This document shows positions 1 through 64,000 of a stretch of DNA of 64,000 nt, piece by piece. Each line of letters opens with the position of its first letter. The first letter of the stretch is position 1. The stretch comes from Rhodospirillales bacterium (lineage in GTDB: Bacteria; Pseudomonadota; Alphaproteobacteria; Acetobacterales; Acetobacteraceae), in NCBI GenBank assembly GCA_043744375.1, contig JAYTUU010000052.1, positions 1,450 through 65,449 of the forward strand. Direction: 5' to 3'. A program made the position numbers and the translations under genes. A model generated the notes under the pieces. The model had not been told where the DNA came from, ran no database searches, and saw only the letters and a program-made list of their open reading frames with translations.

Positions 1-761
1 ACCTGGTGGACGGCCTCGATCATGCGGGCGGCGCCGAGCAGGGCGTCGCGGCGCAGGCGCATCGGGGTGGCGCCGGCGTGGCCTTCGCTGCCGGTCACCG
101 TTACCTCGTACCAGCGCATGCCCTGGACGCCGGTGACGACACCGATGGTGGTGGCGGTGTCTTCGAGGATCGGCCCCTGTTCTATGTGCAATTCAAAATG
201 GGCGCCGAGCGTGCGGCCGCCGCAGGGGGCGGTGCCGCGGTAGCCGATGCGGTCCAGCTCGGCACCGAATTCCTTGCCGTCCCGGTCCGTTCTGGCGTAG
301 GCCCAGTCGGTCGTGAAGGCGCCGGCAAAGACGCCGGAGGAGAGCATGGCCGGCGTGAAGCGGGAGCCTTCCTCGTTGCTCCAGTTGATCACCTCGATGG
401 CGGCATGGGTTGCCACGCCGCGATCGTTCAGCGTTCTGATCACTTCGAGGCCGGCGAGCACGCCGATGACGCCGTCATACTTGCCGCCGGTCGGCTGCGT
501 ATCGAGATGGCTGCCGATGGCGATCGGGGGCAAAGCAGGGTTGGTGCCGGGGCGCCGCGCGAACATATTGCCCATCGCGTCGATGCTGACGGCGCAGCCG
601 GCCGCGGTGCAGGCGGCGGCGAACCAGTCGCGCACCTCGCGGTCGAGATCGGTCAAAGTGAGGCGGTTGATGCCGCCCTTGGCCGTCGCGCCGATGCGCG
701 CGGTTTGCATGATCGTGGCCCACAGGCGATCGCCGTCGATGGTGAGGTTTGCAGTCGGCAT
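1..761 (-). CDS. M20-family Zn amidohydrolase (N-carbamoyl-amino-acid / beta-ureidopropionase / allantoate amidohydrolase type); N-terminal part only, continues off the left edge
   Basis: Absent from the ORF track because it has no stop in the window. My minus-strand translation from ATG 761-759 gives MPTANLTIDGDRLWATIMQTARIGATAKGGINRLTLTDLDREVRDWF...AIGSHLDTQPTGGKYDGVIGV...INWSNEEGSRF...HFELHIEQGPILE. Its start overlaps the preA stop (TGATG). The + ORF 6..917 is its antisense shadow. Confidence 0.8.
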   Translation of the reverse strand, partial: MPTANLTIDGDRLWATIMQTARIGATAKGGINRLTLTDLDREVRDWFAAACTAAGCAVSIDAMGNMFARRPGTNPALPPIAIGSHLDTQPTGGKYDGVIGVLAGLEVIRTLNDRGVATHAAIEVINWSNEEGSRFTPAMLSSGVFAGAFTTDWAYARTDRDGKEFGAELDRIGYRGTAPCGGRTLGAHFELHIEQGPILEDTATTIGVVTGVQGMRWYEVTVTGSEGHAGATPMRLRRDALLGAARMIEAVHQ

Positions 762-2029
762 CACATAGTTTCCGTGCGCAGGGGGTTGTTGGGATGCTGG
801 CCCCAGGTGATCCGTTCGGTGCCGTCATCGACACGGACCATGGTGATGCAGCCGGTCACGGGGCAGGCGAGGGCGCAGAGGTTGCAGCCGACGCACGCGG
901 CATCGATGACCTCGTAGCGCCGTATGCCGCCCGCGCGCAGGGCGGCGATGGCCTGGTGCGACGTGTCCTCGCAGCCGATATGGCAGAGGCCGCATTTGAT
1001 GCAGAGGTCCTGGTCGATGCGGGCGACGGTCTTGTAGGCGAGGTTGAGGTCGCCCCAATGGACGTAGTTGCGGGTGGCGCGGCCCTGGAAATCGCCGATC
1101 GTGCGATAGTGTTTCGAATCCATCCAGTTCGAGAGGCCGTCGATCATGTCTTCGACGATCTTGAAACCGTGATGCATCGCGGCGGTGCAGACCTGGACGT
1201 TGCCGGCGCCGAGGGCGATGAATTCGGCCGCGTCGCGCCAGGTGGATATGCCGCCGATGCCGGAGATGGCAAGGCCGGGAAAATCGCGCGCGAGGTCGGC
1301 GACCATGCGCAGCGCGATCGGTTTGACCGCGGGGCCGCAATAGCCGCCATGGGTGCCCTGGCCGTCCACTACGGGCTCCGGCGCCATCAGGTCGAGATCG
1401 ACCCCGGTGATCGACATGACCGTGTTGATCAGCGAGACGGCATCCGCCCCGCCACGCATCGCGGCTTCGGCGGGGGCGTTGATGTTGGTGATGTTGGGCG
1501 TGAGTTTGACGATCACGGGCATGCGCGTGTGGCTCTTGCACCAGCGCGTGACCATTTCGACGTAGCCCGGAACCTGGCCGACGGCGGCGCCCATGTTGCG
1601 TTCGGACATGCCGTGCGGGCAGCCGAAATTCAGTTCGACTCCGTCGCATCCGGTGGCTTCCACACGCGCGAGGATGGCCTGCCAACTCGGCTCCGTGCAG
1701 GGCACCATCAGGCTGACCACGAGCGCGCGGTCGGGCCAGTCGCGCTTGACCTGTTTGATCTCGTCGAGATTGATTTGCAGCGGACGGTCGGTGATCAGTT
1801 CGATGTTGTTGAAGCCGGCCATGCGGTTGCCGAGATGGGAAACTCCGCCATAGCGGCTGGAAACATTGACGATCGGCGGGTCCTCGCCGAGGGTTTTCCA
1901 GACTGCCCCGCCCCAGCCGGCGCGGAAGGCGCGCACGACGTTCAGCGCCTTGTCCGTGGGTGGCGCGGAGGCCAGCCAGAACGGATTGGGCGAGGCGATG
2001 CCGGCGAAGCGGCTGCGCAGATCGGCCAT
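761..2029 (-). CDS. preA: NAD-dependent dihydropyrimidine dehydrogenase subunit PreA (DHODH-like barrel plus 2x 4Fe-4S)
   Basis: MADLRSRFAGIASPNPFWLASAPPT..., C-terminal ferredoxin motifs CIKCGLCHIGC and CVGCNLCALACP. ATG 2029 is preceded by GGGAGGAAAG. The first 61 codons of the 483-aa track ORF are Pro/Arg-rich junk. Confidence 0.9.
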   Translation of the reverse strand: MADLRSRFAGIASPNPFWLASAPPTDKALNVVRAFRAGWGGAVWKTLGEDPPIVNVSSRYGGVSHLGNRMAGFNNIELITDRPLQINLDEIKQVKRDWPDRALVVSLMVPCTEPSWQAILARVEATGCDGVELNFGCPHGMSERNMGAAVGQVPGYVEMVTRWCKSHTRMPVIVKLTPNITNINAPAEAAMRGGADAVSLINTVMSITGVDLDLMAPEPVVDGQGTHGGYCGPAVKPIALRMVADLARDFPGLAISGIGGISTWRDAAEFIALGAGNVQVCTAAMHHGFKIVEDMIDGLSNWMDSKHYRTIGDFQGRATRNYVHWGDLNLAYKTVARIDQDLCIKCGLCHIGCEDTSHQAIAALRAGGIRRYEVIDAACVGCNLCALACPVTGCITMVRVDDGTERITWGQHPNNPLRTETM

Positions 2030-2042
2030 TCTTTCCTCCCTC

Positions 2043-3344
2043 TCAGCCGGCCAGCAGGCGATGGATGGAGGCGGCGGCGGCCTTGCCGTCGGCGACGGCG
2101 GTGACGGTGAGGTCCGCCCCGGCCACGCAATCGCCGCCGGCCCAAACGCGGGGCAGCGAGGTGCGGCCCTCGGAGTCGATCGCGATGCGGCCATTGGCGA
2201 GTGCCAGGGCATCGTCGAGCGGATCGCCCAGCAGGGTTTGGCCGATGGCGGTCAGGACCATGTCGGCGGGCAGGGTGAAGCGCGTGCTGTCCTGGCGGGT
2301 GAATTCGACGGCGGTGACGGCGCCGCCGGCCGCGTGCAGGCGCAGCGGTGTCGCGTCGTGCAGGATGCGCACGCCGTGGGTCTGGGCCCAGGCCTGCTCG
2401 TTCGGCGTGGCGCTCATGCGCGCCGGGGCGCCGCGATAGACGAGGGCGACGTCCTGCGCGCCGAGCAGGCGGGCCTGTGTCGCGGCGTCGATCGCGGTGT
2501 TGCCGCCGCCGATGACGACGACGCGGCGGCCGACTTGCATCGCGGACTTGTCGGACTGGCGCAGCGAGGCAATGAAATCGACCGCCGCGTGGACGCCGCG
2601 CAACTCCGGACCGTTGAGGCCGAGGGCACGAACGCCGGCGAGGCCGATGGCGAGGAATACGGCGTCGAAATCGCGCAATAAATCGGGCAGGGTGAAATCG
2701 CGGCCGAGGGCTTCATCCGTGACGATCTCGATGCCGCCGATGGCGAGCACGAAATCAATCTCGCGCTGGGCGAAATCCTCCGTGAGCTTGTAGGCGGCGA
2801 TGCCGTATTCGTTGAGACCGCCCGGCTTGTCCGCCGCCTCGAAAATCGTGACGTCATGCCCGTGCCGCGCCAGTCCATGCGCACAGGCGAGCCCGGCGGG
2901 GCCGGCGCCGACGATGGCGACGCGCCTGCCAGTGGACGCCGCGCGGCTATGCGGATGAATGCCGCGCTCCATCAACCAGTCCGTCGCGTGGCGCTGCAGG
3001 GCGCCGATGCGGATCGGCTGGCCCTCCTGCGCGGTGCGGACACAGGCACGCTCGCAGAGGATCTCGGTCGGGCAGACACGGGCGCAACTACCGCCGAGGA
3101 TGTTGGCGTCCAGGATGGTCTGCGCGGCACCACGCAGATTGCCGGTGGCAATGCGGCCGATGAAGCCGGGAACATCGATGCCGGTTGGGCAGGCCTCGAT
3201 GCACGGGGCATCATGGCAGAAATAACAGCGCTCGGCCGCGACCACGGCCTGCGCGGAAGTCAGCGGCGGATGCGCGTCAGCGAAGTTGTGCGCCAACTCA
3301 GCCGCAGTGAGCCGGCCGGCGACGATGTCTGCAACCTCGTCCAC
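2043..3344 (-). CDS. preT: Dihydropyrimidine dehydrogenase subunit PreT (glutamate synthase small-subunit-like NAD(P) oxidoreductase)
   Basis: [45 protein letters not shown] and VVIGGGNTAID motifs. Start uncertain: I propose GTG 3344 (VDEVADIV...). The track start TTG 3449 lies inside the palindromic repeat at 3435-3593. Confidence 0.8.
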   Translation of the reverse strand: MDEVADIVAGRLTAAELAHNFADAHPPLTSAQAVVAAERCYFCHDAPCIEACPTGIDVPGFIGRIATGNLRGAAQTILDANILGGSCARVCPTEILCERACVRTAQEGQPIRIGALQRHATDWLMERGIHPHSRAASTGRRVAIVGAGPAGLACAHGLARHGHDVTIFEAADKPGGLNEYGIAAYKLTEDFAQREIDFVLAIGGIEIVTDEALGRDFTLPDLLRDFDAVFLAIGLAGVRALGLNGPELRGVHAAVDFIASLRQSDKSAMQVGRRVVVIGGGNTAIDAATQARLLGAQDVALVYRGAPARMSATPNEQAWAQTHGVRILHDATPLRLHAAGGAVTAVEFTRQDSTRFTLPADMVLTAIGQTLLGDPLDDALALANGRIAIDSEGRTSLPRVWAGGDCVAGADLTVTAVADGKAAAASIHRLLAG

Positions 3345-3434
3345 TCCAGTGCCCCTCGGTTCCTCGTGCGAAGATAACGTCGGGTGAATGAGTGGCGTCA
3401 ACAACTGATGCAGCGATGAGGGGGAAGCAATCAA

Positions 3435-3593
3435 GGCTCCGCCGGCCAAAGGCCGAGGGCCTTTGGAAACCCGATACTTTTCTTGGCTGCGTCAGCAGCC
3501 TTTGAACGATAGTCGAATTTGACTAAAGGCTGCTCGCGCAGCCAAGAAAAGTAATGGGATCAAAGGGTCCCTGACCCTTTGTGGAGGCGAGGC
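3435..3593. repeat. MITE-like nested-palindrome element, copy 1 (termini homologous to 36998..37248)
   Basis: Left arm GGCTCCGCCGGCCAAAGGCCGAGGGCCTTTGGAAACCCGATACTTTTCTTGGCTGCGTCAGCAGCCTTTGAAC pairs with right arm GACTAAAGGCTGCTCGCGCAGCCAAGAAAAGTAATGGGATCAAAGGGTCCCTGACCCTTTGTGGAGGC. No credible ORF. Confidence 0.75.
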
Positions 3594-3826
3594 AAAGCCC
3601 TGGCCTTCCTTATGCTGGCGCATATGCGGGCACGCCCCTTTGATCCCCCGATTGCCCTGGCCTTGCCTTCCCGCCCGCTTTGCGCCATATGCGCCCCGTC
3701 GGTGGCGCGGTGCTGCCGATAATTCACACGCGGGGCGCCTTTCCGATCCCATCATGGGGTCTGGATCCGGTGCCGCAGGGCGAGGCCCCGCGGAGGTTCA
3801 ACCGGATACTGGAAGGGAGCACGCTC

Positions 3827-4609
3827 ATGGCGATGCCCGATTTCACTTTGCGTCAACTGCTCGAGGCCGGCGTTCATTTCGGCCACCACACGCGGCGCTG
3901 GAACCCGCGCATGGCGCCGTATCTGTTCGGCGTGCGCAACCAGGTCCACATCATCGACCTGCAGCAGACCGTGCCGATGCTCGATCGTGCGCTGCGTGCG
4001 GTGCGCGATGTGACGGCGGCGGGCGGGCGTGTGCTGTTCGTCGGCACCAAGCGCGCGGCGGCCGATTATGTGGCCGACTCGGCCAAGCGTTGTGGGCAGT
4101 ACTATGTGAACCATCGCTGGCTCGGCGGCATGCTGACGAACTGGAAGACCATCACCGGCTCGATCAAGCGCCTGCGCCAGATCGACGATATGCTGGCGGG
4201 CGACACCCAGGGCTTGACCAAGAAAGAGGTGCTCGACATCACCCGCGACCGCGAGAAGCTGGAGCGCGCGCTGGGCGGCATCAAGGAGATGGGCGGCTTG
4301 CCGGACATCCTGTTCATTATCGACACGAACAAGGAGAAGCTCGCCGTCGAGGAGGCCAACAAGCTCGGCATTCCCGTCATCGCCGTGCTCGACAGCAACT
4401 CCGATCCGGCCGGCGTCACCTACCCGATCCCCGGCAATGACGACGCGATCCGCGCCATCACCCTGTATTGCGACCTGATCGCCGGTTCCGTGCTCGACGG
4501 CATCAGCGCCGAAATGATGGCCTCGGGCCGTGACATCGGTGCTTCCGAGGAGCTGCCGCCGACCGAGCTGCTCACCGGAATTGCCGCCGCCGAACCGGCG
4601 GCCGATTGA
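3827..4609 (+). CDS. rpsB: 30S ribosomal protein S2
   Basis: [29 protein letters not shown]...; ATG 3827 preceded by GGAAGGGAG. The track ORF starts 49 codons too early. Confidence 0.97.
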
Positions 4610-4634
4610 ACGAAGCTGAGTTAGGAGAATTTCC

Positions 4635-5555
4635 ATGGCGGAAATCACAGCCGCACTCGTGAAGGATCTGCGCGAGCGGACCGGCGCGGGCATGATGGAC
4701 TGCAAGAAGGCGCTGGTCGAGAACGACGCGAATATCGAGGCGGCGATCGACTGGCTGCGCAAGAAGGGCCTGTCGGCGGCGGCCAAGAAGTCTGGCCGTG
4801 TCGCGGCCGACGGGTTGATCGGCATCGCCAGCGCCGCCGGGCGCGCGGCGATGGTCGAGGTCAACGCCGAGACCGATTTCGTTGGCCGCAACGAGGCGTT
4901 CCAGGCGTTCGTGCATGAGGTGGCCAAGGTGGCGCTCGCGGTCGGCGACGATCTCGCCGCCATCAACGCCTCGGCCTATCCGGGCACTGGGCGGACTGTG
5001 GCCGAGGAGCTGGTTCAGCTTGTCGCCACCATCGGCGAGAACATGAACATCCGCCGGGCCTGCGTGCTGTCCGTGCCGCAGGGCGCGGTGGCGAGCTATG
5101 TCCACCAGGCGCTCAAGCCCGGCCTGGGCAAGATCGGCGTGCTCGTGGCCGTCGAAGGCGCCAGTGAGATTGCGGCGCTGGAAACCCTGGGCAAGCAGGT
5201 CGGCATGCATGTTGCCGCGACCCGCCCGGAGGCGCTGGACACCGACTCGGTGGATCCCGCGGCGCTGGAGCGTGAACGGATCGTGCTGTCCGAGCAGGCT
5301 CGTGCGTCAGGCAAGCCCGAGGCGATCATCGAGAAGATGGTCGAGGGCCGCATCCGGAAGTACTACGAGGAAGTGGTGCTGCTGGAGCAGGTCTGGGTGC
5401 ACGACGGCGAGAGCCGGGTGCGCGCGGTGGTGAAGAAGGCCGGCGCCAAACTGGGCGGGTTTGCCCGTTTCCATCTCGGCGAGGGCATCGAGAAGGCTGC
5501 CGGCGATTTCGCGGCCGAAGTGGCCGCCGTCGCGGGCGTCCAGAAGCCCGCATAG
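4635..5555 (+). CDS. tsf: Translation elongation factor Ts
   Basis: [45 protein letters not shown]; canonical position after rpsB. Confidence 0.97.
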
Positions 5556-5599
5556 TCCTGGCCGAAGCCTGTCTAGCCCTGATCGGGCGCTCTCTTGTT

Positions 5600-5636
5600 C
5601 AGGGCGGGCGGGACCTGTACGGTGCCGCCCGCCCTG
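5600..5636 (+). terminator. GC-rich hairpin downstream of tsf (possible intrinsic terminator)
   Basis: CAGGGCGGGCGG / CCGCCCGCCCTG stem around a 13-nt loop, followed by CCTTTGTCTG (weak T tract). Confidence 0.5.
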
Positions 5637-5665
5637 CCTTTGTCTGCACCACCCAGTTGCGGGAT

Positions 5666-6388
5666 ATGATGAGCACGACCTATCAACGCGTTCTGCTGAA
5701 AGTCTCGGGCGAGGCCCTGATGGGCAAGCGCGAATTCGGCCTCGACACCGATACGGTGCGCGCGATCGCCGCCGATATTGGCGATGTCGTCAATCTCGGC
5801 GTGCAGGTCAGCCTGGTCATCGGCGGCGGCAACATCTTCCGTGGCATCCAGGGCGCGGCGAGCGGCATGGATCGGGCTCAGGCCGATTACATGGGTATGC
5901 TAGCCACCGTGATGAATGCGCTGGGCATGCAGGCGGCGCTGGAAAAACTCGGCGTGGCGACTCGGGTGCAATCGGCCATCCCCATGGCCAGCGTATGCGA
6001 GCCGTATATCCGCCGTCGTGCCATCCGCCACATGGAAAAGGGCCGCGTGGTGATCTTCGCCGCCGGCACTGGCAACCCGTTCTTCACCACCGATACGGCT
6101 GCGGCATTGCGTGCCGCGGAGATGGGTTGCGATGCGCTGCTCAAGGGCACCCAGGTCGATGGCGTCTATTCGGCGGATCCGCGTAAGCAGCCGGATGCCG
6201 AGCGCTATGAGCGATTGTCGTATCTGGACGTGTTGTCGCGCGACCTTACAGTGATGGACGCCTCGGCCATTAGTCTGGCGCGCGAGAACAAGCTGCCGAT
6301 TATCGTGTTCAATATCCGTGCACCCGGCGCATTCGCCCAGGTGATGCGCGGCGAAGGTAAATTCACCACGATCGTCGAGCCCAAGTGA
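5666..6388 (+). CDS. pyrH: UMP kinase
   Basis: [33 protein letters not shown] motifs. Start is ATG 5666 or 5669 (track ORF begins at TTG 5657). Confidence 0.95.
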
Positions 6389-6422
6389 AGGCTCGGCTTC
6401 GTCCGGGAGAGGGAGGGCAGCC

Positions 6423-6989
6423 ATGGCGGCCGATCTGAACGCACTGAAAACGGACCTAACGCGCCGCATGGATGGCGCGCTGGAAATGCTGCGCCGCGAC
6501 TTCTCGGGCCTGCGGACGGGCCGCGCCAGCCCCGCTCTGCTGGAGCCCGTGCGCGTCGAGGCCTATGGCAGCGAGGTGCCGCTGGCCCAGGTTGGCACCA
6601 TTGCCGTACCGGAGGCGCGCCTGCTCACCGTGCAGGTGTGGGACCGCTCGCTGGTCAATAATGTCGTCAAGGCGATCCGCGATTGCGGCCTCGGGCTCAA
6701 CCCGGCCGGCGACGGTCAACTGGTTCGCGTGCCCATTCCGCAATTGACCGGTGAGCGTCGGCAGGAGCTGTCGAAGGCGGCGCATCGCTATGCCGAGGGC
6801 AGCAAGGTCGCGGTGCGTGGTGTCCGGCGCGACGGGATGGAGCAGACCAAGGTGCTGGAAAAGAAGCACGAGATCGGCCAGGACGACGAGAAGCGCTGGG
6901 CCGATGAGATCCAGAAACTGACCGACCAGTATATCAAACGCATCGATGAAGTCCTTGTCGACAAGGACAGGGAAATCAAGCAGGTCTGA
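6423..6989 (+). CDS. frr: Ribosome recycling factor
   Basis: LRTGRASPALLEPVRVEAYGSEVPLAQVGTIAVPEARLLTVQVWD; 188 aa; conserved position. Confidence 0.97.
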   Translation: MAADLNALKTDLTRRMDGALEMLRRDFSGLRTGRASPALLEPVRVEAYGSEVPLAQVGTIAVPEARLLTVQVWDRSLVNNVVKAIRDCGLGLNPAGDGQLVRVPIPQLTGERRQELSKAAHRYAEGSKVAVRGVRRDGMEQTKVLEKKHEIGQDDEKRWADEIQKLTDQYIKRIDEVLVDKDREIKQV

Positions 6990-6998
6990 GTGAACCCC

Positions 6999-7775
6999 AT
7001 GGCGGCAAGCGACGCGCAGGCCAAGACGAAGGTGCCCGGAACGGCGCCGGTGGGGGGCGTTCCAGCTCTGCCCGCACCGCCGACCCATGTCGCCATCATC
7101 ATGGACGGCAATGGCCGATGGGCTGCCGCCAAGGGTCTGCCACGTGTCGCCGGGCATCGCGCGGGGGTTCAAGCGGTCCGCCGCACCATCGAGACGGCGA
7201 CCTCGCTCGGCGTCTCATGGCTTACCCTCTACGCGTTCAGCAGCGAGAACTGGCGCCGCCCGCTCAGCGAGGTGATGGACCTCACCGGGCTGCTGCGTCA
7301 CTTCCTGCGCAGCGAGATCGCCGAGTTGAAGGCCGAGGGCGTCCGCCTGCATTTCATCGGCGACCGCGCCCGCTTCGAGGGCGACATCCAGTTCGACCTC
7401 GGCGCCGCCGAGCGCGACACCGCCGCCAACACGCGGCTGAACCTGGTGATCGCGCTGTCCTATGGCGCGCGTGCCGAGATCGCCGCCGCTGCCCGTGCCG
7501 CCGCCGAGGCCGTGCGCGCCGGCACGCTCGATCCGGCCGACATCACTGAGGCCAGTTTTGCCGCGTTCCTTTCCACTGCCGGCATCCCCGACCCTGATCT
7601 GATCATTCGCACCTCGGGCGAGCAGCGGCTGTCCAATTTCCTGCTTTGGCAGAGCGCCTATGCCGAACTGGTGTTTCTCGACGTGCTCTGGCCCGATTTC
7701 GGCCCGGCGCAGTTTGCGGAAGCGCTGGCGGAATTTGCGCGGCGCGAGCGCCGCTTCGGTGCCCGCCCTGGCTGA
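6999..7775 (+). CDS. uppS: Ditrans,polycis-undecaprenyl-diphosphate synthase
   Basis: [13 protein letters not shown] and [24 protein letters not shown] motifs. GTG 6990 is an alternative start. Confidence 0.93.
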
Positions 7776-8475
7776 CCCCACCACGCAGCCGCGGCACGTC
7801 ATCGTGCCCCCTGATGGCGGGAAATGGCGCGATCTCGGCGTGCGCGTGGCCTCGGCCGCCGTGCTGCTGCCTGTGGCCCTCGGGAGCCTGTGGGCGGGCG
7901 GTTGGTACTGGACCGCGCTGGTTCTGGTCGGTGCGGCCGGCATGGCGCTGGAATGGCGCGCTTTGTGCAGGCACCGCCCCGCCCCGCTTCAGCCGCTGCT
8001 CGGCGCCGTCTATATTCTGCCGGCAGTCATTGCCCTGCTCTGGCTGCGCGATGACCCGGCGGGCGGTGCCGTGCGCGTGCTGTTCATCCTCTGCGTCGTC
8101 TGGTCCAGCGATATCGGCGCCTATATGACCGGACGGCTGCTCGGTGGCGCAAAACTTGCCCCGACCATTTCGCCCGGGAAGACCTGGTCGGGCGTGGCCG
8201 GCGGACTTGCCGCGGCAATCGCTGTTGGCTTCATCTTTGCGCGGCTCAACGACGGCTCGCCAGGCAGCGCGATGGCCATTGCGGCCCTGCTCGGCGTCGT
8301 CGCACAGGCTGGCGATCTGTTTGAGTCCGGCCTCAAGCGGTATTTCGACGTGAAGGATTCTGGCAATTCGATCCCCGGCCATGGCGGCCTGCTTGATCGT
8401 CTGGACGCGGTTCTGACGGCGGCTCCGGTCGCCGCTGCCCTTCTTCTGTTGCGTGGCGTGGAGCTTTGGCGATGA
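7759..8475 (+). CDS. cdsA: Phosphatidate cytidylyltransferase
   Basis: [29 protein letters not shown] and [17 protein letters not shown] motifs; multi-TM. Start uncertain: GTG 7759 overlaps the uppS end; the track ORF start at 7660 lies inside uppS. Confidence 0.85.
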
Positions 8476-9644
8476 GCGCGAAAACGGTCACCGTGCTCGG
8501 CAGCACCGGCAGTGTGGGCACCCAGACGGTCGAACTTCTCGCCGCCGACCCGCAGCGATTTCGCGTCCGTGCATTGGTTGGCGGCCGGCAGGCGGGGCTG
8601 CTCGCGGCCCAGGCGCGCGCGCTTGGGGCCGAGTGGGCGGTCATCAGCGACGAGGCGGCCTTCGCCGAACTGCAAGCCGCCCTCGCCGGCTCCGGGGTGC
8701 GCTGCGCCGCCGGGCGGGAGGCGGTGATCGCCGCCGCGGCTTTGCCGGCCGATTGGACCATGGCCGCCATCACCGGAGCGGCCGGGCTGGAGCCGACGCT
8801 GGCCGCCATTCGCGGCGGCGGCGCGGTTGCCTTGGCCAACAAGGAGGCGCTGGTCTGCGCCGGCGCGGTCATGCTGCGGGCCGTGCGCGATCACGGCGCC
8901 ACGCTATTGCCGGTTGATTCCGAGCACAACGCCATCTTCCAATCAATGGCCGACGGCAATCGCGGTGCGATCGAGAAGATCATCTTGACCGCCTCGGGCG
9001 GCCCGTTCCGCACGTCGAGCATGGCTGAAATGCGCTCCGCTCGCCCGGAAGCCGCGCTGAAACATCCGGTCTGGTCGATGGGGGCGAAGATCTCGATCGA
9101 CAGCGCGACGATGATGAACAAGGGCCTCGAACTGATCGAGGCGGCGCGGCTGTTCGACCTGTCGGAGAGCGCCATCGGTGTGTTGATCCACCCGCAATCC
9201 GTTATTCACGGCCTCGTCTACTACCATGACGGCAGCGTGTTGGCGCAGCTTGGCTCGCCCGACATGCGAGTGCCGATCGCCCATACCCTCGCCTGGCCGG
9301 CGCGCATGGCCACGCCGGCGCCGCGGCTCGACCTTGCGGCCGTCGCCCGGCTCGAATTCGCCGAACCCGATCCGGTGCAGTTCCCTGCCCTCGGCCTCGC
9401 CCGCGCCGCTCTCGTGGCAGGTGGCGGGGCGCCCGCGATCCTGAGCGCAGCCAACGAAATCGCCGTTGCCGCCTTCCTCGATCGCCGCATCGGCTTCCTC
9501 GACATCGTCGATATCGGCGCCCGCGTGCTCGACGCCCTCGGGGCGCCGCCCGCCGAGTCCCTCGATGCCGTGCTCGGTCTCGACGCTGCGGCCCGGGAGG
9601 CTGCCAGCCGTCTCTGTGCCCTGTGCGCCCGCCCCGCCGCCTGA
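8472..9644 (+). CDS. dxr: 1-deoxy-D-xylulose 5-phosphate reductoisomerase
   Basis: VTVLGSTGSVGTQT, LANKEALV, DSEHNAIFQ motifs; ATG 8472 overlaps the cdsA stop (ATGA). Confidence 0.95.
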   Translation: MSAKTVTVLGSTGSVGTQTVELLAADPQRFRVRALVGGRQAGLLAAQARALGAEWAVISDEAAFAELQAALAGSGVRCAAGREAVIAAAALPADWTMAAITGAAGLEPTLAAIRGGGAVALANKEALVCAGAVMLRAVRDHGATLLPVDSEHNAIFQSMADGNRGAIEKIILTASGGPFRTSSMAEMRSARPEAALKHPVWSMGAKISIDSATMMNKGLELIEAARLFDLSESAIGVLIHPQSVIHGLVYYHDGSVLAQLGSPDMRVPIAHTLAWPARMATPAPRLDLAAVARLEFAEPDPVQFPALGLARAALVAGGGAPAILSAANEIAVAAFLDRRIGFLDIVDIGARVLDALGAPPAESLDAVLGLDAAAREAASRLCALCARPAA

Positions 9645-9755
9645 GAGAAATCGTGCAAACTCTAGAGGTTTCACGAAATTAAGTTTACCCCCACCGCGCG
9701 GTTGCAGTAGGGTCGTTTAAATTACTTCTAAATACGCAAACCGTCTCATGGTTTG

Positions 9756-10889
9756 ATGCGCGAGGAAATCGCCGTGCTGGAGTTTCTGCCCGCCTTCCCA
9801 CGCGCGATCGTGGCCTTTGTTATTGTTCTCGGCATTCTCGTGTTCGTGCACGAATATGGCCACTACATCGCGGCGCGTTGGCGCGGCGTGCATGTGGAGA
9901 CGTTCTCCATCGGCTTCGGCCGCGCGCTGTTCACTTGGCGCGACCGGCGTGGCACCGTCTGGAAGGTCGGCTGGGTGCCGCTCGGCGGCTATGTGAAGCT
10001 GCACGGGCAGGAGCGGCCAGAGGATGTCGCCGCGGAGGTGCGCGCGCGCTGGATCCCCGGGCGCACCTTCCACGAGAAATCCGTGGCCTCGCGGGCCATC
10101 GTCGTGGCGGCGGGGCCGGCGGCCAATTTCGCCCTCGCGGCCGTGCTCTATTTTATCCTGTACGCCAGCGTTGGCCGGCCGATTGCGCTGCCTGTCATTG
10201 GCGAAGTGCTGGCCGATTCGGTGGCGCAGAAGGCCGGGTTGCAGGCCGGCGACCGCATCACCGGCATCGATGACGCCGCCGTTACCCGGTTTGGCGATAT
10301 CCAGCGCATCATCTTCGCCAGCCCCGGAAAACCGCTCGTGCTGCATGTCCTGCGCGCCGACTCGCCGCGCGACATTCCGATCACGCCCGAGGAACAGGTC
10401 GACGCCAAAGGCAATCGCTCTGGCAAGCTTGGCATTCGCGGCGGTGGCACGACCTTCGAACCGGTCTCGTTGCCCGAAGCACTTTGGGCCGGCGTGGACC
10501 AGACCTGGGATATCACCGTGCAGACGCTCGATGGCGTCTGGGCAATGATCAGTCAGCGTAAATCCGGCGAGGATCTCGGCGGGCCGCTGCGCATCGCGCA
10601 GATGTCGGGGCAGGTGGCTACGCTCGGATTCGCCAGCCTCATCTCCTTCATCGCGCTGCTCTCGGTCAATCTCGGGCTGATCAATCTGTTCCCCATCCCC
10701 GTGCTCGATGGCGGCCACCTGATGTTCTTCCTGGCCGAGGCCATTCGCGGCAAGCCATTGCCCGTGCGCGCGCAGGAATACGGCTACCGCGCTGGATTCG
10801 CTCTGCTGATCGGGCTGTTCGTCTTCGCCACCTGGAACGATCTGACGCATATCGGACTGTTCCGCTGGGTCGCGTCCCTGGTCGGATAG
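9756..10889 (+). CDS. rseP: RIP zinc metalloprotease RseP (M50 family)
   Basis: HEYGHY zinc motif, central PDZ-like segment, NLFPIPVLDGGH. GTG 9774 is an alternative start. Confidence 0.9.
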   Translation: MREEIAVLEFLPAFPRAIVAFVIVLGILVFVHEYGHYIAARWRGVHVETFSIGFGRALFTWRDRRGTVWKVGWVPLGGYVKLHGQERPEDVAAEVRARWIPGRTFHEKSVASRAIVVAAGPAANFALAAVLYFILYASVGRPIALPVIGEVLADSVAQKAGLQAGDRITGIDDAAVTRFGDIQRIIFASPGKPLVLHVLRADSPRDIPITPEEQVDAKGNRSGKLGIRGGGTTFEPVSLPEALWAGVDQTWDITVQTLDGVWAMISQRKSGEDLGGPLRIAQMSGQVATLGFASLISFIALLSVNLGLINLFPIPVLDGGHLMFFLAEAIRGKPLPVRAQEYGYRAGFALLIGLFVFATWNDLTHIGLFRWVASLVG

Positions 10890-11047
10890 GGCCTGCCGCC
10901 GACGCGCTCCCGCAAAGTCATGTCAGGGGGGTTGCGCTGCGCGGTTTCGGCGGGTAGCGCCATGCCGATGGTGCGGCTATTCTCCGCGCCCCGCATAGGC
11001 CAGTCGTCTCGAACCTTGGGACGGCGCTGCAACCAGGGGTATCGCCT

Positions 11048-13399
11048 TTGACTCGCACTCGCGCAGCGCTGCTTTCCGCCTTCTGCCTGCTGTTCGCCGC
11101 AGGCCCGGATCTGTCGCACCCGCCGACGGCCAGCGCCCAGGCCGTGCCTGCAAGGCCGGGCGCCGTGGCGGGCCAGGGCGGACTGGTGGGCTCGGTGAAG
11201 ATCGAGGGCAACCAGCGCATCGAGGAGGGCACGATCCGCTCCTACATGCTGCTTCAACCCGGCGACCCGTTCGACTCCGAGCAACTCGATCGCAGCCTCA
11301 AGACGCTGTTCGCCACCGGCTTGTTCAGCGACGTCACCCTGCGGCGCGAGGGTAACGCGCTGGTCGTCAAGGTCGTCGAGAACCCGATCGTCAACCGCAT
11401 CGCCTTCGAGGGCAACAAACAGGTCACCGACGAGGCGCTGCGCCCGGAGCTGCAACTGCGCGCCCGCGCGGTGTTCACCAACGCCACCGCCCAGGCCGAC
11501 CGCCAGCGCATGCTCGACCTCTACGCGCGCAAGGGCCGCTATGCCGCGCGGGTCGAACCCAAGATCATCCAGCTCGACCAGAACCGGGTCGATGTCGTCT
11601 TCGAGATCGACGAGGGCGCGAACACGCTGACCAGCCGCATCGCCTTCGTCGGCAACCGTGCCTACAGCGAGGGCAAGCTCGGCGAGGTCATCTCATCGCG
11701 TGAGGAGGCCTGGTGGCGCTTCCTGTCGACCTCCGACAGCTACGATCCCGACCGGATGAATTTCGACAAGGAGCAGCTGCGCCGCTTCTATCTGTCCAAG
11801 GGTTACGCCGATGTCGAGATCGTAAGCGCCACCGCCGAACTCGCGCCCGACCGGTCCGCCTTCTTCATCACCTTCACGATCAACGAGGGCGAACGCTACA
11901 CAGTCTCCAAGGCCGAGCTGAACGTCACGCTGAAGGGCGTTACTGCCGAGTCGCTGCAATCCCAGATGCCGTTAGACGTGGGCGACTGGTACGACGGCGA
12001 TGCCATCGAGCGCGCCGTGCAGGCGCTCAGCGACGATCTGCAGGGCCGCGGTTTTCCCTTCGTGGAAATTAAGCCGCGCGTGCAGCGCGATCGGGAAAAG
12101 CGCACCATCGAGATTGTGCTCGATGTCGGCGAGGGCCCGCGCGTCTACATCGAACGCATCGACATCACCGGCAACCAGCGCACCTATGACAAGGTGATCC
12201 GCCGCGAGTTCCGGGTCGGCGAGGGCGATCCGTTCAACGTCGCCTTGGTGCGCCTGTCGCGCCAGCGCATCGAGGACCTGGAATACTTCAACCGCATCGA
12301 GATCCTGTCGCAAACCGGTTCGGCACCCGACAAGGTTGTCCTGAACGCGGTCATCGAGGAAAAGGCGACCGGCCAGCTCCTGCTCGGCGGTGGCTATTCG
12401 ACCGATATCGGGGCGCTCGTCTCGTTCGGTCTGCGCGAGAAGAACCTGGTCGGCACCGGCATCGACGGCAGCTTCAACACCGTGCTGGCGCAGAAGCAGA
12501 GTCAGATCAATTTCTCGCTCACCGACCCGTATTTCCTCGACCGCAACCTCGTGGCCGGGTTCGATATCTTCCACATCGTGCAGAACAACACCGACATCGC
12601 CGAGTATCGCGAGAGGCGCACCGGCGTGAGCCTCCGGCTGGGCTACCAGTTCAGCGAGCATCTCCGCCAGTTGATCACCTACTCGGCGGTGGAGCGTAAC
12701 ATCTACGCCGTCGGCGCGAATGCCAGCGTTTATGTCAAGGACGCCAAGGGAGCCTCGCTGCTGTCGCAGATCAGCCAGGCACTGACGCTGGACTATCGCG
12801 ACAGCCGGGTCGATCCGCGCCGCGGCTTCGTGATCCGCCTTGGCACCGATTTCGCCGGCCTCGGCGGCGATGCCCGCTTTGCGCGCGCCAAGATCGACGC
12901 GTCCTACTACATCCCGCTCGAGCGGGTATTCGGAGACCCCGATTGGGTCCTCGCGATCAACGCGGGGGTGGGCCAGATGTTCACCTTCGGCCGCAACGAG
13001 CGCATCATCGACCGGTTCTTCCTCGGCGGCGACAATTTGCGCGGCTTCCAGACCGGTGGCGTCGGTCCGCACTCGATCTCGACCGGGGACAGCATCGGCG
13101 GCCGGTTCATCTGGACGCAATCGACCGAGCTGCGGTTCCCCTTGCCGGTGTCTGCCGATCTCGGCATGACCGGCCGGGCCTTCGTCGATGTCGGCTCGCT
13201 GTCGGAGTTGAATCAGCTCCTGCTCAACGGTGTTCCGCAGGCCTTCACCAACAGCGGCGCGCCGCGGGTCGGCGCTGGCGTCGGCATTTCGTGGAAAACA
13301 CCGTTCGGGCTGATCAATATCGATCTCGGGCAGGCGGTGGTGAAGAAGAAATTCGACCAGACGCAGCTGTTGCGCTTTGGTTTCGGCACAAGGTTCTAA
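11048..13399 (+). CDS. bamA: Outer membrane protein assembly factor BamA
   Basis: Signal peptide, repeated POTRA-like segments (IRVEGNQRI..., IAFEGNKQV..., IAFVGNRAY..., IDITGNQRTYD), C-terminal beta-barrel ending RFGFGTRF. TTG start. Confidence 0.93.
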   Translation: MTRTRAALLSAFCLLFAAGPDLSHPPTASAQAVPARPGAVAGQGGLVGSVKIEGNQRIEEGTIRSYMLLQPGDPFDSEQLDRSLKTLFATGLFSDVTLRREGNALVVKVVENPIVNRIAFEGNKQVTDEALRPELQLRARAVFTNATAQADRQRMLDLYARKGRYAARVEPKIIQLDQNRVDVVFEIDEGANTLTSRIAFVGNRAYSEGKLGEVISSREEAWWRFLSTSDSYDPDRMNFDKEQLRRFYLSKGYADVEIVSATAELAPDRSAFFITFTINEGERYTVSKAELNVTLKGVTAESLQSQMPLDVGDWYDGDAIERAVQALSDDLQGRGFPFVEIKPRVQRDREKRTIEIVLDVGEGPRVYIERIDITGNQRTYDKVIRREFRVGEGDPFNVALVRLSRQRIEDLEYFNRIEILSQTGSAPDKVVLNAVIEEKATGQLLLGGGYSTDIGALVSFGLREKNLVGTGIDGSFNTVLAQKQSQINFSLTDPYFLDRNLVAGFDIFHIVQNNTDIAEYRERRTGVSLRLGYQFSEHLRQLITYSAVERNIYAVGANASVYVKDAKGASLLSQISQALTLDYRDSRVDPRRGFVIRLGTDFAGLGGDARFARAKIDASYYIPLERVFGDPDWVLAINAGVGQMFTFGRNERIIDRFFLGGDNLRGFQTGGVGPHSISTGDSIGGRFIWTQSTELRFPLPVSADLGMTGRAFVDVGSLSELNQLLLNGVPQAFTNSGAPRVGAGVGISWKTPFGLINIDLGQAVVKKKFDQTQLLRFGFGTRF

Positions 13400-13404
13400 G
13401 CGAA

Positions 13405-14250
13405 ATGAAGCGTCGCGTGTTTGCCATCGCCGTTGCTGCCCTCGCCGGGCTGACGGTTTCATTTGCCTGGCTTGTCCCGCCGGCAGCGGCGCAGGGCCAG
13501 GATTTTTTCGTGCCGAACCAACGCCCCGCGCCGCAGGCCGGCCAGCGCCCGCCGGCTGCCGCCCCAGGCCCCGCGCGCGCCGCGCCGCGTCCGGCACCGA
13601 CCAACCAGCCAGCACCGCAGGAGGAAGCCCAGGCACCGATCCAGGCGCCGATGCCGCCGGTTCCGGACTTGCCGGCGCTCCCCCGTGGTGCCGCCGCGCC
13701 GGCGGCCATCATCGGCTTGATCGGCGTGCCCGAGGTGATGCGCGCCTCCGCCGCCGCTCAGTTGGTTGACCGCGTCATCGGCGAACGCCGCGAGAAATTG
13801 AACGAGGATGCCCAGAAGGAGCAGCAGGCCTGGCGCGACCTCCAGCAGGCGCTCGCCAACCAGCGCACGACCCTTTCGCCGGAGCAGATACGCACCAAGG
13901 AGCGTGAACTGCAGGACCGCATCACCAGCGCGCAGCAGCGCTTCCAGAACCGCGGCCGGATCATTCAGGAAGCGGCGCAGTACGGCCTCAACCAGATCCA
14001 GGCCTCGCTGATCGCGGTGATCCGTCAGGTATCGGAAAGCCGTGGCATGAACCTGATCCTGCACCGCCAGCAGGTCGCGTTGAACGTCAACGAGTTCGAT
14101 ATCACCGAGCAAGTTGCCGAACAGCTCAACAAGCTGCTGCCGACGGTGATCATTCCGCCTGATGGCGTGTCGCCCAATCCCCCGGCGGCGGCCGGTACCC
14201 CTGCCGCTAGTACCCCCGCCGCAACGCCGCCCGCACCGCCGAAGCGCTGA
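13405..14250 (+). CDS. OmpH/Skp-family periplasmic chaperone with a Pro/Ala-rich insert
   Basis: [30 protein letters not shown] signal peptide, coiled-coil region ([25 protein letters not shown]...), position between bamA and lpxD. The track ORF (from 12943) overlaps bamA. Confidence 0.8.
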
Positions 14251-14254
14251 TCCG

Positions 14255-15304
14255 ATGGCGGGCGATCCGCGCTTCTTTGCCCGCCCCGCGCCGATCTCGA
14301 TCGCGGCCGTATGCGCGGCGGCCGGCGGAAGCGCCGATGGGGATGGCTTTCTGCTCACCGGCATAGCGCCGCTGCAGACGGCGACGGCGACCGAGCTGAG
14401 CTTTCTCGACAATCGCCGCTATCTGCCTGCGCTCAAGGAGTGCCGCGCCGGTGCTGTGATCGTGCATCCCGACATGGCCGCGCATGTGCCGGAGGGCACG
14501 CGCGCCATTGTCACCCCTCAGCCCTATCTTGGCTGGGCGCGTGCTGCCGCCCTTTTCTTTCCGGCCCCGCCGACCACCCCAGGCGTACATAGCACCGCGG
14601 TCGTGGACGAAACCGCACGGATCGACCCATCGGCCGAGATTGGCCCGTTCGCGGTAGTTGCCGCCGGCGCTGAGGTCGGCGCGCGCTGCCGTGTCGGACC
14701 GGGTGCCGTGATCGGTGCCGGCGTCGTGCTCGGTGCGGATTGCCGGATCGGTGCCCATGCCAGCATCAGCCACGCCTTGCTTGGCGCACGGGTCTACATC
14801 TATCCCGGCGCGCGGATCGGCCAGGAGGGCTTCGGTTTTGCCTCCGGCCCCACCGGCCTTGTCACCGTTCCCCAGCTTGGCCGCGTGCTGATCGGCGACG
14901 ATGTCGAGATCGGCGCCAATTCCTGTGTCGACCGTGGCAGCGCCCAGGATACCGTGATCGGCGCCGGCTCGCGGCTCGATAACCTCGTGCAGATCGGCCA
15001 CAACGTGCAGCTTGGCCGCTGCTGCATCGTCGTCGCCCATGCCGGCATTTCCGGTTCCGCGGTGCTGGAGGATTTCGTCGTCATCGCCGGGCAGGCGGGT
15101 GTCGCGGGCCATCTGCGCATCGGCAAGGGCGCCAAGATCGGTGCGCAAGCGGGTGTGATATCGGACGTTCCAGCCGGCCAGGATTGGGTCGGCAGCCCGG
15201 CCCAGCCGGCGCGGGAGATGTTTCGGCAGGTGGCGATACTCAAGCGCCTCGCCGTCCGCACCCCGGCGAAAGATCAGAACGCCACGCGAAAGGAGACGAC
15301 ATGA
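14255..15304 (+). CDS. lpxD: UDP-3-O-acylglucosamine N-acyltransferase
   Basis: [19 protein letters not shown]..., long left-handed beta-helix hexapeptide repeats, conserved position. Confidence 0.93.
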
Positions 15305-15810
15305 GCGATCAGCCCCCCGCGGCTTCCGAGCCGCGGCGTATCGACCGCATCGACATCAACCGCATCATGCTCGGCCTGCCGCACCGGTTCCCCTTTCTGC
15401 TGATCGATCGGGTCGTCGATTTCGTGCATGACCAGTCGGCCACCGGCATCAAGAACGTTTCGATCAACGAGCCGTTCTTCCAGGGCCACTTCCCGGGCAA
15501 CTTCGTCATGCCTGGTGTGCTGATCGTCGAGGCGATGTGCCAGACGGCGGGCGTGGTGGTGTGCGAAACCCTCGGCCCGGAGGACGGCTACGGCATCAGC
15601 GTCTATTTCATGTCCATCGAAGGGGCGAAATTCCGCCGCCCCGTGGTGCCCGGCGACCAGGTGCACCTGCACGTCACGAAAGACCGCCGGCGGGGCGGGG
15701 TCTGGCGGTTCAATGCGGAAGCGAAGGTGGATGGCGTGAAAGTGGCAGAGGCGACGTTCACCGCGATGGTGATCCCGAAAGACAAGACCGCGGCGGCCCC
15801 CACATCGTGA
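15301..15810 (+). CDS. fabZ: 3-hydroxyacyl-ACP dehydratase FabZ
   Basis: [13 protein letters not shown] and [21 protein letters not shown] motifs; ATG 15301 overlaps the lpxD stop (ATGA). Confidence 0.96.
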
Positions 15811-16619
15811 CGGGCATTCATCCAACCACGCTCATCGCGCCCGGCGCGCGGATTGCCGACGGTGTCGAGATCGGGCCGTGGTGCACGGTCGGCGCGGACG
15901 TGGAGCTTGCCGCCGGCGTGCGGCTGATCAGCCACGTCGTCGTCGAGGGCCACACGAGAATTGCCGCCGGCGCGGTGCTCTACCCGTTCAGCACCGTCGG
16001 CATGGCGCCGCAGGATCTCAAGTATAAGAATGAACCGACGCTCGTGGAGATCGGCGAACGTACGCTGATCCGCGAGCACGTCACCATCCATCGCGGCACC
16101 CCGAACGGCGCCGGCATTACCCGCGTTGGCGCCGACTGCATGCTGATGAACGTCGTCCATGTCGCGCATGACTGTACGATTGGCAACGGCGTCATCATCG
16201 CCAACAACGTGGTGATGGGCGGCCATGTCCAGATCGGCGACCATGCGGTGATCGGCGGCAGTTCGGCGATCCACCAGTTTGTCCGCATCGGCCGCGCGGC
16301 GATGATCGGTGGCGTTTCGGGCGTGGAGGCCGATGTCGTGCCGTTCGGCGTGGTGCTCGGCAACCGCGCGCGCCTGGCCGGGCTCAACGTCATCGGCATG
16401 CGCCGCCGCGGCTTCGACCGGGCGCAGATCCACGGAGTCCGCGCCGCGTTCCGGGAGATGTTCTGGGGCAGCGGCGTGTTCGCCGAACGGGTCGCCGTCG
16501 TACGCGCCCGCATGGCCGGCGATCCGCTGATCGACGAGATGCTCGCCTTCATGGCCGTGCCGAGTAAGCGCGGCCTGGTGCGCGCGGGGTCACCGAGCCA
16601 CGACGACAGCGACAGCTAG
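15807..16619 (+). CDS. lpxA: Acyl-ACP--UDP-N-acetylglucosamine O-acyltransferase
   Basis: IHPTTLIAPGARIADGVEIGPWCTVG hexapeptide repeats; GTG 15807 overlaps the fabZ stop (GTGA). Confidence 0.93.
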   Translation: MTGIHPTTLIAPGARIADGVEIGPWCTVGADVELAAGVRLISHVVVEGHTRIAAGAVLYPFSTVGMAPQDLKYKNEPTLVEIGERTLIREHVTIHRGTPNGAGITRVGADCMLMNVVHVAHDCTIGNGVIIANNVVMGGHVQIGDHAVIGGSSAIHQFVRIGRAAMIGGVSGVEADVVPFGVVLGNRARLAGLNVIGMRRRGFDRAQIHGVRAAFREMFWGSGVFAERVAVVRARMAGDPLIDEMLAFMAVPSKRGLVRAGSPSHDDSDS

Positions 16620-16622
16620 ACG

Positions 16623-17471
16623 ATGACCGATCGCCCGGCGCTCGGTATTCTCGCGGGGTCCGGCCCACTGCCCGGGCGCGTCGCCTCGGCGGCCCGGGCG
16701 GCGGGGCGGGCTGTATTCATCGTCGGCCTCGAAGGCTTCGCGGAGAAGGCCGTGCTCGCTCCCTACGCGCATGATTTCGCCCGCATGGGGGCGGCCGGGC
16801 GCATCCTCGACCTGTTGCGCGCGAATAACTGCAAGGATCTCGTGCTGATTGGCCCGGTCCGCCGGCCGTCGATTTTCGACGCGCGGCCGGACGGGATGGG
16901 CGCGAAACTCCTGGCACGCGTCGGCCGCGCGGCCTTCGGTGGCGACGATTCGCTGCTGGCCGCCGTGATCAAGGTGCTGGGCGAGGAGGGTTTTTCTGTC
17001 ATTGGCGCCCATGAAATCCTCACCGAGGCGCAGGCCCCGCGCGGCCTGCTGACCGCCGCCGCCCCGGACGCGCAGGCGATGAGCGATATCGCGCGCGGCG
17101 TCGCGGTCTGCCGCGCCCTCGGGGCCGTCGATGTCGGGCAGGGCTGCGTCATCCAGTCCGGCCTCGTGCTCGCCGTCGAGGCGATCGAGGGCACTGACGC
17201 CATGCTCGCACGCGCCAGCCTGCACCGCCGCGGCGGCGCCGGCGGCGTGCTGGTGAAAATGTCCAAACCCGGCCAGGAACGCCGTGCCGACCTGCCGACC
17301 ATCGGGGCCGTGACGGTCGCGAACGCCGTTGCCGCCGGCCTGCGCGGCATCGCCTTCGAAGCCGGCGGCGCTTTGTTCGCCGAGCGCGACGCCGCCATCG
17401 CCGCCGCCGACGCGGCCGGCCTATTCCTCATCGGCATTGATGCTCAATCGCAGCAGGAGACGGCCGCATGA
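16623..17471 (+). CDS. lpxI: UDP-2,3-diacylglucosamine diphosphatase LpxI (DUF1009 family)
   Basis: GILAGSGPLPGRVA, GQGCVIQSGLVLAVEAIEGTDAML, KPGQERRADLPTIG; the usual alphaproteobacterial position after lpxA. Confidence 0.8.
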   Translation: MTDRPALGILAGSGPLPGRVASAARAAGRAVFIVGLEGFAEKAVLAPYAHDFARMGAAGRILDLLRANNCKDLVLIGPVRRPSIFDARPDGMGAKLLARVGRAAFGGDDSLLAAVIKVLGEEGFSVIGAHEILTEAQAPRGLLTAAAPDAQAMSDIARGVAVCRALGAVDVGQGCVIQSGLVLAVEAIEGTDAMLARASLHRRGGAGGVLVKMSKPGQERRADLPTIGAVTVANAVAAGLRGIAFEAGGALFAERDAAIAAADAAGLFLIGIDAQSQQETAA

Positions 17472-18322
17472 AAATCGGCGCCGCGATGTTCTTCACCGAC
17501 TATTCGATGACCCCGATGGCCCTCGGCAAGGCGCTCGAAGAGCGAGGGTTCGACTCGCTGTGGGCGCCCGAGCACTCCCACATCCCGGCATCCCGCGCCT
17601 CGGCCTTCCCCTCCGGCGGCGAATTGCCGAAGAAATACTACGATGCCATGGACCCCTTCGTGACGTTGACGGCCGCCGCCTGCGCCACCACCACCCTGCT
17701 GGTCGGCACCGGCATCTGCCTGGTGCCGCAGCGCGACCCGATCCAGACTGCCAAGCTCGTCGCCTCCCTCGATCAGGTCAGCAATGGTCGCTTCCTGTTC
17801 GGCGTCGGCAATGGCTGGAACGCCGACGAGATGGCCAATCACGGCACCGATTTCACCACGCGCCACAAGCTCGCCCGCGAGCGCATCGAGGCGATGCAGG
17901 CGATCTGGACGCAGTCCAGGGCCGAATATCACGGCGAGATGGTCAATTTCGATCCGATCATGGCGTGGCCCAAACCGGTTCAGAAGCCACATCCGCCGAT
18001 CATCGTTGGCGGCGCCTTCCCCTACGGCCCGCGCCGCGCCATCCGCTACGGCAATGGCTGGATGCCGCACCGGACACGCCCGAACTACACCGATGTCGCG
18101 GAGTTCGTTCCGCAATTCCGCGACATGGTCGTCCAGGCCGGGCGCGATCCGGCGGACGTGCCGGTGACCATCTGGGGCGCGCGCGAAGATTTTTCCCTGC
18201 TCGAACGCGACCGCGCGCTGGGTGTGGTGCGGCTCGTCGTCAGCCTCGACTCGGCGCGGGACGATGCGATCCTGCCGGAACTCGACCGCTGGGCCGCATT
18301 GATCCGCCGCCTCGGGGATTGA
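17468..18322 (+). CDS. Luciferase-like monooxygenase (LLM) family, F420/flavin-dependent oxidoreductase type
   Basis: MKIGAAMFFTDYSMTPMALGKALEERGFDSLWAPEHSHIP..., GRFLFGVGNGWNADEM, PHPPIIVGG; ATG overlaps the lpxI stop (ATGA). Confidence 0.8.
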   Translation: MKIGAAMFFTDYSMTPMALGKALEERGFDSLWAPEHSHIPASRASAFPSGGELPKKYYDAMDPFVTLTAAACATTTLLVGTGICLVPQRDPIQTAKLVASLDQVSNGRFLFGVGNGWNADEMANHGTDFTTRHKLARERIEAMQAIWTQSRAEYHGEMVNFDPIMAWPKPVQKPHPPIIVGGAFPYGPRRAIRYGNGWMPHRTRPNYTDVAEFVPQFRDMVVQAGRDPADVPVTIWGAREDFSLLERDRALGVVRLVVSLDSARDDAILPELDRWAALIRRLGD

Positions 18323-18424
18323 TCACGCAGCGCGGACGTTGCGCGGCGCGCCGGCAACCCCGCGGGTGAACTGGCGGGCAATGTTGGCGGCTCCGAGGAT
18401 GCCGTAGCGGAGCGGGGAGGGCAT
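18323..18424 (-). pseudogene. 5' remnant of a Gfo/Idh/MocA oxidoreductase gene (truncated duplicate of 56542..57570)
   Basis: My translation MPSPLRYGILGAANIARQFTRGVAGAPRNVRAA* compares with MTSPLRYGILGAANIARQFTRGVAGSPLATV... for the intact gene. It ends 1 nt after the LLM gene stop. Confidence 0.75.
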
Positions 18425-19392
18425 GGTCGGCTCCTGGATTTTCGGGAGAATGCGGCAGTCCGGAGGGATCGACCAGGGGATATTTATTACGAATTAGTAA
18501 CAAAATGCTCGTGCATCTGCGGCTGGTGCGGCATTCCCGGGAGGCGGCGCCGGGGGTGGCCAGGGCGGTGGGCGCAGGAGAGCGGGCGGCGTGGCCGGCC
18601 GGGGCGCGTTGGGCGGGTTGGTGAATGGATGCCGGGCATGCGGCGCGAGGTCGGCGGGGGTGTGCGCCGGCGGCTGGTCCGGCGACTGGTCCGGCTGTGC
18701 CATGCGTGCGGTGCGCGGGGCGCTCGGCGGGTTGGGTTGGCGCGCGGGCCGGTTGGCGGGCGGCGTGCGGGGTTGGCTGTCCTGGCACGGGCGGTTGGGC
18801 AAGGCGGGCGGCAGGCCGGCGGTCTGGAAGAAAGCCAGCAGGTGGGCGAGGCCATCGCGCAGATGGCCGATTCGCCGCCAAACTGGCCCGGCCCAGGCGC
18901 CGAACAGACGCTGGCGCAGGGCGAGCAACGGCGTGGCGGGGGCCAGCATTGCATCCAGGCACAGGATGATCGCCTCCAGCACACGACACAGAGCCGCCGC
19001 GTCGGAGGCGCCAGGCCGGGGTTGGGGGGGAGCAATGTTCATATTGTGTTCCTAGCAAACCGCTACGCCGGACGCAAGGAAATTTTTCCTCTAAGCGCTA
19101 TTTTTTCCGTGGTGCGATGCGGGAGAAGCGGACGCCGAGACTGATACTGGCCGAACCGCCGGCGATGGGGGCGGTGAAGGATCGCGACGCCGGGTGCGGG
19201 CACGCTGCCGCCAGTGAGCGCGGCGCCCCCGCGCGCGCCGGGCTGGGGGAGCGGCATGGGCAGGCAGTTGCGGGGGGCGACGAGTGCGACGGCGATGCAG
19301 CAGGCGCTTTGCACCGCCTGGGCATGCGCGGGCGCCTTCGAGCGGGATGGGCAGAGAGTGGACAGCCGTATCGACGAGACAGCTTCGAATGC
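18340..19392. repeat. R1: ~1.05-kb direct repeat, paralogous to R2 at 57486..58567
   Basis: By-eye alignment shows long identical runs in the same orientation, e.g. GGCGGCGTGCGGGGTTGGCTGTCCTGGCACGGGCGGTTGGGCAAGGCGGGCGGC and CATATTGTGTTCCTAGCAAACCG. Left boundary is approximate (+/-15 nt). Confidence 0.9.
18494..19042 (-). CDS. Hypothetical protein: ~80-aa helical N-terminal domain plus a long proline-rich tail (paralogue at 58194)
   Basis: MNIAPPQPRPGASDAAALCRVLEAIILCLDAMLAPATPLLALRQRLFGAWAGPVWRRIGHLRDGLAHLLAFFQ...; the frame is kept in both R copies despite indels. I recognise no family. Confidence 0.45.
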   Translation of the reverse strand: MNIAPPQPRPGASDAAALCRVLEAIILCLDAMLAPATPLLALRQRLFGAWAGPVWRRIGHLRDGLAHLLAFFQTAGLPPALPNRPCQDSQPRTPPANRPARQPNPPSAPRTARMAQPDQSPDQPPAHTPADLAPHARHPFTNPPNAPRPATPPALLRPPPWPPPAPPPGNAAPAADARAFCY

Positions 19393-19720
19393 TTGAGAGT
19401 CCGTCCGGAAACTCCTTCAACGATTGCATAATCTCCGGGTCATGAGCCGGATCGACGCAAGCTTGAGGAATGACAGCGCATTTCGTGTCCGGTTCTCGAA
19501 ATCCTTGGCCAAACGCCGGCACCGGCCGAGCCACGCGAACGTCCGTTCGACCACCCAACGGCGTGGCAAAACGACGAAGCCTTGAGCCGCGTCTGAGCGC
19601 TTGATGATCTCGACCTGCATTTGCGTCAGGAGCTGCGCCACACCTTGCTCGAAGATCGGCCCCTGGTAGCCACCATCGGCAAATACCTTGCGCAGAAACG
19701 GGTAGAGGCCGAACAGCGCA
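19393..19720 (-). mobile_element. IS5-family transposase gene, 3' fragment only (truncated)
   Basis: C-terminal sequence ...ALFGLYPFLRKVFADGGYQGPIFEQGVAQLLTQMQVEIIKRSDAAQGFVVLPRRWVVERTFAWLGRCRRLAKDFENRTRNALSFLKLASIRLMTRRL (stop at 19417). The upstream part of the track ORF is junk. Confidence 0.8.
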
Positions 19721-19743
19721 GTATTATGTAGCAACCGCCACCA
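19721..19743. repeat. 23-bp inverted repeat, left copy (partner 21755..21777)
   Basis: GTATTATGTAGCAACCGCCACCA; its exact reverse complement occurs at 21755-21777. Confidence 0.9.
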
Positions 19744-19787
19744 CGGAGCGGAAGCGGAGTGCCCGGCCTTCGGGGTAGCCTCCGGGC

Positions 19788-20222
19788 ATGAAGATCGCCA
19801 TGAACGCCCTGCGGCGCAAGCACGCCATGCTCCTCGGCCAGATCGAAGCCGCCGAGCGTGCGATTGAACCGCTCCGCGCCAAGTTCGTGCTGGCAGACGC
19901 CACCATGCTCCTGTTCGAGCCCGACGCCGAGCCAATCCTGATCCCAGGCGTGCGGCCAATCAAGCGCTGCCAATGGTTCAAGCATGGCGAACAGAAGCGG
20001 CTTTGTGTCCGCGCCCTGCGCGAGGCTGACGCGCCCCGGACTACCACCCAGGTTGCCCGCTACGTCATGGCGGCGAAGAAGCTGCCCGAGGATGGGTTGC
20101 CGAGCCTGGGTGTCATCCGCCGGCAGGTTCGCATCGTCATGTGCCGCATGGAGAAACTGCGGGCCATTCGGCGGATCGTGGAGGCGCCGGATACGTGGTG
20201 GGAGTTGGCGGGTGGAGATTAG
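19788..20222 (+). CDS. Hypothetical 144-aa protein (N-terminal coiled-coil-like segment, basic C-terminal half)
   Basis: GC3-rich codon usage: MKIAMNALRRKHAMLLGQIEAAERAIEPLRAKFVLADATMLLFEPDAEP...RRQVRIVMCRMEKLRAIRRIVE. Followed by hairpin GGCTACGGCGACGTAGCC. Confidence 0.6.
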   Translation: MKIAMNALRRKHAMLLGQIEAAERAIEPLRAKFVLADATMLLFEPDAEPILIPGVRPIKRCQWFKHGEQKRLCVRALREADAPRTTTQVARYVMAAKKLPEDGLPSLGVIRRQVRIVMCRMEKLRAIRRIVEAPDTWWELAGGD

Positions 20223-20547
20223 TAGCCTCGGCTACGGCGACGTAGCCGTAGTCCGAGATGGAGACACAAGCTCAGCAGTTGCCGATCACGAAAATGTCAT
20301 ATATAAAATTGACCGATTCAAAACAACGGGTTGTCACGATTCCCCATGCCTTAGCCCCAGATTTTGATTCCCTACTTGCGATTCGAACTTGCAGATTCGT
20401 ACAAGGCAAGTGGAACCGGACGGTTTTGGATGGGAGCCTTGACACTTTCGCGGGACGCTGTAATCGACACCGTCCCCAAATATAGGGGTGAATACCAAGT
20501 TTGCACCCCGATCGCTGGTTCGCCAGCCACAGGGAGAGGATAGAGTT

Positions 20548-20784
20548 ATGTCGCACCAAAAAACCAGCGTCCGTGGTCGTGAAGACCCGGGAGGGAAAAG
20601 CGCGGTCGATTCGGCTTTCAATTGGGAGCATCTAATCAAGCAGGTCGTTGCTCGCTTTGCTCGCGGCAACATCTCCGCTCAAAATGCACGCATCCTTCTC
20701 CCGGCCGAGCAGGCGAGCGAGAACGCTTTGGCTAGGCGCATTGCGCGGAAATGGAAAGCACGCGGCGAGCGGAAGGCGGCTTAA
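20548..20784 (+). CDS. Hypothetical small protein in the AT-rich segment
   Basis: ATG 20548 preceded by GGGAGAGGA; MSHQKTSVRGREDPGGKSAVDSAFNWEHLIKQVVARFARGNISAQNARILLPAEQ... The track ORF starts at 20488. May be the front half of a frameshifted gene with 20751..21482. Confidence 0.35.
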   Translation: MSHQKTSVRGREDPGGKSAVDSAFNWEHLIKQVVARFARGNISAQNARILLPAEQASENALARRIARKWKARGERKAA

Positions 20785-21482
20785 TACTACGAGTGGCGAT
20801 TAGAACGGCGTGCGCTGGGGACGAATCTGTGATAGATGACAGTGAAGTGGAGGCGGCCTTTCGCCTGCTCATCCAAGAGTGGAACGTTGCGGAGCGCCGC
20901 ATCAAGAAGGCTGAGCATGTTCGCGCCGGTGAAGTTGTGGCGTCCGCGATTTTTGAGCTTCGCTATGCGGGTCGGAAGGTTATGGATGCCGTCCAAATTC
21001 TTCTCTCGGGTGATTGGAAAACGAATGAAGAGCGCCGCCGGCTCGTTCTGACATATTTGGCCGACGCCACTGAAGATTGCGTCAAGGCTAAGCATGACGC
21101 GATAGACTCTATGCTGGATTTCAGCACAAGGTGGTTTTACGAGACCGAAAGAATATTGAGTCTGGGTAGCTTAGTGAAATTTTTCCCCGATTACGTGAAT
21201 ATCACATCGGAAATCAGCGAAATACAAGAAAATATTGCGGCGTCTAGAGAGAATAGAATTGATTCACGCGATGGAATTTATGACGATATAGAATCGACAA
21301 AATTAGAAAGTATTCTAAGTCTTTTTCAGAACATGCGAAACTCCCATAAAAGAGTAACAGCGGCGGTTCGTAAAGAGCGTTGTGTTGAGAGATTTCTGAT
21401 CTGGTGCGCTATAATTGGTACAGTTTTGGGGGTTGTGGGAATTGCGGCGGCCTATTGGATGTGGAAGCATCCTATTTCATAG
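20751..21482 (+). CDS. Hypothetical helical protein with one C-terminal transmembrane helix (AT-rich, foreign codon usage)
   Basis: ...EVVASAIFELRYAGRKVMDAVQILL...ADATEDCVKAKHDAIDSMLDF...; C-terminal FLIWCAIIGTVLGVVGIAAAYWMW. Start uncertain (ATG 20751 or GTG 20793). Confidence 0.55.
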   Translation: MESTRRAEGGLILRVAIRTACAGDESVIDDSEVEAAFRLLIQEWNVAERRIKKAEHVRAGEVVASAIFELRYAGRKVMDAVQILLSGDWKTNEERRRLVLTYLADATEDCVKAKHDAIDSMLDFSTRWFYETERILSLGSLVKFFPDYVNITSEISEIQENIAASRENRIDSRDGIYDDIESTKLESILSLFQNMRNSHKRVTAAVRKERCVERFLIWCAIIGTVLGVVGIAAAYWMWKHPIS

Positions 21483-21524
21483 CTAATATTCATTACGACG
21501 TTAAGCCGCCTTCTGCGCCCGTTG

Positions 21525-21754
21525 TCAGTAGCCTGACCGATCCACGCTCGGCCGGCTGGCCATCGCCAAGGCGACGACGTTGCGAACCTGCGTCCCGTTG
21601 GGCACGCGGCGGTTGTCCTCGCGCCACGAGGCTTCCTGCGCATAGCGGATCAAGTAGCTGCCCGCGATGTGGTGATGATGCCCGATCTCGGCCCGGCGCA
21701 TCCGGCTAAAGAATTCTTCGGCGCCGTTGGTGTAGACGCCCGTCGATTTCCCTA
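21525..21754 (-). mobile_element. IS1595-family-type transposase gene, C-terminal fragment (truncated)
   Basis: My minus-strand translation: ...GKSTGVYTNGAEEFFSRMRRAEIGHHHHIAGSYLIRYAQEASWREDNRRVPNGTQVRNVVALAMASRPSVDRSGY*. Below the track's ORF size cutoff. Family call is from memory of similar transposase C-termini. Confidence 0.65.
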
Positions 21755-21777
21755 TGGTGGCGGTTGCTACATAATAC
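21755..21777. repeat. 23-bp inverted repeat, right copy (partner 19721..19743)
   Basis: TGGTGGCGGTTGCTACATAATAC, the exact reverse complement of 19721-19743. Confidence 0.9.
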
Positions 21778-21779
21778 CG

Positions 21780-21892
21780 GAACAGGGCAGATTTCCTGAC
21801 CTAATGGGATAGAGCTACCTCAGGGCGGCTGCCCTCGGGACTCCGCAGCCAAACGGATAGACGTTTTTTGGTTCTTTTTTTCAAAAAAGAAC
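21780..21892. repeat. A1: ~110-bp double-palindrome repeat (copies A2 59645..59783, A3 60654..60757)
   Basis: GAACAGGGCAGATTTCCTGACCTAATG...ACCTCAGGGCGGCTGCCCTCGGGACTCCGCAGCCAAAC...TTTTTTGGTTCTTTTTTTCAAAAAAGAAC. Confidence 0.85.
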
Positions 21893-22024
21893 AGCGCTTC
21901 TTTTTGTCGAGGGCCAACGCGCATGGCGCCGGGCACCCTGGAAGCCGCATCCGGAGTGCTGTAGGAAGTGGTGGATGTTCCATTGTCGTTTGATGATTAT
22001 GTATCAGCATAATCCGATTTTATC

Positions 22025-22756
22025 ATGACCGAAGCCGGCGAGCGCATCGCCAAGTGGCTCGCGCGCGCCGGTGTGGCCAGCCGGCGGGATGCGGAGAAGC
22101 TGATCGGCGAAGGGCGGGTCAAGCTCAACAACGCGCTGGTCACCCACCCCGCCACCTTCATCACCGAGGGTGATCTGGTGACGGTGAACGGCACCCTCGT
22201 CGCCCCCACGGCGGCCGAGAAGCGTACGCGGCTGTTTCGCTACCACAAGCCGCCCGGCCTCATGGTCACCCACAAGGACCCCGAGGGCCGGCCGACCGTG
22301 TTCGACCAGTTGCCCAAGCACCTGCCCCGTCTCGTCAGCGTCGGCCGGCTTGACCTCAACAGCGAAGGGCTGCTGCTGCTGACCAATGACGGCGCGTTGG
22401 CGCGCCATCTCGAACTCCCCGCCACCGCCTGGCTGCGGCGCTATCGTGCGCGTGCTTTCGGCGAGGTGGATCAGGCGGCGCTGTCGGCCCTGGCCAAGGG
22501 CATCACCGTCGATGGCGAGCGCTACGGCCCGATCGAAGCGGCGTTGGACAGCCGCAAGGGCGACAACCTCTGGATTACCGTGGCCCTGAAAGAGGGACGC
22601 AACCGGGAAGTCCGAAAGGTTCTTGCCCATCTCGGCCTGAAGGTTTCGCGTCTCATTCGTGTCGCCTATGGGCCGTTCCAGCTTGGTCTGCTGCCGAAGA
22701 ACAACATCGAGGAAGTGCCGGCCAAGGTTTTGCGGGAGCAGGTGAAGTTCCCGTGA
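22025..22756 (+). CDS. rluB: 23S rRNA pseudouridine synthase, RluB type (S4 domain plus RsuA/RluB catalytic domain)
   Basis: ERIAKWLARAGVASRRDAEKLIGEGRVKLN and GRLDLNSEGLLLLTNDGALARHLELP motifs. Confidence 0.88.
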   Translation: MTEAGERIAKWLARAGVASRRDAEKLIGEGRVKLNNALVTHPATFITEGDLVTVNGTLVAPTAAEKRTRLFRYHKPPGLMVTHKDPEGRPTVFDQLPKHLPRLVSVGRLDLNSEGLLLLTNDGALARHLELPATAWLRRYRARAFGEVDQAALSALAKGITVDGERYGPIEAALDSRKGDNLWITVALKEGRNREVRKVLAHLGLKVSRLIRVAYGPFQLGLLPKNNIEEVPAKVLREQVKFP

Positions 22757-23307
22757 GGATCATTTCCGGCCGCTGGCGTGGCCGGACGCTTCTCTCTCCC
22801 GCGGGCGCCGCCACCCGCCCCACCGCCGATCGGGTACGGCAGGCACTATTCGACATGATCGCCCATGCCCCCTGGGGCGGAGTTCCGGGAAAAACAGTGC
22901 TCGACGCTTTCGCGGGCACCGGCGCGCTCGGGTTGGAGGCGCTGTCACGCGGCGCCGCGCATGCGTGGTTCATCGAGCAGGACCGCGCTGCCCTGGCCGC
23001 CCTGCGCGCCAATATTTCGTCCGTTGCAGCCGGCAACGCCACCGTGCTCGCGGGTGACGCGACCCGCCCACCACGTGCGCCGGCGCCGTGCGATCTGGTG
23101 TTTCTTGACCCGCCTTACGGCAGGGATCTCGGCCCGCGCGCGGTCGCGGCGCTCGATGAAGCCGGCTGGATCGCGGCGGACGCCGTCATCGTGCTCGAAC
23201 TCGGCCGCGACGAGGCACTGCCGGAACTGGGCCAAATGCTCGCGGACCGCGCGTACGGCGCGGCGCGGATCACCGTTTGGCGGCCGAGCCTATTGCGGAA
23301 AGACTGA
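22753..23307 (+). CDS. rsmD: 16S rRNA (guanine966-N2)-methyltransferase
   Basis: MRIISGRWRGRTLLSPAGAATRPTADRVRQALFDMI, LDAFAGTGALGLEALSRGA, DLVFLDPPY motifs. Confidence 0.9.
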   Translation: MRIISGRWRGRTLLSPAGAATRPTADRVRQALFDMIAHAPWGGVPGKTVLDAFAGTGALGLEALSRGAAHAWFIEQDRAALAALRANISSVAAGNATVLAGDATRPPRAPAPCDLVFLDPPYGRDLGPRAVAALDEAGWIAADAVIVLELGRDEALPELGQMLADRAYGAARITVWRPSLLRKD

Positions 23308-24016
23308 AGATCCGGCCCCAGCCGGTCACGCGAGCCGGATCGACGCCGGCCAGGATCAGCGATTTCCACACCACCGTGGCGATGGAATCGAGCACGAGCA
23401 CCCCAAGCTCTACCTCCAACGCCGCCGCCAGCTTCGCCGCCCGCAGATTGGTGCAGACGATGGCGATGGCATCCGGCCGCGCTGCCGCCACCTCCCGCGT
23501 CATCGCCGCGATCTGCGCGTCGCTGACCTCCGAGAAGGAAAAATTATCGCGCACGCCGAGATGGCGTTCGGCCGCGCACTCCATGCCGAGCCCGGCGTAG
23601 TTGGCGACGATGCGGGCCTGCACGTCGTCCGTGTAGGGCGTCACCAGCCCCATCCTGCGGGCGCCGAGGCTGGCCAGGATCTCGTTCAGCGCCAGCATCG
23701 AGGTGGTCGCCCGGATGCCCGTCGCTGCGGTGATGCGGGCGCATAGCCGGACATCGGCGTCGAACCCCAGCCAGCCCGCCGAGGTGCCGCTCCAGCCGAT
23801 CACGTCCACCTTGGCATGCGCCAGCAACTCGGCGGCGCGCAGGATGGCGCTATCGTCGAACTGCCCGAGGGCGCGGTCGCTGAGCGCGATCTCGGTGACC
23901 GCGAAACGCGAGAAATGCGCCGACACCTCGGGCACCCCCGCGATCATCGCCGTCGTCACCGGCTCCAGCACGGTGTTGGAGCTTGGGGTGAGCATGCCCA
24001 GCCGGATTGAACCCAT
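23270..24016 (-). CDS. Asp/Glu/hydantoin racemase-superfamily protein (maleate isomerase / arylmalonate decarboxylase-like)
   Basis: MGSIRLGMLTPSSNTVLEP..., GLVTPYTDDV, AIVCTNLRAA. Start ATG 24016. The 3' end overlaps the convergent rsmD by 38 nt. Confidence 0.7.
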   Translation of the reverse strand: MGSIRLGMLTPSSNTVLEPVTTAMIAGVPEVSAHFSRFAVTEIALSDRALGQFDDSAILRAAELLAHAKVDVIGWSGTSAGWLGFDADVRLCARITAATGIRATTSMLALNEILASLGARRMGLVTPYTDDVQARIVANYAGLGMECAAERHLGVRDNFSFSEVSDAQIAAMTREVAAARPDAIAIVCTNLRAAKLAAALEVELGVLVLDSIATVVWKSLILAGVDPARVTGWGRIFSLSAIGSAAKR

Positions 24017-24017
24017 G

Positions 24018-25805
24018 TCAGCGCCTTCCGAACAGCCGTTCGATCTCGGCCTTGCTAAGTTTGAGGAACGTCGGACGGCCATGACTGCATGTGGCCGCGC
24101 GCGGGGTGGCCTCCATCTGGCGCAGCAGCGCGTCCATCTCGGGTGCCGCCAGACGCCGCCCGGCCCGGATCGAGCCGTGGCAGGCCATGCGGGCTATGAC
24201 TGCGTCGAGCTTTGCGTCGAGCGCCGTGGTCTCGTCCATTTCGGCCAGTTCATCGGCGAGATCGCGCAGCAGCGGCGCGGGGTCGGGGGCACCGAGCGCG
24301 GCCGGCAGCGTGCGCACCAGGATGGCACCGGCGCCGAACGCCTCGATCTCCAGGCCGAGCCGCGCCAGATCGGCGGTGCGATCGAGCAGCCGGTCCACAT
24401 CGGCGCGCGGCAGATCGACGACGGCTGGCAGCAGCAGCGCCTGTGTGCGGACGGTACCGCCGAGCACCTGCTCGCGCAGCGCCTCGTGGGTGAGCCGCTC
24501 ATGGGCAGCATGCTGGTCCACCAGGACCAGGCTGCCATCGGCGGCGACCGCGATGATGTAGGTGTCCAGCACCTGGGCGACCGGGGCACCGAGTGGGAAG
24601 GCCATGTTCGGGATCGCGGCAGTGTGCGCGGTGAACGGGCCGTGGAAGCGGTCGGGGGCCGCGAGCATGCGGGCGGCCGGCGCACCGAGCGGCAGCCGCG
24701 CCTCGGCCATCCCGGTCGGTTGACTGGTCGTCACCGCATGGCCTCTCGGCACCAGCCGCAAGGGCGGACGGGACTGCATCAGGTGGGCCCCGAGCACCAA
24801 AGGCGCCGCCGCCCCGGCGCCGCCGGACAAGGCCCGCCCTAGTCCACCGATGACCAGGGAGCGCACCCCGTCGGCGTCGCGAAAGCGCACCTCGGCCTTG
24901 GCGGGATGCACGTTCACGTCCACCTCGTCGGCCGGCAGATCGAGGAACACGGCAACGATGGCGTGGCGGCCATGGGCGATGACGTCGCGATAGGCGACCC
25001 GCACGGCGGTGCGCAGCAGCGGGTCGGCGACCGGGCGGCCATTGACGATCAGCGTCTGCAACGCGGTGGTCGCGCGGCTCACCATCGGGGCGCAGGCGAA
25101 GCCAGTCAAATGCAGGCTGCCGCGCATGGCGTCCACCGGCAGCAACGCGGTGGCGGCCTCGGGGCCGAGCAGGGCGGCGACGCGTGCCTCGCGGGATTGG
25201 GCCGGCAGGTCGAAGGACACGCGGCCGTCGCTCTCGAAGCGGAAGGCGGTGGCGGGGGCCGCGAGGGCTAGGCGGCGGATGGCGATTTCGGTGGCGTCGG
25301 CCTCGCTGCGGGCGGATTTGAGGAATTTGCGTCGGGCGGGGGTGGCGTAGAACAGGTCTCGCACGACCACCCGGGTGCCTTTGGCGCCGGCGGCCGGGCT
25401 GACCCCGCTGACCACGCCGCCCTCGACGGTGATGGCGACGGCGTGCTCGGCCTCCGCCGTGCGGCTGGTGATGGACAGGCGGGCGGCGGCGCCGATCGAG
25501 GGCAGCGCCTCGCCGCGGAAGCCGAGGGTGGAGATACGGACCAGCTGATCGTCGGTCAGTTTGGAGGTCGCGTGGCGTTGGATGGCGAGGGCCAGTTCAT
25601 CGCTGGTCATGCCGGTGCCGTCATCGGCGATCTCGATGCGCTCGATGCCGCCGCCGGCGATGGCGACGCTGATGCGCCGCGCCCCCGCATCGAGCGCGTT
25701 CTCCACCAGTTCGCGCGCCGCGGCGGCCGGCCGTTCGATCACCTCGCCCGCCGCGATCCGGTTGACGGTCGCCTCTGACAGAAGCCGGATGCGGCCAGCT
25801 TGCAC
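24018..25805 (-). CDS. mutL: DNA mismatch repair protein MutL
   Basis: IRLLSEATVNRIAAGEVIERPAAAARELVENALDAGA, GFRGEALPSI, C-terminal CHGSIRAGRRL...HGRPT. GTG start. Confidence 0.95.
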   Translation of the reverse strand: MQAGRIRLLSEATVNRIAAGEVIERPAAAARELVENALDAGARRISVAIAGGGIERIEIADDGTGMTSDELALAIQRHATSKLTDDQLVRISTLGFRGEALPSIGAAARLSITSRTAEAEHAVAITVEGGVVSGVSPAAGAKGTRVVVRDLFYATPARRKFLKSARSEADATEIAIRRLALAAPATAFRFESDGRVSFDLPAQSREARVAALLGPEAATALLPVDAMRGSLHLTGFACAPMVSRATTALQTLIVNGRPVADPLLRTAVRVAYRDVIAHGRHAIVAVFLDLPADEVDVNVHPAKAEVRFRDADGVRSLVIGGLGRALSGGAGAAAPLVLGAHLMQSRPPLRLVPRGHAVTTSQPTGMAEARLPLGAPAARMLAAPDRFHGPFTAHTAAIPNMAFPLGAPVAQVLDTYIIAVAADGSLVLVDQHAAHERLTHEALREQVLGGTVRTQALLLPAVVDLPRADVDRLLDRTADLARLGLEIEAFGAGAILVRTLPAALGAPDPAPLLRDLADELAEMDETTALDAKLDAVIARMACHGSIRAGRRLAAPEMDALLRQMEATPRAATCSHGRPTFLKLSKAEIERLFGRR

Positions 25806-27490
25806 TATGCCTCGCCGCGTAGCGCACGGAAACGCGCGATCAGTGACGCCGTCGACGGGTCATGCGCACCCAGTGCGGCACCCAGTGCGGCACCCAGTGC
25901 GGCACCCGGCCGCAGGTCGGGCAGGATGTCGCGCGCGAGCACCTTGCCGAGTTCGACGCCCCATTGATCGAAGCTGTTGACCCCCCAGAGCCAGCCCTGC
26001 ACGGCGACTTTGTGCTCGTAGAGGGCGATCAGCCGGCCCAAGGTGAACGGATCGAGCCGGCGCACGAGGATCGTCGTGCTCGGCCGGTTGCCGGCGAACA
26101 CCCGGTGCGGGGCGATGCGCGCGATCTCCGCCTCGGCCATCCCCGCTTCGCGCATTTCGGTTTGCGCCTCAGCCAGCGTTTTGCCGCGCAGCAAGGCGGC
26201 GGCCTGCGCGAGCGCGTTGGCGGCGAGCATACGATGGGCGTCGGGGCGGTCGTGGTCCGGGTTGGCGGCGAGGATGAAATCGACCGGGATGACCGAGGTG
26301 CCCTGATGTACCAGTTGCATGAAGCTGTGCTGGGCGTTGGTGCCGGGCTCGCCGAACAGCACCGGGCAGGTGCGCCGCGTGACCGGCGCGCCATCGAGGC
26401 GGACGGACTTGCCGTTGCTCTCCATTTCCAACTGCTGGAGGAAGGCTGGGAAACGCCGGAGACGGTCGTCATAGGCGAGCACGCAATGCTGGTTCAGCCC
26501 GAGACCGTTGACGTGCCAGATGCCGACCAGGGCCAGCAGCACGGGCAGGTTCTCGGCGAAATCGGCGGTGCGGAAATGCGCGTCCATGTCCCGCCCGCCG
26601 TCGAGCATGGCCTGGAACGCGTCCCACCCGGCAGCGAGCGCGATCACCAGGCCGACCGGGGACCACAGGGAGAACCGCCCGCCGACCCAGTCGCGGAAGC
26701 CGAACACGCGGTCCGCACGGATGCCGAAAGCGGCGACGGCCTTGAGGTTGGTGGAGAGTGCGGCGAAATGCGTGCCGACCGCGTCCTCGCCGAGGGCGCC
26801 GGCGACCCAGGCGCGCATGGCCTGCGCGTTGAACGCCGTCTCCTCCGTGGTGAAGGATTTGGAGGCGACAAGAACGAGAGTGCGCGCGGGATCCAACGCG
26901 CGGATCAGCGCTGCGGCACCATTTCCATCGACGTTGGAGAGGAAGTGGGCGCGCATACGGGCACCGCGGGCGAGGGTCAGTGCCTCGGTGGCCATCAGCG
27001 GGCCGAGGTCGGAGCCGCCGATGCCGATATTGACGACCGTGTCGAAGCGCTCCCCGGTTGCGCCGCGCAGGCTGCCATCATGCACGGCAGCGACGAAAGC
27101 GGCCATGCGGACGCGTTCGGCAGCGGCCAGTGCGCTGGCGGCGTCGGTACCGTTGGACGTGGTGGCGGTCAGGCCGTCCGCCGCATGGGAGCGCAGGGCC
27201 ATGTGCATGGCGGCACGGCCCTCGGTCGGGTTGACCGTGGCGCCGGCGAACAGGCGGGCGCGGAAGCCGGCGAGATCGGCGGCGTCCGCGAGGCCGAGCA
27301 GGGCGGCGCGGGCGTCGTCGTCGATGGAGGTTTTCGAGAAGTCGAGCGTCAGGTCACCGGCGATCGCGCTGAAGCGGTCGCTGCGCGTGGGGTCGGCGGC
27401 GAAAAGCGGGCGGATGGCGTGCGCATCCGGCCGCGTCGCGAGGGTGGCGAGGCGGTGCCAGGCGGCTGAGAGGGCCGAATCGGCGTCCAT
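25805..27490 (-). CDS. pgi: Glucose-6-phosphate isomerase
   Basis: NIGIGGSDLGP, GEPGTNAQHSFMQLVHQG, VNSFDQWGVELGK motifs; 561 aa. Confidence 0.95.
   Translation of the reverse strand: MDADSALSAAWHRLATLATRPDAHAIRPLFAADPTRSDRFSAIAGDLTLDFSKTSIDDDARAALLGLADAADLAGFRARLFAGATVNPTEGRAAMHMALRSHAADGLTATTSNGTDAASALAAAERVRMAAFVAAVHDGSLRGATGERFDTVVNIGIGGSDLGPLMATEALTLARGARMRAHFLSNVDGNGAAALIRALDPARTLVLVASKSFTTEETAFNAQAMRAWVAGALGEDAVGTHFAALSTNLKAVAAFGIRADRVFGFRDWVGGRFSLWSPVGLVIALAAGWDAFQAMLDGGRDMDAHFRTADFAENLPVLLALVGIWHVNGLGLNQHCVLAYDDRLRRFPAFLQQLEMESNGKSVRLDGAPVTRRTCPVLFGEPGTNAQHSFMQLVHQGTSVIPVDFILAANPDHDRPDAHRMLAANALAQAAALLRGKTLAEAQTEMREAGMAEAEIARIAPHRVFAGNRPSTTILVRRLDPFTLGRLIALYEHKVAVQGWLWGVNSFDQWGVELGKVLARDILPDLRPGAALGAALGAALGAHDPSTASLIARFRALRGEA
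25866..25907. repeat. 12-bp in-frame tandem repeat (3.5 copies) inside pgi
   Basis: GCACCCAGTGCG x3 plus GCACCC; encodes GAALGAALGAALGA near the PGI C-terminus. Confidence 0.9.
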
Positions 27491-27558
27491 GCTGGCATCC
27501 TACAGCAGATTTCGCGCGCAAGGATGAACGTCGCCGGGAATTTTGGCGGGAGGATGGG

Positions 27559-27669
27559 GCGCGCAAGGCGGGAAGGGGGAGCGCTTTCGGCGCGCAAGGC
27601 AGGAAGGGGGAGCGCTTTCGGCGCGCAAGGTAGGAAGGGGGAGCGCTTTCGGCGCGCAAGAGGCGCGCC
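27559..27669. repeat. 31-bp tandem repeat, 3 full units plus a partial one
   Basis: GCGCGCAAGG(C/T)(G/A)GGAAGGGGGAGCGCTTTCG at 27559, 27590 and 27621, then GCGCGCAAGAGGCGCGCC. Lies between the pgi start and the upstream lipoprotein gene stop. Confidence 0.9.
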
Positions 27670-27705
27670 TGTCGCTTACCTCGCCGCGCGCGGGCGCGTC
27701 TGGGG

Positions 27706-28251
27706 TCAGAGACCGAAAATATTGCGGCGTTTGGGGCGGATGATGGCCGTCTCACCGTCCTCGCTGCTTTGGCCGAGGGCGGCGTTCTCGCGGAGGCGCT
27801 GCGCTTCCTTCTCCGCGTTCACGATGATCCCCGGCTCCTTCGGCAGCGTCCAGAACAACAGCTTGTCGGTGAAGGTCGGGCCGGGCGAGTCGATGGCGGC
27901 CTGGGCGTCGACGCTGTTGCGGATATCCGGCGGCGCCGCGGGGCCGGCGGCCTGGACCAGCGCCTGTTGCCCAGCGCTGCTGCCGGCGGCGGCGGTGACG
28001 AGGCTGGATTGCGGCACCAATGCCGCCTCAGTGGCATTGCGCGGCGCGATCTCCTGCGGCCGCGAGGCGCCGGGGCGGGGCGGGTTGATCATGTAGCTCG
28101 GCGGCATTGATAGCGGCGCGCGCGCGGTGACGACGAATTCGTCGGGCGTGTCGCGTTGCAGCCCGAAGGTGCGTGCGAGGTCGCTGCCGCAGCCGGTGAG
28201 GCCGAGCAGGGCGGCAAGGAGGAGCGGCGTGGTGGCGCGGATATGGACCAT
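27706..28251 (-). CDS. Lipoprotein, DUF3035-like
   Basis: MVHIRATTPLLLAALLGLTGC lipobox; RDTPDEFVVTARAPLSMPP. ATG 28251; the rest of the 304-aa track ORF is Arg-rich junk. Confidence 0.7.
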   Translation of the reverse strand: MVHIRATTPLLLAALLGLTGCGSDLARTFGLQRDTPDEFVVTARAPLSMPPSYMINPPRPGASRPQEIAPRNATEAALVPQSSLVTAAAGSSAGQQALVQAAGPAAPPDIRNSVDAQAAIDSPGPTFTDKLLFWTLPKEPGIIVNAEKEAQRLRENAALGQSSEDGETAIIRPKRRNIFGL

Positions 28252-28262
28252 GAGGCGGTTCC

Positions 28263-28772
28263 TTACTTGTCCCCGGGGGCGGCGGCAAGACGGCTGTTGT
28301 GCGACGTTCGCATACCATCGAGAACCAGGGCGGCAACCCCGCACACGATCGCCGCGTCGGCCACGTTGAACACATACCACGACCAGCCGAACGCGTGGGC
28401 GTGAATGAAATCGACCACCGCGCCGAAGCGTGCCCGATCGATCACATTGCCGATCGCGCCACCGGCGATCGACCCTATGGCGATGGCGACGAGGCGGGTT
28501 TCGGCGCGGCGCAGCCAGACGAGGAGCACGGCCACCACGGCGAGCGCGATCGCCGCCAGGATCAGGCCGCCGGTGGTGCTTTCGGCGCTCAGTAGCCCGA
28601 AGGTGATGCCACGATTCCACACCATCGTCAGGCTCAGCAGCGCCATCACCGGGATCGTGCCAAGTTCGGGCAGCCGGAGGACTTCAAGCACCCAGTACTT
28701 GCTTGCCTGGTCGGCGCTCAGCACGACCAGCCCGGCACCGAGGCCCAGCACGGTGAGCGCGTTGCGGGTCAC
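28263..28772 (-). CDS. lspA: Lipoprotein signal peptidase II
   Basis: NRGITFGLL, GGAIGNVIDR, VVDFI, FNVADAAI motifs; GTG 28772 overlaps the ileS stop (GTGA). Confidence 0.9.
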   Translation of the reverse strand: MTRNALTVLGLGAGLVVLSADQASKYWVLEVLRLPELGTIPVMALLSLTMVWNRGITFGLLSAESTTGGLILAAIALAVVAVLLVWLRRAETRLVAIAIGSIAGGAIGNVIDRARFGAVVDFIHAHAFGWSWYVFNVADAAIVCGVAALVLDGMRTSHNSRLAAAPGDK

Positions 28773-31573
28773 GCCGTCGGCTTGCAGACGAGGCCGGACT
28801 CGACGGCGTCCGTGCAGCGCTTGCACAGCGTCCTGTGGCCCGGCTGGTGGCCGACTTCGGGCAGGATCTTCCAGCAGCGGGCACATTTCTCGCCCGGTGC
28901 CAGCGCAGTCTCCACGGCCTCCGCCTGCCGTGCCAGCGAGGCGGCGGAGACGATCAGCACCTCCGTCCATTCGGCGGCGTCAAGCAACGTATCGTCATCG
29001 GCGCCAAAGCCGAGCGTCACCGACGCCTGGAGGGAGGAGCCGATCTTGCCGTCGCGGCGCATCGCTTCGAGCGCGATCGTCGCCGTGCCGCGGCGCTCAC
29101 GGATGGCGGCCCATTTTGTCGCCAGTTCGTCGTCGCGCCAGCGTGCGGGCACGTCGAAGAAATCCTGCATATGCACACTGTGATCCTCGCCGAAACGAGC
29201 GGCCCAGGCCTCTTCGGCGGTGAACACCAGCACCGGAGCAAGCCAGGTCGCGAGGCAGCGATGCAGATGGTCGAGCACGGTGCGTGCCGCGCGGCGGCGG
29301 ACGCTGTCGGGCCGGTCGCAGTAGAGCGCGTCCTTGCGGATGTCGAAGTAGAACGCCGAGAGATCGCTAGTGCAGAAGGCATGGATCGCGGGATAGACCC
29401 CGGTCCAGTCATGGCTGTCGACGGCGCCGCGCACCAAGGCGTCGATCTCCCACATCCGGTGCAGCACCCAGCGTTCGAGGTCGGGCATCTCGGCTTCCGG
29501 CAGATGCTCGCAGGGTTGGAACCCGTCGAGCGAGCCGAGCAGCCAGCGCAGCGTGTTGCGCAGGCGGCGGTAGAGTTCGGCGGTCTGCTTGAGGATTTCC
29601 GGGCCGATGCGCTGGTCCTCGGTGATGTCGGTGTTCATCACCCAGAGGCGAAGAATATCGGCGCCGTACTTGTCCCACACCTCCTGCGGCGCGGTGGTGT
29701 TGCCGAGCGACTTCGACATCTTGCGGCCCTGCTCGTCGAGCGTGAAGCCGTGGGTCAGCACCGCCTTGAAGGGTGCCACACCGCGCGTTCCCACCGATTC
29801 CAGCAGCGAGGAATGGAACCAGCCACGATGCTGGTCGGAGCCTTCGAGATACAGATCGGCCGGCCACGGCAAATGCCGCGCTTCCAGGCAAAACGCATGC
29901 GTCGAGCCTGACTCGAACCAGACATCGACGATGTCCATCACCTGCTCGTAGTCGTCGGGGTTGCGCCCCTGCCCAAGGAAGCGCGACGGCGGCGAGGAAT
30001 ACCAGGCATCCGCGCCTTCCTCGGAGAATACATCGACGACGCGACGCACCACATCGAGGTCGCGCAGCGGTTGGCCGCTGGCCTTCTCGACGAACACCGC
30101 GATCGGCACGCCCCAGGCGCGCTGGCGCGAAATGCACCAGTCCGGCCGGGCCGCGATCATCGAGTCCAATCGGGTGCGGCCGGCTTCGGGTACGAAATCG
30201 GTCTCGGCGATGGCGGCGCGCGCCTTGCCGCGAATGTCGCCGTCGCCATCCATGCGGATGAACCATTGCGGCGTGGCACGAAAGATCAGCGGCGCGCGGG
30301 AGCGCCAGGAATGCGGGTAGGAGTGGACGAGCTTGCCACGCCCCATCAGCCCGCCGGCCGCGGTCAGCGCGGCGCAGATGTCGTCGGCCACCTTGTAGAC
30401 ATGCTGCCCGGCGAACAGCGGCACCCAGGCGTTGAACGTCCCGTCATCGCCGACCGTCTCGGGGATTTCGATCCCGTGGGCGCGGCCGAGCGAAAAATCG
30501 TCCTCGCCATGGCCGGGCGCGATATGCACCAGGCCGGTGCCGGCCTCGGTGGTGACGAAATCGCCGGCGAACAGGGGCACATCGAAGTCGTAGCCCCGGC
30601 CGCGCAGCGGATGCGCCGTCGTGGTGCCCGCGAGGTCGGCGCCGGGATGGAGGTGCAGGACATGGTGGGTGGCGACGCCGACGGCCGCGCAGAATTGCGG
30701 CAGCAGCGCGAGCGCGACCAGCACGCGCTCGCCAGCGCGGGCCAGCGCGCCGTCATTCACGCTGTCGATGCGCACCAGCGCGTAGTCGATCTCGGCGCCA
30801 AAGGCGATCGCGCGGTTGCCCGGCATGGTCCAGGGCGTCGTCGTCCAGATCACCACGGACGCCCCAGCCAGCGCAGGAACGGACGCGTGCACCACGGGGA
30901 AGCGCACGAAAATCGTCGTGCTGGTGTGGTCGTGATACTCGATCTCGGCTTCGGCCAGCGCCGTCTTCTCGACCGGCGACCACATCACCGGGCGCAGGCC
31001 GCGGTAGAGCGCGCCGTTGAGCAGGAATTTTCCGATTTCTCCGGCGATGGCGCCTTCCGAGGGCAGGTCCATGGTGGCATAGCGCTCGTCCCAGGCGCCG
31101 AACACGCCGAGGCGCTTGAACTCCGCCGCCTGCACGCCCAGCCAATGCTCGGCGTAGGCACGGCATTCGGCGCGGAATTGCAGGATCGGCACGGCGTCCT
31201 TGTCGCGGCCGGATTTGCGGTATTCCTCCTCGATCTTCCACTCGATCGGCAGGCCGTGGCAGTCCCAGCCCGGGATGTAGTAGCCGTCGAAGCCGGCCAT
31301 CTGCCGCCCGCGATTGATGACGTCCTTCAGGATCTTGTTCAGCGCATGGCCGATATGCAGATTGCCGTTCGCGTAGGGCGGGCCGTCATGCAGGATGAAC
31401 TTCTTGCGGCCATGCGAGGCGGCGCGCAGGCGCTGCCAGATTTTCGTCCGCTCCCAGCGCGCCAGGATCGCCGGCTCCTTCTTCGGCAGATCGCCGCGCA
31501 TCGGGAATGACGTCGCCGGCAGGAACACTGTGTCGCGGTAGTCTTTGGATTCGGGCGTCGTGTTTTGGGGCAT
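28769..31573 (-). CDS. ileS: Isoleucine--tRNA ligase
   Basis: PYANGNLHIGHALNK (HIGH) and GRKMSKSLGN (KMSKS) motifs, C-terminal Zn cluster CARCW...CKRC. ATG 31573 (MPQNTTPESKDYRDTVFLP). Confidence 0.97.
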   Translation of the reverse strand: MPQNTTPESKDYRDTVFLPATSFPMRGDLPKKEPAILARWERTKIWQRLRAASHGRKKFILHDGPPYANGNLHIGHALNKILKDVINRGRQMAGFDGYYIPGWDCHGLPIEWKIEEEYRKSGRDKDAVPILQFRAECRAYAEHWLGVQAAEFKRLGVFGAWDERYATMDLPSEGAIAGEIGKFLLNGALYRGLRPVMWSPVEKTALAEAEIEYHDHTSTTIFVRFPVVHASVPALAGASVVIWTTTPWTMPGNRAIAFGAEIDYALVRIDSVNDGALARAGERVLVALALLPQFCAAVGVATHHVLHLHPGADLAGTTTAHPLRGRGYDFDVPLFAGDFVTTEAGTGLVHIAPGHGEDDFSLGRAHGIEIPETVGDDGTFNAWVPLFAGQHVYKVADDICAALTAAGGLMGRGKLVHSYPHSWRSRAPLIFRATPQWFIRMDGDGDIRGKARAAIAETDFVPEAGRTRLDSMIAARPDWCISRQRAWGVPIAVFVEKASGQPLRDLDVVRRVVDVFSEEGADAWYSSPPSRFLGQGRNPDDYEQVMDIVDVWFESGSTHAFCLEARHLPWPADLYLEGSDQHRGWFHSSLLESVGTRGVAPFKAVLTHGFTLDEQGRKMSKSLGNTTAPQEVWDKYGADILRLWVMNTDITEDQRIGPEILKQTAELYRRLRNTLRWLLGSLDGFQPCEHLPEAEMPDLERWVLHRMWEIDALVRGAVDSHDWTGVYPAIHAFCTSDLSAFYFDIRKDALYCDRPDSVRRRAARTVLDHLHRCLATWLAPVLVFTAEEAWAARFGEDHSVHMQDFFDVPARWRDDELATKWAAIRERRGTATIALEAMRRDGKIGSSLQASVTLGFGADDDTLLDAAEWTEVLIVSAASLARQAEAVETALAPGEKCARCWKILPEVGHQPGHRTLCKRCTDAVESGLVCKPTA

Positions 31574-31691
31574 GAATTTCTCAGGCGGCAATGTACCGCG
31601 TCAGGGGAAAGGGCACGCAGGCGAGACCCGGCTCTCTAGCGAGATGCCGGGCGTATAATTCGCGCGTGGATGACCCCGTACATGCGGGCGA

Positions 31692-32654
31692 TTATGCGGA
31701 GAGCGGGGTGTTCCGGTCAAGGATGGCGCGGTCAAGGATTTGCCGCGCCTCGGCGGCGTCGGCGGCGATCTGGGTGCGCAATGCGTCGAGGCCGGCGAAT
31801 TTGCGCTCCGGGCGCAGGAAAGCGTGCAGGGCGATGCAGAGCTCCTGGCCATACAGATCGCCGGCGAAATCGAACAGATTAACTTCCAGGCGGCTTTCCG
31901 GACCGGCATTCACCGTCGGTCGGCGGCCGATATTGGCGACGCCGTGGCACACGCGCCCATCCGGCAATGTGATAGTCACCGCGTAGACGCCGCGCGCCGG
32001 TTCGAGATGGCGGCCGAGCGCGATGTTGGCGGTCGGGAAGCCGATGGTCCGCCCCCGTGCGTCGCCATGCGCGACCACGCCGCGGATCGCCCAGGGCCGG
32101 CCGAGTTTCTCTGTCGCGCGCTCGGGATAGCCGTCCTGCAAGGCGCGGCGGATGCGGCTGGAGGAAATCTGGCCGCCCTCGTCGGTCAGCGGCGGCACCA
32201 CGGTCAGCCCGATGCCGAGCGCCTCGGCGCGGCCGGCGAGGAAGCCGGCATTGCCGCCGCGGCGATGGCCGAAGGCGAAATCCGGGCCGCACACCAAATG
32301 CCGTGCCCCGATGCCGACATGCAGCACGTCGGCGACGAATTCCTCCGCGCGCATGCCGCTGAACGCGGCGTCGAACGGCAGTTCATAGATCAGGGAAACG
32401 CCGAGTGTCGCCAGCGCATCGGCCCGCGCCGCCGAGAGGGTGAGGCGGAAGGGCGGATCGTCGGGGCGGAAGACCTCACGCGGATGCGGCTCGAAACTCA
32501 GCACCGCCAAGGGAAGGTCCGGCCGTGCGCCATGGGCCATCCGCAGCAGATGGGCGTGGCCGATATGCACACCGTCGAAATTGCCGAGCGCCACCACCGC
32601 GCCGCGCGCGTCGGCGGCCAGGCCGCGCCAGTCCCGCAGGATGCGCAAGGTCAA
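31692..32654 (-). CDS. ribF: Bifunctional riboflavin kinase / FMN adenylyltransferase
   Basis: VALGNFDGVHIGH, ISSSRIRRAL, GDARGRTIGFPTANI, RPERKFAGLDALRTQIAAD. Confidence 0.93.
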   Translation of the reverse strand: MTLRILRDWRGLAADARGAVVALGNFDGVHIGHAHLLRMAHGARPDLPLAVLSFEPHPREVFRPDDPPFRLTLSAARADALATLGVSLIYELPFDAAFSGMRAEEFVADVLHVGIGARHLVCGPDFAFGHRRGGNAGFLAGRAEALGIGLTVVPPLTDEGGQISSSRIRRALQDGYPERATEKLGRPWAIRGVVAHGDARGRTIGFPTANIALGRHLEPARGVYAVTITLPDGRVCHGVANIGRRPTVNAGPESRLEVNLFDFAGDLYGQELCIALHAFLRPERKFAGLDALRTQIAADAAEARQILDRAILDRNTPLSA

Positions 32655-33073
32655 CCCCGGCTCGGCGGCATGACGACCGCCTCGCCCTCGATCACCACCT
32701 TGCCGGCGACGGTGCAGATGGTTTTGAGCGTCGCCTGCTTCTTCACGGCATCGATCGCGGTGACCTCACAGGTCGCGGTCACCGTGTCGCCGATCTTGAC
32801 CGGGCGGCGGAAGCGCAGGGTCTGGCCGAGATAGATCGAGCCGGCGCCGGGCAATTTCGTGCCCAGCACGGCGCTGATCAGCCCGGCCGAGAGCATGCCG
32901 TGGGCGATGCGCTCCTTGAACGGGCTCGCCGCCGCCGCCTCGGCGTTCAGGTGCACGGGGTTGGTGTCCATCGTCACGGCGGCGAACATCAGGATGTCCG
33001 CCTCGGTGATCGTCTTGCCGAGGCTGGCGGACTGGCCGACCGTGAGGTCCTCGAAGAACACGCAATCGCTCAT
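32651..33073 (-). CDS. MaoC-family (R)-specific enoyl-CoA hydratase/dehydratase
   Basis: FEDLTVGQSASLGKTITEADILMFAAVTMDTNPVHLNAEAAAASPFKERIAHGML; hot-dog fold size (140 aa). Confidence 0.85.
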   Translation of the reverse strand: MSDCVFFEDLTVGQSASLGKTITEADILMFAAVTMDTNPVHLNAEAAAASPFKERIAHGMLSAGLISAVLGTKLPGAGSIYLGQTLRFRRPVKIGDTVTATCEVTAIDAVKKQATLKTICTVAGKVVIEGEAVVMPPSRG

Positions 33074-33180
33074 GCGCCGAAATCCCTATGCTGGTGCAAC
33101 CGCTTTCTGGCCCGCGCGGACCGGTTGGACAAGCCTTCCAACGGATGCTTAGGTCTGGACCGAAATCCGGAGCAACCACC

Positions 33181-33942
33181 ATGACCGATATTGCCACCCA
33201 GGCCGCCGAACTCCTGCTCGCCGCGCGCCGCGATCCGGCGAAGCGCCTCGCCGATCTTCCCGCCGCGCTGAAGCCGGCCGATCGCGCTGCCGCGTATGCC
33301 ATCCAGCACAAAATCGCCGCCCAGATCGGCCCGATCGGCGGCTGGAAGGTGTCGCCGTTCGGTGCCGATGGCTCAACTCCGATGTGCGGCGCGTTGCCGG
33401 CCTCCGGCATCCAGGCCGCCCCGGCCACGCTGCGCCCCGGCCCGCAGGCGCTGCGGATCATCGAGGCCGAACTCTGTGCCCGCATCGGGACGGACCTGCC
33501 GCCGCGCGCCACGCCCTACACGCGCACCGAGATCATCGCCGCCATCGCCGCCATCCACCCGGTGCTGGAGGCCTGCGAGTCCCGCTATGTCGAGCCCAAG
33601 GCCGTCGATATCCTCAGCAACATCGCCGATACCCAATCCCACGGCGGGCTGATCACCGGCGTCGGCCGCACCGATTGGCAGGCGATCGACCTGGCCGCGG
33701 TCAGCGTCGAACAGATCGTCGACGGCCGGGTCGATGCCAGCCGCACCGGGCACCCCGCCGGCGACCTGGTCGCGCAGGTGATGTGGATGGCCAATGAGGG
33801 CGCGGTCTGGGCGGGCGGGCTGAAGGCCGGCCAGTTCGTGACCTGCGGCTCCTGGTCCGGCGCCAACCGCGTTGCGCCAACGGCGAAGGTCGTGCTGCGG
33901 TTTTCGGGCTTTGCGGACGTGGTGATCGATTACGCCGTTTGA
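33181..33942 (+). CDS. 2-keto-4-pentenoate hydratase-like (FAH-fold hydratase/decarboxylase family) protein
   Basis: AAAYAIQHKIAAQIGPIGGWKV..., IEAELCARIG, AIHPVLEACESRY, GQFVTCGSW. ATG 33181. Confidence 0.6.
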   Translation: MTDIATQAAELLLAARRDPAKRLADLPAALKPADRAAAYAIQHKIAAQIGPIGGWKVSPFGADGSTPMCGALPASGIQAAPATLRPGPQALRIIEAELCARIGTDLPPRATPYTRTEIIAAIAAIHPVLEACESRYVEPKAVDILSNIADTQSHGGLITGVGRTDWQAIDLAAVSVEQIVDGRVDASRTGHPAGDLVAQVMWMANEGAVWAGGLKAGQFVTCGSWSGANRVAPTAKVVLRFSGFADVVIDYAV

Positions 33943-33982
33943 GAGGCGCCGCCGCCGGCCGAACGCCGGCAGCGGCTTGCTT

Positions 33983-35377
33983 TCAGCCTTTCGGAACGCC
34001 CGGCTCGCCAAGGTCCCACCAAATTCCCGCATAGGCCGCTATGCCTTCGCGGGCCGGTGCGATCAGGAAATGTTCGTTCGGACCATGCTGTTTGCAGCCA
34101 TTATAGCTGTGCGGAATCCACACCAGCGGCACGCCGAGGAAGTCCACGAACACGTCGCCGGGCAGGCCGCCGCCGCCGTTCGGGATGACCTGCACGCGCC
34201 GTTCCAACGATTTTTCCATGGAGGTGATCGCGAACCGCACCCACGGGTCGTCCGGGCTGGTGCGGCTGGCGGGCATGCGGATGCCGGCGTTTTCGATCTG
34301 GATTTCCGGGAAGCCCTGGGCGTCGAGATGGGTGCGCAGGGCGCTGGCGAAGATCGCCGGGTCGCTATCGACGGTGTAGCGGATCTGGCAATGCGCGCGG
34401 GCGTCGGGGGCGACGGCGTTGACCGGGTTTTCCGGCCGGCCGGAGACCATGGCGAGCACGATGAAGCTGGTCCAGCCGAAGACTTTCTCGGCCGCCGTGA
34501 ACCCTGGCTCACCCCAGCCGGGATCGATGGTGGCAGAGGCCTCGCTGTGCAGTTCGCAGCCGGCGAGGGCCGAGCGGACGGCGGCCGGCATGCCGTTACG
34601 CGGCAGCCAGTCGCGCACCAGGATCTTGCCGTTCCGATCGGCGATGGCACCGATCGCGTGCGCCATGACGATGGCGGGGTCGGTGGTCATGCCGCCCCAG
34701 TTGCCCGAATGCACGCCGCCTGGCCGCACGTTGAGCACGAGATCGAAATGGAACGTGCCGCGCGTGCCGGTGGACAGAGTGGGCGTGTCGGCACTCACGC
34801 GTGGGCCGTCGGAGGCGATGAGCACGTCGGCCTTGAGCGCCTCGGCGTTGGCGGCGATGAACTCGCGCAGGCCCTGCGAGCCGCGCTCCTCGCTGGTTTC
34901 GAGCACCAGCTTGAGGTTGAAGCCGAGCTTGCCGCCGCGTTCGGCCAGCACCTGTTCGAGCGCGGTAAGGTTGAGCGCGTGCTGGCCCTTGTTGTCCGCC
35001 GTTCCGCGCCCATACCAGCGATCGGGCTGTTCCACGAGCGTCCACGGCGTGAGGCCCTCGTCCCACTGGTCCTCCAGGCCGCGCACCGTGTCGCCATGGC
35101 CGTAGGTGAGGACCGTCGGGCGCGTAGGATCCTCGATGCGTTCGGCGGTGAGGATGGGGCCGAAGCCGGGCTTCGGGTTCGTGTGCAGTTTCGTGGTGAA
35201 CCCCATCGAACCGATCCATGGGCGGATGCCGGCTTCGAGGTAGAGATGCACGTCGGCCTCGTGTCCCGGGTCCTGCGAGGTCGAGCGGATGGCGACGAGT
35301 TTGGCCAGCCGATCGCGGAATTGCCCCGAGTCGAAAAAGTCGCGCGCACGGGCGATGGCGCCATCACGTGTTGCCAT
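33983..35377 (-). CDS. M20-family metallopeptidase (dipeptidase-like)
   Basis: TVLTYGHGDTV, WYGRGTADNKGQH, LVLETSEERGS. ATG 35377 (MATRDGAIARA...). Confidence 0.8.
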   Translation of the reverse strand: MATRDGAIARARDFFDSGQFRDRLAKLVAIRSTSQDPGHEADVHLYLEAGIRPWIGSMGFTTKLHTNPKPGFGPILTAERIEDPTRPTVLTYGHGDTVRGLEDQWDEGLTPWTLVEQPDRWYGRGTADNKGQHALNLTALEQVLAERGGKLGFNLKLVLETSEERGSQGLREFIAANAEALKADVLIASDGPRVSADTPTLSTGTRGTFHFDLVLNVRPGGVHSGNWGGMTTDPAIVMAHAIGAIADRNGKILVRDWLPRNGMPAAVRSALAGCELHSEASATIDPGWGEPGFTAAEKVFGWTSFIVLAMVSGRPENPVNAVAPDARAHCQIRYTVDSDPAIFASALRTHLDAQGFPEIQIENAGIRMPASRTSPDDPWVRFAITSMEKSLERRVQVIPNGGGGLPGDVFVDFLGVPLVWIPHSYNGCKQHGPNEHFLIAPAREGIAAYAGIWWDLGEPGVPKG

Positions 35378-35396
35378 GAGTCGTTCTCCGTAGGGT

Positions 35397-36935
35397 TCAG
35401 ACGCGGGTGAAAGCGATGCGGCGGGCCAGCCAGCAGCCGATTTCCAGGCCGGTGACCCGGCCGGCGCTGTCGCGTTTGACATGCACCGTCCAGTCGCCGG
35501 GCGGCGAGAAATCGAGCGCGCGCGGGCACGGCAGCAGCCAGATGTCGGCGGCGTAGGGAATGAGATTGTGCATCATGCCGATGCCGAGATCGCCGGTGAA
35601 GGCGCCATAGAGCGCGCCGCCACTGGCGATGATGTCGAGCGTGGCGGCCAGCTCATCGGAGCGGAAGGCGCCGGCGATGTCCGCCACGGGGTCGCCGCTG
35701 ACCGGCAGAAGGCGGGTCGACTGGTTGTCGCTCGCGCGCTCCAGCCGCACGCCGTCAGCGTCGTGATACAGCCGGCTGCCGCCGCTCTTGAAGTCGCCGG
35801 GCGCGGTGGCCGTGAGGGATTCCGGACCGGGGCCGTAATGCATCCGCAGCTTGCCCCCCGGGATGGTCTCGATACGCGTGGCGATGCCGGTTGCAGGCTC
35901 GATGTACTTGCCGGCCCAGCCGGGGTCTGCCACCTCGGGGGCCGCGGGCGCGGGAATACCGAGCACGGCGGCGAACAGGTCAGATGCGGCGGCGTTCGCG
36001 TCAGCCATGTGGTTGAACATGACGACGACGGAAACCCGTTCCGCCGGCGCGTAGAAGCGGAAACTGCGCCAGCCACGCAATCCGCCGCCATGCGAGAGGA
36101 TCGCGCGGCCATGCAGAGTGTCCCGCGCCAAGCCGAAGCCGTAGCGCGCCGGGGTGCCATCGTTGAAAGTGACGGGGCGGGCGATGCGGCTGGTGATGGC
36201 GTCGGCATCGTCGCGATTGGCGTCGAAGAATTTCTCCCATGCAATCATATCATCGAGACTGGCACCCAGGCCGGCATCCCCCGTCCAGTGGATATTGTTC
36301 ACCGCGCGGCGAAATCCCTGCTCAACACTACCCTCATAGCCCTCGGTGCCGCCGGGCATCGTGGAGGTATCGGCGCTGATGATGGCGTGCGGCATGCCCG
36401 CGCGATCAAAAATGCGCTCGCGCAACAACGCGTCGAACGGCCGGCCAGCCCGTCGCGCCACGAGGTCCCCGAGCAGGCGGAAATTCTGATTGCAATACGA
36501 ATATTGCGCCCCCGGCGCGAAATGCAGCGTCCGCGTGCGCGCGATCAGGCGGAGCGCGTCGGCATCGGTGAACCGGCCCTCGACGGGCGCGCCGGACAGC
36601 ATCGCCGTCGCCCAGTAGTCGCGAAAGCCCGACTGGTTGTGGGCGAGATGCAGAACGCCCGGGCTCTTTTCCTCAAGGTGCGGCAGGAAATGCCGCAGGT
36701 CCTCATCCAGCACGCTCGGATCGGGGAAGAGATCGAGCAGCAGCGAACAGGTGAACTGCTTGGTGATCGAGCACATGCGAAACAACGTCTGCGGAGTGAA
36801 GGCAATCCGCCGCTCGATATCAGCCCAGCCCCAGCTGTGCCGCGCCAGAACCTCGCCGTCGCGCAGCACGGCAAGCGCACCGCCGGGGCCGGCATAGCGA
36901 TTCGGCAGGGCGGCAATGGTTGCTTCGAGGGTCAT
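35397..36935 (-). CDS. D-aminopeptidase-like serine hydrolase (beta-lactamase fold plus C-terminal domains)
   Basis: FRMCSITKQF (SxxK), YSYCNQNF, SHGGGLRGW; ~510 aa as in D-aminopeptidase-type enzymes. Confidence 0.72.
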   Translation of the reverse strand: MTLEATIAALPNRYAGPGGALAVLRDGEVLARHSWGWADIERRIAFTPQTLFRMCSITKQFTCSLLLDLFPDPSVLDEDLRHFLPHLEEKSPGVLHLAHNQSGFRDYWATAMLSGAPVEGRFTDADALRLIARTRTLHFAPGAQYSYCNQNFRLLGDLVARRAGRPFDALLRERIFDRAGMPHAIISADTSTMPGGTEGYEGSVEQGFRRAVNNIHWTGDAGLGASLDDMIAWEKFFDANRDDADAITSRIARPVTFNDGTPARYGFGLARDTLHGRAILSHGGGLRGWRSFRFYAPAERVSVVVMFNHMADANAAASDLFAAVLGIPAPAAPEVADPGWAGKYIEPATGIATRIETIPGGKLRMHYGPGPESLTATAPGDFKSGGSRLYHDADGVRLERASDNQSTRLLPVSGDPVADIAGAFRSDELAATLDIIASGGALYGAFTGDLGIGMMHNLIPYAADIWLLPCPRALDFSPPGDWTVHVKRDSAGRVTGLEIGCWLARRIAFTRV

Positions 36936-36997
36936 CGGGGAGGCTCCGCTTCGGACATCATCGGCAGGAAGAATGGCGGATCAAGGTAGGAAAGCAA

Positions 36998-37248
36998 GGC
37001 TCCGCCGGCAAAGGGCCGGGGGCCCTTTGAACCCGTGACTTCTGCGGCTGGATCAACGGCCTTCCGATGATATCTGCGTTCTTGCTTGCGCCGCAGGCCA
37101 TCGCCACCTTGGAACGCCTGTTCGGTCGCGAAGAATTCCGGGCTTCGCCAGCCCAACGGCAAGATCGCGCCGCTTCAACCGAAGGCCGCCGATCCAGCCG
37201 CGAGCAGTAATGGGTTCAAAGGGCCCCCGGCCCTTTGCCGCCGGAGGC
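36998..37248. repeat. MITE-like nested-palindrome element, copy 2 (termini homologous to 3435..3593)
   Basis: Left GGCTCCGCCGGCAAAGGGCCGGGGGCCCTTTGAACCCGTGACTTCTGCGGCTGGATCAACGGCCTTC pairs with right GAAGGCCGCCGATCCAGCCGCGAGCAGTAATGGGTTCAAAGGGCCCCCGGCCCTTTGCCGCCGGAGGC. Confidence 0.8.
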
Positions 37249-37252
37249 ACGC

Positions 37253-37579
37253 TTACGTCTTCGTTCCGCCTGTGAGCCGGGAGAAGGTCTGGCGGTCCTT
37301 GTTCTCCTGCATGAGCATGCGGAAGCCCGGGATATCGCCGAGGCTGAGGCCGCTGGGCAGGCCGGTTTCTTCGTCGGGGGTGATTTTGCCGTAGGTCTCG
37401 CCGGAGATTTTCTCCCATTTACCAGCGGGCTTCTTGGCTTCGATGTGCACGACGGTGGCCTTGAACACCATCCGCACGATCGCCTCTTTCGGTGCCGAGG
37501 GCTTGGTGAGGCACGGGCATCCGGCGAGGATTTGCCAGCCGTTTGACAGTGCCCAGGCGGTCAGTTCGATCTTGTCCAT
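37253..37579 (-). CDS. Hypothetical 108-aa protein downstream of prfB
   Basis: MDKIELTAWALSNGWQILAGCPCLTKPSAPKEAIVRMVFKATVVHIEAKKPAGKWEKISGE...; starts 8 nt after the prfB stop. No family recognised. Confidence 0.5.
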   Translation of the reverse strand: MDKIELTAWALSNGWQILAGCPCLTKPSAPKEAIVRMVFKATVVHIEAKKPAGKWEKISGETYGKITPDEETGLPSGLSLGDIPGFRMLMQENKDRQTFSRLTGGTKT

Positions 37580-37586
37580 GGGTTCC

Positions 37587-38718
37587 CTATTGAGCCTGGG
37601 CGGAGGCGTCGCTGCGGGTGGCGCCGGCGCGGGCGGCGAGGGCTGCGGCCATGAAGGCGTCGAGGTCGCCGTCGAGCACGGCGTCCGGATTGCCTTTTTC
37701 AACGCCGGTGCGCAGGTCCTTGACCATCTGGTAGGGCGCGAGGACGTAGCTGCGGATCTGATGGCCCCAGCCGATCGCGGTTTTGGCGTCTTCCTGGGCG
37801 GTGCTGATGGCTTCGCGGCGTTGCAGTTCGGCCTCGTACATGCGGGCTTTCAGCATGCCCATGGCGGTCGCCCGGTTGCGATGCTGGCTGCGGTCGGTCT
37901 GGCAGGCGACGACGATGCCGCTTGGCAGATGGGTGATGCGGATGGCCGACTCGGTCTTGTTGACGTGCTGGCCGCCGGCGCCCGAGGCGCGGTAGGTGTC
38001 GACCTTCAGGTCCGACGGATCGATCTCGATCTCGATGGTGTCATCGACGACCGGATAGACCCAGACGCTGGCGAAACTGGTTTGCCGGCGCGCCGCGGCG
38101 TCGAACGGGCTGATGCGCACCAGGCGATGCACGCCGGCTTCGGTCTTGAGCCAGCCATAGGCGTTCGTGCCGGTGACTTGCAGGGTGGCGGATTTGATGC
38201 CGGCCTGCTCGCCCTCGCTTTGGTCGAGGAGTTGGATTTTGTAGCCGTGTTTTTCCGACCAGCGCGAATACATGCGCATGAGCATTTCGGCCCAGTCCTG
38301 CGCCTCTGTGCCGCCCGCGCCGGCGTTGATTTCCATGAAGCAATCGTTGCTGTCGGCCTCGCCGGACAGCAGGCTCTCGATCTCCCGCCGCTTGGCCTCC
38401 TCGGCGAGGGTGCGCAGCGTGGCATGGCCATCGGCAACCATTTCGGCGTCCGCTTCCGCTTCCGCCATCGCGATCAGTTCGACCGTGTCAGCGACATCGG
38501 TTTCGAGCTTGCGGACGGCGTCGATCCGGGTGGCGAGATTGTTGCGCTCACGCATGAGCGCCTGGGCCGCCGTGGCGTCGTTCCAGACGTCGGGGTCCTC
38601 GGCGCGGTGGTTCAGTTCTTCGAGGCGGGCGGTCGAGACATCCCAGTCAAAGATGCCTCCTCAGCAGTGCGACGGACTGCTTGATCTGCTCGTTGAGGGA
38701 GTCGGATTCGGCGGACAT
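37587..38718 (-). CDS. prfB: Peptide chain release factor 2, expressed through a programmed +1 frameshift
   Basis: ORF0 [23 protein letters not shown]-stop (ATG 38718, TGA 38649-38647) joins the main frame [13 protein letters not shown].... SPF motif ([18 protein letters not shown]) and GGQ motif ([21 protein letters not shown]). Confidence 0.95.
38646..38661 (-). other. RF2 +1 frameshift site (internal SD-like AGGAGG, then CTT TGA C)
   Basis: Minus strand reads GAGGAGGCATCTTTGAC; the plus strand shows GTCAAAG at 38646-38652 and CCTCCT at 38656-38661. Confidence 0.92.
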
Positions 38719-38758
38719 CGCGGAAAATTCCAGCCAATATGTTGGAGATAAGCGCGGC

Positions 38759-41356
38759 TCAATACAGCCCGCCCAGGTCGCTGTCGACCCCGGCGGCCTG
38801 TGGCGAGGTGCCGCGGTTGGCGGCAGCGGCGCCGCTGCCGGTGGCGCCGCTGCCGCCGGTCCCCGCGGGGCCGGAGGCGCCCGGGGTCTGGCCGGGCTTG
38901 AAGGCGTCCGTCACCGTGCCCGAGCCGCTGTCCCAGCTTGCCAGGCTGACGCCGAGCGGGGCTGTGAATTTCAGGTTCGGCCGGCCCTTGAGCGCGACCG
39001 CCATGAAATCACGCCAGATCGGCGCCGACGTGCTGCCGCCAGTTTCGTTGTTGCCCAGCGTCGTCGGCGTATCGAAACCGATCCATACGGCGGTGACGAG
39101 GTCGGGCGTGAAGCCGACGAACCAGGCGTCGTTGTAGTCCTGGCTAGTGCCGGTCTTGCCGGCGATGGCGCGGTTGAGGCCAGCGCCGGCGGCCGATCCA
39201 GTGCCGCGGCTGACCGCGCCCTGCAACATCGTGACCAGCTGGAACACGCTGGCCGCATCGGCGACCTGCCGGCGCTCGTCCACCAGCTGTGGCGGCTGTG
39301 CCGGGTCGGCGCAGCCGGGGCAGGCGGCGGTGGGGGCGCGCCACAGCACCCGGCCGTCGCGATCCTGCACGCTGTCGATCAACGTCGGGATCACCTCGCG
39401 CCCGCCGGTGGCGAAGGTGGCGTAGCCGGCGGCGTTGCGTAGCACCGTCGTCTCGACCGCGCCGAGGGCGGCGGGCAGCACGCGCGGCATGTCGTCGACC
39501 ACGTGCAGGGCAATCGCGGTCGCCGCCACCGCCTGCATGCCGATGCGGTCGGCGAGGCGCACGGTGACGAGGTTGAGTGATTTCTCCAGCGCAACGCGCA
39601 GCGGCACGGGCCCGTTGAAATCGAGCGTGTAGTTCGACGGCCGCCATTTTCCCGCCGCCCCCTGATCGACCACGAAGGGCGCGTCGAGGAAGCGCTGCGA
39701 GGGCGAAATACCCGCCTGCATGCCGGCGAGATACACATAGGGCTTGAAGCTCGACCCGGGCTGGCGGTTCGCCTGCGTCACCCGGTTGAACTGGCTGAGC
39801 TCGAAACTCCAGCCGCCCGACAGTGCCACCACCCGCCCGGTCGCCGTTTCGATGGAGACCAGCGCGCCCTGCACCTGCGGAATTTGCCGCAGCAGCGCCC
39901 GCTCGGTTCGCGCGGCGACGCGGCCCTGCGCGGCCGCGGCGGGCATCGGCTCGATCATGACGAGATCGCCGGCTTGCAGCACTTCGCCAAGCTTGCGCGG
40001 CGGCGGGCCGAGCTTGCCGTCCTTCACCGGACGCGCCCAGCCGAGATCGGCGATCTGCACGGGCAGCACGCGCGGCTGCACGATGGAGGTGCCCGGCGTA
40101 CGCTCCATGAAGCCCAGCTTGGCCTCGGCATCGGCGGTCTCGATCACCACGGCCAGGCGCCATTCGGCCAGCATGCCCGGCGGGCGCGCGGTCTGCGCCA
40201 GCGCGTTGGTCCAGTGCTGGCGGAACCCGGCGCCGACTTCGACGCGCGCCACCGGCCCCCGCCAGCCGCCATGGCGTTGGTCGTAGCGGATCAACCCGTC
40301 ATGGAGCGCCTTGTCGGCAGCGAGTTGCAGGGATGGATCGAGCGTGGTGCGCACCACGAAACCGCCCTGGGTCGTGCGATCCGCGCCGAAACGCTCGACC
40401 AACTGGCGGCGCACTTCTTCGCCAAAGTACTCCCCGCCCGCCACCGTCTCGGCGCGGCGGAACGGCGAGGCCGCGATCGGCGTCGCTTTCGCCGCGGCCG
40501 CCTGGGCTGCGGTGATGACCCGATCATCGGCCATCCGGTCGATCACCCAGTCGCGCCGGGCGCGGGCGGCGTCGGGGAAGCGGAACGGGTTGTAGTTGTT
40601 CGGCGCCTTGGGCAGGGCGGCGAGGAAGGCGGCCTCAGGCAGGGTGATCTGTTCCAGCGATTTGTTGAAATAGGCCTGTGCCGCGGCGGCGACCCCGTAG
40701 GCCTGCAGGCCGAGATAGATCTCGTTGAGGTAGAGTTCGAGAATATGCTCCTTGCTCAGCGTCTGCTCGATCCGCCCCGCCAGGATCATTTCCCGGGCCT
40801 TGCGGGCGATCGAGACCTCGTTGCTCAGCAGCATGTTCTTGGCGACCTGCTGGGTGATCGTCGAGGCCCCGATGGGCCGCTTGCCCTGGCCGTATTGCAG
40901 CACGTCGGTGACCACGGCGCGCAGGATGGCAATCGGGTCGACGCCCTTGTGGCTGAAAAAATTCTGGTCCTCCGCGGAGATGAAGGCTTTTCGGACAACA
41001 TCCGGCACGGCGGCGGCGGGCACGAAGATGCGCCGTTCCGTTGCCAGTTCCGCCAGCAGCCGGCTATCCCCGGCATAGACGCGGCTCATCACCCGCGGCT
41101 GGTAGTCGCGCAGGCTGTCGAGGTCCGGCAGGTCGGCGCTGAAGCGCTGGTATCCCGCGTAGAGCACGCCGACGCCGAGCACCGCACCGAGCATGCCGAT
41201 GCCGAAAATGGTCGTGACAAGCCGCCGCAGCCAGCGCCAGCCATCCGGACGCTTCGCCGGCCTGGGCGCTTTCGGCGGCTTCTCCACGCGCGGCGCCGGT
41301 ACGGGCCGGGACGCTTGCGGCAGCAGACGCTCTCCGGCGGTCAAGGGTTCGCTCAT
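38759..41356 (-). CDS. mrcA: Penicillin-binding protein 1A (bifunctional transglycosylase/transpeptidase)
   Basis: EDQNFFSHKGVD, RKAREM, GSSFKP, GKTGTSQDYNDAWF motifs; Gly/Ala/Ser-rich C-terminal tail. Confidence 0.93.
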   Translation of the reverse strand: MSEPLTAGERLLPQASRPVPAPRVEKPPKAPRPAKRPDGWRWLRRLVTTIFGIGMLGAVLGVGVLYAGYQRFSADLPDLDSLRDYQPRVMSRVYAGDSRLLAELATERRIFVPAAAVPDVVRKAFISAEDQNFFSHKGVDPIAILRAVVTDVLQYGQGKRPIGASTITQQVAKNMLLSNEVSIARKAREMILAGRIEQTLSKEHILELYLNEIYLGLQAYGVAAAAQAYFNKSLEQITLPEAAFLAALPKAPNNYNPFRFPDAARARRDWVIDRMADDRVITAAQAAAAKATPIAASPFRRAETVAGGEYFGEEVRRQLVERFGADRTTQGGFVVRTTLDPSLQLAADKALHDGLIRYDQRHGGWRGPVARVEVGAGFRQHWTNALAQTARPPGMLAEWRLAVVIETADAEAKLGFMERTPGTSIVQPRVLPVQIADLGWARPVKDGKLGPPPRKLGEVLQAGDLVMIEPMPAAAAQGRVAARTERALLRQIPQVQGALVSIETATGRVVALSGGWSFELSQFNRVTQANRQPGSSFKPYVYLAGMQAGISPSQRFLDAPFVVDQGAAGKWRPSNYTLDFNGPVPLRVALEKSLNLVTVRLADRIGMQAVAATAIALHVVDDMPRVLPAALGAVETTVLRNAAGYATFATGGREVIPTLIDSVQDRDGRVLWRAPTAACPGCADPAQPPQLVDERRQVADAASVFQLVTMLQGAVSRGTGSAAGAGLNRAIAGKTGTSQDYNDAWFVGFTPDLVTAVWIGFDTPTTLGNNETGGSTSAPIWRDFMAVALKGRPNLKFTAPLGVSLASWDSGSGTVTDAFKPGQTPGASGPAGTGGSGATGSGAAAANRGTSPQAAGVDSDLGGLY

Positions 41357-41403
41357 GGCCGCTCCCCTACAACAGAATGATCGCGCGCGGGTAGCGTGAT
41401 GCG

Positions 41404-42270
41404 TCAGCCCTGCGCTACAGGCGGGGCGGCGGGCCGAAGTGTCTGCGCGAACCAGGCATCGACCGCGCGCCGCATCGCCGTTGCCACGCGCGCGCGGTGC
41501 GCCGGCAGACGGAGTGCTGCCTCGTCGGCCTTGTTGGACATGAAGCCCATCTCGACCAGCACGCTCGGGATATCCGCCGCCTTCAGCACCATGAAACCGG
41601 CATGGCGGGCGGGGTTCTGCAACAGCGGCAGATCGCGGCCGAGTTCGCCGACCACGCGCTTGGCCATCCGCGCAGAACCGGTGCGCGTCTCCTGGCGCAC
41701 CAGGCTGGCAAGAATGCGGCCAACCTCGGGCGGCGTGTCGCGAAAGGCCGGCACGCCGAAGCGGTCGGCGGAATTCTCGCGACGGGCGAGGGCGGCGGTC
41801 TGCGCGTCCGACGCGGTTTCGGCGAGGGTATAAACGCTGACGCCGCGCACCCCGGCATCACCGATCGCGTCGGCGTGCAGCGAGACGAACAATGCGGCGC
41901 CGCGGCGCTGGGCGATGTCGACGCGGCCTTCGAGCGGGATGAACACGTCGCGCGTCCGGGTCAGTTCGACGCGATACTGGCCGGTGGCGACGAGCTGGCG
42001 CTGGAGTTCCTGGGCGGCGGCCAGCGCGATGTGCTTCTCATAGGTGCCGGAGACGCCAATCGCGCCGGGGTCCTTGCCGCCATGGCCGGGGTCGAGCATC
42101 ACCAGCGGCAGGGATCGCGGCGCCGGTTTCGCGGGCGTGGGATTCGCGGGCGTGGGTTTCCCGGGCGTGGGTTTGGCCGCGTTCCCCGGCCGGCTGGACG
42201 GCAGGAACGTCGCGCAGGCTCCGAAGCCGAGCAACAGACGGCGGGCGAGCAAGGCGTGCGCCTCCTCCAA
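41404..42270 (-). CDS. N-acetylmuramoyl-L-alanine amidase (Amidase_3), Tat-like signal
   Basis: ARRLLLGFGA twin-arginine-like N-terminus, KPTPGKPTPANPTPAKPAP linker, MLDPGHGGKDPGAIG, FVSLHAD. TTG start. Confidence 0.88.
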   Translation of the reverse strand: MEEAHALLARRLLLGFGACATFLPSSRPGNAAKPTPGKPTPANPTPAKPAPRSLPLVMLDPGHGGKDPGAIGVSGTYEKHIALAAAQELQRQLVATGQYRVELTRTRDVFIPLEGRVDIAQRRGAALFVSLHADAIGDAGVRGVSVYTLAETASDAQTAALARRENSADRFGVPAFRDTPPEVGRILASLVRQETRTGSARMAKRVVGELGRDLPLLQNPARHAGFMVLKAADIPSVLVEMGFMSNKADEAALRLPAHRARVATAMRRAVDAWFAQTLRPAAPPVAQG

Positions 42271-42946
42271 TGAGCGGGACTCCCCCGGCTGCGACGGCCG
42301 GAAGTTAACAAATAACTTTCAGAAATGCACGCTAGACGTTGATTGCGGCGAATTCATGCATCAATACGACCGAATGTTGCAAGTGCTGCTTGCGGGTGGC
42401 CGAGGTTTGCTGCATGGTCGATCCACTCGGTGACGTGACGCGGCTGGCAGGGGTTTTGCCGGCGGCGGGGTAAACCGGAGGACGGGATGCTGTTTGCTGA
42501 TCGGCGATACGCGCCAGGCCGCAGCCTCGATCCTTCTCCCACACGGCCCCGCGCGCGCCGCGCGCTGCCAACTTCTTCACGAAGAGGCGCGCCGCCGGCG
42601 CAATTTTCCACCGGGGCTGCGCGCCCCGACCCGCCTTTTGGGGGATCGGCGCGCGCCCGACCGCAGACACAGGGTCCGATGACCGCCGCCATGTTCATTC
42701 TTGCCGCCAGGATCGAGACTTGCGACGGAAGCCGGCTTCGCCCGGCCGCCGCGCCTGTCGCCCTGCCGACGGCATTGGCTGGACGGCCAAGGCCTGGGCG
42801 TCTAACGCCCGGGCGGCCAAATCGGGTCGTTCCTTCCCCCCTGCCGTGCCTGCGTTCGGACCAGCCCCTCCCGTCATACCTATCATGCCGCACGCGGCGA
42901 GCCGATCCGGCCCGCTTGCTCCCGGCGCACCGGAGTTCAGGGCTGA

Positions 42947-45900
42947 ATGACCAAGCGCATGTTGATCGATGCCACGCACGCGGAAGAAACCCGCGTGGTG
43001 GTGCTGGACGGTAACCGGCTCGAGGATTTCGACGTCGAGACGTCCACCAAGAAGCAGCTCAAGGGTAACATCTATCTCGCCAAAATCGTCCGCGTGGAGC
43101 CGAGCCTCCAGGCGGCGTTCGTTGAGTATGGCGGCGGCCGGCACGGCTTCCTCGCCTTCGGGGAAATCCACCCCGACTACTATCAAATTCCCGTCGCCGA
43201 CCGGCAGCGTCTGCTCGCGATGCAGGCCGAGGAGGCCCGCGCCGAAGAAGAAGCGGAAGACGAGGAGGACCGCCCGCAATACGTCGCGGCGGCGCCGGCG
43301 TCGGTTGCAGCGGACTCCGTTGAGACCGCCACCGCCACAGCCGAACCCGTTCCGACGGAAGCCGCCCAGCCGGCCGCGATCGCCCACGAGGTCACCTATG
43401 GTGAGGTGACTGCCCATCAGGTGACTGCCCATGAGGTGACGTTCGGGGAACTCGACTTCGACCGCCAGGATGGCCGGGAAACCGAGGCCGCCACCACCGA
43501 TGTCGCGGCGCCCGACGAGGCGGCATCCGACGATGGCAGCGATCTCGACGCCCCCGTCGCCGAATCGCCGGCCCCGGAGACCCTGGGCGGCGAGAGCGAC
43601 GTCTTCGAGGGCAACGGTGCCGAGGAGGCCCGCCAGCGCCGCGCCTCGCGCTTCCTGCGCAACTACCGCATCCAGGAAGTCATCAACCGCCGACAGATCA
43701 TGCTCATCCAGGTCGTCAAGGAGGAGCGCGGCACCAAGGGCGCGGCCCTGACCACCTACATCTCGCTCGCGGGCCGCTTCTGCGTGCTGATGCCGAATTC
43801 TCCGCGCGGCGGCGGAATATCGCGAAAAATCACCTCGGCCGCCGATCGCCGCCGGCTCAAGGAGATCACCGCGGAACTGGAAATCCCCAATGGCATGGGC
43901 CTGATCGTGCGAACCGCCGGTGCCGCCCGCCCGAAGCCGGAAATCCGCCGCGACTGCGAATATCTGATGCGCCTTTGGGACGATGTCCGCGAGCACACGC
44001 TGCAATCGATGGCCCCCTCGCTGATCTACGAGGAGGCGAGCCTGATCAAGCGCGCCATCCGCGACGGCTATTCCCGCGATATCGACGAAGTGCTCGTGGA
44101 TGGCGAGGAGGGCTGGAAGGCCGCGCATGATTTCATGCGCATGTTGATGCCGACCCACGCCCGCAAAGTGGTGCCCTGGCGCGCCGGCGGCAATGCCGGC
44201 AACGGCCAGCCGCTGTTCGCCTCGATGGGCGTCGAGGCGCAGCTCGACTCGATGCTGTCGCCGTCCGTGCAGCTCAAATCCGGCGGCTATCTGGTCATCA
44301 ACCAGGCCGAGGCGCTCGTCGCCATCGACGTCAACTCCGGCCGGGCCACGCGCGAACGCGGCATCGAGGAGACCGCCGTCAAGACCAACCTGGAGGCTGC
44401 CGACGAGGTGGCGCGCCAGTTGCGGCTGCGCGATCTCGCCGGGCTGATCGTCATCGACTTCATCGACATGGAGTCGAAGAAGAACAACGCCATGGTCGAG
44501 CGGCGCCTCAAGGAGGCGTTGAAGAACGACCGCGCGCGCATCCAGGTCGGCCAGATCAGCCATTTCGGGCTGATGGAAATGAGCCGCCAGCGGCTGCGCC
44601 CGAGCCTGACCGAGACGAACTTCATCACCTGCCCGCATTGCAACGGCCTCGGCCATGTCCGCAGCGTCGAGAGCAGCGCGATCCATGTGCTGCGCGGCAT
44701 CGAGGAGGAGGGCGCCAAGGGCCGCGCTTCGCTTGTGATGGTCTACGCCGCCTCCGCGATCGTCATGTACATCCTGAACAACAAGCGCGAACGCCTCGCC
44801 GAGATCGAGGCGCGCTACGCCATGCAGGTGCATTTCAGCGGCGACGACACGCTGGTGCCGCCGGCCATCCGCATCGACCGGCTGCGCGCCCAAATTCCGG
44901 AATCCGAGCGCGAAATCGTTCGCCCCACCCGCGTGTTGTCTGGCCCCGTGGCGCCGGCTGCGCCGGACATGGCGGCGCCCGATACCGACGAGGATGATTT
45001 CATCGAGGCGGACGAGGAGGAGCGCGCGCCCGCTCCGGCCCCGCGCGCCGCGCGTGCCGCGCCGAGCGCCGCATCACCCGCCGCCGAGGCTGGGACGGCG
45101 GAGGAGGAGGCCGAACGTGGCCGTCGCCGTCGCCGTCGCCGCCGTGGCGAGCGTCGCGAAGCCGGCGATGCGGAACCTGCAGCGGCCGATGGCGCAGCGA
45201 TCGCCGCCGGGTCGGACGCAGATGCCGCCGCTTTGGCTCCGGCCGACGGTGCCGAAGCGCCGCCTGCCGATGACGCCGCGATCGATCCGGTGACTGCCGG
45301 CATCGAGGCCGAGCTTGCCAGCAACACTGGCGAACCGTCCGCGGCCATCGCTGCGCCCACCCCCGATACTGTGGAACTCGACGAGAACGGCCAGCCCAAG
45401 GCGCGCCGACGCGGTCGCCGCGGCGGTCGTCGCCGGCGGCGTGACGAGCCAGGCGGCGAGACGGAAGGCGAGGCTGCGGCCGAGCCGGATACCGCCGGCG
45501 CATCGCCCATTGACGTGGCGCCGGTTGTCCCTCCCGTGTTCGTGACCCCAGCCTTTGTCGCACCGGCCTTTGTCGCACCGGCCTATGCCGGTCCGACGCC
45601 GGCCAATCCGTTCGCCGACCAGCCGTTCGATATCTTCGACATGATCGATCAGGCGGCCGAAAAGGAAGCCGCCGCCGCGGCGGCGGCTATTGCACTGGCC
45701 GCGGCTTCCGCGGCGGCCGTGCGGGTTGTGGTAGAAACCATTGTGCCAGAGCCCGTCGCAACCGAGCCCGTCGCAGCCGAGCCAGCCGTCGTTGTACCGG
45801 CCGTGGAACCTGCCTTACCAGTCGCGGCGGTACCCGAGGTTGTCGCGCCCGTTGTTGTCGTACCCGAGCCGGAACCCGAGGCCCCCGCGGCGGCGGCGAT

Positions 45901-45970
45901 CCGTCCGATCGTCATCGGCCAGGACCCGGTGCCCGACGCGCCGGCCAAAAAGGGTTGGTGGCGCCGCTGA
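42947..45970 (+). CDS. rne: Ribonuclease E
   Basis: MTKRMLIDATHAEETRVVVLDGNRLEDFDVE, S1 domain GNIYLAKIVRVEPSLQAAFVEYG, catalytic AIDVNSG and LIVIDFIDM, Arg-rich and Pro/Ala/Val-rich C-terminal scaffold. Confidence 0.95.
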   Translation: MTKRMLIDATHAEETRVVVLDGNRLEDFDVETSTKKQLKGNIYLAKIVRVEPSLQAAFVEYGGGRHGFLAFGEIHPDYYQIPVADRQRLLAMQAEEARAEEEAEDEEDRPQYVAAAPASVAADSVETATATAEPVPTEAAQPAAIAHEVTYGEVTAHQVTAHEVTFGELDFDRQDGRETEAATTDVAAPDEAASDDGSDLDAPVAESPAPETLGGESDVFEGNGAEEARQRRASRFLRNYRIQEVINRRQIMLIQVVKEERGTKGAALTTYISLAGRFCVLMPNSPRGGGISRKITSAADRRRLKEITAELEIPNGMGLIVRTAGAARPKPEIRRDCEYLMRLWDDVREHTLQSMAPSLIYEEASLIKRAIRDGYSRDIDEVLVDGEEGWKAAHDFMRMLMPTHARKVVPWRAGGNAGNGQPLFASMGVEAQLDSMLSPSVQLKSGGYLVINQAEALVAIDVNSGRATRERGIEETAVKTNLEAADEVARQLRLRDLAGLIVIDFIDMESKKNNAMVERRLKEALKNDRARIQVGQISHFGLMEMSRQRLRPSLTETNFITCPHCNGLGHVRSVESSAIHVLRGIEEEGAKGRASLVMVYAASAIVMYILNNKRERLAEIEARYAMQVHFSGDDTLVPPAIRIDRLRAQIPESEREIVRPTRVLSGPVAPAAPDMAAPDTDEDDFIEADEEERAPAPAPRAARAAPSAASPAAEAGTAEEEAERGRRRRRRRRGERREAGDAEPAAADGAAIAAGSDADAAALAPADGAEAPPADDAAIDPVTAGIEAELASNTGEPSAAIAAPTPDTVELDENGQPKARRRGRRGGRRRRRDEPGGETEGEAAAEPDTAGASPIDVAPVVPPVFVTPAFVAPAFVAPAYAGPTPANPFADQPFDIFDMIDQAAEKEAAAAAAAIALAAASAAAVRVVVETIVPEPVATEPVAAEPAVVVPAVEPALPVAAVPEVVAPVVVVPEPEPEAPAAAAIRPIVIGQDPVPDAPAKKGWWRR

Positions 45971-45976
45971 AACTCT

Positions 45977-46006
45977 GTCAGGCGGGTCGCCTCTGGCCCG
46001 CCTGAC
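45977..46006 (+). terminator. Hairpin downstream of rne (no clear T tract)
   Basis: GTCAGGCGGG (45977-45986) pairs with CCCGCCTGAC (45997-46006). Confidence 0.4.
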
Positions 46007-46024
46007 GCCTGCCTTGCGTGCTTG

Positions 46025-46246
46025 TCATGCGTTTGGTGCTGTTATCGCAGCCTTGCGGATTTTTACATGATGAGGATCATGTAATCCATGCGCGTCACCC
46101 GCCAGGCCCTCATCGATCATCGGCACGCCGTCTGGTCCGGCGATCGTGGCGGGCCAGTTGCGTGCGGGCAGGCCGAGCATTTGCAGGTCAAGGGCCACGG
46201 CTTCGTCGTGGGCGGCGGCGGCGTTGGCGTTGATGGGCGAACTCAT
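46025..46246 (-). CDS. Possible small hypothetical protein (73 aa)
   Basis: GC3-rich for the first ~50 codons (MSSPINANAAAAHDEAVALDLQMLGLPARNWPATIAGPDGVPMIDEGLAGD...), GAGGAC 8 nt upstream of the ATG. No family recognised; may not be real. Confidence 0.3.
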   Translation of the reverse strand: MSSPINANAAAAHDEAVALDLQMLGLPARNWPATIAGPDGVPMIDEGLAGDAHGLHDPHHVKIRKAAITAPNA

Positions 46247-46383
46247 GCGGCGTGGCGTCCTCGGGCGGCGAATGCGGGCTGCATGCCAGGAGATCGGGAT
46301 GCACGGAAATTTTGCGTTCGCTGTCGGTCCGGTTTATTCCCTGTGTGTTCAGGCAGTCCTGCCGCGCGGAATAGGTTTTGGCG

Positions 46384-47925
46384 ATGATTCTTCGACTGGC
46401 GATTCTCGCAGTCCTGCTGGCCTTCCCGGCTGATGCGCAGACGCCGGCGCCCGCACCGTTGCCCGGACTGCAACAGGCCCGCAACATGCTGGACCGCATG
46501 GTGCGCGTCGTTGGCCGGCAAACCCCCGGTCTTCCTGGCGAAACCGGCTTCGGCCTGATCACCGGCGAGCAGCCAGGGCCGCAAGGCACCACCCTGCTCG
46601 TCATCGTCGTGCCCGACCATCTCGTGCGTGACCCGGCCCGCGCCGACGGCCGGTTCCTGCCACCCGGCGTGCTCTTCCCGGCCGAGCCGGCGCGCGGCGT
46701 GTCTGCCCAGCTTCTTGAGCAGCGTCTGACGCCGGCCGAGGGCGACCTCGCGGTGATCCTGGTGACCAAGCCGACCAGTCTGCGCTACCGCGCCCTGACG
46801 GCGGCGAACACCACGCTGCTGATCGCCGGCACGCCGGCCTGGCAGTCCGGGCGGGCCAACGAGTTGACCACCAACCCGGTGCCCGGACGCATGGCGCTGC
46901 GCGATCGCGTCGACTTTCTTGACTTTGCAGGCTTCGACAACCGGCCCGCCTCCGCCGGCGCCGCGGTGGTCGGCGATCGCGGACTGATCGGGCTGGTCAC
47001 TGGCCCGAACCAGACCGACCGCCTGCTGACCCGCGTTCTGCCGGTCGAGATGATCTCGGCGCGGATGCGCGCCTGGGGGCTGCCCTGGGACATCGCGGTG
47101 CCCGACGGCGTCGCCCCACCGGCGTCCACCGGCTCGCTCTCGGCGATGACCGGCTCCGGCGCGGCGCCCACCGGGCTGGCGGCCTCCACTGTCCCGACGG
47201 CGCCGAGTGCCATCTCTGCGCCCGCCTCCGGACCCGCGGCCCCGGCCGGGGCGTTCCAACTAGCGCCGCTGAGTATCGTCATGCTGCTGCCGGCCGAAGC
47301 CGCCGCGCGGACAAGCTGGACGCCACCCGATGCCAAGGCCTCACCCTGGGCCGACACGCCGGTGCGCGTGTTCAGCTCCCCCCGCCGCGACGCCCCGCAG
47401 ATCGCCACCTTGCCGCCCGGCCGAACCCTGCCTGCCGACCTGCTAAGCCGCGGCGGCTACGACATTGTGGGCAAGTACGATGGCGGCGCCTGGTTCCTGC
47501 TGGGCACCGGTGGCGAGCCGATCGGCTATGCCGCCGGTGGGGACATCGTCGAGATCTGGCCGATGCAGCAGACGTCCGGATTGGCTGGCGGCAAGGTGAT
47601 CCGCGAATGGAACGCAGCGCCCGGTCAGCTTGGCGTCCTGCGCGACGTCGGCACGGCGTTCGAACTGGAGACCGCGGTCACCTGCAAGGCCGAGCAATGC
47701 GACTCGATCATCATCTACACACCGGTGCCGCCGAACGCGGGCAGCATTGTGCCGGCCTTCCAGGTGCTGCCGCTGAGCGGCTCGTGGAAACGCAACGACG
47801 TGATGGCGGTGCGGATGGCCGTGCCGCGCCGCGTGGTGGAAACGGCGGGCACGAAGCTCTATGCCTGCGTCGGTCGGGAGGGCGATTGCGACCAGCAAAC
47901 CCTGCTGCCGCCGCCCGAGCGCTGA
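46384..47925 (+). CDS. Secreted hypothetical protein, possible trypsin-fold N-terminal domain plus SH3-like C-terminal region
   Basis: Signal peptide [19 protein letters not shown]. Spaced H/D/S-type motifs [37 protein letters not shown]. Pro/Ala/Ser linker, then [23 protein letters not shown]...GAWFLLG. Confidence 0.6.
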
Positions 47926-47995
47926 GGCAAATTGCGGCACGGCCTTGCCTGTACGCGCCGCCGCTTCTAAGAGCGGCCGGCGAGCAGGAGGTCAC

Positions 47996-50047
47996 ATGGC
48001 TGCAATCGACGCGATGAACGCCGAAAACCCCGCCCCGCCGGGGAGCGCACTGGAACGCCAGGCCGCGATCCTCGCGCGCCCGATCACGCCGGAGCGCCGC
48101 ATGGCCGACGCGATCCGCGCGCTGGCGATCGATGGCGTCGAGGCGGCGAAATCTGGCCATCCTGGCATGCCCATGGGCATTGCGGACGCCGCCACCGTGC
48201 TGTGGGCCCGTTTCCTCAAATTCGACGCCGCCGACCCGCACTGGCACGACCGCGACCGCTTCGTGCTGTCGGCCGGCCACGGCTCGATGCTGCTCTACGC
48301 CCTGCTCCACCTCACCGGACAGGCCGGCATGGGCATCGAGCAGCTGAAGAATTTCCGCCAGTTGCACTCACCCGCCGCGGGGCATCCTGAATTCGGCGAG
48401 CATCCGGGCATCGAGACGACCACAGGCCCGCTCGGCCAGGGCTTCGCCACTGCCGTCGGCATGGCGCTTGCCGAGCGGCTGCTGGCGGCGCGCTTCGGCA
48501 AGAGTCTGGTCGATCACCGTACCTGGGTGATCGCGTCGGACGGCGATCTGATGGAAGGCGTCAGCCACGAGGCGGCCAGTCTCGCCGGGCATCTGAAGCT
48601 CGAACGCCTGACCGTTCTGTGGGACGACAATTCGATATCGATCGACGGCGACACCGCGCTGTCGACCAACGACGACCAGTTGAAGCGCTTCGCCGCCTAT
48701 GGCTGGGCGGTCAAGCGCGTCGATGGGCACGACCCGGCGCAGCTCGCCGCCGCCCTATCGATGGCAGTCCGCTCGAAGAAGCCGACGCTGATCGCCTGCC
48801 GCACCATCATCGGCTTCGGCGCGCCCACCAAGGCGGGCACCGCCGGTAGCCACGGCGCGCCCCTGGGTGCGGCCGAAGCGCAGGCGGCGAAGGCCGCACT
48901 GGGCTGGAACCACGGCCCGTTCGAGGTGCCCGAGGGCATTGCCGCCCAATGGCACGCCGCCGGCGCGCGCGGCGCGACACCGCGGCGCTCCTGGCTCAAG
49001 CGCCTCGCGCATAACCCGCAGAAGGCCGAGTTCGAACGCGTCATGGCTGGCAAGCTGCCGGAAAGCTTCCACGAGGCGGTGGCCGCCTTCCGCGCCGAAC
49101 TCGCGACCACCCGGCCCAAGCTCGCCTCGCGCCAGGCGAGCCAAAAGGCGCTCGACGTGCTGGTCCCCGCGGTGCCCGAACTGATCGGCGGCTCGGCTGA
49201 TCTGACCGGCTCGAACCTCACCTTCGTCAAGGGCATGGGCTTGGTCGGCCCCGGCAATTTCGCCGGCCGCTACATCCATTGGGGCGTACGCGAGCACGGC
49301 ATGGCCGCCGCCATGAACGGCATGGCGCTGCATGGCGGCGTGATCCCCTATTCCGGCACGTTCTTCGTCTTCACCGACTACATGCGCCCGGCCATTCGCC
49401 TCGCCGCCCTGATGCGCCAGCGGGCCATCCACGTGCTCACCCATGACAGCATCGGCCTCGGCGAGGACGGCCCGACCCATCAGCCGGTCGAGCATCTCGC
49501 CAGCCTGCGCGCGATGCCCAACGTGTTCATGTTCCGCCCCGCCGACGCGATGGAAACCGCAGAATGCTGGGAACTGGCGATCCGCCGCGCTGACGGGCCG
49601 AGCCTGCTCGCGCTGTCTCGGCAGGCGCTGCCGTCTTTGCGCGCCGATGCCGGAGAAAACCGCTCGGCGCGCGGCGGCTACGTCATCGCCGAGGCCGACG
49701 GCGCCCGCCAGGCGACGCTGATTGCCACCGGCAGCGAGGTTGCCATCGCCATGGCCGCGCGTGAGGCGCTGGGGGCCGAGGGCATCCAGACGGCCGTCGT
49801 GTCGCTCCCCTGCTGGGAGCTGTTCGCGCTCCAGGACGAGACCTACCGTGCCGGCGTGCTCGGCGATGTGCTGCGCGTCGGCGTCGAGGCTGCCAGCGGA
49901 TTCGGCTGGGAACGCTGGCTCGGCTCCGATGGTATCTTCATCGGCATGACCGGCTACGGAGCGTCCGCGCCGTTCGAGGACTTGTACAAATATTTCGGCA
50001 TCACCGCCGATGCTATTGCCGCTTCGGTCAAGCGCCGGCTCGGCTAG
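47996..50047 (+). CDS. tkt: Transketolase
   Basis: [45 protein letters not shown]; ATG 47996 after AGGAGG. The track ORF starts 45 codons early. Confidence 0.96.
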
Positions 50048-50072
50048 GCCCACCCCAGAAGGAGAAACGCAC

Positions 50073-51089
50073 ATGGCCGTCAAGGTCGCCATCAACGGCT
50101 TCGGGCGCATCGGTCGCCTGGTTCTGCGTGCCATCGTCGAGAGCGGCCGCACCGACGTGGTGCCGGTCGCCATCAACGACCTCGGCAGCGTCGAGGCGAA
50201 CGCCCATCTGTTCCGCTACGACAGCGTACATGGTCGCTTCCCCGGCGAGGTGCATGTCGATGGGCAGACCATCACCATCACCTATAATGGCCGCACCTAC
50301 GGCCCCATCACCGTCTCCGCCGAGCGCGACCCGACCAAGGTGCCCTACCAGGGCGTCGACGTGGCGATGGAATGCACCGGCATTTTCGCCAGCAAGGAGA
50401 AGGCCTCCGCCCTTCTCCAGGCCGGCGCCCGCAAGGTGCTGATCTCCGCTCCCGGCGACAACGTGGATGCGACCATCGTCTATGGCGTGAACCACCAGAC
50501 GCTGACCAAGGACATGACGGTCATCTCGAATGCGTCCTGCACCACCAACTGCCTGGCCCCGGTGGTCAAGGTGCTGCATGACCATTTCGGCGTCCTGCGT
50601 GGCTACATGCTCACCATTCACGCCTATACCGGCGACCAGAACACGGTGGATACCCTGCACAAGGACCTCCATCGCGCCCGCGCGGCGGCGGTTTCGGCGA
50701 TCCCGACCTCGACCGGCGCGGCGAAGGCGATCGGCCTGGTGATGCCGGAACTGATGGGCAAGCTCGACGGCAGCTCGATCCGTATCCCGACGCCCAACGT
50801 CTCGCTGGTCTCGCTCGACGTGAACCTCGCCAAGCCGGCGACCAAGGACGAGATCAACGCGGTGATGAAGGCCGCCTCCGAGGCCGGCCCGCTCAAGGGC
50901 ATCCTCGGCTACAACACCGCTCCCCTGGTCTCGATCGACTTCAATCACAACCCGGCCTCCTCGACCTTCGATGCGACGCAGACCGCGGTGGTCGATGGCC
51001 AGCTTGCCCGGGTGATGACCTGGTACGACAACGAGTGGGGCTTCTCCAACCGCATGTCGGATACGGCGGCCCTGTTCGGCAGCCTCTGA
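50073..51089 (+). CDS. gap: Glyceraldehyde-3-phosphate dehydrogenase
   Basis: [15 protein letters not shown] and [12 protein letters not shown] motifs; GGAGAA upstream. Confidence 0.97.
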
Positions 51090-51091
51090 GC

Positions 51092-52282
51092 ATGGCGTTC
51101 CGCACGCTTGACGGGCTCGCCGTCGCGGGCAGGCGGGTGCTTGTTCGCGCCGATCTCAACGTGCCTGTGCGTGACGGCAGGATCTCCGACCTGACGCGGA
51201 TCGAGCGGCTCTCGCCGACGATCCGCGAACTGGCGCGGAAGGGGGCGCGGGTGATCGTGTGCTCCCATTTCGACCGTCCGAAGGGCAAGCCGGTGCCGGA
51301 GATGTCGCTGGCGCCGATGGCGGCGGCCCTCGGCGAAGTGCTCGGCAAACCCGTGCATTTCGCCACCGATAGCGTCGGCCCGGCGGCGCATCAGGTGATC
51401 GCGGCACTTGGCGATGGCGACGTGGCGGTGCTGGAGAACACACGATTCCAGCCGGGCGAGGAGAAGAACGATCCGGCCTTTGCCGCTCAGCTTGCCGAAC
51501 TCGCGGATATTTTTGTCAATGACGCGTTCTCCGCCGCCCACCGTGCGCATGCCTCCACGGAGGGGGTCGCGCATCTGCTGCCCTCGTATGCCGGGCGTTT
51601 GATGCAGGCGGAGTTGGAGGCGCTGGGCGCCGCGCTCGATCACCCCGAGCGTCCGGTCATGGCGGTGGTTGGCGGGTCAAAAGTGTCGACCAAGCTGGAA
51701 CTGCTGGGCAACCTCGTCGGCCGCGTGCAGGTGCTCGTCATCGGCGGTGCAATGGCCAACACGTTCCTCTCGGCACAGGGCGTCGGCGTCGGCAAGTCAT
51801 TGCAGGAAGCCGAGATGCACGGGCTGGCACTCGATATCCTCGCCAAGGCGCAGGCTGCGGGCTGCACCATCCTGCTGCCGGTCGATGGCGTGACGGCGAC
51901 TGAGTTCCGCGCCAATCCGCCGGTTGCCATCGTGCCGATCGACGCCGTTCCGGCCGATGCGATGATCCTGGACGTGGGCCCGGCGACGGTGGCCGTGCTG
52001 CTGGGCAACCTCGAAAACATGAAAACGCTGGTGTGGAACGGTCCACTCGGCGCCTTCGAAACGCCGCCCTTCGATGCCGCGACCATGGCGCTGGCGCATA
52101 AGGTGGCCGATGCAACCACGACGGGCAAGCTGCGCAGCGTGGCCGGTGGCGGCGACACCGTCTCGGCGCTGCGCCAGGCCGGGGTGATGGCGCAGATGAG
52201 CTACGTCTCGACGGCCGGCGGGGCTTTCCTCGAGTGGCTCGAGGGCAAGACGCTGCCCGGGGTGGCCGCGCTGACGGGCTGA
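51092..52282 (+). CDS. pgk: Phosphoglycerate kinase
   Basis: [48 protein letters not shown]. Confidence 0.97.
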
Positions 52283-52370
52283 TTTCGCTAATCATAAGTT
52301 AATAAATTATAGACAAAGGGTTAAAATAGACGCAGCATCCGGTCCGTCACCGTTAACGGTCCATTCATCC

Positions 52371-52613
52371 ATGCGTCGTAACCTGCTCTACATGATCTCC
52401 CCCACCTCCCTCTCCGCCTTTTCTACGAGCGTGACCAACGGCGCCGTGATGCCGGGCGCGGGAGTCGACCGGGCTTCCGGTGTCAGCAAGGCGCGGGTGT
52501 CGCCGCAAGCCGGTTCGGCCCCGGGCGCTACCACCAGCCCGACGCCGTTGCCGCAGGGACTGCCGCCTGGCCAGCGTCTGCCACGGGGATCGCTGCTCAA
52601 CCTCTCCGTGTGA
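52371..52613 (+). CDS. Hypothetical small, low-complexity protein (80 aa)
   Basis: GC3-rich: MRRNLLYMISPTSLSAFSTSVTNGAVMPGAGVDRASGVS...PRGSLLNLSV. No family recognised. Confidence 0.35.
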   Translation: MRRNLLYMISPTSLSAFSTSVTNGAVMPGAGVDRASGVSKARVSPQAGSAPGATTSPTPLPQGLPPGQRLPRGSLLNLSV

Positions 52614-52689
52614 CATCCGCGCCGTGATCGGCGGCCCCGAATAAACGTTGATGTGGAAATGCGCTGCCATCTGAGATAGAAGCGTAGGC

Positions 52690-53058
52690 ATGAAGTGCAC
52701 CTTCATGCTTGCTGGGCTATTGCTGATACTACCGCTCGCTGTGCAGGCGGGAGGCTACACGCGCTTGCAGGGCGATATGCCGCTGGTCGGCACAAACACC
52801 GGCGCGCCCCTGCCGAAGGGCTTCAAGCCGGCGCCGGTGCCCAACCCCGATATTTTCGTCCCGCGTTCCACCCGCGCGCCGGTGCCGGGCGAACCCGAAT
52901 TCTCCGCCGGCCTGACGCAAACCGGACAATCCGTCCGTGTCGATCAGGGCCATGCGCCAGGATCAGGCTTCTCCGAAGATCTGCAACGCCGCAACCGCAC
53001 GACCTTCGGCACCCGGTTCGTGCCCGGCTTCGCACTCACGGTACCGCTGGAGAAGTAG
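52690..53058 (+). CDS. Hypothetical secreted protein (122 aa)
   Basis: Signal peptide MKCTFMLAGLLLILPLAVQA. No family recognised. Confidence 0.5.
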   Translation: MKCTFMLAGLLLILPLAVQAGGYTRLQGDMPLVGTNTGAPLPKGFKPAPVPNPDIFVPRSTRAPVPGEPEFSAGLTQTGQSVRVDQGHAPGSGFSEDLQRRNRTTFGTRFVPGFALTVPLEK

Positions 53059-53065
53059 CGCCGAC

Positions 53066-53986
53066 CTAGGCCCCAACCAACCCACGGGCGAACTCGTCGG
53101 GATCGAACGGCCTGAGATCGCCGGCCTGTTCGCCAACACCGACCGCATGCACGGGAAGCCCAAACGCCTCCGCCAGCGCCACCACGATGCCGCCGCGGGC
53201 GCTGCCGTCGAGCTTTGTCACCACCAGGCCGGTCACCTCGACCATCTCCTTGAACACGCTGACCTGCTGCACGGCGTTCTGACCGGTGGTCGCGTCGAGC
53301 ACGAGCAGGACGGAATGCGGCGCGGTCGGATCCTGCTTTTTCAGCACGCGGATGATTTTCCGCAGTTCTTCCATCAGCGCGGCCTTGTTGTGCAACCGGC
53401 CGGCGGTGTCGATCAGCAGCACGTCGGACCCGGCGGCGCGCGCCTTGGTCACCGCGTCGAAGGCGAGGCCGGCGGCGTCGGAATTGGCGGGTGCGGAGAT
53501 GACGGGCGCGCCGGTGCGTTGGCCCCATATCTGTAGCTGCTCAACGGCCGCGGCGCGGAACGTATCGCCGGCCACCATCATGGCGGTGATGTTCCGCTCG
53601 CCATAGCTCTGCGCAAGCTTGCCGATGGTGGTGGTCTTGCCGGTGCCGTTCACGCCGACGACGAGCACGACATGCGGCTTGCGGGCACGGTCGATGATCA
53701 GCGGTTGGGCGACCGGGCGCAGGATGGCGGCGATCTCCTCGGCCAGCGCCTGCTTGACCTCGTCATCGGTCACCTCTTTGTCGAAGCGCGTGCGGCGAAA
53801 GCTGGCAATGATCCTGGCGGCGACGGCGGTGCCGAGATCGGCGGATATCAGCAGGTTTTCGAGGTCGTCCAGCGCCGCGTCATCCAGCTTGCGGCGGGTG
53901 AACACGGCGGTGATGCCGTTCGTGAGCTTTTCGGTCGAGCGTGCCAGGCCCTGCTTGAGCCGGGAGAAAAAACTGCCCAACGCCAT
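53066..53986 (-). CDS. ftsY: Signal recognition particle receptor FtsY
   Basis: VVGVNGTGKTTTIGKL, DTAGRLHNK, TKLDGSARGG motifs. Confidence 0.95.
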   Translation of the reverse strand: MALGSFFSRLKQGLARSTEKLTNGITAVFTRRKLDDAALDDLENLLISADLGTAVAARIIASFRRTRFDKEVTDDEVKQALAEEIAAILRPVAQPLIIDRARKPHVVLVVGVNGTGKTTTIGKLAQSYGERNITAMMVAGDTFRAAAVEQLQIWGQRTGAPVISAPANSDAAGLAFDAVTKARAAGSDVLLIDTAGRLHNKAALMEELRKIIRVLKKQDPTAPHSVLLVLDATTGQNAVQQVSVFKEMVEVTGLVVTKLDGSARGGIVVALAEAFGLPVHAVGVGEQAGDLRPFDPDEFARGLVGA

Positions 53987-55206
53987 CAGAGCAGCACTCC
54001 GGTCAGGCCGGACGCGTCGGCACCGGTGATGCGCGCGCGCAGCAGGGCGCCGGGGGTGGCGACGATGCGGACGGGGGCGAAATGCTCGGTGTGCCCCCCG
54101 CCGTCGGTTTCGGCGAGAACGGCGGCATCGCGGCCGATCTGGGCCGTATAGAAACGCTGCGCCGCGGCAGCGCCGGTGTCGCGCAATCGGGCCGCGCGCT
54201 CCTTGCGAACTGGCTTGGGCACGGCCGGCATGCGCGCCGCCGGAGTGCCCGGGCGCTCGCTATAGGGAAATACGTGCACGAACGGGATGTCGGCCGCCGT
54301 GATGAAGTCCAGCGTCTCGGTGAACAGGGCGTCGGTTTCGGTGGGGAAGCCGGCGATCAGGTCGGCGCCGATGGCGATGCCCGGCCGCAGATCGCGGGCG
54401 CGGCGGATGACGGCGGCGGCGTCGGCGGCGAGGTGGCGGCGCTTCATCCGCTTGAGGATCATGTCGGAGCCGGCCTGCAACGAGAGATGCAGATGCGGCA
54501 TCAGGCGCGGTTCATTGCCGATCAGCCGCCACAGATCGTCGTCGATCTCGACGGGGTCGAGCGAGGACAGCCGTAGCCGCGGCAACGCGGGCACCAGCGC
54601 CAGCAGCCGGCGGATCATGGCGCCGAGCGTCGGCGCGCCGGGAAGATCGGGGCCGAAGCTGGTCAGATCGACGCCGGTGAGGACCACTTCGCGAAAACCG
54701 GCTTCGACGAGGGTGCGGACCTGGTCGACGATGGCGCCGATCGGAACGGAGCGGCTGGGGCCACGGCCGAACGGGATGATGCAGAAGGTGCAGCGGTGGT
54801 CGCAACCCTGCTGGACCTGCACGAAGGCGCGCGCGCGGCCGGCAAAATCGGTGACCAGATGCCCTGCGGTCTCGCGGATCGTCATGATGTCCGCGACGGC
54901 AGAGCCGGCATCCGTCCGCCAGCTTTCCGGTTGCAGTTTTTCGATGTTTCCCAGCACGCGCGTCACGCCGGGGAGGGCTGCCCAGGAGTCGGGGGAAATC
55001 TGCGCCGCACATCCGGTAACGACGATTTTCGCCTCGGGCCGTTCGCGATGCAGGCGGCGGATGGCCTGGCGCGCCTGCCGCTCGGCCTCGCCGGTGACGG
55101 CGCAGGTGTTGACGATGACGGTATCGGTCAGGTCAGCGGCATGGCCGCGCATGACCTCGCTCTCATAGGCGTTCAGCCGGCAGCCGAAGGTCAGGATGTC
55201 CGTCAT
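53986..55206 (-). CDS. mtaB: Radical-SAM methylthiotransferase, MtaB type
   Basis: [25 protein letters not shown], radical [14 protein letters not shown]. Conserved dapF-mtaB-ftsY arrangement. Confidence 0.85.
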
Positions 55207-56039
55207 GCCGGGTAGCCGGTCAGGTCGATGGTGCCGTGGAAGGCGGTTGCGACGGGGCCGGTCATCAGCACATGGCCGTCATCGCGCCATTCGAGTTCGA
55301 GTTCGCCGCCGTCGGCGATGATGGTCGCGCGCCGCCCGGTCAGGCCACGGCGGGCGGCGTTGACCAGCGTGGCGCAGGCGCCGGAACCGCAGGCGCGGGT
55401 GAGGCCGGCGCCGCGCTCCCACACGCGCAGGCGGATGCGGTCGGGCGCGAGAATGGTCGCGAAGCCGATATTGGCGCGCTCGGGGAAGAGGGCCGCGTGC
55501 TCCAGGATCGGGCCAAGTGTTTCGACCGCGAGGGTGTCGACATCGGGGACGAAAAACGTGGCGTGCGGATTGCCCATCGAGGCGGCGGCGGGGTCGGACA
55601 CCGGGCCCTCGGCGAGATCGAGATGCAGCGTGTCCATGGGCCGCGCCAAAGGAACGTCCTGCCAGCCCAGCCGGACCGGCCCCATGTCCACGGTGACGCG
55701 GCCATCGGCGAGGAGTGTGGCGGGGAGATGGCCGGAAATCGTCTGGATGACGAGATCGCGCCGGCCCGTCTCGGCGCCGAGCAGGTGGGCGATGCAGCGG
55801 GTGGCGTTGCCGCAGGCCCCGGCCTCGCCGCCGTCGGGGTTGCGAATGCGCATGAAGACATCGGCGTTGCTGCCGGGGGGTGGCGGTTCGATGACGATGA
55901 ACTGGTCGCAGCCGACGCCGGTGCGCCGGTCCGCGATGGCGGCGACGCGGGCCGGGGTCAGCCCAAGCGTGCGGGGACGTTCGTCGAACACGACGAAATC
56001 ATTGCCGCAGCCGTGCATCTTGAGGAAGGTGGCGTTCAT
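55203..56039 (-). CDS. dapF: Diaminopimelate epimerase
   Basis: [39 protein letters not shown]. Confidence 0.95.
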
Positions 56040-56090
56040 CCGGTGGTTATATGGGAGGCGACGGCGCGAACAAAGGCCGCGTTGCGCGGG

Positions 56091-56519
56091 TCAGCGTTCG
56101 ATCGCCGAGAGGGTTACGCTGAGCGTGCTCTGCCCCGGCCCGACCAGGGTGCCGGTGAGGCTCAGCACGCGCTCCGGCGCGCGCATCGTGCCGGCGAGAC
56201 CGAGCGATTCCGCAGGATTGACCATGGTCAGCGGCAGAAGCGGGTCGCGTCCCAGCGGCGTAAGCCCCGCCGATCCCGGGCCAAGGCGCAGGCCGCCCGC
56301 CGGTTGCGCCGGACGGGTGCCGCCGGAGACATAGAGTTGCCCATAGCGATTGGCGGGGTCGAGCAGCGCGATGGCGCCCGGCTTGTCCGCCAGTGCCGTT
56401 GAACCCAAAGCCGGCGCACGCGGCGTCACCGCGATGCAGCAATCCGACCGCATTGCCTGGGCATGCGCGCCGGACATGGCCGTCAGCAGCGCCACGGAGC
56501 AGAGGATCAAGTATCGCAT
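56091..56519 (-). CDS. Hypothetical secreted protein (142 aa)
   Basis: MRYLILCSVALLTAMSGAHAQA signal peptide. ATG 56519, 22 nt after the oxidoreductase stop. The rest of the 248-aa track ORF is junk. Confidence 0.5.
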   Translation of the reverse strand: MRYLILCSVALLTAMSGAHAQAMRSDCCIAVTPRAPALGSTALADKPGAIALLDPANRYGQLYVSGGTRPAQPAGGLRLGPGSAGLTPLGRDPLLPLTMVNPAESLGLAGTMRAPERVLSLTGTLVGPGQSTLSVTLSAIER

Positions 56520-56541
56520 ACCAAGTGTCCCCTCGCGGTTT

Positions 56542-57570
56542 TCAGGCGGCGATATCGACCCATCGGCCGCTGCGCGCGCTGGCGGCGATGGCTTCGAGGG
56601 CGAGCACGATATCGATCGACTCCGCCTCGCTGGCGCCGTTCCAGCCGGCGCCGGTGCGCACGAGGGTGGCGAACGAGTCCGCCTCGGCGCGAAAACCGTC
56701 GCCGCCGGGCAGGTCCTCCGTCTCGAACGGCAGCGGGCCGGCGATGCCGCGCTTGACGCGGAGCGGCAGGGTGCCGGTGAGCGCATGGTTGCTGTAGCCG
56801 GTTTCCACCACGCCCTTGTCGCCGATGATGACGGCATGGCGGTGCCCGGCGGTGGACAGGCTGCACGTGAGTTGGCCGATCGCGCCGGAGGGGAATTCGA
56901 TGGTCGCCGCGATGGTCTGATCGACGCCGGTGGTGGTGGTGCGCTGCGTCGCGATCAGGCGTGTCGGGCGTTCGCCGGTGGCGATGCGCAGCAGGCTCAT
57001 CGCATAGGTGCCGGCATCGAGCAGCGCGCCGCCGCCGCGGGCGGGCACCAGGCGGATGTTCGCCGGGTCGCCGGTCGGCACGCCGTCAGCCGTCGCGATG
57101 GCGAATCCGAACGCGGCGGTGGCGATCTGGACGCGGCCGAGCGTGCCGTCGGCGAGCAGTTCGCGCAGCCGCAGCGTCTGCGGTTGGGACATGTAGGGGT
57201 AGGCTTCGCGCAGATACACGCCATGAGCGCGGGCGGCGGCATACATCGCATGCGCCTCGGTGCCGGTCATGCAGAGCGGCTTCTCGCACAGCACATGCTT
57301 GCCGGCCGCCATCGCCTTGATCGCCCACTCCGCGTGCATGTCGTTCGGCAGGGGGATGTAGATCGCCTCGATCTCGGGGTCGGCGAGCAGCGCCTCGTAG
57401 GTGGGGTGGGCGCGGGGAATGCCGAGCTCCTTGGCGAACGCGGCCGCCTTCTCCGCGCCACGGCTGCCGACGGCGGTGACGGTGGCGAGCGGCGAGCCGG
57501 CAACCCCGCGGGTGAACTGGCGGGCAATGTTGGCGGCACCGAGGATGCCGTAGCGGAGCGGGGAGGTCAT
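56542..57570 (-). CDS. Gfo/Idh/MocA-family NAD(P)-dependent oxidoreductase
   Basis: MTSPLRYGILGAANIARQF Rossmann N-terminus, IYIPLPNDMHAEWAIKAMAAGKHVLCEKP. ATG 57570 preceded by AGGAGA. Confidence 0.88.
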   Translation of the reverse strand: MTSPLRYGILGAANIARQFTRGVAGSPLATVTAVGSRGAEKAAAFAKELGIPRAHPTYEALLADPEIEAIYIPLPNDMHAEWAIKAMAAGKHVLCEKPLCMTGTEAHAMYAAARAHGVYLREAYPYMSQPQTLRLRELLADGTLGRVQIATAAFGFAIATADGVPTGDPANIRLVPARGGGALLDAGTYAMSLLRIATGERPTRLIATQRTTTTGVDQTIAATIEFPSGAIGQLTCSLSTAGHRHAVIIGDKGVVETGYSNHALTGTLPLRVKRGIAGPLPFETEDLPGGDGFRAEADSFATLVRTGAGWNGASEAESIDIVLALEAIAASARSGRWVDIAA

Positions 57571-58567
57571 GGTCGTCTCCTGGATTTCCGGGAGAATGCG
57601 GCAGTCCGGAGGGATCGGCCAGGGGGGGTGCCTAATTATTCCGAAATCGCAACAAATAGGGCATGCGTTTGCTGCCGGTGCGGTAGGCCCGGGAGGCGGC
57701 GCGGGGGGTGGCCAGGGTGGCGGGCGCATCAGAGCGGGGGGCGCGGGCGGAGGGGGAGCGTTGGGTGGGGTGGTGCATGCAGGCCGGGCAGGCGGCGCGC
57801 TGATGGTGTGGGTTTGCGGCGGCGGCTGGTCCGGCGGCGCGGGGCGTTGGGTGCGCGGGGCGCCCGGCGGGGTGGGGTGGCGCGCGGGCCGGTTGGCGGG
57901 CGGCGTGCGGGGTTGGCTGTCCTGGCACGGGCGGTTGGGCAAGGCGGGCGGCGGGCCGGCGGCCTGGAAGAACGCCAGCAGGTGGGCGAGGCCATCGCGC
58001 AGATGGCCGATTGGCGCCCAAACTGGCCGCCAAACTGGCTCGGCCCAGGCGCCGAACAGACGCTGGCGCAGGGTGCGCAGCGGCGTGGCGGGGGCCAGCA
58101 TTGCATCCAGGCACCGGATGATCGCCTCCAGCACGCGACACAAAGCCACCGCGTCAGGGGCGCCAGGCCGGGGTTGGGGGGGAGCAATGTTCATATTGTG
58201 TTCCTAGCAAACCGTTAGGCCGGATGCAAGGAAATTTTTCCTCTAAAGGCTCTTTTTCAGTGGCGCGATGCGGGAGAGGCGGTGCCGGGCGAGGCTCAGG
58301 CGTGCGGACGCCGACGCTGATAGTGGCCGAACCGCCGGCGATGGGGGCGGTGAAGGATCGGCACGCCGAGTGCGGGCACGCTGCCGCCAGTGAGCGCGGC
58401 GACCCTGACGCGCGGGGCTAGGGGAGCGGCATGGGCCGGCGGTTGCGGGGGGCGACGAGGGCGACGGCGATGCAGCAGGCGCTTTGCACCGCCTGGGCAT
58501 GCGCGGACACCTTCGAGCGGGATGGGCAGAGAGTGGACAGCCGTATCGATGAGACAGCTCCGAATGC
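57486..58567. repeat. R2: ~1.08-kb direct repeat, paralogous to R1 at 18340..19392
   Basis: Same orientation as R1. Relative to R1 it carries a 12-nt CCAAACTGGC-type duplication and a ~25-nt insertion (GGTGCCGGGCGAGGCTCAGGCGTGC) in the leader part. Confidence 0.9.
57571..58194 (-). CDS. Hypothetical proline-rich protein, paralogue of 18494..19042; no in-frame stop before the oxidoreductase ATG
   Basis: MNIAPPQPRPGAPDAVALCRVLEAIIRCLDAMLAPATPLRTLRQRLFGAWAEPVWRPVWAPIGHLRDGLAHLLAFFQ.... The track ORF 56542..58194 reads straight into the Gfo/Idh/MocA gene. True 3' end unknown. Confidence 0.4.
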
Positions 58568-58625
58568 ACCTCAGAGACCCACCCTATGGAAGCTCCGGTG
58601 GTGGACGTGGATAGAATTCTCCATT

Positions 58626-59216
58626 CTACCTTTTGCTTGAGACGCCGTGGCGTACATGCATATCAAATTCACGAAGTTCGATGAGGGCACCTCCAACTCC
58701 CTTTCCTGCCGCTTCTTCTAGCAATGGCTTGGCGATGGTCAGGTTCGCGGGAAATTCAGTCCGAATGCCGTACTTATGCATAAACCCTTTAAAAAACTTG
58801 GCCGTCGCATGGTCGTGAGTCTTTATCAAGAAATCCAACATGAAGTCGCTGTATTCTGGCTGGTATATTACAGGTCCCAGACCCTTTACTGCGCCACCGA
58901 TATAAGAAAATATGCTGGCATGCATTATATAATCCGGAGATGTTCGTTCTAGGTCGAGTTTATTTACAATAAATAGTCGCGGACCTACCGAGCCGAAGTC
59001 ATCGTTCAATTGCCGATAAAGTCCGCCGATATCGTCACGAGTCATGCGAGATTCAATTTCCACATGGTAGCGCTCGTGCCTCATGAAGATGCGCGATAGG
59101 ACGCCCTGCACCCTTCTTAAAAGATGGTCGTGATTGGGTCCATCTTTGCCCTCAGTCGCAAGAAGTTTTGCCTTTAGATATACAAACGTTTCTTCCAAAT
59201 CCTTATCGGCGATCAT
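58626..59216 (-). CDS. Hypothetical protein in an AT-rich segment (about 196 aa from ATG 59216)
   Basis: MIADKDLEETFVYLKAKLLATEGKDGPNHDHLLRRVQGVLSRIFMRHERYHVEIE...GGAVKGLGPVIYQPEYSDFMLDFLIKTHDH...; foreign codon usage. The upstream part of the 288-aa track ORF is antisense to the IS3 fragment. Start uncertain. Confidence 0.55.
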   Translation of the reverse strand: MIADKDLEETFVYLKAKLLATEGKDGPNHDHLLRRVQGVLSRIFMRHERYHVEIESRMTRDDIGGLYRQLNDDFGSVGPRLFIVNKLDLERTSPDYIMHASIFSYIGGAVKGLGPVIYQPEYSDFMLDFLIKTHDHATAKFFKGFMHKYGIRTEFPANLTIAKPLLEEAAGKGVGGALIELREFDMHVRHGVSSKR

Positions 59217-59361
59217 TTCGGGACTCAATACGTGCCTATTCAACAACCTCACTCGCGCTACTCCCAGCGTTACAACAAAGGTGGCTCTGGCAATCTGAAC
59301 AGTTGGATAAGTGGCATGGGCGAGCCTGATCGAGCAAGCTTGCTTATGAACGGGAGCGACG

Positions 59362-59580
59362 ATGAGCAGACGACCTCGCCGGAACCAGACGCCGGGCTTC
59401 AAGGCGAAATTGGCCTTGGCGGCCATCAAAGGTGACAAGACGCTGGCCGATCTGGCCAGCAGTTTGACGTGCACCCCAACCAGATCACGCAATGGAAGGC
59501 GCAGTTGCAGGAAGGCGCTGCCGACACCGCCGGTGGACCTGAAATCGCTGCATGGGAAGATCGGAGAGCTGGCGCTGCGC
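59362..59580 (+). mobile_element. IS3-family transposase orfA, degraded fragment (frameshift plus internal deletion, no orfB)
   Basis: MSRRPRRNQTPGFKAKLALAAIKGDKTLADLAS, then a shift of frame restores QFDVHPNQITQWKAQLQEGAAD, then PVDLKSLHGKIGELAL. Confidence 0.75.
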
Positions 59581-59644
59581 TCGTACGGTGAGTGGGCTTC
59601 CGCTGCGACCTGGAATTTGCCGGATGCAAAAATCCTGCAAAGGA

Positions 59645-59783
59645 GAACAGGGCAGATTTCCTGACCTAATGTGATGGGCTACCTCAGGGTAGCTGCCCCC
59701 CGGGACTCCGCAGCCAAACCGATGGAAGTTTTTTGGTTCTTTTTTCAAAAAAGAACTGCTGTCTCAGGGCAATCGCGTGAAGC
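59645..59783. repeat. A2: double-palindrome repeat (copies A1 21780..21892, A3 60654..60757)
   Basis: GAACAGGGCAGATTTCCTGACCTAATG...ACCTCAGGGTAGCTGCCCCCCGGGACTCCGCAGCCAAACCGATGGAAGTTTTTTGGTTCTTTTTTCAAAAAAGAACTGCTGTCTCAGGGCAATCGCGTGAAGC. Confidence 0.85.
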
Positions 59784-59925
59784 ATTGCATTGCAGGTCTC
59801 GACACTCATCCATTCCCTAATGGGCGTCGTTGCAAGCCTTGCGAAGCACTCCCGCATCACCGTCCTTCATTTTCGATGGCCCGGCGAGATGGAAAGGGCT
59901 GGTCAAAATGCTCCTCCAATGCTAG

Positions 59926-59937
59926 GTTACATGTAAC
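59926..59937. promoter_or_regulatory. Perfect 12-bp palindrome upstream of the antitoxin gene (candidate TA operator)
   Basis: GTTACATGTAAC, 14-20 nt upstream of the mazE-type start codons. Confidence 0.4.
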
Positions 59938-59951
59938 TATTCCTTGGAGAT

Positions 59952-60197
59952 ATGGTTATGGCTACGCCATCAAACCCCAAGCCGTCGCGCGTGAAGGTGC
60001 GTGAGCATCGCGCGCGGTTGCGCGGCCAGGGGCTGCGTCCGATCCAGATATGGGTACCGGATGTCCGCGCGCCGGCCTTCCGGTCAGAGGCGCATCGCCA
60101 ATCGCTGGCCGTGGCCACCAGTCCTCATGCTGCTGAAGATCAGGCGTTCATCGACGCCGTGTCCGCTATCGATTTCGAAGAGGGCGGCGCTGAATGA
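59952..60197 (+). CDS. MazE-family antitoxin (DUF3018-like)
   Basis: PSRVKVREHRARLRGQGLRPIQIWVPDVRAPAFRSEAHRQSLAVA. Overlaps the toxin start (ATGA). ATG 59958 is an alternative start (GGAGA upstream). Confidence 0.8.
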   Translation: MVMATPSNPKPSRVKVREHRARLRGQGLRPIQIWVPDVRAPAFRSEAHRQSLAVATSPHAAEDQAFIDAVSAIDFEEGGAE

Positions 60198-60547
60198 GGC
60201 GGGGTGACATCTGGACCGTATCGGGTGGCGAGGGCTATGCAGGCAAACCGCGCCCCGCCGTCATTGTGCAGGACGATAGCTTTGACGGTACCGACTCCAT
60301 CACCATCTGCGCCTTCACCACGGATGAGACCGACGCGCCGCTGTTTCGGCTTGTCGTGGAACCGAACGAGCGGAATGGTTTGCGCGCCGGATGCCGCATG
60401 ATGGTGGACAAGATCACCACCGTCCCCAAGTCGAAGACCGGCGCGCGCGTCGGCAGGCTCGATGACGAGGATATCCTGCGCCTCAATCAGGCCGTGCTGG
60501 TGTTCCTTGGACTGGCGGTTTCGCCAAGGGTGAGCCGGGAGGGGTGA
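60194..60547 (+). CDS. PemK/MazF-family type II toxin (endoribonuclease)
   Basis: MRRGDIWTVSGGEGYAGKPRPAVIVQDDSF...ITICAFTTDETDAPLFRLVVEP...MMVDKITTVPKSK. Confidence 0.88.
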   Translation: MRRGDIWTVSGGEGYAGKPRPAVIVQDDSFDGTDSITICAFTTDETDAPLFRLVVEPNERNGLRAGCRMMVDKITTVPKSKTGARVGRLDDEDILRLNQAVLVFLGLAVSPRVSREG

Positions 60548-60653
60548 CAAAGAAGGCCGCCGAACGTACCCCGGCGTAGGTTGGGGCCGTTCTGTTTATC
60601 AGCGGTTCGCGCGATCCGGCCGGTATGTCCCGACCCCGCGCCGAGTGCGGTCG

Positions 60654-60757
60654 AACCTCAGGGCAGCTGCCTCCGGGACTCAGCGGCCAAACCGATAGAA
60701 GTTTTTTGGTTCTTTTTTTCAAAAAAGAACCGCTGTCTCAGGGCAATCGGGTGAAGC
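60654..60757. repeat. A3: double-palindrome repeat lacking the first ~30 nt of A1/A2
   Basis: ACCTCAGGGCAGCTGCCTCCGGGACTCAGCGGCCAAACCGATAGAAGTTTTTTGGTTCTTTTTTTCAAAAAAGAACCGCTGTCTCAGGGCAATCGGGTGAAGC. Confidence 0.85.
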
Positions 60758-60840
60758 GCGGCAATCCCGCATCGCCGTGAGACCGTTTGGGTGGCTCTGG
60801 ATTGCTTCGCAAGGGCTCGCAATGACGGTGGAGAACCGCC

Positions 60841-60869
60841 TTGCGCGGGGGGCGGGGGGTGGTTATAAG
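60841..60869 (+). promoter_or_regulatory. Candidate sigma70-type promoter for rpmI-rplT
   Basis: TTGCGC (60841-60846), 17-nt spacer, TATAAG (60864-60869), ~90 nt upstream of the rpmI ATG. Pattern match only. Confidence 0.35.
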
Positions 60870-60958
60870 CCCGGCCTCATCTGCGAGTCCGGGCCTGTAG
60901 GGCATGCCCGGCCGCGATGCCTGCGTTGGTGCAGGGTGCAAGCTTAGAGGAGTATCAA

Positions 60959-61162
60959 ATGCCCAAGATGAAGACGAAGTCTTCGGTCAAGAAGCGCTTC
61001 AAGATCACTGCGACCGGCAAGGTTCTTGCTGGTCCGGGGAACAAGCGCCATGGCCTGATCAATCGCTCGCAGAAGATGAAGCGGCAGGGCCGCGGTAGCC
61101 AGGTGCTGACGGAGGCCGATGGCCTCACCGTCAAGCAGTGGGCGCCGTACGGTCTGAGCTGA
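60959..61162 (+). CDS. rpmI: 50S ribosomal protein L35
   Basis: [39 protein letters not shown]; AGAGGAG upstream. Confidence 0.95.
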
Positions 61163-61174
61163 GGGAGAGCAGGC

Positions 61175-61531
61175 ATGGCACGCGTTAAACGGGGCGTCAC
61201 GACTCACGCCCGTCACAAGAAGGTCATCGACGCCTCCAAGGGGTTCGTTGGCCGGTCCTCAACCAATTACCGCATCGCGCTGGAGCGGCTCGAGAAGTCG
61301 CTGCAATACGCGTATCGGGATCGCCGGGTGAAGAAGCGCGAATTCCGCGGTTTGTGGATCCAGCGCATCAACGCCGCCGTGCGTGAGCATGGCATGATCT
61401 ATTCGCGATTTATCGCCGGGCTGAAGACGGCTGGCATCGAGATGGACCGCAAGGTGCTCGCTGCCATCGCGTATGACGATCCCAAGAGCTTCGCGGAGAT
61501 CGTCAAGAAGGTGCAGGCCGCCCTGGCCTGA
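61175..61531 (+). CDS. rplT: 50S ribosomal protein L20
   Basis: [35 protein letters not shown]...[24 protein letters not shown]. Confidence 0.97.
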
Positions 61532-61566
61532 TCGGTTCCTTTCGGAACATACGATCAATCTTGAAA

Positions 61567-61593
61567 GGGCTGCCCGCGTGGGCGGCCCTTTTT
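61567..61593 (+). terminator. Intrinsic terminator after rplT
   Basis: GGGCTGCCC-GCGT-GGGCGGCCC hairpin (one G-T pair) followed by TTTTT. Confidence 0.7.
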
Positions 61594-61611
61594 CGCATGC
61601 AGGATCCGTAG

Positions 61612-62682
61612 ATGAGCGACGATTTCTCGACGTTGAAGGCTGACACCGAGGCGGCATTGGCGGCGGCGCGGGACATCCGGGCGTGGGACGCGATCCGCGT
61701 CGGCGTGCTCGGCAAGAACGGCGCGCTGACGCAGTTGCTGAAGGAGTTGGGGAAGGTTTCGCCCGAGGAGCGGCGCGGCCGTGGCGCCGCTCTGAACCTG
61801 TTGAAGGACGCGCTGACCTCGGCGATCGAGGGGCGACGGACGGCGCTGGAGGGGGCGGCACTCGATGCCCGTCTCGCCGCCGAACGCATGGACGTCACTT
61901 TGCCGCCGCGCCCCGTCGTCAACGGGCTGATCCACCCGATCAGCCGGACGATGGAGGAGATGGCCGCCATTTTCGGCGCCATGGGGTTCGCCATCGCCGA
62001 GGGGCCGGACGTCGAGGATGACTGGCGCAATTTCGGTGCCCTCAACATCCCCGCGCATCATTCGGCGCGCGAGGACATGGACACGTTCTATCTGCCCGGC
62101 ACCGACGCCGACGCCCGGCGCCGCGTGCTGCGGACGCATACCTCGCCCGTGCAGGTGCGCACGATGGTGAGCCAGGAGCCGCCGCTGCGCGTCATCGTGC
62201 CCGGCCGCACCTATCGCGCCGACCATGACGCGACGCATAGCCCGATGTTCCACCAGGTCGAGGGTTTGGCGCTCGATCGCGGGCTGACGCTGGGCCATCT
62301 GAAGGGCTGCCTGATCGATTTCCTGCGCGCCTTCTTTGGCATTTCGAACTTGCCGGTGCGCTTCCGCTCGTCCTATTTCCCGTTCACCGAGCCGTCGATG
62401 GAGGTTGATATCGGCTGGAACCGGAAGACCGGCGAGCTTGGTGGCGGCGGCGATTGGCTGGAAATCCTCGGCAGCGGCATGGTGCATCCGAAAGTGCTGG
62501 CCAATTGCGGCATCGACCCGCGGGAGTGGCAGGGCTTCGCGTTCGGCATGGGGATCGAGCGGGTAACGATGTTGAAGCATGGCATTCCCGATCTGCGGCC
62601 GTTCTATGAGAGTGATATCCGCTGGCTGCGCCATTACGGTTTCAATCCGCTGGCGGCGGCGCTGCTGCATGAGGGGGTCTGA
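61612..62682 (+). CDS. pheS: Phenylalanine--tRNA ligase alpha subunit
   Basis: HPISRTMEEM, RTHTSPVQVR, FHQVEGL, FPFTEPSMEVD, GSGMVHPKVL, GFAFGMGIERV motifs. Confidence 0.96.
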   Translation: MSDDFSTLKADTEAALAAARDIRAWDAIRVGVLGKNGALTQLLKELGKVSPEERRGRGAALNLLKDALTSAIEGRRTALEGAALDARLAAERMDVTLPPRPVVNGLIHPISRTMEEMAAIFGAMGFAIAEGPDVEDDWRNFGALNIPAHHSAREDMDTFYLPGTDADARRRVLRTHTSPVQVRTMVSQEPPLRVIVPGRTYRADHDATHSPMFHQVEGLALDRGLTLGHLKGCLIDFLRAFFGISNLPVRFRSSYFPFTEPSMEVDIGWNRKTGELGGGGDWLEILGSGMVHPKVLANCGIDPREWQGFAFGMGIERVTMLKHGIPDLRPFYESDIRWLRHYGFNPLAAALLHEGV

Positions 62683-62685
62683 GCG

Positions 62686-64000
62686 ATGAAATTCTCCCTC
62701 TCCTGGCTCAAGACGCATCTGGACACGACGGCGTTGTTGCAGGACATCACCGACGCGTTGACGATGATCGGCCTCGAACTCGAAGGCGTCGAGGATCGCG
62801 GCGCGGCGCTGGCGGCGTTCCGTATCGCCCATGTGATCGAGGCCGTGCAGCACCCGAACGCGGACCGGCTGCGCGCCTGCAAGGTGGATACCGGCGACGG
62901 TATTTTTTCGGTTGTCTGCGGGGCGCCGAACGCGCGCACGGGGATGAAGGCGGTGTTTGCCGCCGCCGGCACATATATTCCGGGCACCGGGATGACGCTG
63001 AAGGTGGGCGAAATCCGCGGCGTGCAGTCGGCTGGGATGCTGCTGTCGATGCGCGAAATGGGTCTCGGGGATGACCATGAGGGCATCGTCGATCTGCCGG
63101 CGGATGCGCCGGTCGGCGTGCCGTATCCGGTCTGGGCGGGCATGGATGATCCGATCATCGACATCGCCGTCACCCCCAATCGCGGCGACGCGCTGTCCGT
63201 GCGCGGCGTGGCGCGCGATCTGGCGGCGGCCGGTATCGGCACGCTGAAGCCGCTGGCGGTGGAGCAGGTGCCGGCGGCGTTCGCCAGCCCCGTGCGCTGG
63301 GCGATCGATATGCCCGAGACCTGCCCGTGGGTGCTCGGGCGGACCGTGCGCGGCGTCAAGAACGGGCCAAGCCCGCAATGGTTGCAGGACCGGCTGACCT
63401 CGATCGGGCTGCGGCCGATCAACGCGCTGGTCGATGTCACCAACTTCTTCACCATCGATCTCGGCCGCCCGCTGCACGTGTTCGACGCCGACAAGGTGCA
63501 GGGCGGCGTGCTGACGTTCCGCCCGGGTATGGGGGAAGATTTTCGTGCGCTGAACGGCAAGGACTATACGGTGCGACCGGTCGATTGCGCGATCGCCGAC
63601 GCGGCCGGCGTGCAGTCGCTGGCCGGGGTGATTGGCGGCGAGGCGACCGGGTGCGACGTGGCGACGACTTCGGTCTTCATCGAATGCGCATTGTTCAACC
63701 CGGTGACCACCGCGCTGTCCGGCCGGCATCACCAGATCATTTCCGACGCCCGGCAGCGTTTCGAACGCGGCATTGACCCGGCACTGCTGCCCGACGCCGT
63801 CGAACTGGCAACCCGGATGATCATCGACCTCTGCGGCGGCGAGGCGTCCGAGGTGGTCGCCGCCGGGGCGGAACCGGCCTGGCAGCGGCAGGCGACGTTG
63901 CGCTTCCGCCGGCTGGCCGAATTCGGCGGCCTCGATGTGCCGGCCGACGAAGCGGTCTCCCGCCTCGAACGCCTCGGTTTCGCGGTCGTCGCGCGCGATG
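62686..64000 (+). CDS. pheT: Phenylalanine--tRNA ligase beta subunit, N-terminal part (runs off the right edge)
   Basis: Not in the track (no stop in the window). My translation from ATG 62686: MKFSLSWLKTHLDTTALLQDITDALTMIGLELEGVEDRGAALAAFRIAHVIEAVQHPNADRLRACKVDTGDG...VVCGAPNARTGMK...GVQSAGMLLS. Confidence 0.93.
   Translation, partial: MKFSLSWLKTHLDTTALLQDITDALTMIGLELEGVEDRGAALAAFRIAHVIEAVQHPNADRLRACKVDTGDGIFSVVCGAPNARTGMKAVFAAAGTYIPGTGMTLKVGEIRGVQSAGMLLSMREMGLGDDHEGIVDLPADAPVGVPYPVWAGMDDPIIDIAVTPNRGDALSVRGVARDLAAAGIGTLKPLAVEQVPAAFASPVRWAIDMPETCPWVLGRTVRGVKNGPSPQWLQDRLTSIGLRPINALVDVTNFFTIDLGRPLHVFDADKVQGGVLTFRPGMGEDFRALNGKDYTVRPVDCAIADAAGVQSLAGVIGGEATGCDVATTSVFIECALFNPVTTALSGRHHQIISDARQRFERGIDPALLPDAVELATRMIIDLCGGEASEVVAAGAEPAWQRQATLRFRRLAEFGGLDVPADEAVSRLERLGFAVVARD

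Follow-up and report, generated by a model that had tools for sequence, protein, structure and literature searches.

Tandem duplications in Salmonella and E. coli, as studied in the Roth and Andersson laboratories, reportedly form between REP, IS or rrn repeats, and their join points are said to be remodelled by deletion. Insertion sequences of the IS5 family duplicate a TNA target, and the insertion of an IS followed by a deletion adjacent to it is a known course of events. Low-copy repeats around essential genes can mediate duplication of the segment between them, but not its viable deletion. Sequence divergence and mismatch repair are both barriers to homologous exchange.

We analyzed a window of 64,000 nucleotides, the whole stretch of DNA considered here (C52:1450-65449), from the draft genome of a Rhodospirillales bacterium (G000; 3.74 Mb in 160 contigs). 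The window holds two copies of a region of about 1 kb, R1 and R2, which bracket a block of housekeeping genes. We found that R1 is apparently an old, truncated, decaying and functionless copy, lying at a transposon-scarred rearrangement junction. That it is a real, old partial copy with no function is a claim we make with high confidence.

A diverged direct repeat and the genes within it

The repeat search, a MAFFT alignment and a search of the genome against itself all placed R1 (18343-19397, minus strand) and R2 (57489-58572, minus strand) in direct orientation. Through MAFFT, we found an identity of 90.0% (937 of 1041 aligned bases), with 104 mismatches spread over the full length and six indels of 6, 12, 12, 1, 25 and 1 nt. 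Uninterrupted identity extended to 75 nt at most, and 12 identical runs reached at least 25 nt. The repeat search resolved the pair into six collinear blocks whose starts lie 39140-39176 nt apart. A first-pass annotation of this DNA had described a same-orientation 1.05-kb repeat with substitutions and indels and had judged the duplication not to be recent. Both points were borne out: the aligned boundaries fall within 5 nt of those it gave, the similarity is not short or patchy, and 10% divergence plus indels is not the mark of a recent event. The search of R against its own genome (1293 bits, E = 0) detected two copies across the 160 contigs, both on C52, and the genome self-comparison showed that R1/R2 is the sole repeat longer than 1 kb at 85% identity or more. 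With two same-orientation copies, and with an ancestral and a derived locus told apart by outgroups (see below), the pair is an intragenomic segmental duplication.

The first-pass annotation had also cautioned that repeats of this kind may be assembly artefacts. The relatives of G000 are uncultured freshwater Acetobacteraceae/Rhodospirillales MAGs from lakes, so G000 itself is probably a MAG, and it is a 160-contig draft with 94% completeness. These facts would suit a chimeric contig, or a strain variant recorded as R1. Yet every identical run of 25 nt or longer is flanked on either side by differences between the copies, so neither is a hybrid of the other. Both junctions of R1 are free of shared sequence able to mislead an assembler, and the flanks are unique, including the IS5-family remnant and the 2-kb insert beside R1. 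Apart from R1/R2, the bin contains no DNA duplicated at about 90% identity, and the genes between the copies are all single copy. On this evidence an assembly or binning artefact is very improbable.

On the minus strand, starting from its outer end, the repeat contains in turn a dead gene for a small secreted protein, an orphan ORF, an AT-rich stretch with the gfo ribosome-binding site, and the first ~25-28 codons of gfo. Alignments showed that R2 carries the gfo 5' end, its promoter, copy 2 of the orphan ORF and the secreted-protein pseudogene. As the first-pass annotation had stated, R2 is joined to an intact Gfo/Idh/MocA oxidoreductase gene (56542-57573, minus strand; 343 aa), which has the N- and C-terminal Pfam domains and an NCBIfam match and lies beside dapF in 6 of 7 congeners. 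Only the start of this gene is left in R1, again in agreement with the earlier reading. It forms a 33-codon ORF (18323-18424, minus strand; translation MPSPLRYGILGAANIARQFTRGVAGAPRNVRAA*), of which ~25-28 codons align to R2/Gfo, and this remnant differs from intact gfo at 3 of 82 bases. Its stop lies directly beside the stop (18320-18322) of a luciferase-like monooxygenase (LLM) gene (17468-18322, plus strand; Pfam Bac_luciferase 1.8e-49), which abuts R1.

Copy 1 of the orphan ORF (18494-19042, minus strand) encodes 182 aa, with a helical N-terminal part of ~85 aa and a proline-rich tail, and copy 2 begins at an ATG at 58194. The ORF had no match in Pfam or PADLOC, and a search of 5.8 billion proteins returned only itself. 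Among 1.84 billion representatives we found one true relative (197 aa), the remaining matches being of low complexity. Between G003 and G002 the N-terminal half of the orphan has a dN/dS of 0.23, indicating a genuine gene in this lineage; the gene is genus-restricted.

The small secreted-protein pseudogene (19060-19397, minus strand) was recognized in an alignment of five sequences that included the intact genes from G007, G003 and G002. The intact orthologues have a signal peptide, end in ...NRLSLIAPP and show dN/dS values of 0.21-0.25. The same 57-nt deletion and 2-nt frameshift are seen in R1 and R2, and both lack the start/signal-peptide region, so the gene was dead before the duplication. 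We rejected a reading of this stretch as a conserved '350-nt leader', since it is the dead gene and Rfam detects no RNA family in it; Rfam gave nothing at gathering score on the repeat and one sub-threshold match (E = 0.3). A scan of R1 for promoters and terminators found none. A small ORF between dapF and gfo was considered as a paralogue of the secreted-protein gene and set aside, the match being an 11-residue one at the end of the signal peptide. We suggest that three features of R1, namely the gfo fragment, its copy of the orphan ORF and the so-called '350-nt leader', be annotated as relics; none of them should be taken for a gene or a regulatory RNA.

The gene order of the relatives told the two loci apart. 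The order ftsY-mtaB-dapF-gfo-(spacer)-rpmI-rplT-pheS is kept in 6 of the 7 congeners examined (G002-G007). The gfo-rpmI spacer measures 90-120 bp in G004, G005 and G006, and 1.6-2 kb in G002, G003 and G007, where it holds the orphan ORF and the intact secreted-protein gene. R-like DNA was present at 3 of 80 gfo loci from species representatives, those of G002, G003 and G007 only. The region homologous to R2 is 70% identical over ~950 nt in G007, and partial in G003 and G002. No copy like R1 was found beside LLM in the relatives examined, and R1 was found in G000 only, which answers the question of its presence in related genomes that the first-pass annotation had raised. These results show that R2 is ancestral, being the native region upstream of gfo, and that R1 is derived and lineage-specific. 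No close relative (ANI >90%) or independent assembly turned up in our searches, so neither the state before the duplication nor an intact tandem array was observed. When independent assemblies were sought by an exact match to the LLM protein, nothing was found, a 30-mer across the LLM/R1 junction was absent from the genome and metagenome collections, and a 40-mer internal to R was absent from the metagenome collection.

Edges of R1 and the synteny breakpoint

At the left edge of R1, the homology to gfo fades from 18343 to ~18330, 1-20 nt off the LLM stop. At the right edge, R1 ends at most 4 nt from the terminus of a truncated IS5-family element (19398-19720, minus strand), and the boundary reads ...GAGTTTCCGGACGGACTC TCA / A GCATTCG.... 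The remnant matches Pfam DDE_Tnp_1, is unique in the genome and has a terminus of ...TTTCCGGACGGACTC followed by TCA. Of the DDE transposase, only 100 aa at the C-terminus are left (19417-19719). Intact, multi-copy relatives have this terminus too, and the flanks of their copies diverge directly after ...CCGGAC(G/C)GACTC plus TNA. The IS5 remnant also bears a low-GC insertion of 2.06 kb (19721-21777; 2057 bp, GC 0.51-0.58), which is unique in the genome and has at its ends perfect inverted repeats of 23 bp, as we confirmed from the sequence itself.

Beyond this insertion lies A1 (21780-21906, plus strand), which combines 66 nt of locus-specific sequence with a genome-wide AT-rich hairpin repeat. 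The left 66 nt occur elsewhere only at A2 (59645-59783, plus strand), identified by sequence comparison as the partner of A1, and in part at A3 (60654-60757, plus strand). The right ~60 nt belong to a family of AT-rich double hairpins, of which the genome has ~40 copies. A1 matches 59645-59760 in A2 over 117 nt at 89.7% identity, and A2 and A3 share 104 nt at 91%. A3 is at the ancestral position just upstream of rpmI, and G007 has the repeat directly upstream of rpmI. The generic hairpin part is 14 nt longer in A1 than in A2 or A3, and the relatives have no such hairpin repeat upstream of rluB; the extra length would suit a join-point repeat produced by recombination. A mazE-mazF toxin-antitoxin pair (59952-60547, plus strand; Pfam MazE-like 3.2e-25, PemK_toxin 8.1e-19) lies between A2 and A3. 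Beside R2 is a low-GC islet (58573-59644; GC 0.54-0.59) with an orphan ORF (58626-59492, minus strand) and a fragment whose translation we read as IS3-family orfA; 246 nt of the islet match C49 at 89%, and Pfam and PADLOC gave no match in it. A possible decayed IS5 terminus beside R2 (58573-58610) was discarded, the resemblance being weak and not significant. The first-pass annotation had missed the IS5 terminus at the right edge of R1, the resumption of homology 2.4 kb further on (A1/A2) and the position of R1 at a synteny breakpoint.

R and A are collinear at both loci, alike in order and orientation, and both are ~90% identical between the loci. This collinearity together with the equal divergence indicates that the duplicated piece was most likely at least 2.3 kb long (57489-59783). 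Insertion of the IS5 element and an adjacent deletion, both in copy 1, would explain the two inner boundaries by events in that copy alone.

The comparison of gene order placed R1 at a synteny breakpoint. LLM is the last gene of a conserved lpx...LLM block, and the synteny of 6844-18316 in the window is kept in G007, G003, G002, G006 and G005. In G007, G003, G006 and G005, the next gene after LLM, 5-25 nt away, is convergent to it and encodes a 121-aa membrane protein. In G000 the counterpart of this gene, with further genes, is on C61, next to murJ. Likewise, the gene that precedes rluB in all five relatives compared is found in G000 on C135, a contig that ends in a 160-nt dispersed repeat. 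Because the ancestral neighbours of LLM and rluB now lie on C61 and C135, the R1-IS-A1 block is seen to fill a junction between two synteny blocks. Gene order is very fluid across the genus; compared with G005, the 22-53 kb interval is itself a mosaic, and congeners differ in the murJ/gpsA adjacency. The R1/R2 pair thus marks a rearrangement junction in a lineage with unusually fluid gene order.

These observations bear on the main alternative to an origin of R1 by tandem duplication, in which a ~2.3-kb piece from upstream of gfo was copied directly into the LLM/rluB junction, by template switching or in association with IS5, and no 38-kb tandem intermediate was formed. Such copying would place R1 exactly at the synteny breakpoint and in touch with the IS5 terminus, as found; it suits the fluid gene order and needs fewer separate steps at the left junction. 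Yet there is one IS remnant, on the right side only, with the LLM stop at the left edge and no IS5 beside R2, an arrangement that is not that of a composite transposon. We found no target-site duplication around the copied piece, and ordinary transposition does not predict that the copy should land near its source and in direct orientation. To our knowledge, templated filler of kilobase size is uncommon in bacteria, which also counts against direct copying. We consider this alternative rather unlikely, and the strongest of the competing explanations.

Divergence of the copies and the bracketed interval

With G007 as the outgroup, we counted 42 derived changes in R1 and 33 in R2. In the orphan ORF, the dN/dS between R1 and R2 is 0.87, with 23, 19 and 20 changes at the three codon positions. 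Both copies are drifting about equally, and no constraint is detectable at the protein level. The in-frame 12-nt indels were rejected as a sign of selection, as each falls within 12-nt direct repeats, in which slippage changes the length by multiples of 12. The gfo promoter of R1 has a 6-nt deletion and is further from the G007 sequence than that of R2, a state that fits decay. Divergence is uneven among segments, from 3.7 to 17.4% (chi-square p = 7e-5): 3.7% in the gfo 5' end, 5.5% in the N-terminal half of the orphan ORF, 8.7% in the gfo promoter, 9.1% in the pseudogene and 17.4% in the proline-rich half. This may come from slippage-prone sequence, from old and patchy gene conversion or from a local mutation bias, and it blurs any molecular clock of R.

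A divergence of 10% is large for an intragenomic repeat, and R1 sits amid low-GC mobile-element debris. Both facts would suit an arrival of R1 and the IS5 element by horizontal transfer from a ~90%-identical sister lineage, with integration downstream of LLM. Against this, the pseudogene lesions and the left part of A are common to both copies, the latter occurring nowhere else, and the derived changes are balanced between the copies. The GC of R is 0.71, which is host-like, and no donor-like sequence was found in the genome or metagenome collections. We therefore judge a foreign origin of R1 improbable.

The interval between the copies (21907-57488) holds, by NCBIfam, rluB, mutL, pgi, ileS, ribF, two peptidases, prfB, mrcA (PBP1a), an amidase, rne, tkt, gap, pgk, ftsY, mtaB, dapF and most of gfo. 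The list given in the first-pass annotation (mutL, pgi, ileS, prfB, mrcA, rne, tkt-gap-pgk, ftsY and dapF) was correct. All of these genes are single copy in G000. The expectation of the first-pass annotation that deleting the interval should be lethal is also supported: loss by exchange between R1 and R2 should be lethal, since ileS, prfB, ftsY and ribF are essential in model bacteria. The ORFs scanned in the interval encode housekeeping proteins or ordinary enzymes, and no integrase was among them in this non-exhaustive scan; Rfam supported no tRNA. The short, near-identical repeats of att type are unlike R1 and R2, which are 1 kb long and 10% diverged, and on the ORFs scanned the interval does not have the form of an integrated element with attL and attR.

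The first-pass annotation had further proposed that R1 and R2 are substrates for RecA-mediated amplification. Duplication by unequal exchange between them is possible in principle. As a substrate, however, the pair is predicted to be weak, given what is established about recombination between sequences with 10% divergence (90% identity), a longest identical run of 75 nt and an intact mutL. A stronger version, in which the repeats are maintained for reversible, RecA-mediated dosage amplification of the 38-kb block, could draw on their direct orientation, on the 12 identical runs of at least 25 nt and on an interval rich in central-metabolism genes. We found no sign of selection on the repeats, no homogenisation in the face of the accumulated 10% divergence, erosion of R1 by IS insertions, and no such arrangement in the relatives, all of which make a maintained module exceedingly unlikely. 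It is likewise highly unlikely that the longer R...A blocks (R1...A1 and R2...A2) are still a standing amplification unit in natural populations. If they were, part of the population of this uncultured freshwater Acetobacteraceae lineage would be expected to harbour the 38-kb block (tkt-gap-pgk, rne, ileS, prfB and mutL) in reversible tandem amplification, and a recurrent cycle of dosage adaptation would have left the fixed relic as its visible trace.

Origin of R1 and comparison with known duplications

R2 is the native region and R1 a decaying partial copy of it; that R1 was left by a tandem duplication and subsequent trimming is the explanation that we prefer, tentatively. The more specific proposal, that R1 is the join-point relic of a duplication of ~38 kb, is plausible, and we hold it a little less firmly still. 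According to this proposal, the segment from upstream of rluB to the hairpin repeat past R2 (~21907-59783) would first have been duplicated in tandem, probably by a crossover at dispersed AT-rich hairpin repeats, giving the novel junction A1/rluB. A deletion or rearrangement would then have removed nearly all of the left copy and spared its last ~2.3 kb, namely gfo codons 1-28, R, the adjoining islet and A, which became joined to the LLM stop codon. An IS5-family element may next have inserted at the outer end of R1, and an IS-adjacent deletion may have taken most of this element together with the DNA up to A1. An IS1595-type element would have landed in the IS5 remnant, and both copies would since have drifted to 10% divergence.

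The tandem route is favoured mainly by the geometry of the locus. The gfo'-R1...A1 block ends at 21906, and the unit that starts at 21907 (rluB) itself ends with gfo-R2...A2, as expected of a join point. A copy of the end of the unit thus stands directly upstream of its start, in direct orientation and 38 kb from its source. We estimate that random placement in 3.7 Mb would give such a position in ~1% of cases. The left junction speaks against the tandem route: LLM must already have adjoined the left copy, and further rearrangements are required, the ancestral neighbours of LLM and rluB surviving elsewhere. If the tandem reading is right, the locus preserves, as a fossil formed in nature, the course of duplication and trimming that laboratory selections have made familiar, which would be mildly interesting but not new in kind. 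The R1/R2 pair is an ordinary relic of genome evolution, one more case of an event of known kind with no new mechanism indicated, and its importance lies mainly in the annotation and interpretation of the G000 genome.

Set beside the systems described at the outset, the locus resembles each in part. Like low-copy repeats elsewhere, R1 and R2 are a direct pair of ~1 kb, 39 kb apart, around single-copy essential genes. Unlike rrn or IS copies, they are 10% diverged with a longest identical run of 75 nt, so homologous exchange between them is predicted to be much less likely. The right edge of R1 agrees with an IS5 insertion and an adjacent deletion, as it coincides with the terminus GGACTC followed by TCA, next to a transposase reduced to its C-terminal 100 aa. 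An IS-adjacent deletion differs in scope, for the IS5 element accounts only for this right edge and for the loss of DNA between R1 and A1, not for the duplication. With respect to the join points of Salmonella and E. coli, R1 differs in being ancient (10% diverged) and fixed, whereas those belong to transient laboratory duplications; no intermediate was seen here, and the left junction is also at a synteny breakpoint. The locus shares with those join points a copy of the distal end lying upstream of the segment start in direct orientation, a dispersed hairpin repeat at the novel junction, and the disappearance of most of one copy.

Contents of the gfo–rpmI spacer

The spacer between the Gfo/Idh/MocA oxidoreductase gene gfo and rpmI (57574-60840 of the window; equivalents in the congener loci L035, L036, and L037) is a genus-wide insertion hot spot. 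It is just 90-120 bp long in three species, and in the genome under study it is occupied by mazEF together with an orphan ORF and a fragment resembling IS3. Reading from the translations alone, we found a GIY-YIG-like ORF in the spacer of G007 and an XRE-like ORF in that of both G003 and G002, the latter also carrying a VOC-like ORF. The mazE-mazF pair (59952-60547) lies within 59645-60757, with the direct repeats A2 and A3 on either side, which are 91% identical over 104 nt. This arrangement looks like a cassette insertion in which the local repeat was duplicated, just upstream of rpmI.

A low-GC orphan ORF of 288 aa lies on the minus strand (58626-59492), beside R2, the ancestral copy of the long direct repeat, and it had no match in Pfam or PADLOC. 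Because its N-terminal part overlaps a putative IS3-family orfA fragment, identified from the translation, the real gene is probably shorter.

Other small calls in the window

Between dapF and gfo there is a small minus-strand ORF with a signal peptide (56091-56522). It and the family of secreted-protein genes in the long repeat have a single feature in common, an AHAQA..S.CC motif. ARAGORN called a 96-nt tRNA-Ala(GGC) within the 3' end of mrcA (38786-38881); a Rfam search of the whole window returned no tRNA at the gathering score, and the call is probably a false positive.

Gene order and assembly breaks

Compared with three contigs of the congener G005 (C1, C43, and C139), the whole window (1-64000) breaks up into a mosaic of four or more synteny blocks, and gene order in the genus is very fluid. 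The congeners exceed the present genome in size by 0.5-2 Mb. The chief cause of the fragmentation of this draft is a GC-rich dispersed repeat of ~160 nt (positions 1-160 of contig C135; in the window near 36992-37254 and 3422-3581), at which many contigs stop: its copies, 92-98% identical, were found at dozens of contig ends.

AT-rich palindromes and hairpins

An AT-rich palindrome, GATTATGTATCAGCATAATC, is located just upstream of rluB (21985-22015). It is similar to the inverted-repeat tip GTATTATGTAGCAAC of the adjacent 2-kb IS1595-type element, and is possibly the scar left by a solo IS end. A second AT-rich element, a double-hairpin repeat of ~75 nt whose sequence includes ...AACGGATAAAAGTTTTTTGGTTCTTTTTTTCAAAAAAGAACAGCGCTTCTTTTTGAAAAAAGAAGCAAAAACTT, occurs at 21846-21906, 59711-59760, and 60684-60733, against a genome background of 68% GC. 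About 40 more copies were found on other contigs of the draft, and the repeat is kept across the genus, with copies also in L035 (G007), L037 (G002), and L041 (G005). It could be a terminator-like element or a repeat of the REP/MITE type.

Follow-up and report, generated by a model that had tools for sequence, protein, structure and literature searches.

A two-gene cargo operon in a probable defective IS1595-family transporter IS: a candidate retention module

Positions 19719-21779 of the window (the whole stretch of 64,000 nucleotides analysed here) very probably represent a defective, non-autonomous transporter IS (tIS) of the IS1595 family, 2,061 bp in length, with a self-contained two-gene cargo operon inserted between its core genes. 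The cargo consists of a small gene and a large gene, and the pair may tentatively be regarded as a two-component retention or toxin-antitoxin (TA)-like module. Taken as a whole, an element of this type combined with a retention mechanism is the best explanation of the locus, held at somewhat less than even confidence. The element has the order IRL, ORF144, small, large, Tnp(-), and comprises the following features.

19711-19718, no strand: left 8-bp direct repeat (target-site duplication) GAACAGCG, matching GAACAGGG in 7 of 8 positions
19719-19743, plus strand: left terminal inverted repeat (IRL) CAGTATTATGTAGCAACCGCCACCA, 24/25 complementary to the right inverted repeat
19788-20222, plus strand: ORF144, core accessory gene of the IS group, lacking a Pfam domain, with homologues in the same first position
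20439-20444, plus strand: putative -35-like box TTGACA of the cargo operon, from cross-locus conservation
20548-20784, plus strand: small cargo gene, 78 aa, from family conservation and an AlphaFold2 model
20829-21482, plus strand: large cargo gene, 217 aa from GTG 20829, start fixed by homologues
21393-21464, plus strand: predicted transmembrane tail anchor F215-W238 of the large protein, a hydrophobic helix in 125/130 relatives
21519-21731, minus strand: C-terminal remnant of an IS1595-family transposase (about 71 codons), from tblastn and Pfam
21755-21779, minus strand: right terminal inverted repeat (reverse complement CGGTATTATGTAGCAACCGCCACCA), from complementarity and end alignment
21780-21787, no strand: right 8-bp direct repeat GAACAGGG, matching GAACAGCG in 7 of 8 positions

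The mean GC content of the window is 0.672 and that of the flanks is 0.66-0.72, while within 21050-21500 it goes down to 0.40; the base counts of the original prediction (23 of 60 G+C in 21181-21240 and 38 of 60 in 24181-24240) were reproduced exactly, and both ORFs of the AT-rich block proved to be real genes that are widely conserved. The suggestion that the block is flanked by IS elements holds as far as an IS association is concerned, but the IS1595 transposase remnant lies inside the same element bounded by inverted repeats (IRs), and only an IS5 remnant is located outside it. What defines the block is the combination of the IRs, the direct repeat and ORF144 upstream, all of which had been overlooked.

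The left IR contains 23 nt perfectly complementary to 21755-21777, and alignment of the element ends extends it to 25 nt. Its signature CGGnATT...GTAGCAA is common to the window, to six other loci (designated L003, L023, L015, L032, L051, and L064) and to an IS on a Rhodovastum plasmid, and homologous terminal IRs were also found in L003, L023, L032, L034, L051, and L064. The register of the direct repeats was set by end alignment with L003, L023, and L034, which have perfect 8-bp duplications (GACAGATC, TGGAACTC, and GATCGATC, respectively); agreement in 7 of 8 positions, as observed in the window, has a chance probability of about 4e-4. The transposase of the window copy is reduced to its last ~70 codons, about three quarters of the protein being lost, with deletion of the Zn ribbon and most of the DDE domain. 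The remnant shows 58% identity over 71 aa to the C-terminus of the L023 transposase (tblastn), which contains both Zn_ribbon_IS1595 (PF12760) and DDE_Tnp_IS1595 (PF12762). Its match to PF12762 (E = 1.9e-5, 25.2 bits) falls just below the cut-off of 27 bits because only the last 29 positions of the profile remain. No second copy of the transposase was found within the window, and since most of the gene has been deleted, the element is defective and unable to move by itself.

Thus, a DDE_Tnp_IS1595 transposase, bounding IRs, an 8-bp duplication and passenger genes inside the IRs, the characters of an IS1595-family tIS, are all observed. The element ends are CGGTATT, CGGCATT, or CGCCATT, full elements are about 4.1 kb long, and the minimal relative has only 1.6 kb. 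For the ISNha5 subgroup of IS1595 we take the ISfinder end descriptor to be CGGnnTT and the length to be 3.4-7.9 kb, and ends beginning with CGGnATT would fit this descriptor. In genome annotation, 19719-21779 should accordingly be labelled as a defective IS1595-family tIS and not as an anonymous island.

The small-large pair recurs in about 36 independent loci, at least 16 of which are physically linked to this one IS type. L003 and L023 have the same gene order as the window and transposases that are intact or nearly so, with both Zn-ribbon and DDE_Tnp_IS1595 domains, and the L023 element splits a Mg-chelatase gene; compact or truncated copies are present in L032, L051, L052, and L064. ORF144 homologues hold the first position in L003, L023, L032, L051, L052, and L064. 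A cargo-free minimal IS of 1,596 bp, with near-identical ends and the direct repeat GATCGATC, resides on the Rhodovastum plasmid NZ_OW485604.1, where the ORF144 homologue is convergent with the transposase gene. The slot between the core genes is occupied in either orientation (L037/38, L015, L006/30, and L042), and the AT-rich locus L033 has a 35%-identical pair associated with the same IS ends.

The ORFs described in the original prediction, of 98 or 78 aa (20488 or 20548 to 20784) and 243 aa (20751-21482), are present, and their overlap was thought to reflect either coupling or a single frameshifted gene. Instead, they correspond to two separate genes from two distinct conserved families, and the apparent overlap arises when the large ORF is extended to the most distant start codon. 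More than 120 homologues of 210-220 aa start at the position of V27, that is, at GTG 20829, which is preceded by GGGGA; therefore the large gene was assigned this start, leaving a 44-nt spacer after the small stop codon. Two independent public read-set assemblies agree completely (100% identity) over the region, which excludes assembly errors as the source of the reading frames.

The two genes are adjacent and co-oriented and always occur together, down to 31% identity, and wherever a locus extends far enough upstream, the small gene directly precedes the large one. Ahead of the small gene, TTGACT or TTGACA is aligned in 10 of 12 loci, and the cargo probably has its own promoter; because a generic scan for promoters and terminators gave nothing above shuffled expectation and did not call this -35 box, we infer it from conservation. 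Codon composition separates the cargo from its carrier: GC3 in the window is 0.62 and 0.49 for the cargo genes versus 0.83 for the core genes, both for ORF144 (which is host-like) and for the transposase remnant. Within the same elements the core has GC3 of 0.67-0.83 and the cargo 0.39-0.63, and the cargo is AT-shifted in 10 of 11 loci. Synonymous sites are saturated, and dN/dS is thus not measurable: no pair of large genes had a usable dS, and eight pairs of small genes (dS 1.0-1.5) gave uninformative values of 0.10-0.52. Neither conserved cassette boundaries nor recombination sites were found downstream of the large gene; a 16-nt inverted repeat around it (20769-20784 / 21501-21516) was taken as a chance occurrence. 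An Rfam scan of the window yielded no RNA family.

The small protein has a disordered N-terminus followed by a helical hairpin (AlphaFold2 pLDDT at least 94 over residues 25-78) whose loop contains the invariant R36/R39-G40-N41 (ARF-RGNI[S/A]AQ; R-x2-R-G-N). Its family includes at least 84 members or clusters, none of them annotated. The window gene is full-length relative to the family profile (positions 4-72 of 72) with all invariant residues retained, and GGGAGAGG, 8 nt ahead of its ATG, resembles a Shine-Dalgarno site. Neither sequence and profile searches of Pfam, NCBIfam, PADLOC, PHROGs, and PDB nor a Foldseek search with the model gave a match to this protein, and no recognisable RHH, HTH, or other antitoxin-type DNA-binding domain was seen in it. 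An Arc-like RHH fold had been considered from the sequence pattern and was dropped, the model having no N-terminal strand and RHH families giving no match.

The large protein family comprises 879 representative clusters at E<=1e-3, and the window gene covers positions 2-214 of the 217 of the family profile with every invariant residue kept. In the numbering of the 243-aa ORF, K52, R75, R166, and Y177 are invariant, whereas W44, E48, E55, E69-L-R-Y-x-G74, C110, H115, D116, D119, S165, R169, and R173 are nearly so. In agreement with the original prediction, the product is all-helical in the AlphaFold2 model (pLDDT 91.3, pTM 0.81) and carries a single hydrophobic helix near its C-terminus; among the 130 diverse relatives scanned this helix starts at ~89% of the length and is followed by a median of six residues. 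The lysine and arginine content (4.6 in the 15 residues before the anchor, 0.9 after it) indicates a predicted N-in topology with a cytoplasmic helical domain of ~190 residues. The description of the block as horizontally acquired accessory cargo of no recognised family, with a helical domain, here cytoplasmic, joined to a C-terminal membrane anchor, was thus borne out, and nothing was found in support of the soluble domain being sensor-like.

No significant match to the large protein was found in Pfam, NCBIfam, PADLOC, PHROGs, PDB, or by Foldseek. Scans of individual members of both families (up to 130 relatives) against Pfam, NCBIfam, PHROGs, and PADLOC gave sub-threshold noise only (HEPN, Picorna_P3A, coiled-coil), and sequence and profile searches of PDB gave nothing below E = 0.13. 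With Foldseek, both models were compared with PDB and the large one also with BFVD; no hit was better than E = 0.06, and TM-scores stayed under 0.31. A ClyA-like or ESCRT-like assignment was rejected, the Foldseek matches being generic long-helix proteins (ClyA, BAR domains, Vipp1). An assignment to HEPN (PF05168) was likewise rejected. Residues 45-132 align weakly to HEPN positions 6-91 (E = 0.013-0.02; 15.5-16.1 bits against a cut-off of 22 bits), and any match at all was given by only 4 of 28 and 2 of 130 relatives. The large protein shares with HEPN its all-alpha character, but Foldseek returned no HEPN structure. The Rx4-6H motif is absent as a conserved feature of the family alignments, since the near-invariant H115 forms part of C-x-[KR]-A-[KR]-H-D, and the R50-x5-H56 of the window has Q56 in most relatives.

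The cargo often outlives the transposase and is also found as a relic once the IS has decayed. The window, L003, and L023 each combine an intact cargo with a transposase gene that has suffered a deletion or frameshift; L024 retains only a solo right IR, 27 nt past the large gene; and in L001, L004, L018, L021, and L059 the pair is present with no trace of an IS. Decay of the pair itself is asymmetric, with an intact small and a broken large gene in five loci and the reverse in none, an imbalance that is not significant (P about 0.25 from gene lengths alone) and to which long-read assembly errors may have contributed some frameshifts. Where the surroundings of the pair are annotated (about 12 contexts), they consist of housekeeping genes or other IS elements, among them glnD/mutS, recA, truB, the split Mg-chelatase gene, FAD monooxygenase, and MliC. 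That a mismatch-repair gene lies nearby in L001 and L004 (mutS) and in the window (mutL) was judged coincidental.

A retention mechanism might operate as follows. The small cytoplasmic protein would bind the membrane-anchored large effector and keep it in check; on loss or titration of the small protein, the effector would act at the inner membrane or on a phosphate-bearing ligand there, and the resulting harm to the cell would penalise loss of the element. Such a penalty would account both for the survival of the cargo beyond its transposase and for the maintenance of an AT-rich composition, presumably with weak expression. Counted in favour of this mechanism are the obligate pairing of the genes, their slot between the core genes in both orientations, their putative own promoter, the survival of the cargo beyond the transposase, the asymmetry of decay, the order of a small gene followed by a larger effector gene, the tail anchor, the compositional gap between cargo and core, and the precedent of Tn3-family transposons discussed below. 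The co-oriented, always-paired operon is the organisation expected of a type II TA system; on the other hand, no known toxin or antitoxin family and no DNA-binding antitoxin domain was detected in Pfam, NCBIfam, PADLOC, PHROGs, or PDB, and there is no resemblance of either protein to a known toxin or antitoxin or to a known DNA-binding fold. Further, a tail-anchored protein of 217 aa would be unusual as a type II toxin. Addiction modules are usually common on plasmids, yet this family is absent from 72,556 of them. Finally, the ameliorated pairs found among housekeeping genes (L021 and L059) could equally indicate a benefit to the host. A more specific variant, in which the pair is an unrecognised membrane-acting TA or abortive module with novel folds, long carried in a dedicated IS1595 slot for retention and with its persistent AT-richness, in elements that are otherwise GC-adapted, under selection (for example, through xenogeneic silencing of the effector), appears improbable to us.

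Anti-phage defence or abortive infection, proposed in the original prediction, would make the tail-anchored protein a membrane-disrupting effector released on infection and carried by the IS for the benefit of the host. The pair forms an accessory two-gene operon that is mobile and AT-rich and encodes a membrane-anchored product; these features are consistent with this role, as are fast turnover with many broken copies, an ORF with an RNQLAH motif downstream of the pair in L006, and copies on two virus- or prophage-flagged contigs, all of them broken. Nevertheless, comparison of 5,027 PADLOC models (PADLOC-DB 2.0) with the window proteins and 130 relatives gave scattered coiled-coil noise without a significant match, the best one in the window being PDC-M63B (E = 0.019), and no model family recurred among the relatives. 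None of the annotated contexts contains defence genes, no copy was found in 72,556 plasmids (PLSDB) or 50,697 phage genomes (INPHARED), and the consistent partner of the homologues is the transposase of one transposon type and not a defence island, which makes a defence function unlikely.

An equally doubtful explanation is a host-beneficial or neutral membrane function, such as envelope or stress signalling with the small protein as a partner or regulator, spread by the transposon and fixed in some lineages. It agrees with the intact, ameliorated copies between housekeeping genes that lack any IS trace, the L021 pair (GC3 0.78 and 0.73) adjoining truB and the L059 pair lying between rsmI and a yraN-like gene. 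The same direction is suggested by the recovery of identical proteins, encoded at constant chromosomal positions (glnD|pair|mutS and FAD-monooxygenase|pair|MliC), in numerous marine and soil samples, and the invariant charged constellation may reflect binding of a ligand or partner. At the same time, the distribution is patchy (six matches in a motif scan of 185,579 species representatives), the AT-shift persists in nearly all loci compared, disruption is frequent, and at least 16 of the 36 loci are linked to one IS type, all of which counts against such a function.

It is less probable still that the pair serves transposition, as a membrane-tethered regulator and its partner that tune the transposase or ORF144 or confer target immunity. 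The long-standing tie to the same IS ends, extending to the divergent pair of L033, and the fixed slot between two core genes would fit this role, and in the window-type orientation transcription of the cargo would enter the 3' end of the transposase gene. However, the minimal Rhodovastum IS without the pair has a perfect 8-bp duplication, and the pair is thus not needed for transposition; moreover, it stays intact where the transposase is gone, the cassette is found in both orientations, and cargo and core differ in composition. Lastly, the defective element with its deleted transposase, the overlapping longest reading frames and the many broken relatives elsewhere might suggest pseudogene debris that is not transcribed, or a single gene interrupted by a frameshift; this can be dismissed with near certainty, given two distinct families that are always separate genes, full-length ORFs with every invariant residue, Shine-Dalgarno-like sites on both genes together with a conserved -35 box, identical sequence in two independent assemblies and highly confident AlphaFold2 models.

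Among known systems, the carrier is closest to the IS1595 family, which is characterised by 8-bp duplications and a Zn-finger and DDE transposase (PMC8101967). Transporter IS elements with passenger genes, ISNha5 being an example, are described in two accounts (PMC11891212 and PMC3129680, citing Siguier, Gagnevin & Chandler 2009). The element described here shares with ISNha5/ISNwi1-like tIS the DDE_Tnp_IS1595 transposase, with an N-terminal Zn ribbon in intact relatives, the IRs, the 8-bp duplications, and extra non-transposition genes inside the IRs, including an XRE-type regulator in L003, as reported for ISNha5; the window copy differs in its transposase deletion. We found no description in the literature of the small and tail-anchored pair or of ORF144 as a core gene. 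The cargo module can be defined precisely, as two unannotated families (about 880 and at least 84 clusters) that are always together in a fixed slot of one IS lineage, with a putative promoter of their own, a composition unlike that of the IS core, and persistence past the decay of the transposase. Transporter IS elements are known but little studied, also as to what their cargo does for the element or the host. If the pair does something other than retention, it still constitutes a compact, clonable two-gene system with K52, R75, R166, Y177, and the R-G-N loop as mutational targets.

With canonical type II TA systems the preferred retention module shares a small upstream and a larger downstream gene, a short spacer (4-70 nt), location on mobile DNA, patchy distribution, frequent decay, and a disordered segment in the small protein. 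It differs in that the small protein has no DNA-binding domain and its disordered part is N-terminal, while the presumed effector is a tail-anchored protein of 217 aa with an unmatched helical fold. The nearest parallel in organisation is provided by Tn3-family transposons, where TA pairs sit inside the transposition module (Lima-Mendez et al. 2020, PMC7157771). Common to both are a two-gene operon, its own promoter (putative in our case), a fixed position between core genes and not among distal passengers, and a proposed role in keeping the element or establishing it stably. The pairs on Tn3-family transposons are members of known families (ParE, PIN, Gp49, and HEPN), whereas the pair described here has no TA match and resides in another transposon family. 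If it is indeed retention- or TA-like, it would extend the idea of a TA inside the transposition module from Tn3 to simple IS elements and add to it a tail-anchored effector of unmatched fold.

The AT-rich gene pair (20548-20784 and 20829-21482) is the cargo operon of a defective transporter IS (tIS) of the IS1595 family. A perfect 23-nt inverted repeat (19721-19743/21755-21777) brackets the region, and alignment with the ends of related elements re-registered the repeats to 25 nt (24/25 complementary), each starting with CAG/CGG-TATTATGTAGCAACC. The resulting element spans 2,061 bp, and the sequences on its two sides, GAACAGCG and GAACAGGG, form an 8-bp direct repeat that differs at one position (chance probability ~4e-4). 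Its features, and that of its left neighbor, are as follows.

Features of the element and its left neighbor
19417 to ~19718, minus strand: IS5-family transposase, C-terminal remnant (NCBIfam transpos_IS5_3 positions 169-257, E = 1.4e-21)
19719-19743: left terminal inverted repeat (IRL)
19788-20222: ORF144, the leftmost gene in the element
20439-20444: TTGACT/TTGACA box of the putative cargo promoter, to the right of ORF144
20548-20784, plus strand: small gene
20829-21482, plus strand: large gene
21519-21731, strand opposite to the cargo: IS1595-family transposase remnant, last ~71 codons
21755-21779: right terminal inverted repeat (IRR)

The transposase remnant is 58% identical to the transposase (Zn_ribbon_IS1595 and DDE_Tnp_IS1595 domains) of a related element on a metagenome contig, L023. 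No additional transposase or inverted-repeat copy was found in the window; lacking a second transposase there, the element cannot move by itself. The IS5 remnant abuts the left direct repeat, and since no IS5 coding potential was found in the right flank (21788-22024), the element probably inserted at the margin of an IS5 copy truncated beforehand.

Three other observations concern the surrounding sequence. The stretch 18350-19100, which separates a luciferase-like monooxygenase gene from the IS5 remnant, is extremely GC-rich (up to 0.78) and has a strong GC skew (+0.35); it contains short direct repeats and, on both strands, long ORFs rich in Pro, Ala, and Arg (e.g. 18494-19042, minus). A perfect AT-rich palindrome, GTTCTTTTTT-TC-AAAAAAGAAC (21866-21887), lies outside the element upstream of a pseudouridine-synthase-like gene at 22025, and may act as a bidirectional terminator or bind a protein. 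Finally, ARAGORN called a 96-nt tRNA-Ala(GGC) at 38786-38881, unusually long for a bacterial tRNA, which was not reported by an Rfam scan at gathering thresholds.

Comparison with loci fetched from other sequences divides the element into a core, formed by ORF144 and the transposase, and optional cargo, the small and large genes between them, since a plasmid of Rhodovastum atsumiense (NZ_OW485604.1) holds the core alone, and L023 and a Bradyrhizobium MAG (L003) hold the core with the pair. In particular, the plasmid IS (L034; 1,596 bp, near-identical ends, direct repeat GATCGATC, 8/8) contains only convergent transposase and ORF144-homologue genes. The L023 element (4,075 bp, perfect 25-nt inverted repeats, direct repeat TGGAACTC, 8/8) has the order IRL, ORF145, small, large, transposase (minus), DUF6471, 202-aa ORF, IRR. 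It splits a Mg-chelatase gene (ComM/YifB-like; 6484-7125 and 11182-12114) with a clean 8-bp duplication; comM is a hot spot for other mobile elements. The ~4.1-kb element of L003 (direct repeat GACAGATC, 8/8) has the same order, plus an XRE-type HTH passenger. Further window-type copies are present in L032, L051, L052, and L064, and the same slot is occupied in reversed orientation in L037/38, L015, L006/30, and L042, with the order transposase (plus), small, large, ORF144 (minus) where the sequence reaches ORF144. Relics comprise a solo right repeat 27 nt past the large gene in L024 and a right repeat in L033. The transposase of this type of IS, ORF144, or the ends of the element were detected in at least 16 of ~36 independent loci; the count is a minimum, as many contigs span no more than 1-3 kb. 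In L061-L063 a more distant IS1595-type transposase, encoded on the same strand, interrupts the large gene near residue 87; this looks like a second, different IS1595 element inside the cargo gene.

ORF144 (~144 aa) is conserved in the core of this IS group (homologues at 6960-7394 in L003, 7201-7638 in L023, and 4981-5406 in L034), and even the minimal 1.6-kb IS has it in convergent orientation to the transposase. It is labeled 'hypothetical protein' in RefSeq, no Pfam domain was found in it, and it probably serves as an accessory or regulator of transposition not described before. By ISfinder descriptors, the element may belong to an ISNha5/ISNwi1-like subgroup.

The two ORFs of the original prediction are present at the sizes it gave (98 aa, or 78 aa if started at ATG 20548, with its end at 20784; 243 aa, 20751-21482), but their overlap, taken there for coupling or one frameshifted gene, proved to be an artefact of extension to the furthest start codon. 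More than 120 relatives of the large ORF from a word-indexed search, typically 210-220 aa long with ~85% query coverage, start in the alignment at the position of V27 (GTG 20829, preceded by GGGGA), and the profile HMM aligned at 20832-21470 (positions 2-214 of 217). This places the large gene at 20829-21482 (217 aa), separated by a 44-nt spacer from the stop codon of the small gene, which starts at ATG 20548 with GGGAGAGG 8 nt before it. Region 19345-21634 is 100% identical, without gaps, in assemblies of two separate public sequencing runs; the reading frames are thus no assembly error in the window.

The small and large genes form an obligate pair. The survey took in ~36 independent loci of genomic, metagenomic, and viral-contig origin: wherever the sequence reaches far enough upstream, the small gene precedes the large one by 4-70 nt in the same orientation, and the pairing persists at only 31-35% identity to the window pair (L059 and L033, with small-protein loops R-G-S-I-P-A-Q and R-G-N-V, respectively). 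The cassette seems to carry its own promoter, judging by conservation of the TTGACT/TTGACA box, which 10 of 12 loci share ahead of the small gene; a generic promoter scan made no call at the window box. A short GC hairpin that may be regulatory occurs between the -35 box and the Shine-Dalgarno site in L015 (~7700-7760, CGCGCC-TTTT-GGCGCG), L001, and L024, and insertions occupy this position in the window, L003, L018, and L031.

The small-protein family (84 members) has the motif ARF-RGNI[S/A]AQ with invariant R36, R39, G40, and N41. In the structural model a disordered N-terminus precedes a helical hairpin (pLDDT >= 94, residues 25-78), the invariant residues being in its loop. An exhaustive profile search for the large protein yielded 879 representative clusters at E <= 1e-3 (438 at E <= 1e-10), nearly all single-domain and of 200-250 aa. 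Across 130 diverse representatives, K52, R75, R166, and Y177 (243-aa numbering) are invariant, and W44, E48, E55, E69-L-R-Y-x-G74, C110, H115, D116, D119, S165, R169, and R173 nearly so. As anticipated, the larger product is helical, with a very confident all-helical AlphaFold2 model (pLDDT 91.3, pTM 0.81), and ends in a hydrophobic helix, found exactly once in 125 of 130 representatives, which starts ~89% of the way along the protein and is followed by a median of 6 residues. Lys and Arg total 4.6 in the 15 positions before this helix and 0.9 after it, and the protein is predicted to be tail-anchored with its helical domain on the cytoplasmic side. Assignment of the large protein to HEPN was rejected (15.5-16.1 bits against a 22-bit cut-off, in few members, and no conserved Rx4-6H motif). 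Neither family has a significant match in Pfam, NCBIfam, PHROGs, PADLOC, or PDB sequences, or by Foldseek in PDB and viral structures, in line with the initial failure to recognize any family. All members are named 'hypothetical protein' at source, and only two, both from Methylobacterium, come from cultured isolates.

The reported fall in composition was reproduced exactly (23 and 38 G+C in the two 60-base counts): G+C is 0.40 at 21050-21500 (300-nt windows), 0.66-0.72 in both flanks, and 0.672 in the whole window. This AT-richness belongs to the cargo, not to the element as a whole. In the window, GC3 is 0.62 in the small gene and 0.49 in the large gene (0.38 in its 3' half), against 0.83 in both ORF144 and the transposase remnant and 0.78-0.87 in host genes. 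The cargo/core contrast recurs in L003, L023, L015, L006, and L032, and in L004, L018, and L024 the pair differs likewise from the host genes; the exception is L021, where the pair is ameliorated (GC3 0.78 and 0.73). Within single elements (window, L003, L015, L023) cargo GC3 is 0.39-0.63, and that of the core, 0.67-0.83, matches the GC-rich hosts. Since core and cargo move together, a simple foreign island does not account for the contrast; it may stem from repeated exchange of the cassette, from relaxed selection on codons, or from selection for AT-richness as a means of gene silencing. Other passenger ORFs are also AT-shifted (DUF6471 and the 202-aa ORF in L023, a 154-aa ORF in L015).

Our best guess, a tentative one, is that the pair may be a toxin-antitoxin-like retention module. 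It combines the gene order (small protein first, larger putative effector second), the predicted tail anchor, the apparent promoter, and the fixed slot between ORF144 and the transposase with the precedent of toxin-antitoxin pairs that Tn3-family transposons carry within their transposition module (PMC7157771). On this reading, the membrane-anchored effector would be held in check by the small protein. Among the first 15 independent loci, both genes are intact in nine, only the small one in five, neither in one, and the large gene alone in none; this asymmetry fits a toxin-like large gene, but falls short of significance once gene lengths are considered (P ~0.25), and some frameshifts are possibly assembly errors.

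The phage defence role originally raised as a candidate for these AT-rich, IS-flanked ORFs found no support and now appears rather unlikely. PADLOC gave no defence matches for the pair, its neighbors in annotated loci are housekeeping genes or IS elements, searches of 72,556 plasmids and 50,697 phage genomes turned up no copy, and the only two copies in virus-flagged contigs are both broken. The one defence-flavored neighbor among the loci viewed is a 206-aa ORF in L006 (8916-9536), where it follows the frameshifted pair; its RNQLAH motif is HEPN-like (Rx4H). The pair also adjoins mutS in L001 and L004/L007-L014, and in the window lies 2.5 kb from mutL (24018-25805); a mismatch-repair gene nearby in three unrelated hosts was judged a coincidence. 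A membrane function beneficial to the host is doubtful to a similar degree. Regulation of transposition by the pair is less plausible still: the minimal IS lacks the pair, and transposition therefore does not need it. The pair often survives intact beside a frameshifted or deleted transposase, or where none is left (window, L003, L023, L024, L001, L004, L018, L021, L059). Debris deserves scarcely any credence.

The pair represents two unannotated families, always together in a dedicated slot, clean and clonable. The cargo families have no published description in the literature searched; the kind of element is already known. Similarly to the elements described here, the IS1595 family is characterized by 8-bp duplications and a Zn-finger and DDE transposase (PMC8101967), and passenger genes inside the IS are likewise carried by transporter IS such as ISNha5, according to passages of PMC11891212 and PMC3129680 that both cite Siguier et al. 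2009.

Follow-up and report, generated by a model that had tools for sequence, protein, structure and literature searches.

Two accessory islands with matching R and A sequences in an Acetobacteraceae genome probably reflect an old segmental duplication

Results

Two islands with the same flanks and different interiors

When two accessory islands of one genome carry the same sequences, R and A, around unrelated cargo, are those sequences the ends of a mobile element or the remains of a copied piece of chromosome? The window analysed here, a stretch of 64 kb, holds two such islands. The original prediction offered three readings. In the first, R and A terminate the members of an undescribed family of mobile or integrative elements, mobilised in trans, whose cargo can be exchanged. 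The second starts from an R-A locus that attracts insertions and underwent segmental duplication, and the third invokes IS-driven scrambling. Island 1, between lpxI and rluB, contains the following features.

17442 to ~21922: island 1, extent by comparison with relatives (collinearity with L001/L002 skips 17442-21956)
17468-18322, plus strand: LLM-class F420-type oxidoreductase gene (NCBIfam TIGR03619)
18343-19392: R1, the secondary R copy; 18343-18425 hold codons 1-25 of the native Gfo/Idh/MocA oxidoreductase gene in reverse complement
19393-19720, minus strand: C-terminal fragment of an IS5-family transposase (Pfam PF01609 and NCBIfam NF033580, both partial)
19721-21777: block bounded by inverted repeats, with a 144-aa ORF, two AT-rich ORFs (98 aa and 243 aa) and an IS1595 fragment
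21525-21750, minus strand: C-terminal fragment of an IS1595 transposase, inside that block
21780-21922, plus strand: A1 unit (left extension 21780-21816, core 21817-21895, diverged right extension to ~21922)

Island 2, in the intergenic region from which the oxidoreductase and rpmI genes diverge, and its left neighbour comprise these features.

56542-57570, minus strand: native Gfo/Idh/MocA oxidoreductase gene (Pfam PF01408/PF22725/PF02894)
57486-58567: R2, alignable from 57489 (repeat search and MAFFT)
57563-60863: island 2, extent by comparison with relatives
58626-59492, minus strand: AT-rich orphan ORF (GC ~0.46-0.50)
59347-59577, plus strand: IS3-family orfA fragment (blastn to annotated IS3 transposases on plasmids)
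59645-59783, plus strand: A2 unit (left extension 59645-59680, core 59681-59760, right extension 59761-59783)
59825-59852, plus strand: CGTC-type REP-like hairpin, an inverted pair with the one at 60799-60827
59861-60642, plus strand: mazEF cassette (mazE 59952-60197, mazF 60194-60547)
60655-60757, plus strand: A3 unit (core 60655-60733, then right extension)
60799-60827, minus strand: second CGTC-type REP-like hairpin

R and A follow each other in identical order and orientation in both islands, and sequence comparison revealed nothing else in common between the interiors, as originally described. The predicted layout of R and A stood, but the predicted limits did not: island 1 starts to the left of R1 and takes in the LLM oxidoreductase gene, and relatives place the end of island 2 at 60863, ~105 nt beyond A3. 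The cargo is AT-rich, with GC of 0.40-0.55 against a background of ~0.70. The IS5, IS1595 and IS3 pieces are fragments only; the islands hold no intact transposase, and no recombinase was found in the 64-kb window, in agreement with the original prediction. In the IS5 fragment, a terminal inverted repeat abuts R1 and blastn homology to IS5 elements spans 19386-19718; the ends of its intact IS5 relatives were also inspected. The adjoining block is bounded by a 23-nt perfect inverted repeat (19721-19743 and 21755-21777), already noted in the original prediction, and pieces of it are 100% identical in three Logan assemblies. The blastn match of the IS3 orfA fragment is confined to query positions 8-238, and the orphan ORF at 58626-59492 had no family match.

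Both islands are insertions, and R1 is a secondary copy

Relatives retain the empty site of each island. In the metagenomic sequences L001/L002 (~90% nucleotide identity), lpxI runs directly into rluB without 17442-21956; in L025/L026 (metagenomic, ~80%), the second site consists of the oxidoreductase gene, 118 bp and the rpmI promoter, without 57563-60863. Upstream of rpmI, native homology to relatives picks up again at 60864. No A copy is present at the L001 or L025 empty site, and neither site has a target duplication at its junctions. The LLM oxidoreductase gene is likewise missing between lpxI and rluB in L001, and its homologues with 82% amino acid identity occur in unrelated contexts.

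The native oxidoreductase gene is syntenic in L003/L004 and L025. R2 starts within its 5' end (57486-57570), continues with a segment common to the ~90% relative L003/L004 (57571-58275, "R-left") and ends with a segment missing from that relative (58276-58567, "R-right"). L003/L004 match window positions 58275-56547 at 88%, intact oxidoreductase included; past R-left, which is the left 700 nt of R, they carry a Phd/YefM toxin-antitoxin pair in place of R-right. R-left is therefore native to the oxidoreductase side, and the contents of the oxidoreductase-rpmI spacer differ among three related lineages.

R1 and R2 are sister copies. As originally described, 18343-19392 aligns with 57489-58567 at 89-94% identity (repeat search and MAFFT), in blocks of 79-96% interrupted by several indels; the left 778 aligned nt have an identity of 0.893 and the right 290 nt one of 93-94%. 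R1 and R2 each have an identity of 0.826 to their L003 orthologue; the two paralogues are closer to each other than to L003, and the duplication is therefore later than the split from L003. R2 occupies the ancestral site beside the intact, syntenic oxidoreductase gene. R1 is an insertion with a truncated oxidoreductase: codons 1-25 of the gene, in reverse complement, form its left end ("MPSPLRYGILGAANIARQFTRGVAG"), as the original prediction stated, and in all it contains 85 nt of the gene plus the upstream/promoter region. This promoter and the 25 codons, together with the sister distances, identify R1 as the secondary copy, made within the lineage.

R itself is confined to this lineage in the data searched. 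Outside the window it was seen only in L003/L004, and JGI metagenomes contained no R relatives. An ORF inside R2 starts at 58194 on the minus strand; among 5.8 billion proteins its sole match was itself, with no homologue, and its pN/pS of 0.37-0.58 comes from 55 codons only.

These data bear directly on the first reading, in which R and A terminate a mobile element. Two loci with the same order and orientation, both of them insertions relative to relatives, would be expected of such a family. However, 85 nt of a host gene, with the region upstream of it, lie within R1, and R-left occurs in L003/L004 without any A on their 4.6-kb contig and among other neighbours. R and A are not connected by terminal repeats, whether inverted or direct, by a target duplication or by a recombinase, and island 1 also holds the LLM gene outside R. 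R is not known outside the lineage, and A, as described below, is a common repeat found without R. We consider this reading extremely unlikely.

A is half of a dispersed hairpin repeat

A1, A2 and A3 are direct copies of a ~80-nt core, with pairwise core identities of ~90-92% counted from the alignment. A1 and A2 share a left extension that begins with GAACAGGGCAGATTTCCTGACCTAATG (from 21780 and 59645; 93% over 46 nt). The right extension of A2, which ends in GGGCAATCGnGTGAAGC, recurs in A3 (to 59783 and 60757), and A1 has a diverged version of it. These common flanks, which are missing from the A family elsewhere, point to segmental copying rather than precise transposition. Homology to the region upstream of rluB in the relative restarts at ~21922, the right end of A1, and the left side of A3 abuts the truncation point of mazEF.

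An nhmmer profile identified 26 A-family copies in 18 non-window loci, with up to 4 copies per 8 kb. The hosts are Acetobacteraceae and other Rhodospirillales; copies occur on Pseudoroseomonas cervicalis plasmids and in six MAGs. R was near none of the 18 non-window loci, so A is widespread without R, and the further co-occurrence that the original prediction had suggested seeking did not appear. The family is multi-copy and intergenic, with inverted doublets that form hairpins and with singlets, as in REP/REPIN-like repeats; the folds of full copies are long hairpins (z = -10 and -6). In the window, the copies are singlets at profile positions ~76-153. A is thus half (right arm and centre) of an intergenic repeat of ~150 nt, from a hairpin-forming family of REPIN/MITE type. 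Rfam covariance models gave no match in the window at the gathering score, and a full A-family copy gave only sub-threshold matches to generic hairpins (miRNA precursor). This AT-rich palindromic family, unmatched in Rfam and in the literature searched, is the only mildly new item here.

All three A copies of the 64-kb window lie inside the two islands, and none was found in 44 kb of close-relative sequence. This distribution counts against an origin of the R-A pairs by duplication. In one alternative, R1 would be a duplicated fragment that did not carry A1 along, and the A after each R would reflect coincidence and clustering, with A repeats gathering in accessory or foreign DNA or acting as preferred spots for insertion or recombination. 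The abundance and dispersal of A in related genomes without R agree with such an association, as do the two A copies and two other REP-like hairpins of island 2, which show that repeats cluster there. REP clusters are targets of IS elements, a further point in its favour. Yet the 37-nt left extension is unique to A1 and A2, which therefore stem from one flanked copy and not from separate precise insertions, and R and A agree in order and orientation and are similar in divergence. By a rough estimate, the chance that three A copies placed at random in 64 kb would give each R copy an A less than 2.5 kb downstream is well under 1%. We regard an independent association of R and A as possible but doubtful.

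The mazEF cassette is a foreign fragment between two A copies

The mazE and mazF genes were confirmed by Pfam (PF11455, 3e-25; PF02452, 8e-19); they are adjacent with a 4-nt overlap, as in type II MazEF toxin-antitoxin systems. The cassette is 96.7-97% identical to copies in L031-L033 and ~90% identical to those in L034-L036. An 82-aa ORF and a serine recombinase come after mazF in these contigs, and homology with the window stops at 60642. A tblastn search with this recombinase gave no match in the 64-kb window, and the mazEF-bearing contigs elsewhere contained no A. The cassette is therefore a fragment of a serine-recombinase-bearing element of foreign origin.

The position of mazEF between the direct repeats A2 and A3 raises the question of whether A units are portable recombination sites, with A-ended blocks moved or inserted through homologous recombination between dispersed copies or with the help of an enzyme acting in trans, for instance a RAYT-like transposase. 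Such sites would account for mazEF between two A copies and for island 1 ending at about the right edge of A1; the three A units also share a right edge followed by three different right flanks. On the other hand, neither island has A at its left edge, the L001 and L025 empty sites lack A, as do the mazEF copies elsewhere, and the window encodes no recombinase. Moreover, A2 and A3 differ by ~8%, in contrast to the 97% identity of mazEF to foreign copies, indicating that the mazEF insertion did not create the repeats. Recombination at A is unlikely to explain the islands. In a stronger form, A units would be recombination or attachment sites marking the right ends of accessory blocks, with the whole R...A block moved by a trans-acting enzyme and amounting to a cargo-swapping, non-autonomous element; we judge this form very unlikely.

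Discussion

We conclude that the R/A islands probably go back to a single, old segmental duplication, after which IS activity replaced the interior, with R and A not being the ends of a mobile element. The oxidoreductase-rpmI spacer would be a lineage-variable site that gathers mobile-element debris, and in an ancestor of this strain it may already have held R, with an A unit further to the right. A single old event, non-homologous or IS-assisted, would then have duplicated the block from oxidoreductase codon 25 through R to the end of the A unit, and the duplicate would have landed in the lpxI-rluB spacer, where it now adjoins the LLM oxidoreductase gene. Later, AT-rich foreign DNA, together with insertions and deletions involving IS5, IS1595 and IS3, may have taken the place of the interior in at least one copy. 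If the interior of one copy was rearranged in this way, R and the left extension simply end where rearrangement set in.

Similar divergence of the two sequences (~90-92% identity for A, 89-94% for R) favours duplication, and A1 would have moved together with R1 in that event; among the relatives, none was found in an intermediate state that linked A1 to R1. Two further observations count against duplication. The LLM gene to the left of R1 demands an extra event, and the right edge of island 1 lies at about the end of A1, with A3 near the right edge of island 2. Such edges are not predicted by pure accident and leave room for A as a recombination site.

Of the readings in the original prediction, duplication of an R-A locus at an insertion hotspot is thus the one favoured, by the empty sites, the native R-left, the sister relationship of R1 and R2 and the three fillings of the spacer; IS-driven scrambling accounts for the differing interiors and is compatible with it. 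The mobile-element reading found no support: as far as the data reach, R and A do not occur together elsewhere, and a duplication with unrelated insertions accounts for both loci, the combination that the original prediction had named as refuting it.

These results carry a caution, as matching "ends" around different cargo at two islands can mimic a mobile element family, when empty sites and sister-copy distances instead point to one old segmental duplication in a debris-gathering spacer. Of modest value in their own right are the oxidoreductase/rpmI spacer, a clean example of different filling in three related lineages, and the conservation of a ~150-nt AT-rich palindromic family across Acetobacteraceae and other Rhodospirillales.

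Compared with known systems, the islands resemble segmental duplication and IS rearrangement at intergenic hotspots in their paralogous block with a truncated neighbouring gene, the empty sites of relatives, the IS fragments at breakpoints and the filling of toxin-antitoxin genes and AT-rich orphans. They differ in nothing essential; the duplication and its debris amount to ordinary genome scrambling. Because the copies are old (8-11% diverged), the mechanism is no longer legible at the junctions.

Serine-recombinase genomic islands and integrative elements are the source of the mazEF cassette, as illustrated by L031 with its 82-aa ORF and recombinase and by L034, where the mazEF copy adjoins a tRNA gene. 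In contrast, the window keeps only a 0.8-kb mazEF fragment without recombinase or att-like ends, and elsewhere the mazEF element includes neither R nor A.

Like REP and REPIN elements (Bertels and Rainey 2011, PMC3116915; PMC3337134), the A family is a short, multi-copy intergenic repeat located between gene ends, with full copies composed of two inverted arms around a variable spacer and forming a long hairpin; single arms (singlets) also occur, and the window copies are of this type. Unlike them, the A family has arms that are palindromic and AT-rich within a genome of high GC content, and the window copies bear extra flanks and look segment-copied rather than transposed. Two large REP superfamilies are marked by a GTAG or CGTC tag (PMC3733652). 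Both tags are absent from the A arms, which begin with GGAAGCAAG, in the profile alignment. CGTC is present, however, in two separate hairpins (59825-59852 and 60799-60827). With MITEs such as Correia, ERIC and RUP, the family shares a length of ~150 nt, a non-coding, dispersed and hairpin-forming nature, and terminal inverted repeats (GGAAGCAAG...CTTGCTTCC) in full copies. It differs from MITEs in that no parent IS and no clear or consistent target-site duplication were found for it; a 9-nt direct repeat, CTCAGGGCA, is internal and flanks the core in the window copies as a putative duplication.

Two islands share R and A but not their cargo

Repeat searching and alignment recovered two R blocks of about 1 kb (R1 and R2) and three short A units, confirming that the repeats described in the original prediction are real. 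R1 and A1 lie in island 1, an insert in the lpxI-rluB spacer, while R2, A2 and A3 lie in island 2, an insert between a Gfo/Idh/MocA oxidoreductase gene and rpmI. The island interiors share nothing beyond R and A, and other details of that prediction also held: the cargo is AT-rich (GC 0.40-0.55 vs. ~0.70), mazEF is present in island 2, and the IS5, IS1595 and IS3 pieces are fragments. Of the three explanations it had offered, segmental duplication of an R-A hotspot is favoured, with IS-driven scrambling accounting for the interiors; the idea that R and A are the ends of a mobile element family failed every test run. The favoured reading draws on R1 carrying oxidoreductase codons, on R1 and R2 being sister copies, and on empty sites in relatives. 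The features concerned are as follows.

18343-19392: R1, matching R2 (repeat search and pairwise alignment)
19721-21777: block bounded by perfect 23-nt inverted repeats (19721-19743 and 21755-21777), holding orphan ORFs and the C-terminal part of an IS1595 transposase
21817-21895: A1 core
57489-58567: R2
59681-59760: A2 core
59861-60642: mazEF cassette
60655-60733: A3 core

R1 is a copy taken from the R2 locus

In the left ~780 nt, R1 and R2 have an identity of 0.893, and in the right ~290 nt this rises to 93-94%; several indels, in-frame and other, interrupt the alignment. The outer end of R1 consists of the oxidoreductase upstream region and codons 1-25, so R1 must have been copied out of the R2 locus. 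R-left, the ~700 nt beside the oxidoreductase, is lineage-specific DNA whose native position is upstream of this gene. Because R1 and R2 are closer to each other (0.893) than either is to the same region of relative L003 (0.826 for both), they are sister copies. Judged from these distances, they separated later than the split from this ~90% relative, about 60% as deep.

An ORF of 182 aa in R may be coding (pN/pS 0.37-0.58, computed on 55 codons only). It had no homologue except itself among 5.8 billion proteins, no match in Pfam, NCBIfam or PADLOC, and no relative in a scan of JGI metagenomes. None of the orphan ORFs matched Pfam, NCBIfam or PADLOC, and exact-protein look-up of several window proteins gave nothing. 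At R2, on the minus strand (56542-58194), the orphan ORF reads in frame into the oxidoreductase without a stop, giving a 550-aa ORF that is likely an annotation trap; in R1 and in L003, unlike R2, a stop separates the two.

A ~425-nt stretch in the dapF-oxidoreductase gap (56122-56546) is absent from L003, and the ~140-aa ORF that it encodes begins like a signal peptide; in L025, a more distant relative, three different small ORFs occupy this place. A 42-nt part of it (56428-56469) resembles 58464-58505 in R-right, the remaining ~290 nt of R. We rejected the ~425-nt stretch and R-right as copies of one element, since the match is limited to 42-57 nt, a stretch encoding the signal-peptide-like motif 'AHAQA..CCIAV'. 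The R2 tail (58555-58580) was likewise considered as a relic of an IS5 end or of an A start, and the resemblance was not significant (P ~0.3).

Island 1 fills a spacer that is empty in close relatives

The relatives compared are metagenome contigs, reached through clusters at 90% identity. Two of them (L001 and L002, ~90% nucleotide identity) are collinear with window positions 7580-17441 and again from 21957 onward, with homology restarting by eye at about 21922, and in both lpxI is directly followed by rluB. This collinearity places island 1 at 17442 to ~21922, where it has displaced 11 nt, the stop of lpxI among them. The terminal codons of this gene have given way to the island (17442-17471), so that its end is now island-derived, and its stop overlaps the start of the LLM gene (ATGA). 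This F420-type oxidoreductase gene, left of R1, also belongs to island 1. We considered that it might be native at lpxI, with R1 as the true island edge, and rejected this, weakly, because L001 lacks the gene and its closest homologues with readable context (82% amino acid identity) lie in unrelated contexts.

The inverted repeats of the bounded block agree with the original prediction. Its outer flanks carry an 11/13 imperfect direct repeat, CCGAACAGCGCAG / CGGAACAGGGCAG, which is marginal (P ~0.06), has a 2-nt offset and might be a target duplication. The block may be a decayed IS1595-type element carrying passenger genes, and pieces identical to it were found in three Logan read-set assemblies.

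Island 2 is an accretion of small repeats and mobile-element fragments

In L025 and L026 (~80% nucleotide identity), which keep the ftsY-miaB-dapF-oxidoreductase synteny, only 118 bp separate the oxidoreductase start from the rpmI promoter, and homology to the window ends at 57562 and restarts at 60864. L003 and L004, from the same ~90% lineage as L001 and L002, match window 58275-56547, that is, the oxidoreductase and the left ~700 nt of R2, beyond which they carry a Phd/YefM toxin-antitoxin pair in place of R-right. The spacer is thus filled differently in three lineages, and the empty site together with these relatives indicates that everything from 57563 to 60863 has accreted in a spacer between divergent genes.

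The mazEF cassette matches metagenome contigs L031-L033 (L031 591-1301) at 96.7-97% identity; downstream of mazF, these contigs carry an 82-aa ORF and then a serine recombinase. The 82-aa ORF is conserved (250 homologues at E≤0.001), and the window has no mazEF-linked serine recombinase. Identity to L034-L036 is ~90%, and there the module is flanked by a GST gene on one side and a tRNA gene on the other, without A; in L034 (6400-8200) a decayed mazEF module adjoins the tRNA gene. Homology breaks off at 60642, with 12 nt left before the A3 core. Inverted CGTC-type REP-like hairpins (59825-59852 and 60799-60827; CGTCrTTGCrAGCC(C)TTGCGAAGCA), just upstream of the rpmI promoter, bracket the cassette and A3. 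According to a survey of 2013, Acetobacteraceae lack CGTC REPs (PMC3733652). The mazEF fragment and its bracketing hairpins make this spacer a cluster of small repeats and mobile-element fragments.

A units are half-copies of a wider repeat family

The A units are direct copies with a ~80-nt core (pairwise identity about 90-92%, counted from the alignment), each containing a perfect AT palindrome, GGTTCTTTTTT(T)CAAAAAAGAAC. A1 and A2 have in common a left extension beginning GAACAGGGCAG (21780 / 59645; 93% over 46 nt), and A2 and A3 a right extension ending GTGAAGC (59783 / 60757), of which A1 has a diverged version.

We traced the family with A1 as a blastn query on plasmids and with a pattern scan in which each species was represented by a single genome. 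The right arm was present on two plasmids of Pseudoroseomonas cervicalis and in six MAGs from Rhodospirillales/Acetobacteraceae, where it forms the right half of a ~150-nt element (e.g., L010 6524-6675). This element occupies intergenic gaps between gene ends and has terminal inverted repeats GGAAGCAAG...CTTGCTTCC, an AT palindrome per arm and a variable central GC hairpin. Searching with an nhmmer profile of full copies gave 26 copies at 18 loci outside the window, as many as four of them within 8 kb; isolated arms also occur. A1-A3 align with profile positions ~76-153 only and are therefore half-copies. A scan for a 20-mer of the left extension found nothing, and the extension is absent from family copies elsewhere, which speaks for the A units of the window having been duplicated as segments, flanks included. 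Reading the extension as the opposite terminal repeat belonging to the IS5 fragment, in an ancestor ordered R-IS5-A, was rejected as unsupported: local alignments with the IS5 end, intact IS5 relatives and the IS5 fragment were no better than shuffles (P 0.06-0.95).

Between distant genomes of Acetobacteraceae and Rhodospirillales, the family arms hardly differ (L005-L013, L016-L024). The window also holds another palindromic repeat, this one GC-rich (…GGCTCCGCCGGCAAAGGGCCGGGGGCCCTTTG…), whose inverted doublets lie at two sites in the core genome (3422-3581 and 36985-37254), and a 31-nt tandem repeat of at least three units (27558-27660; 95-100% identity).

Segmental duplication is the simplest account of both islands

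If R and A were the ends of a mobile family, they should travel together, and none of the 26 copies in the 18 loci lies near R. In addition, the R1 end holds host gene sequence, neither terminal repeats nor a target duplication of an R-A unit were found, and the window has no recombinase. The simplest account is instead duplication combined with IS-driven change. One old segmental duplication would have copied a block reaching from oxidoreductase codon 25 across R as far as the end of an A unit, with the copy landing between lpxI and rluB, and IS-driven replacement would later have altered the interior. Rearrangement in one copy would suffice to explain why R on its right and the left extension have sharp edges common to both islands, making a special site unnecessary. 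The A units have diverged about as much as R, and we infer that A1 may have moved in the same event as R1. With a small probability, A units act as sites of recombination, as the right edge of A1 is about where island 1 ends, all three A copies of the 64 kb sit within islands, and mazEF is flanked by A2 and A3 as direct repeats. Overall, the phenomenon is an ordinary one.

The A family had no match in Rfam, and neither a sequence-string text search nor a keyword search of the repeat literature found a description of it. Its full copies fold as long hairpins (z = -10 and -6). This modest and apparently so far undescribed family is of the REPIN/MITE kind, and possibly a REPIN system.
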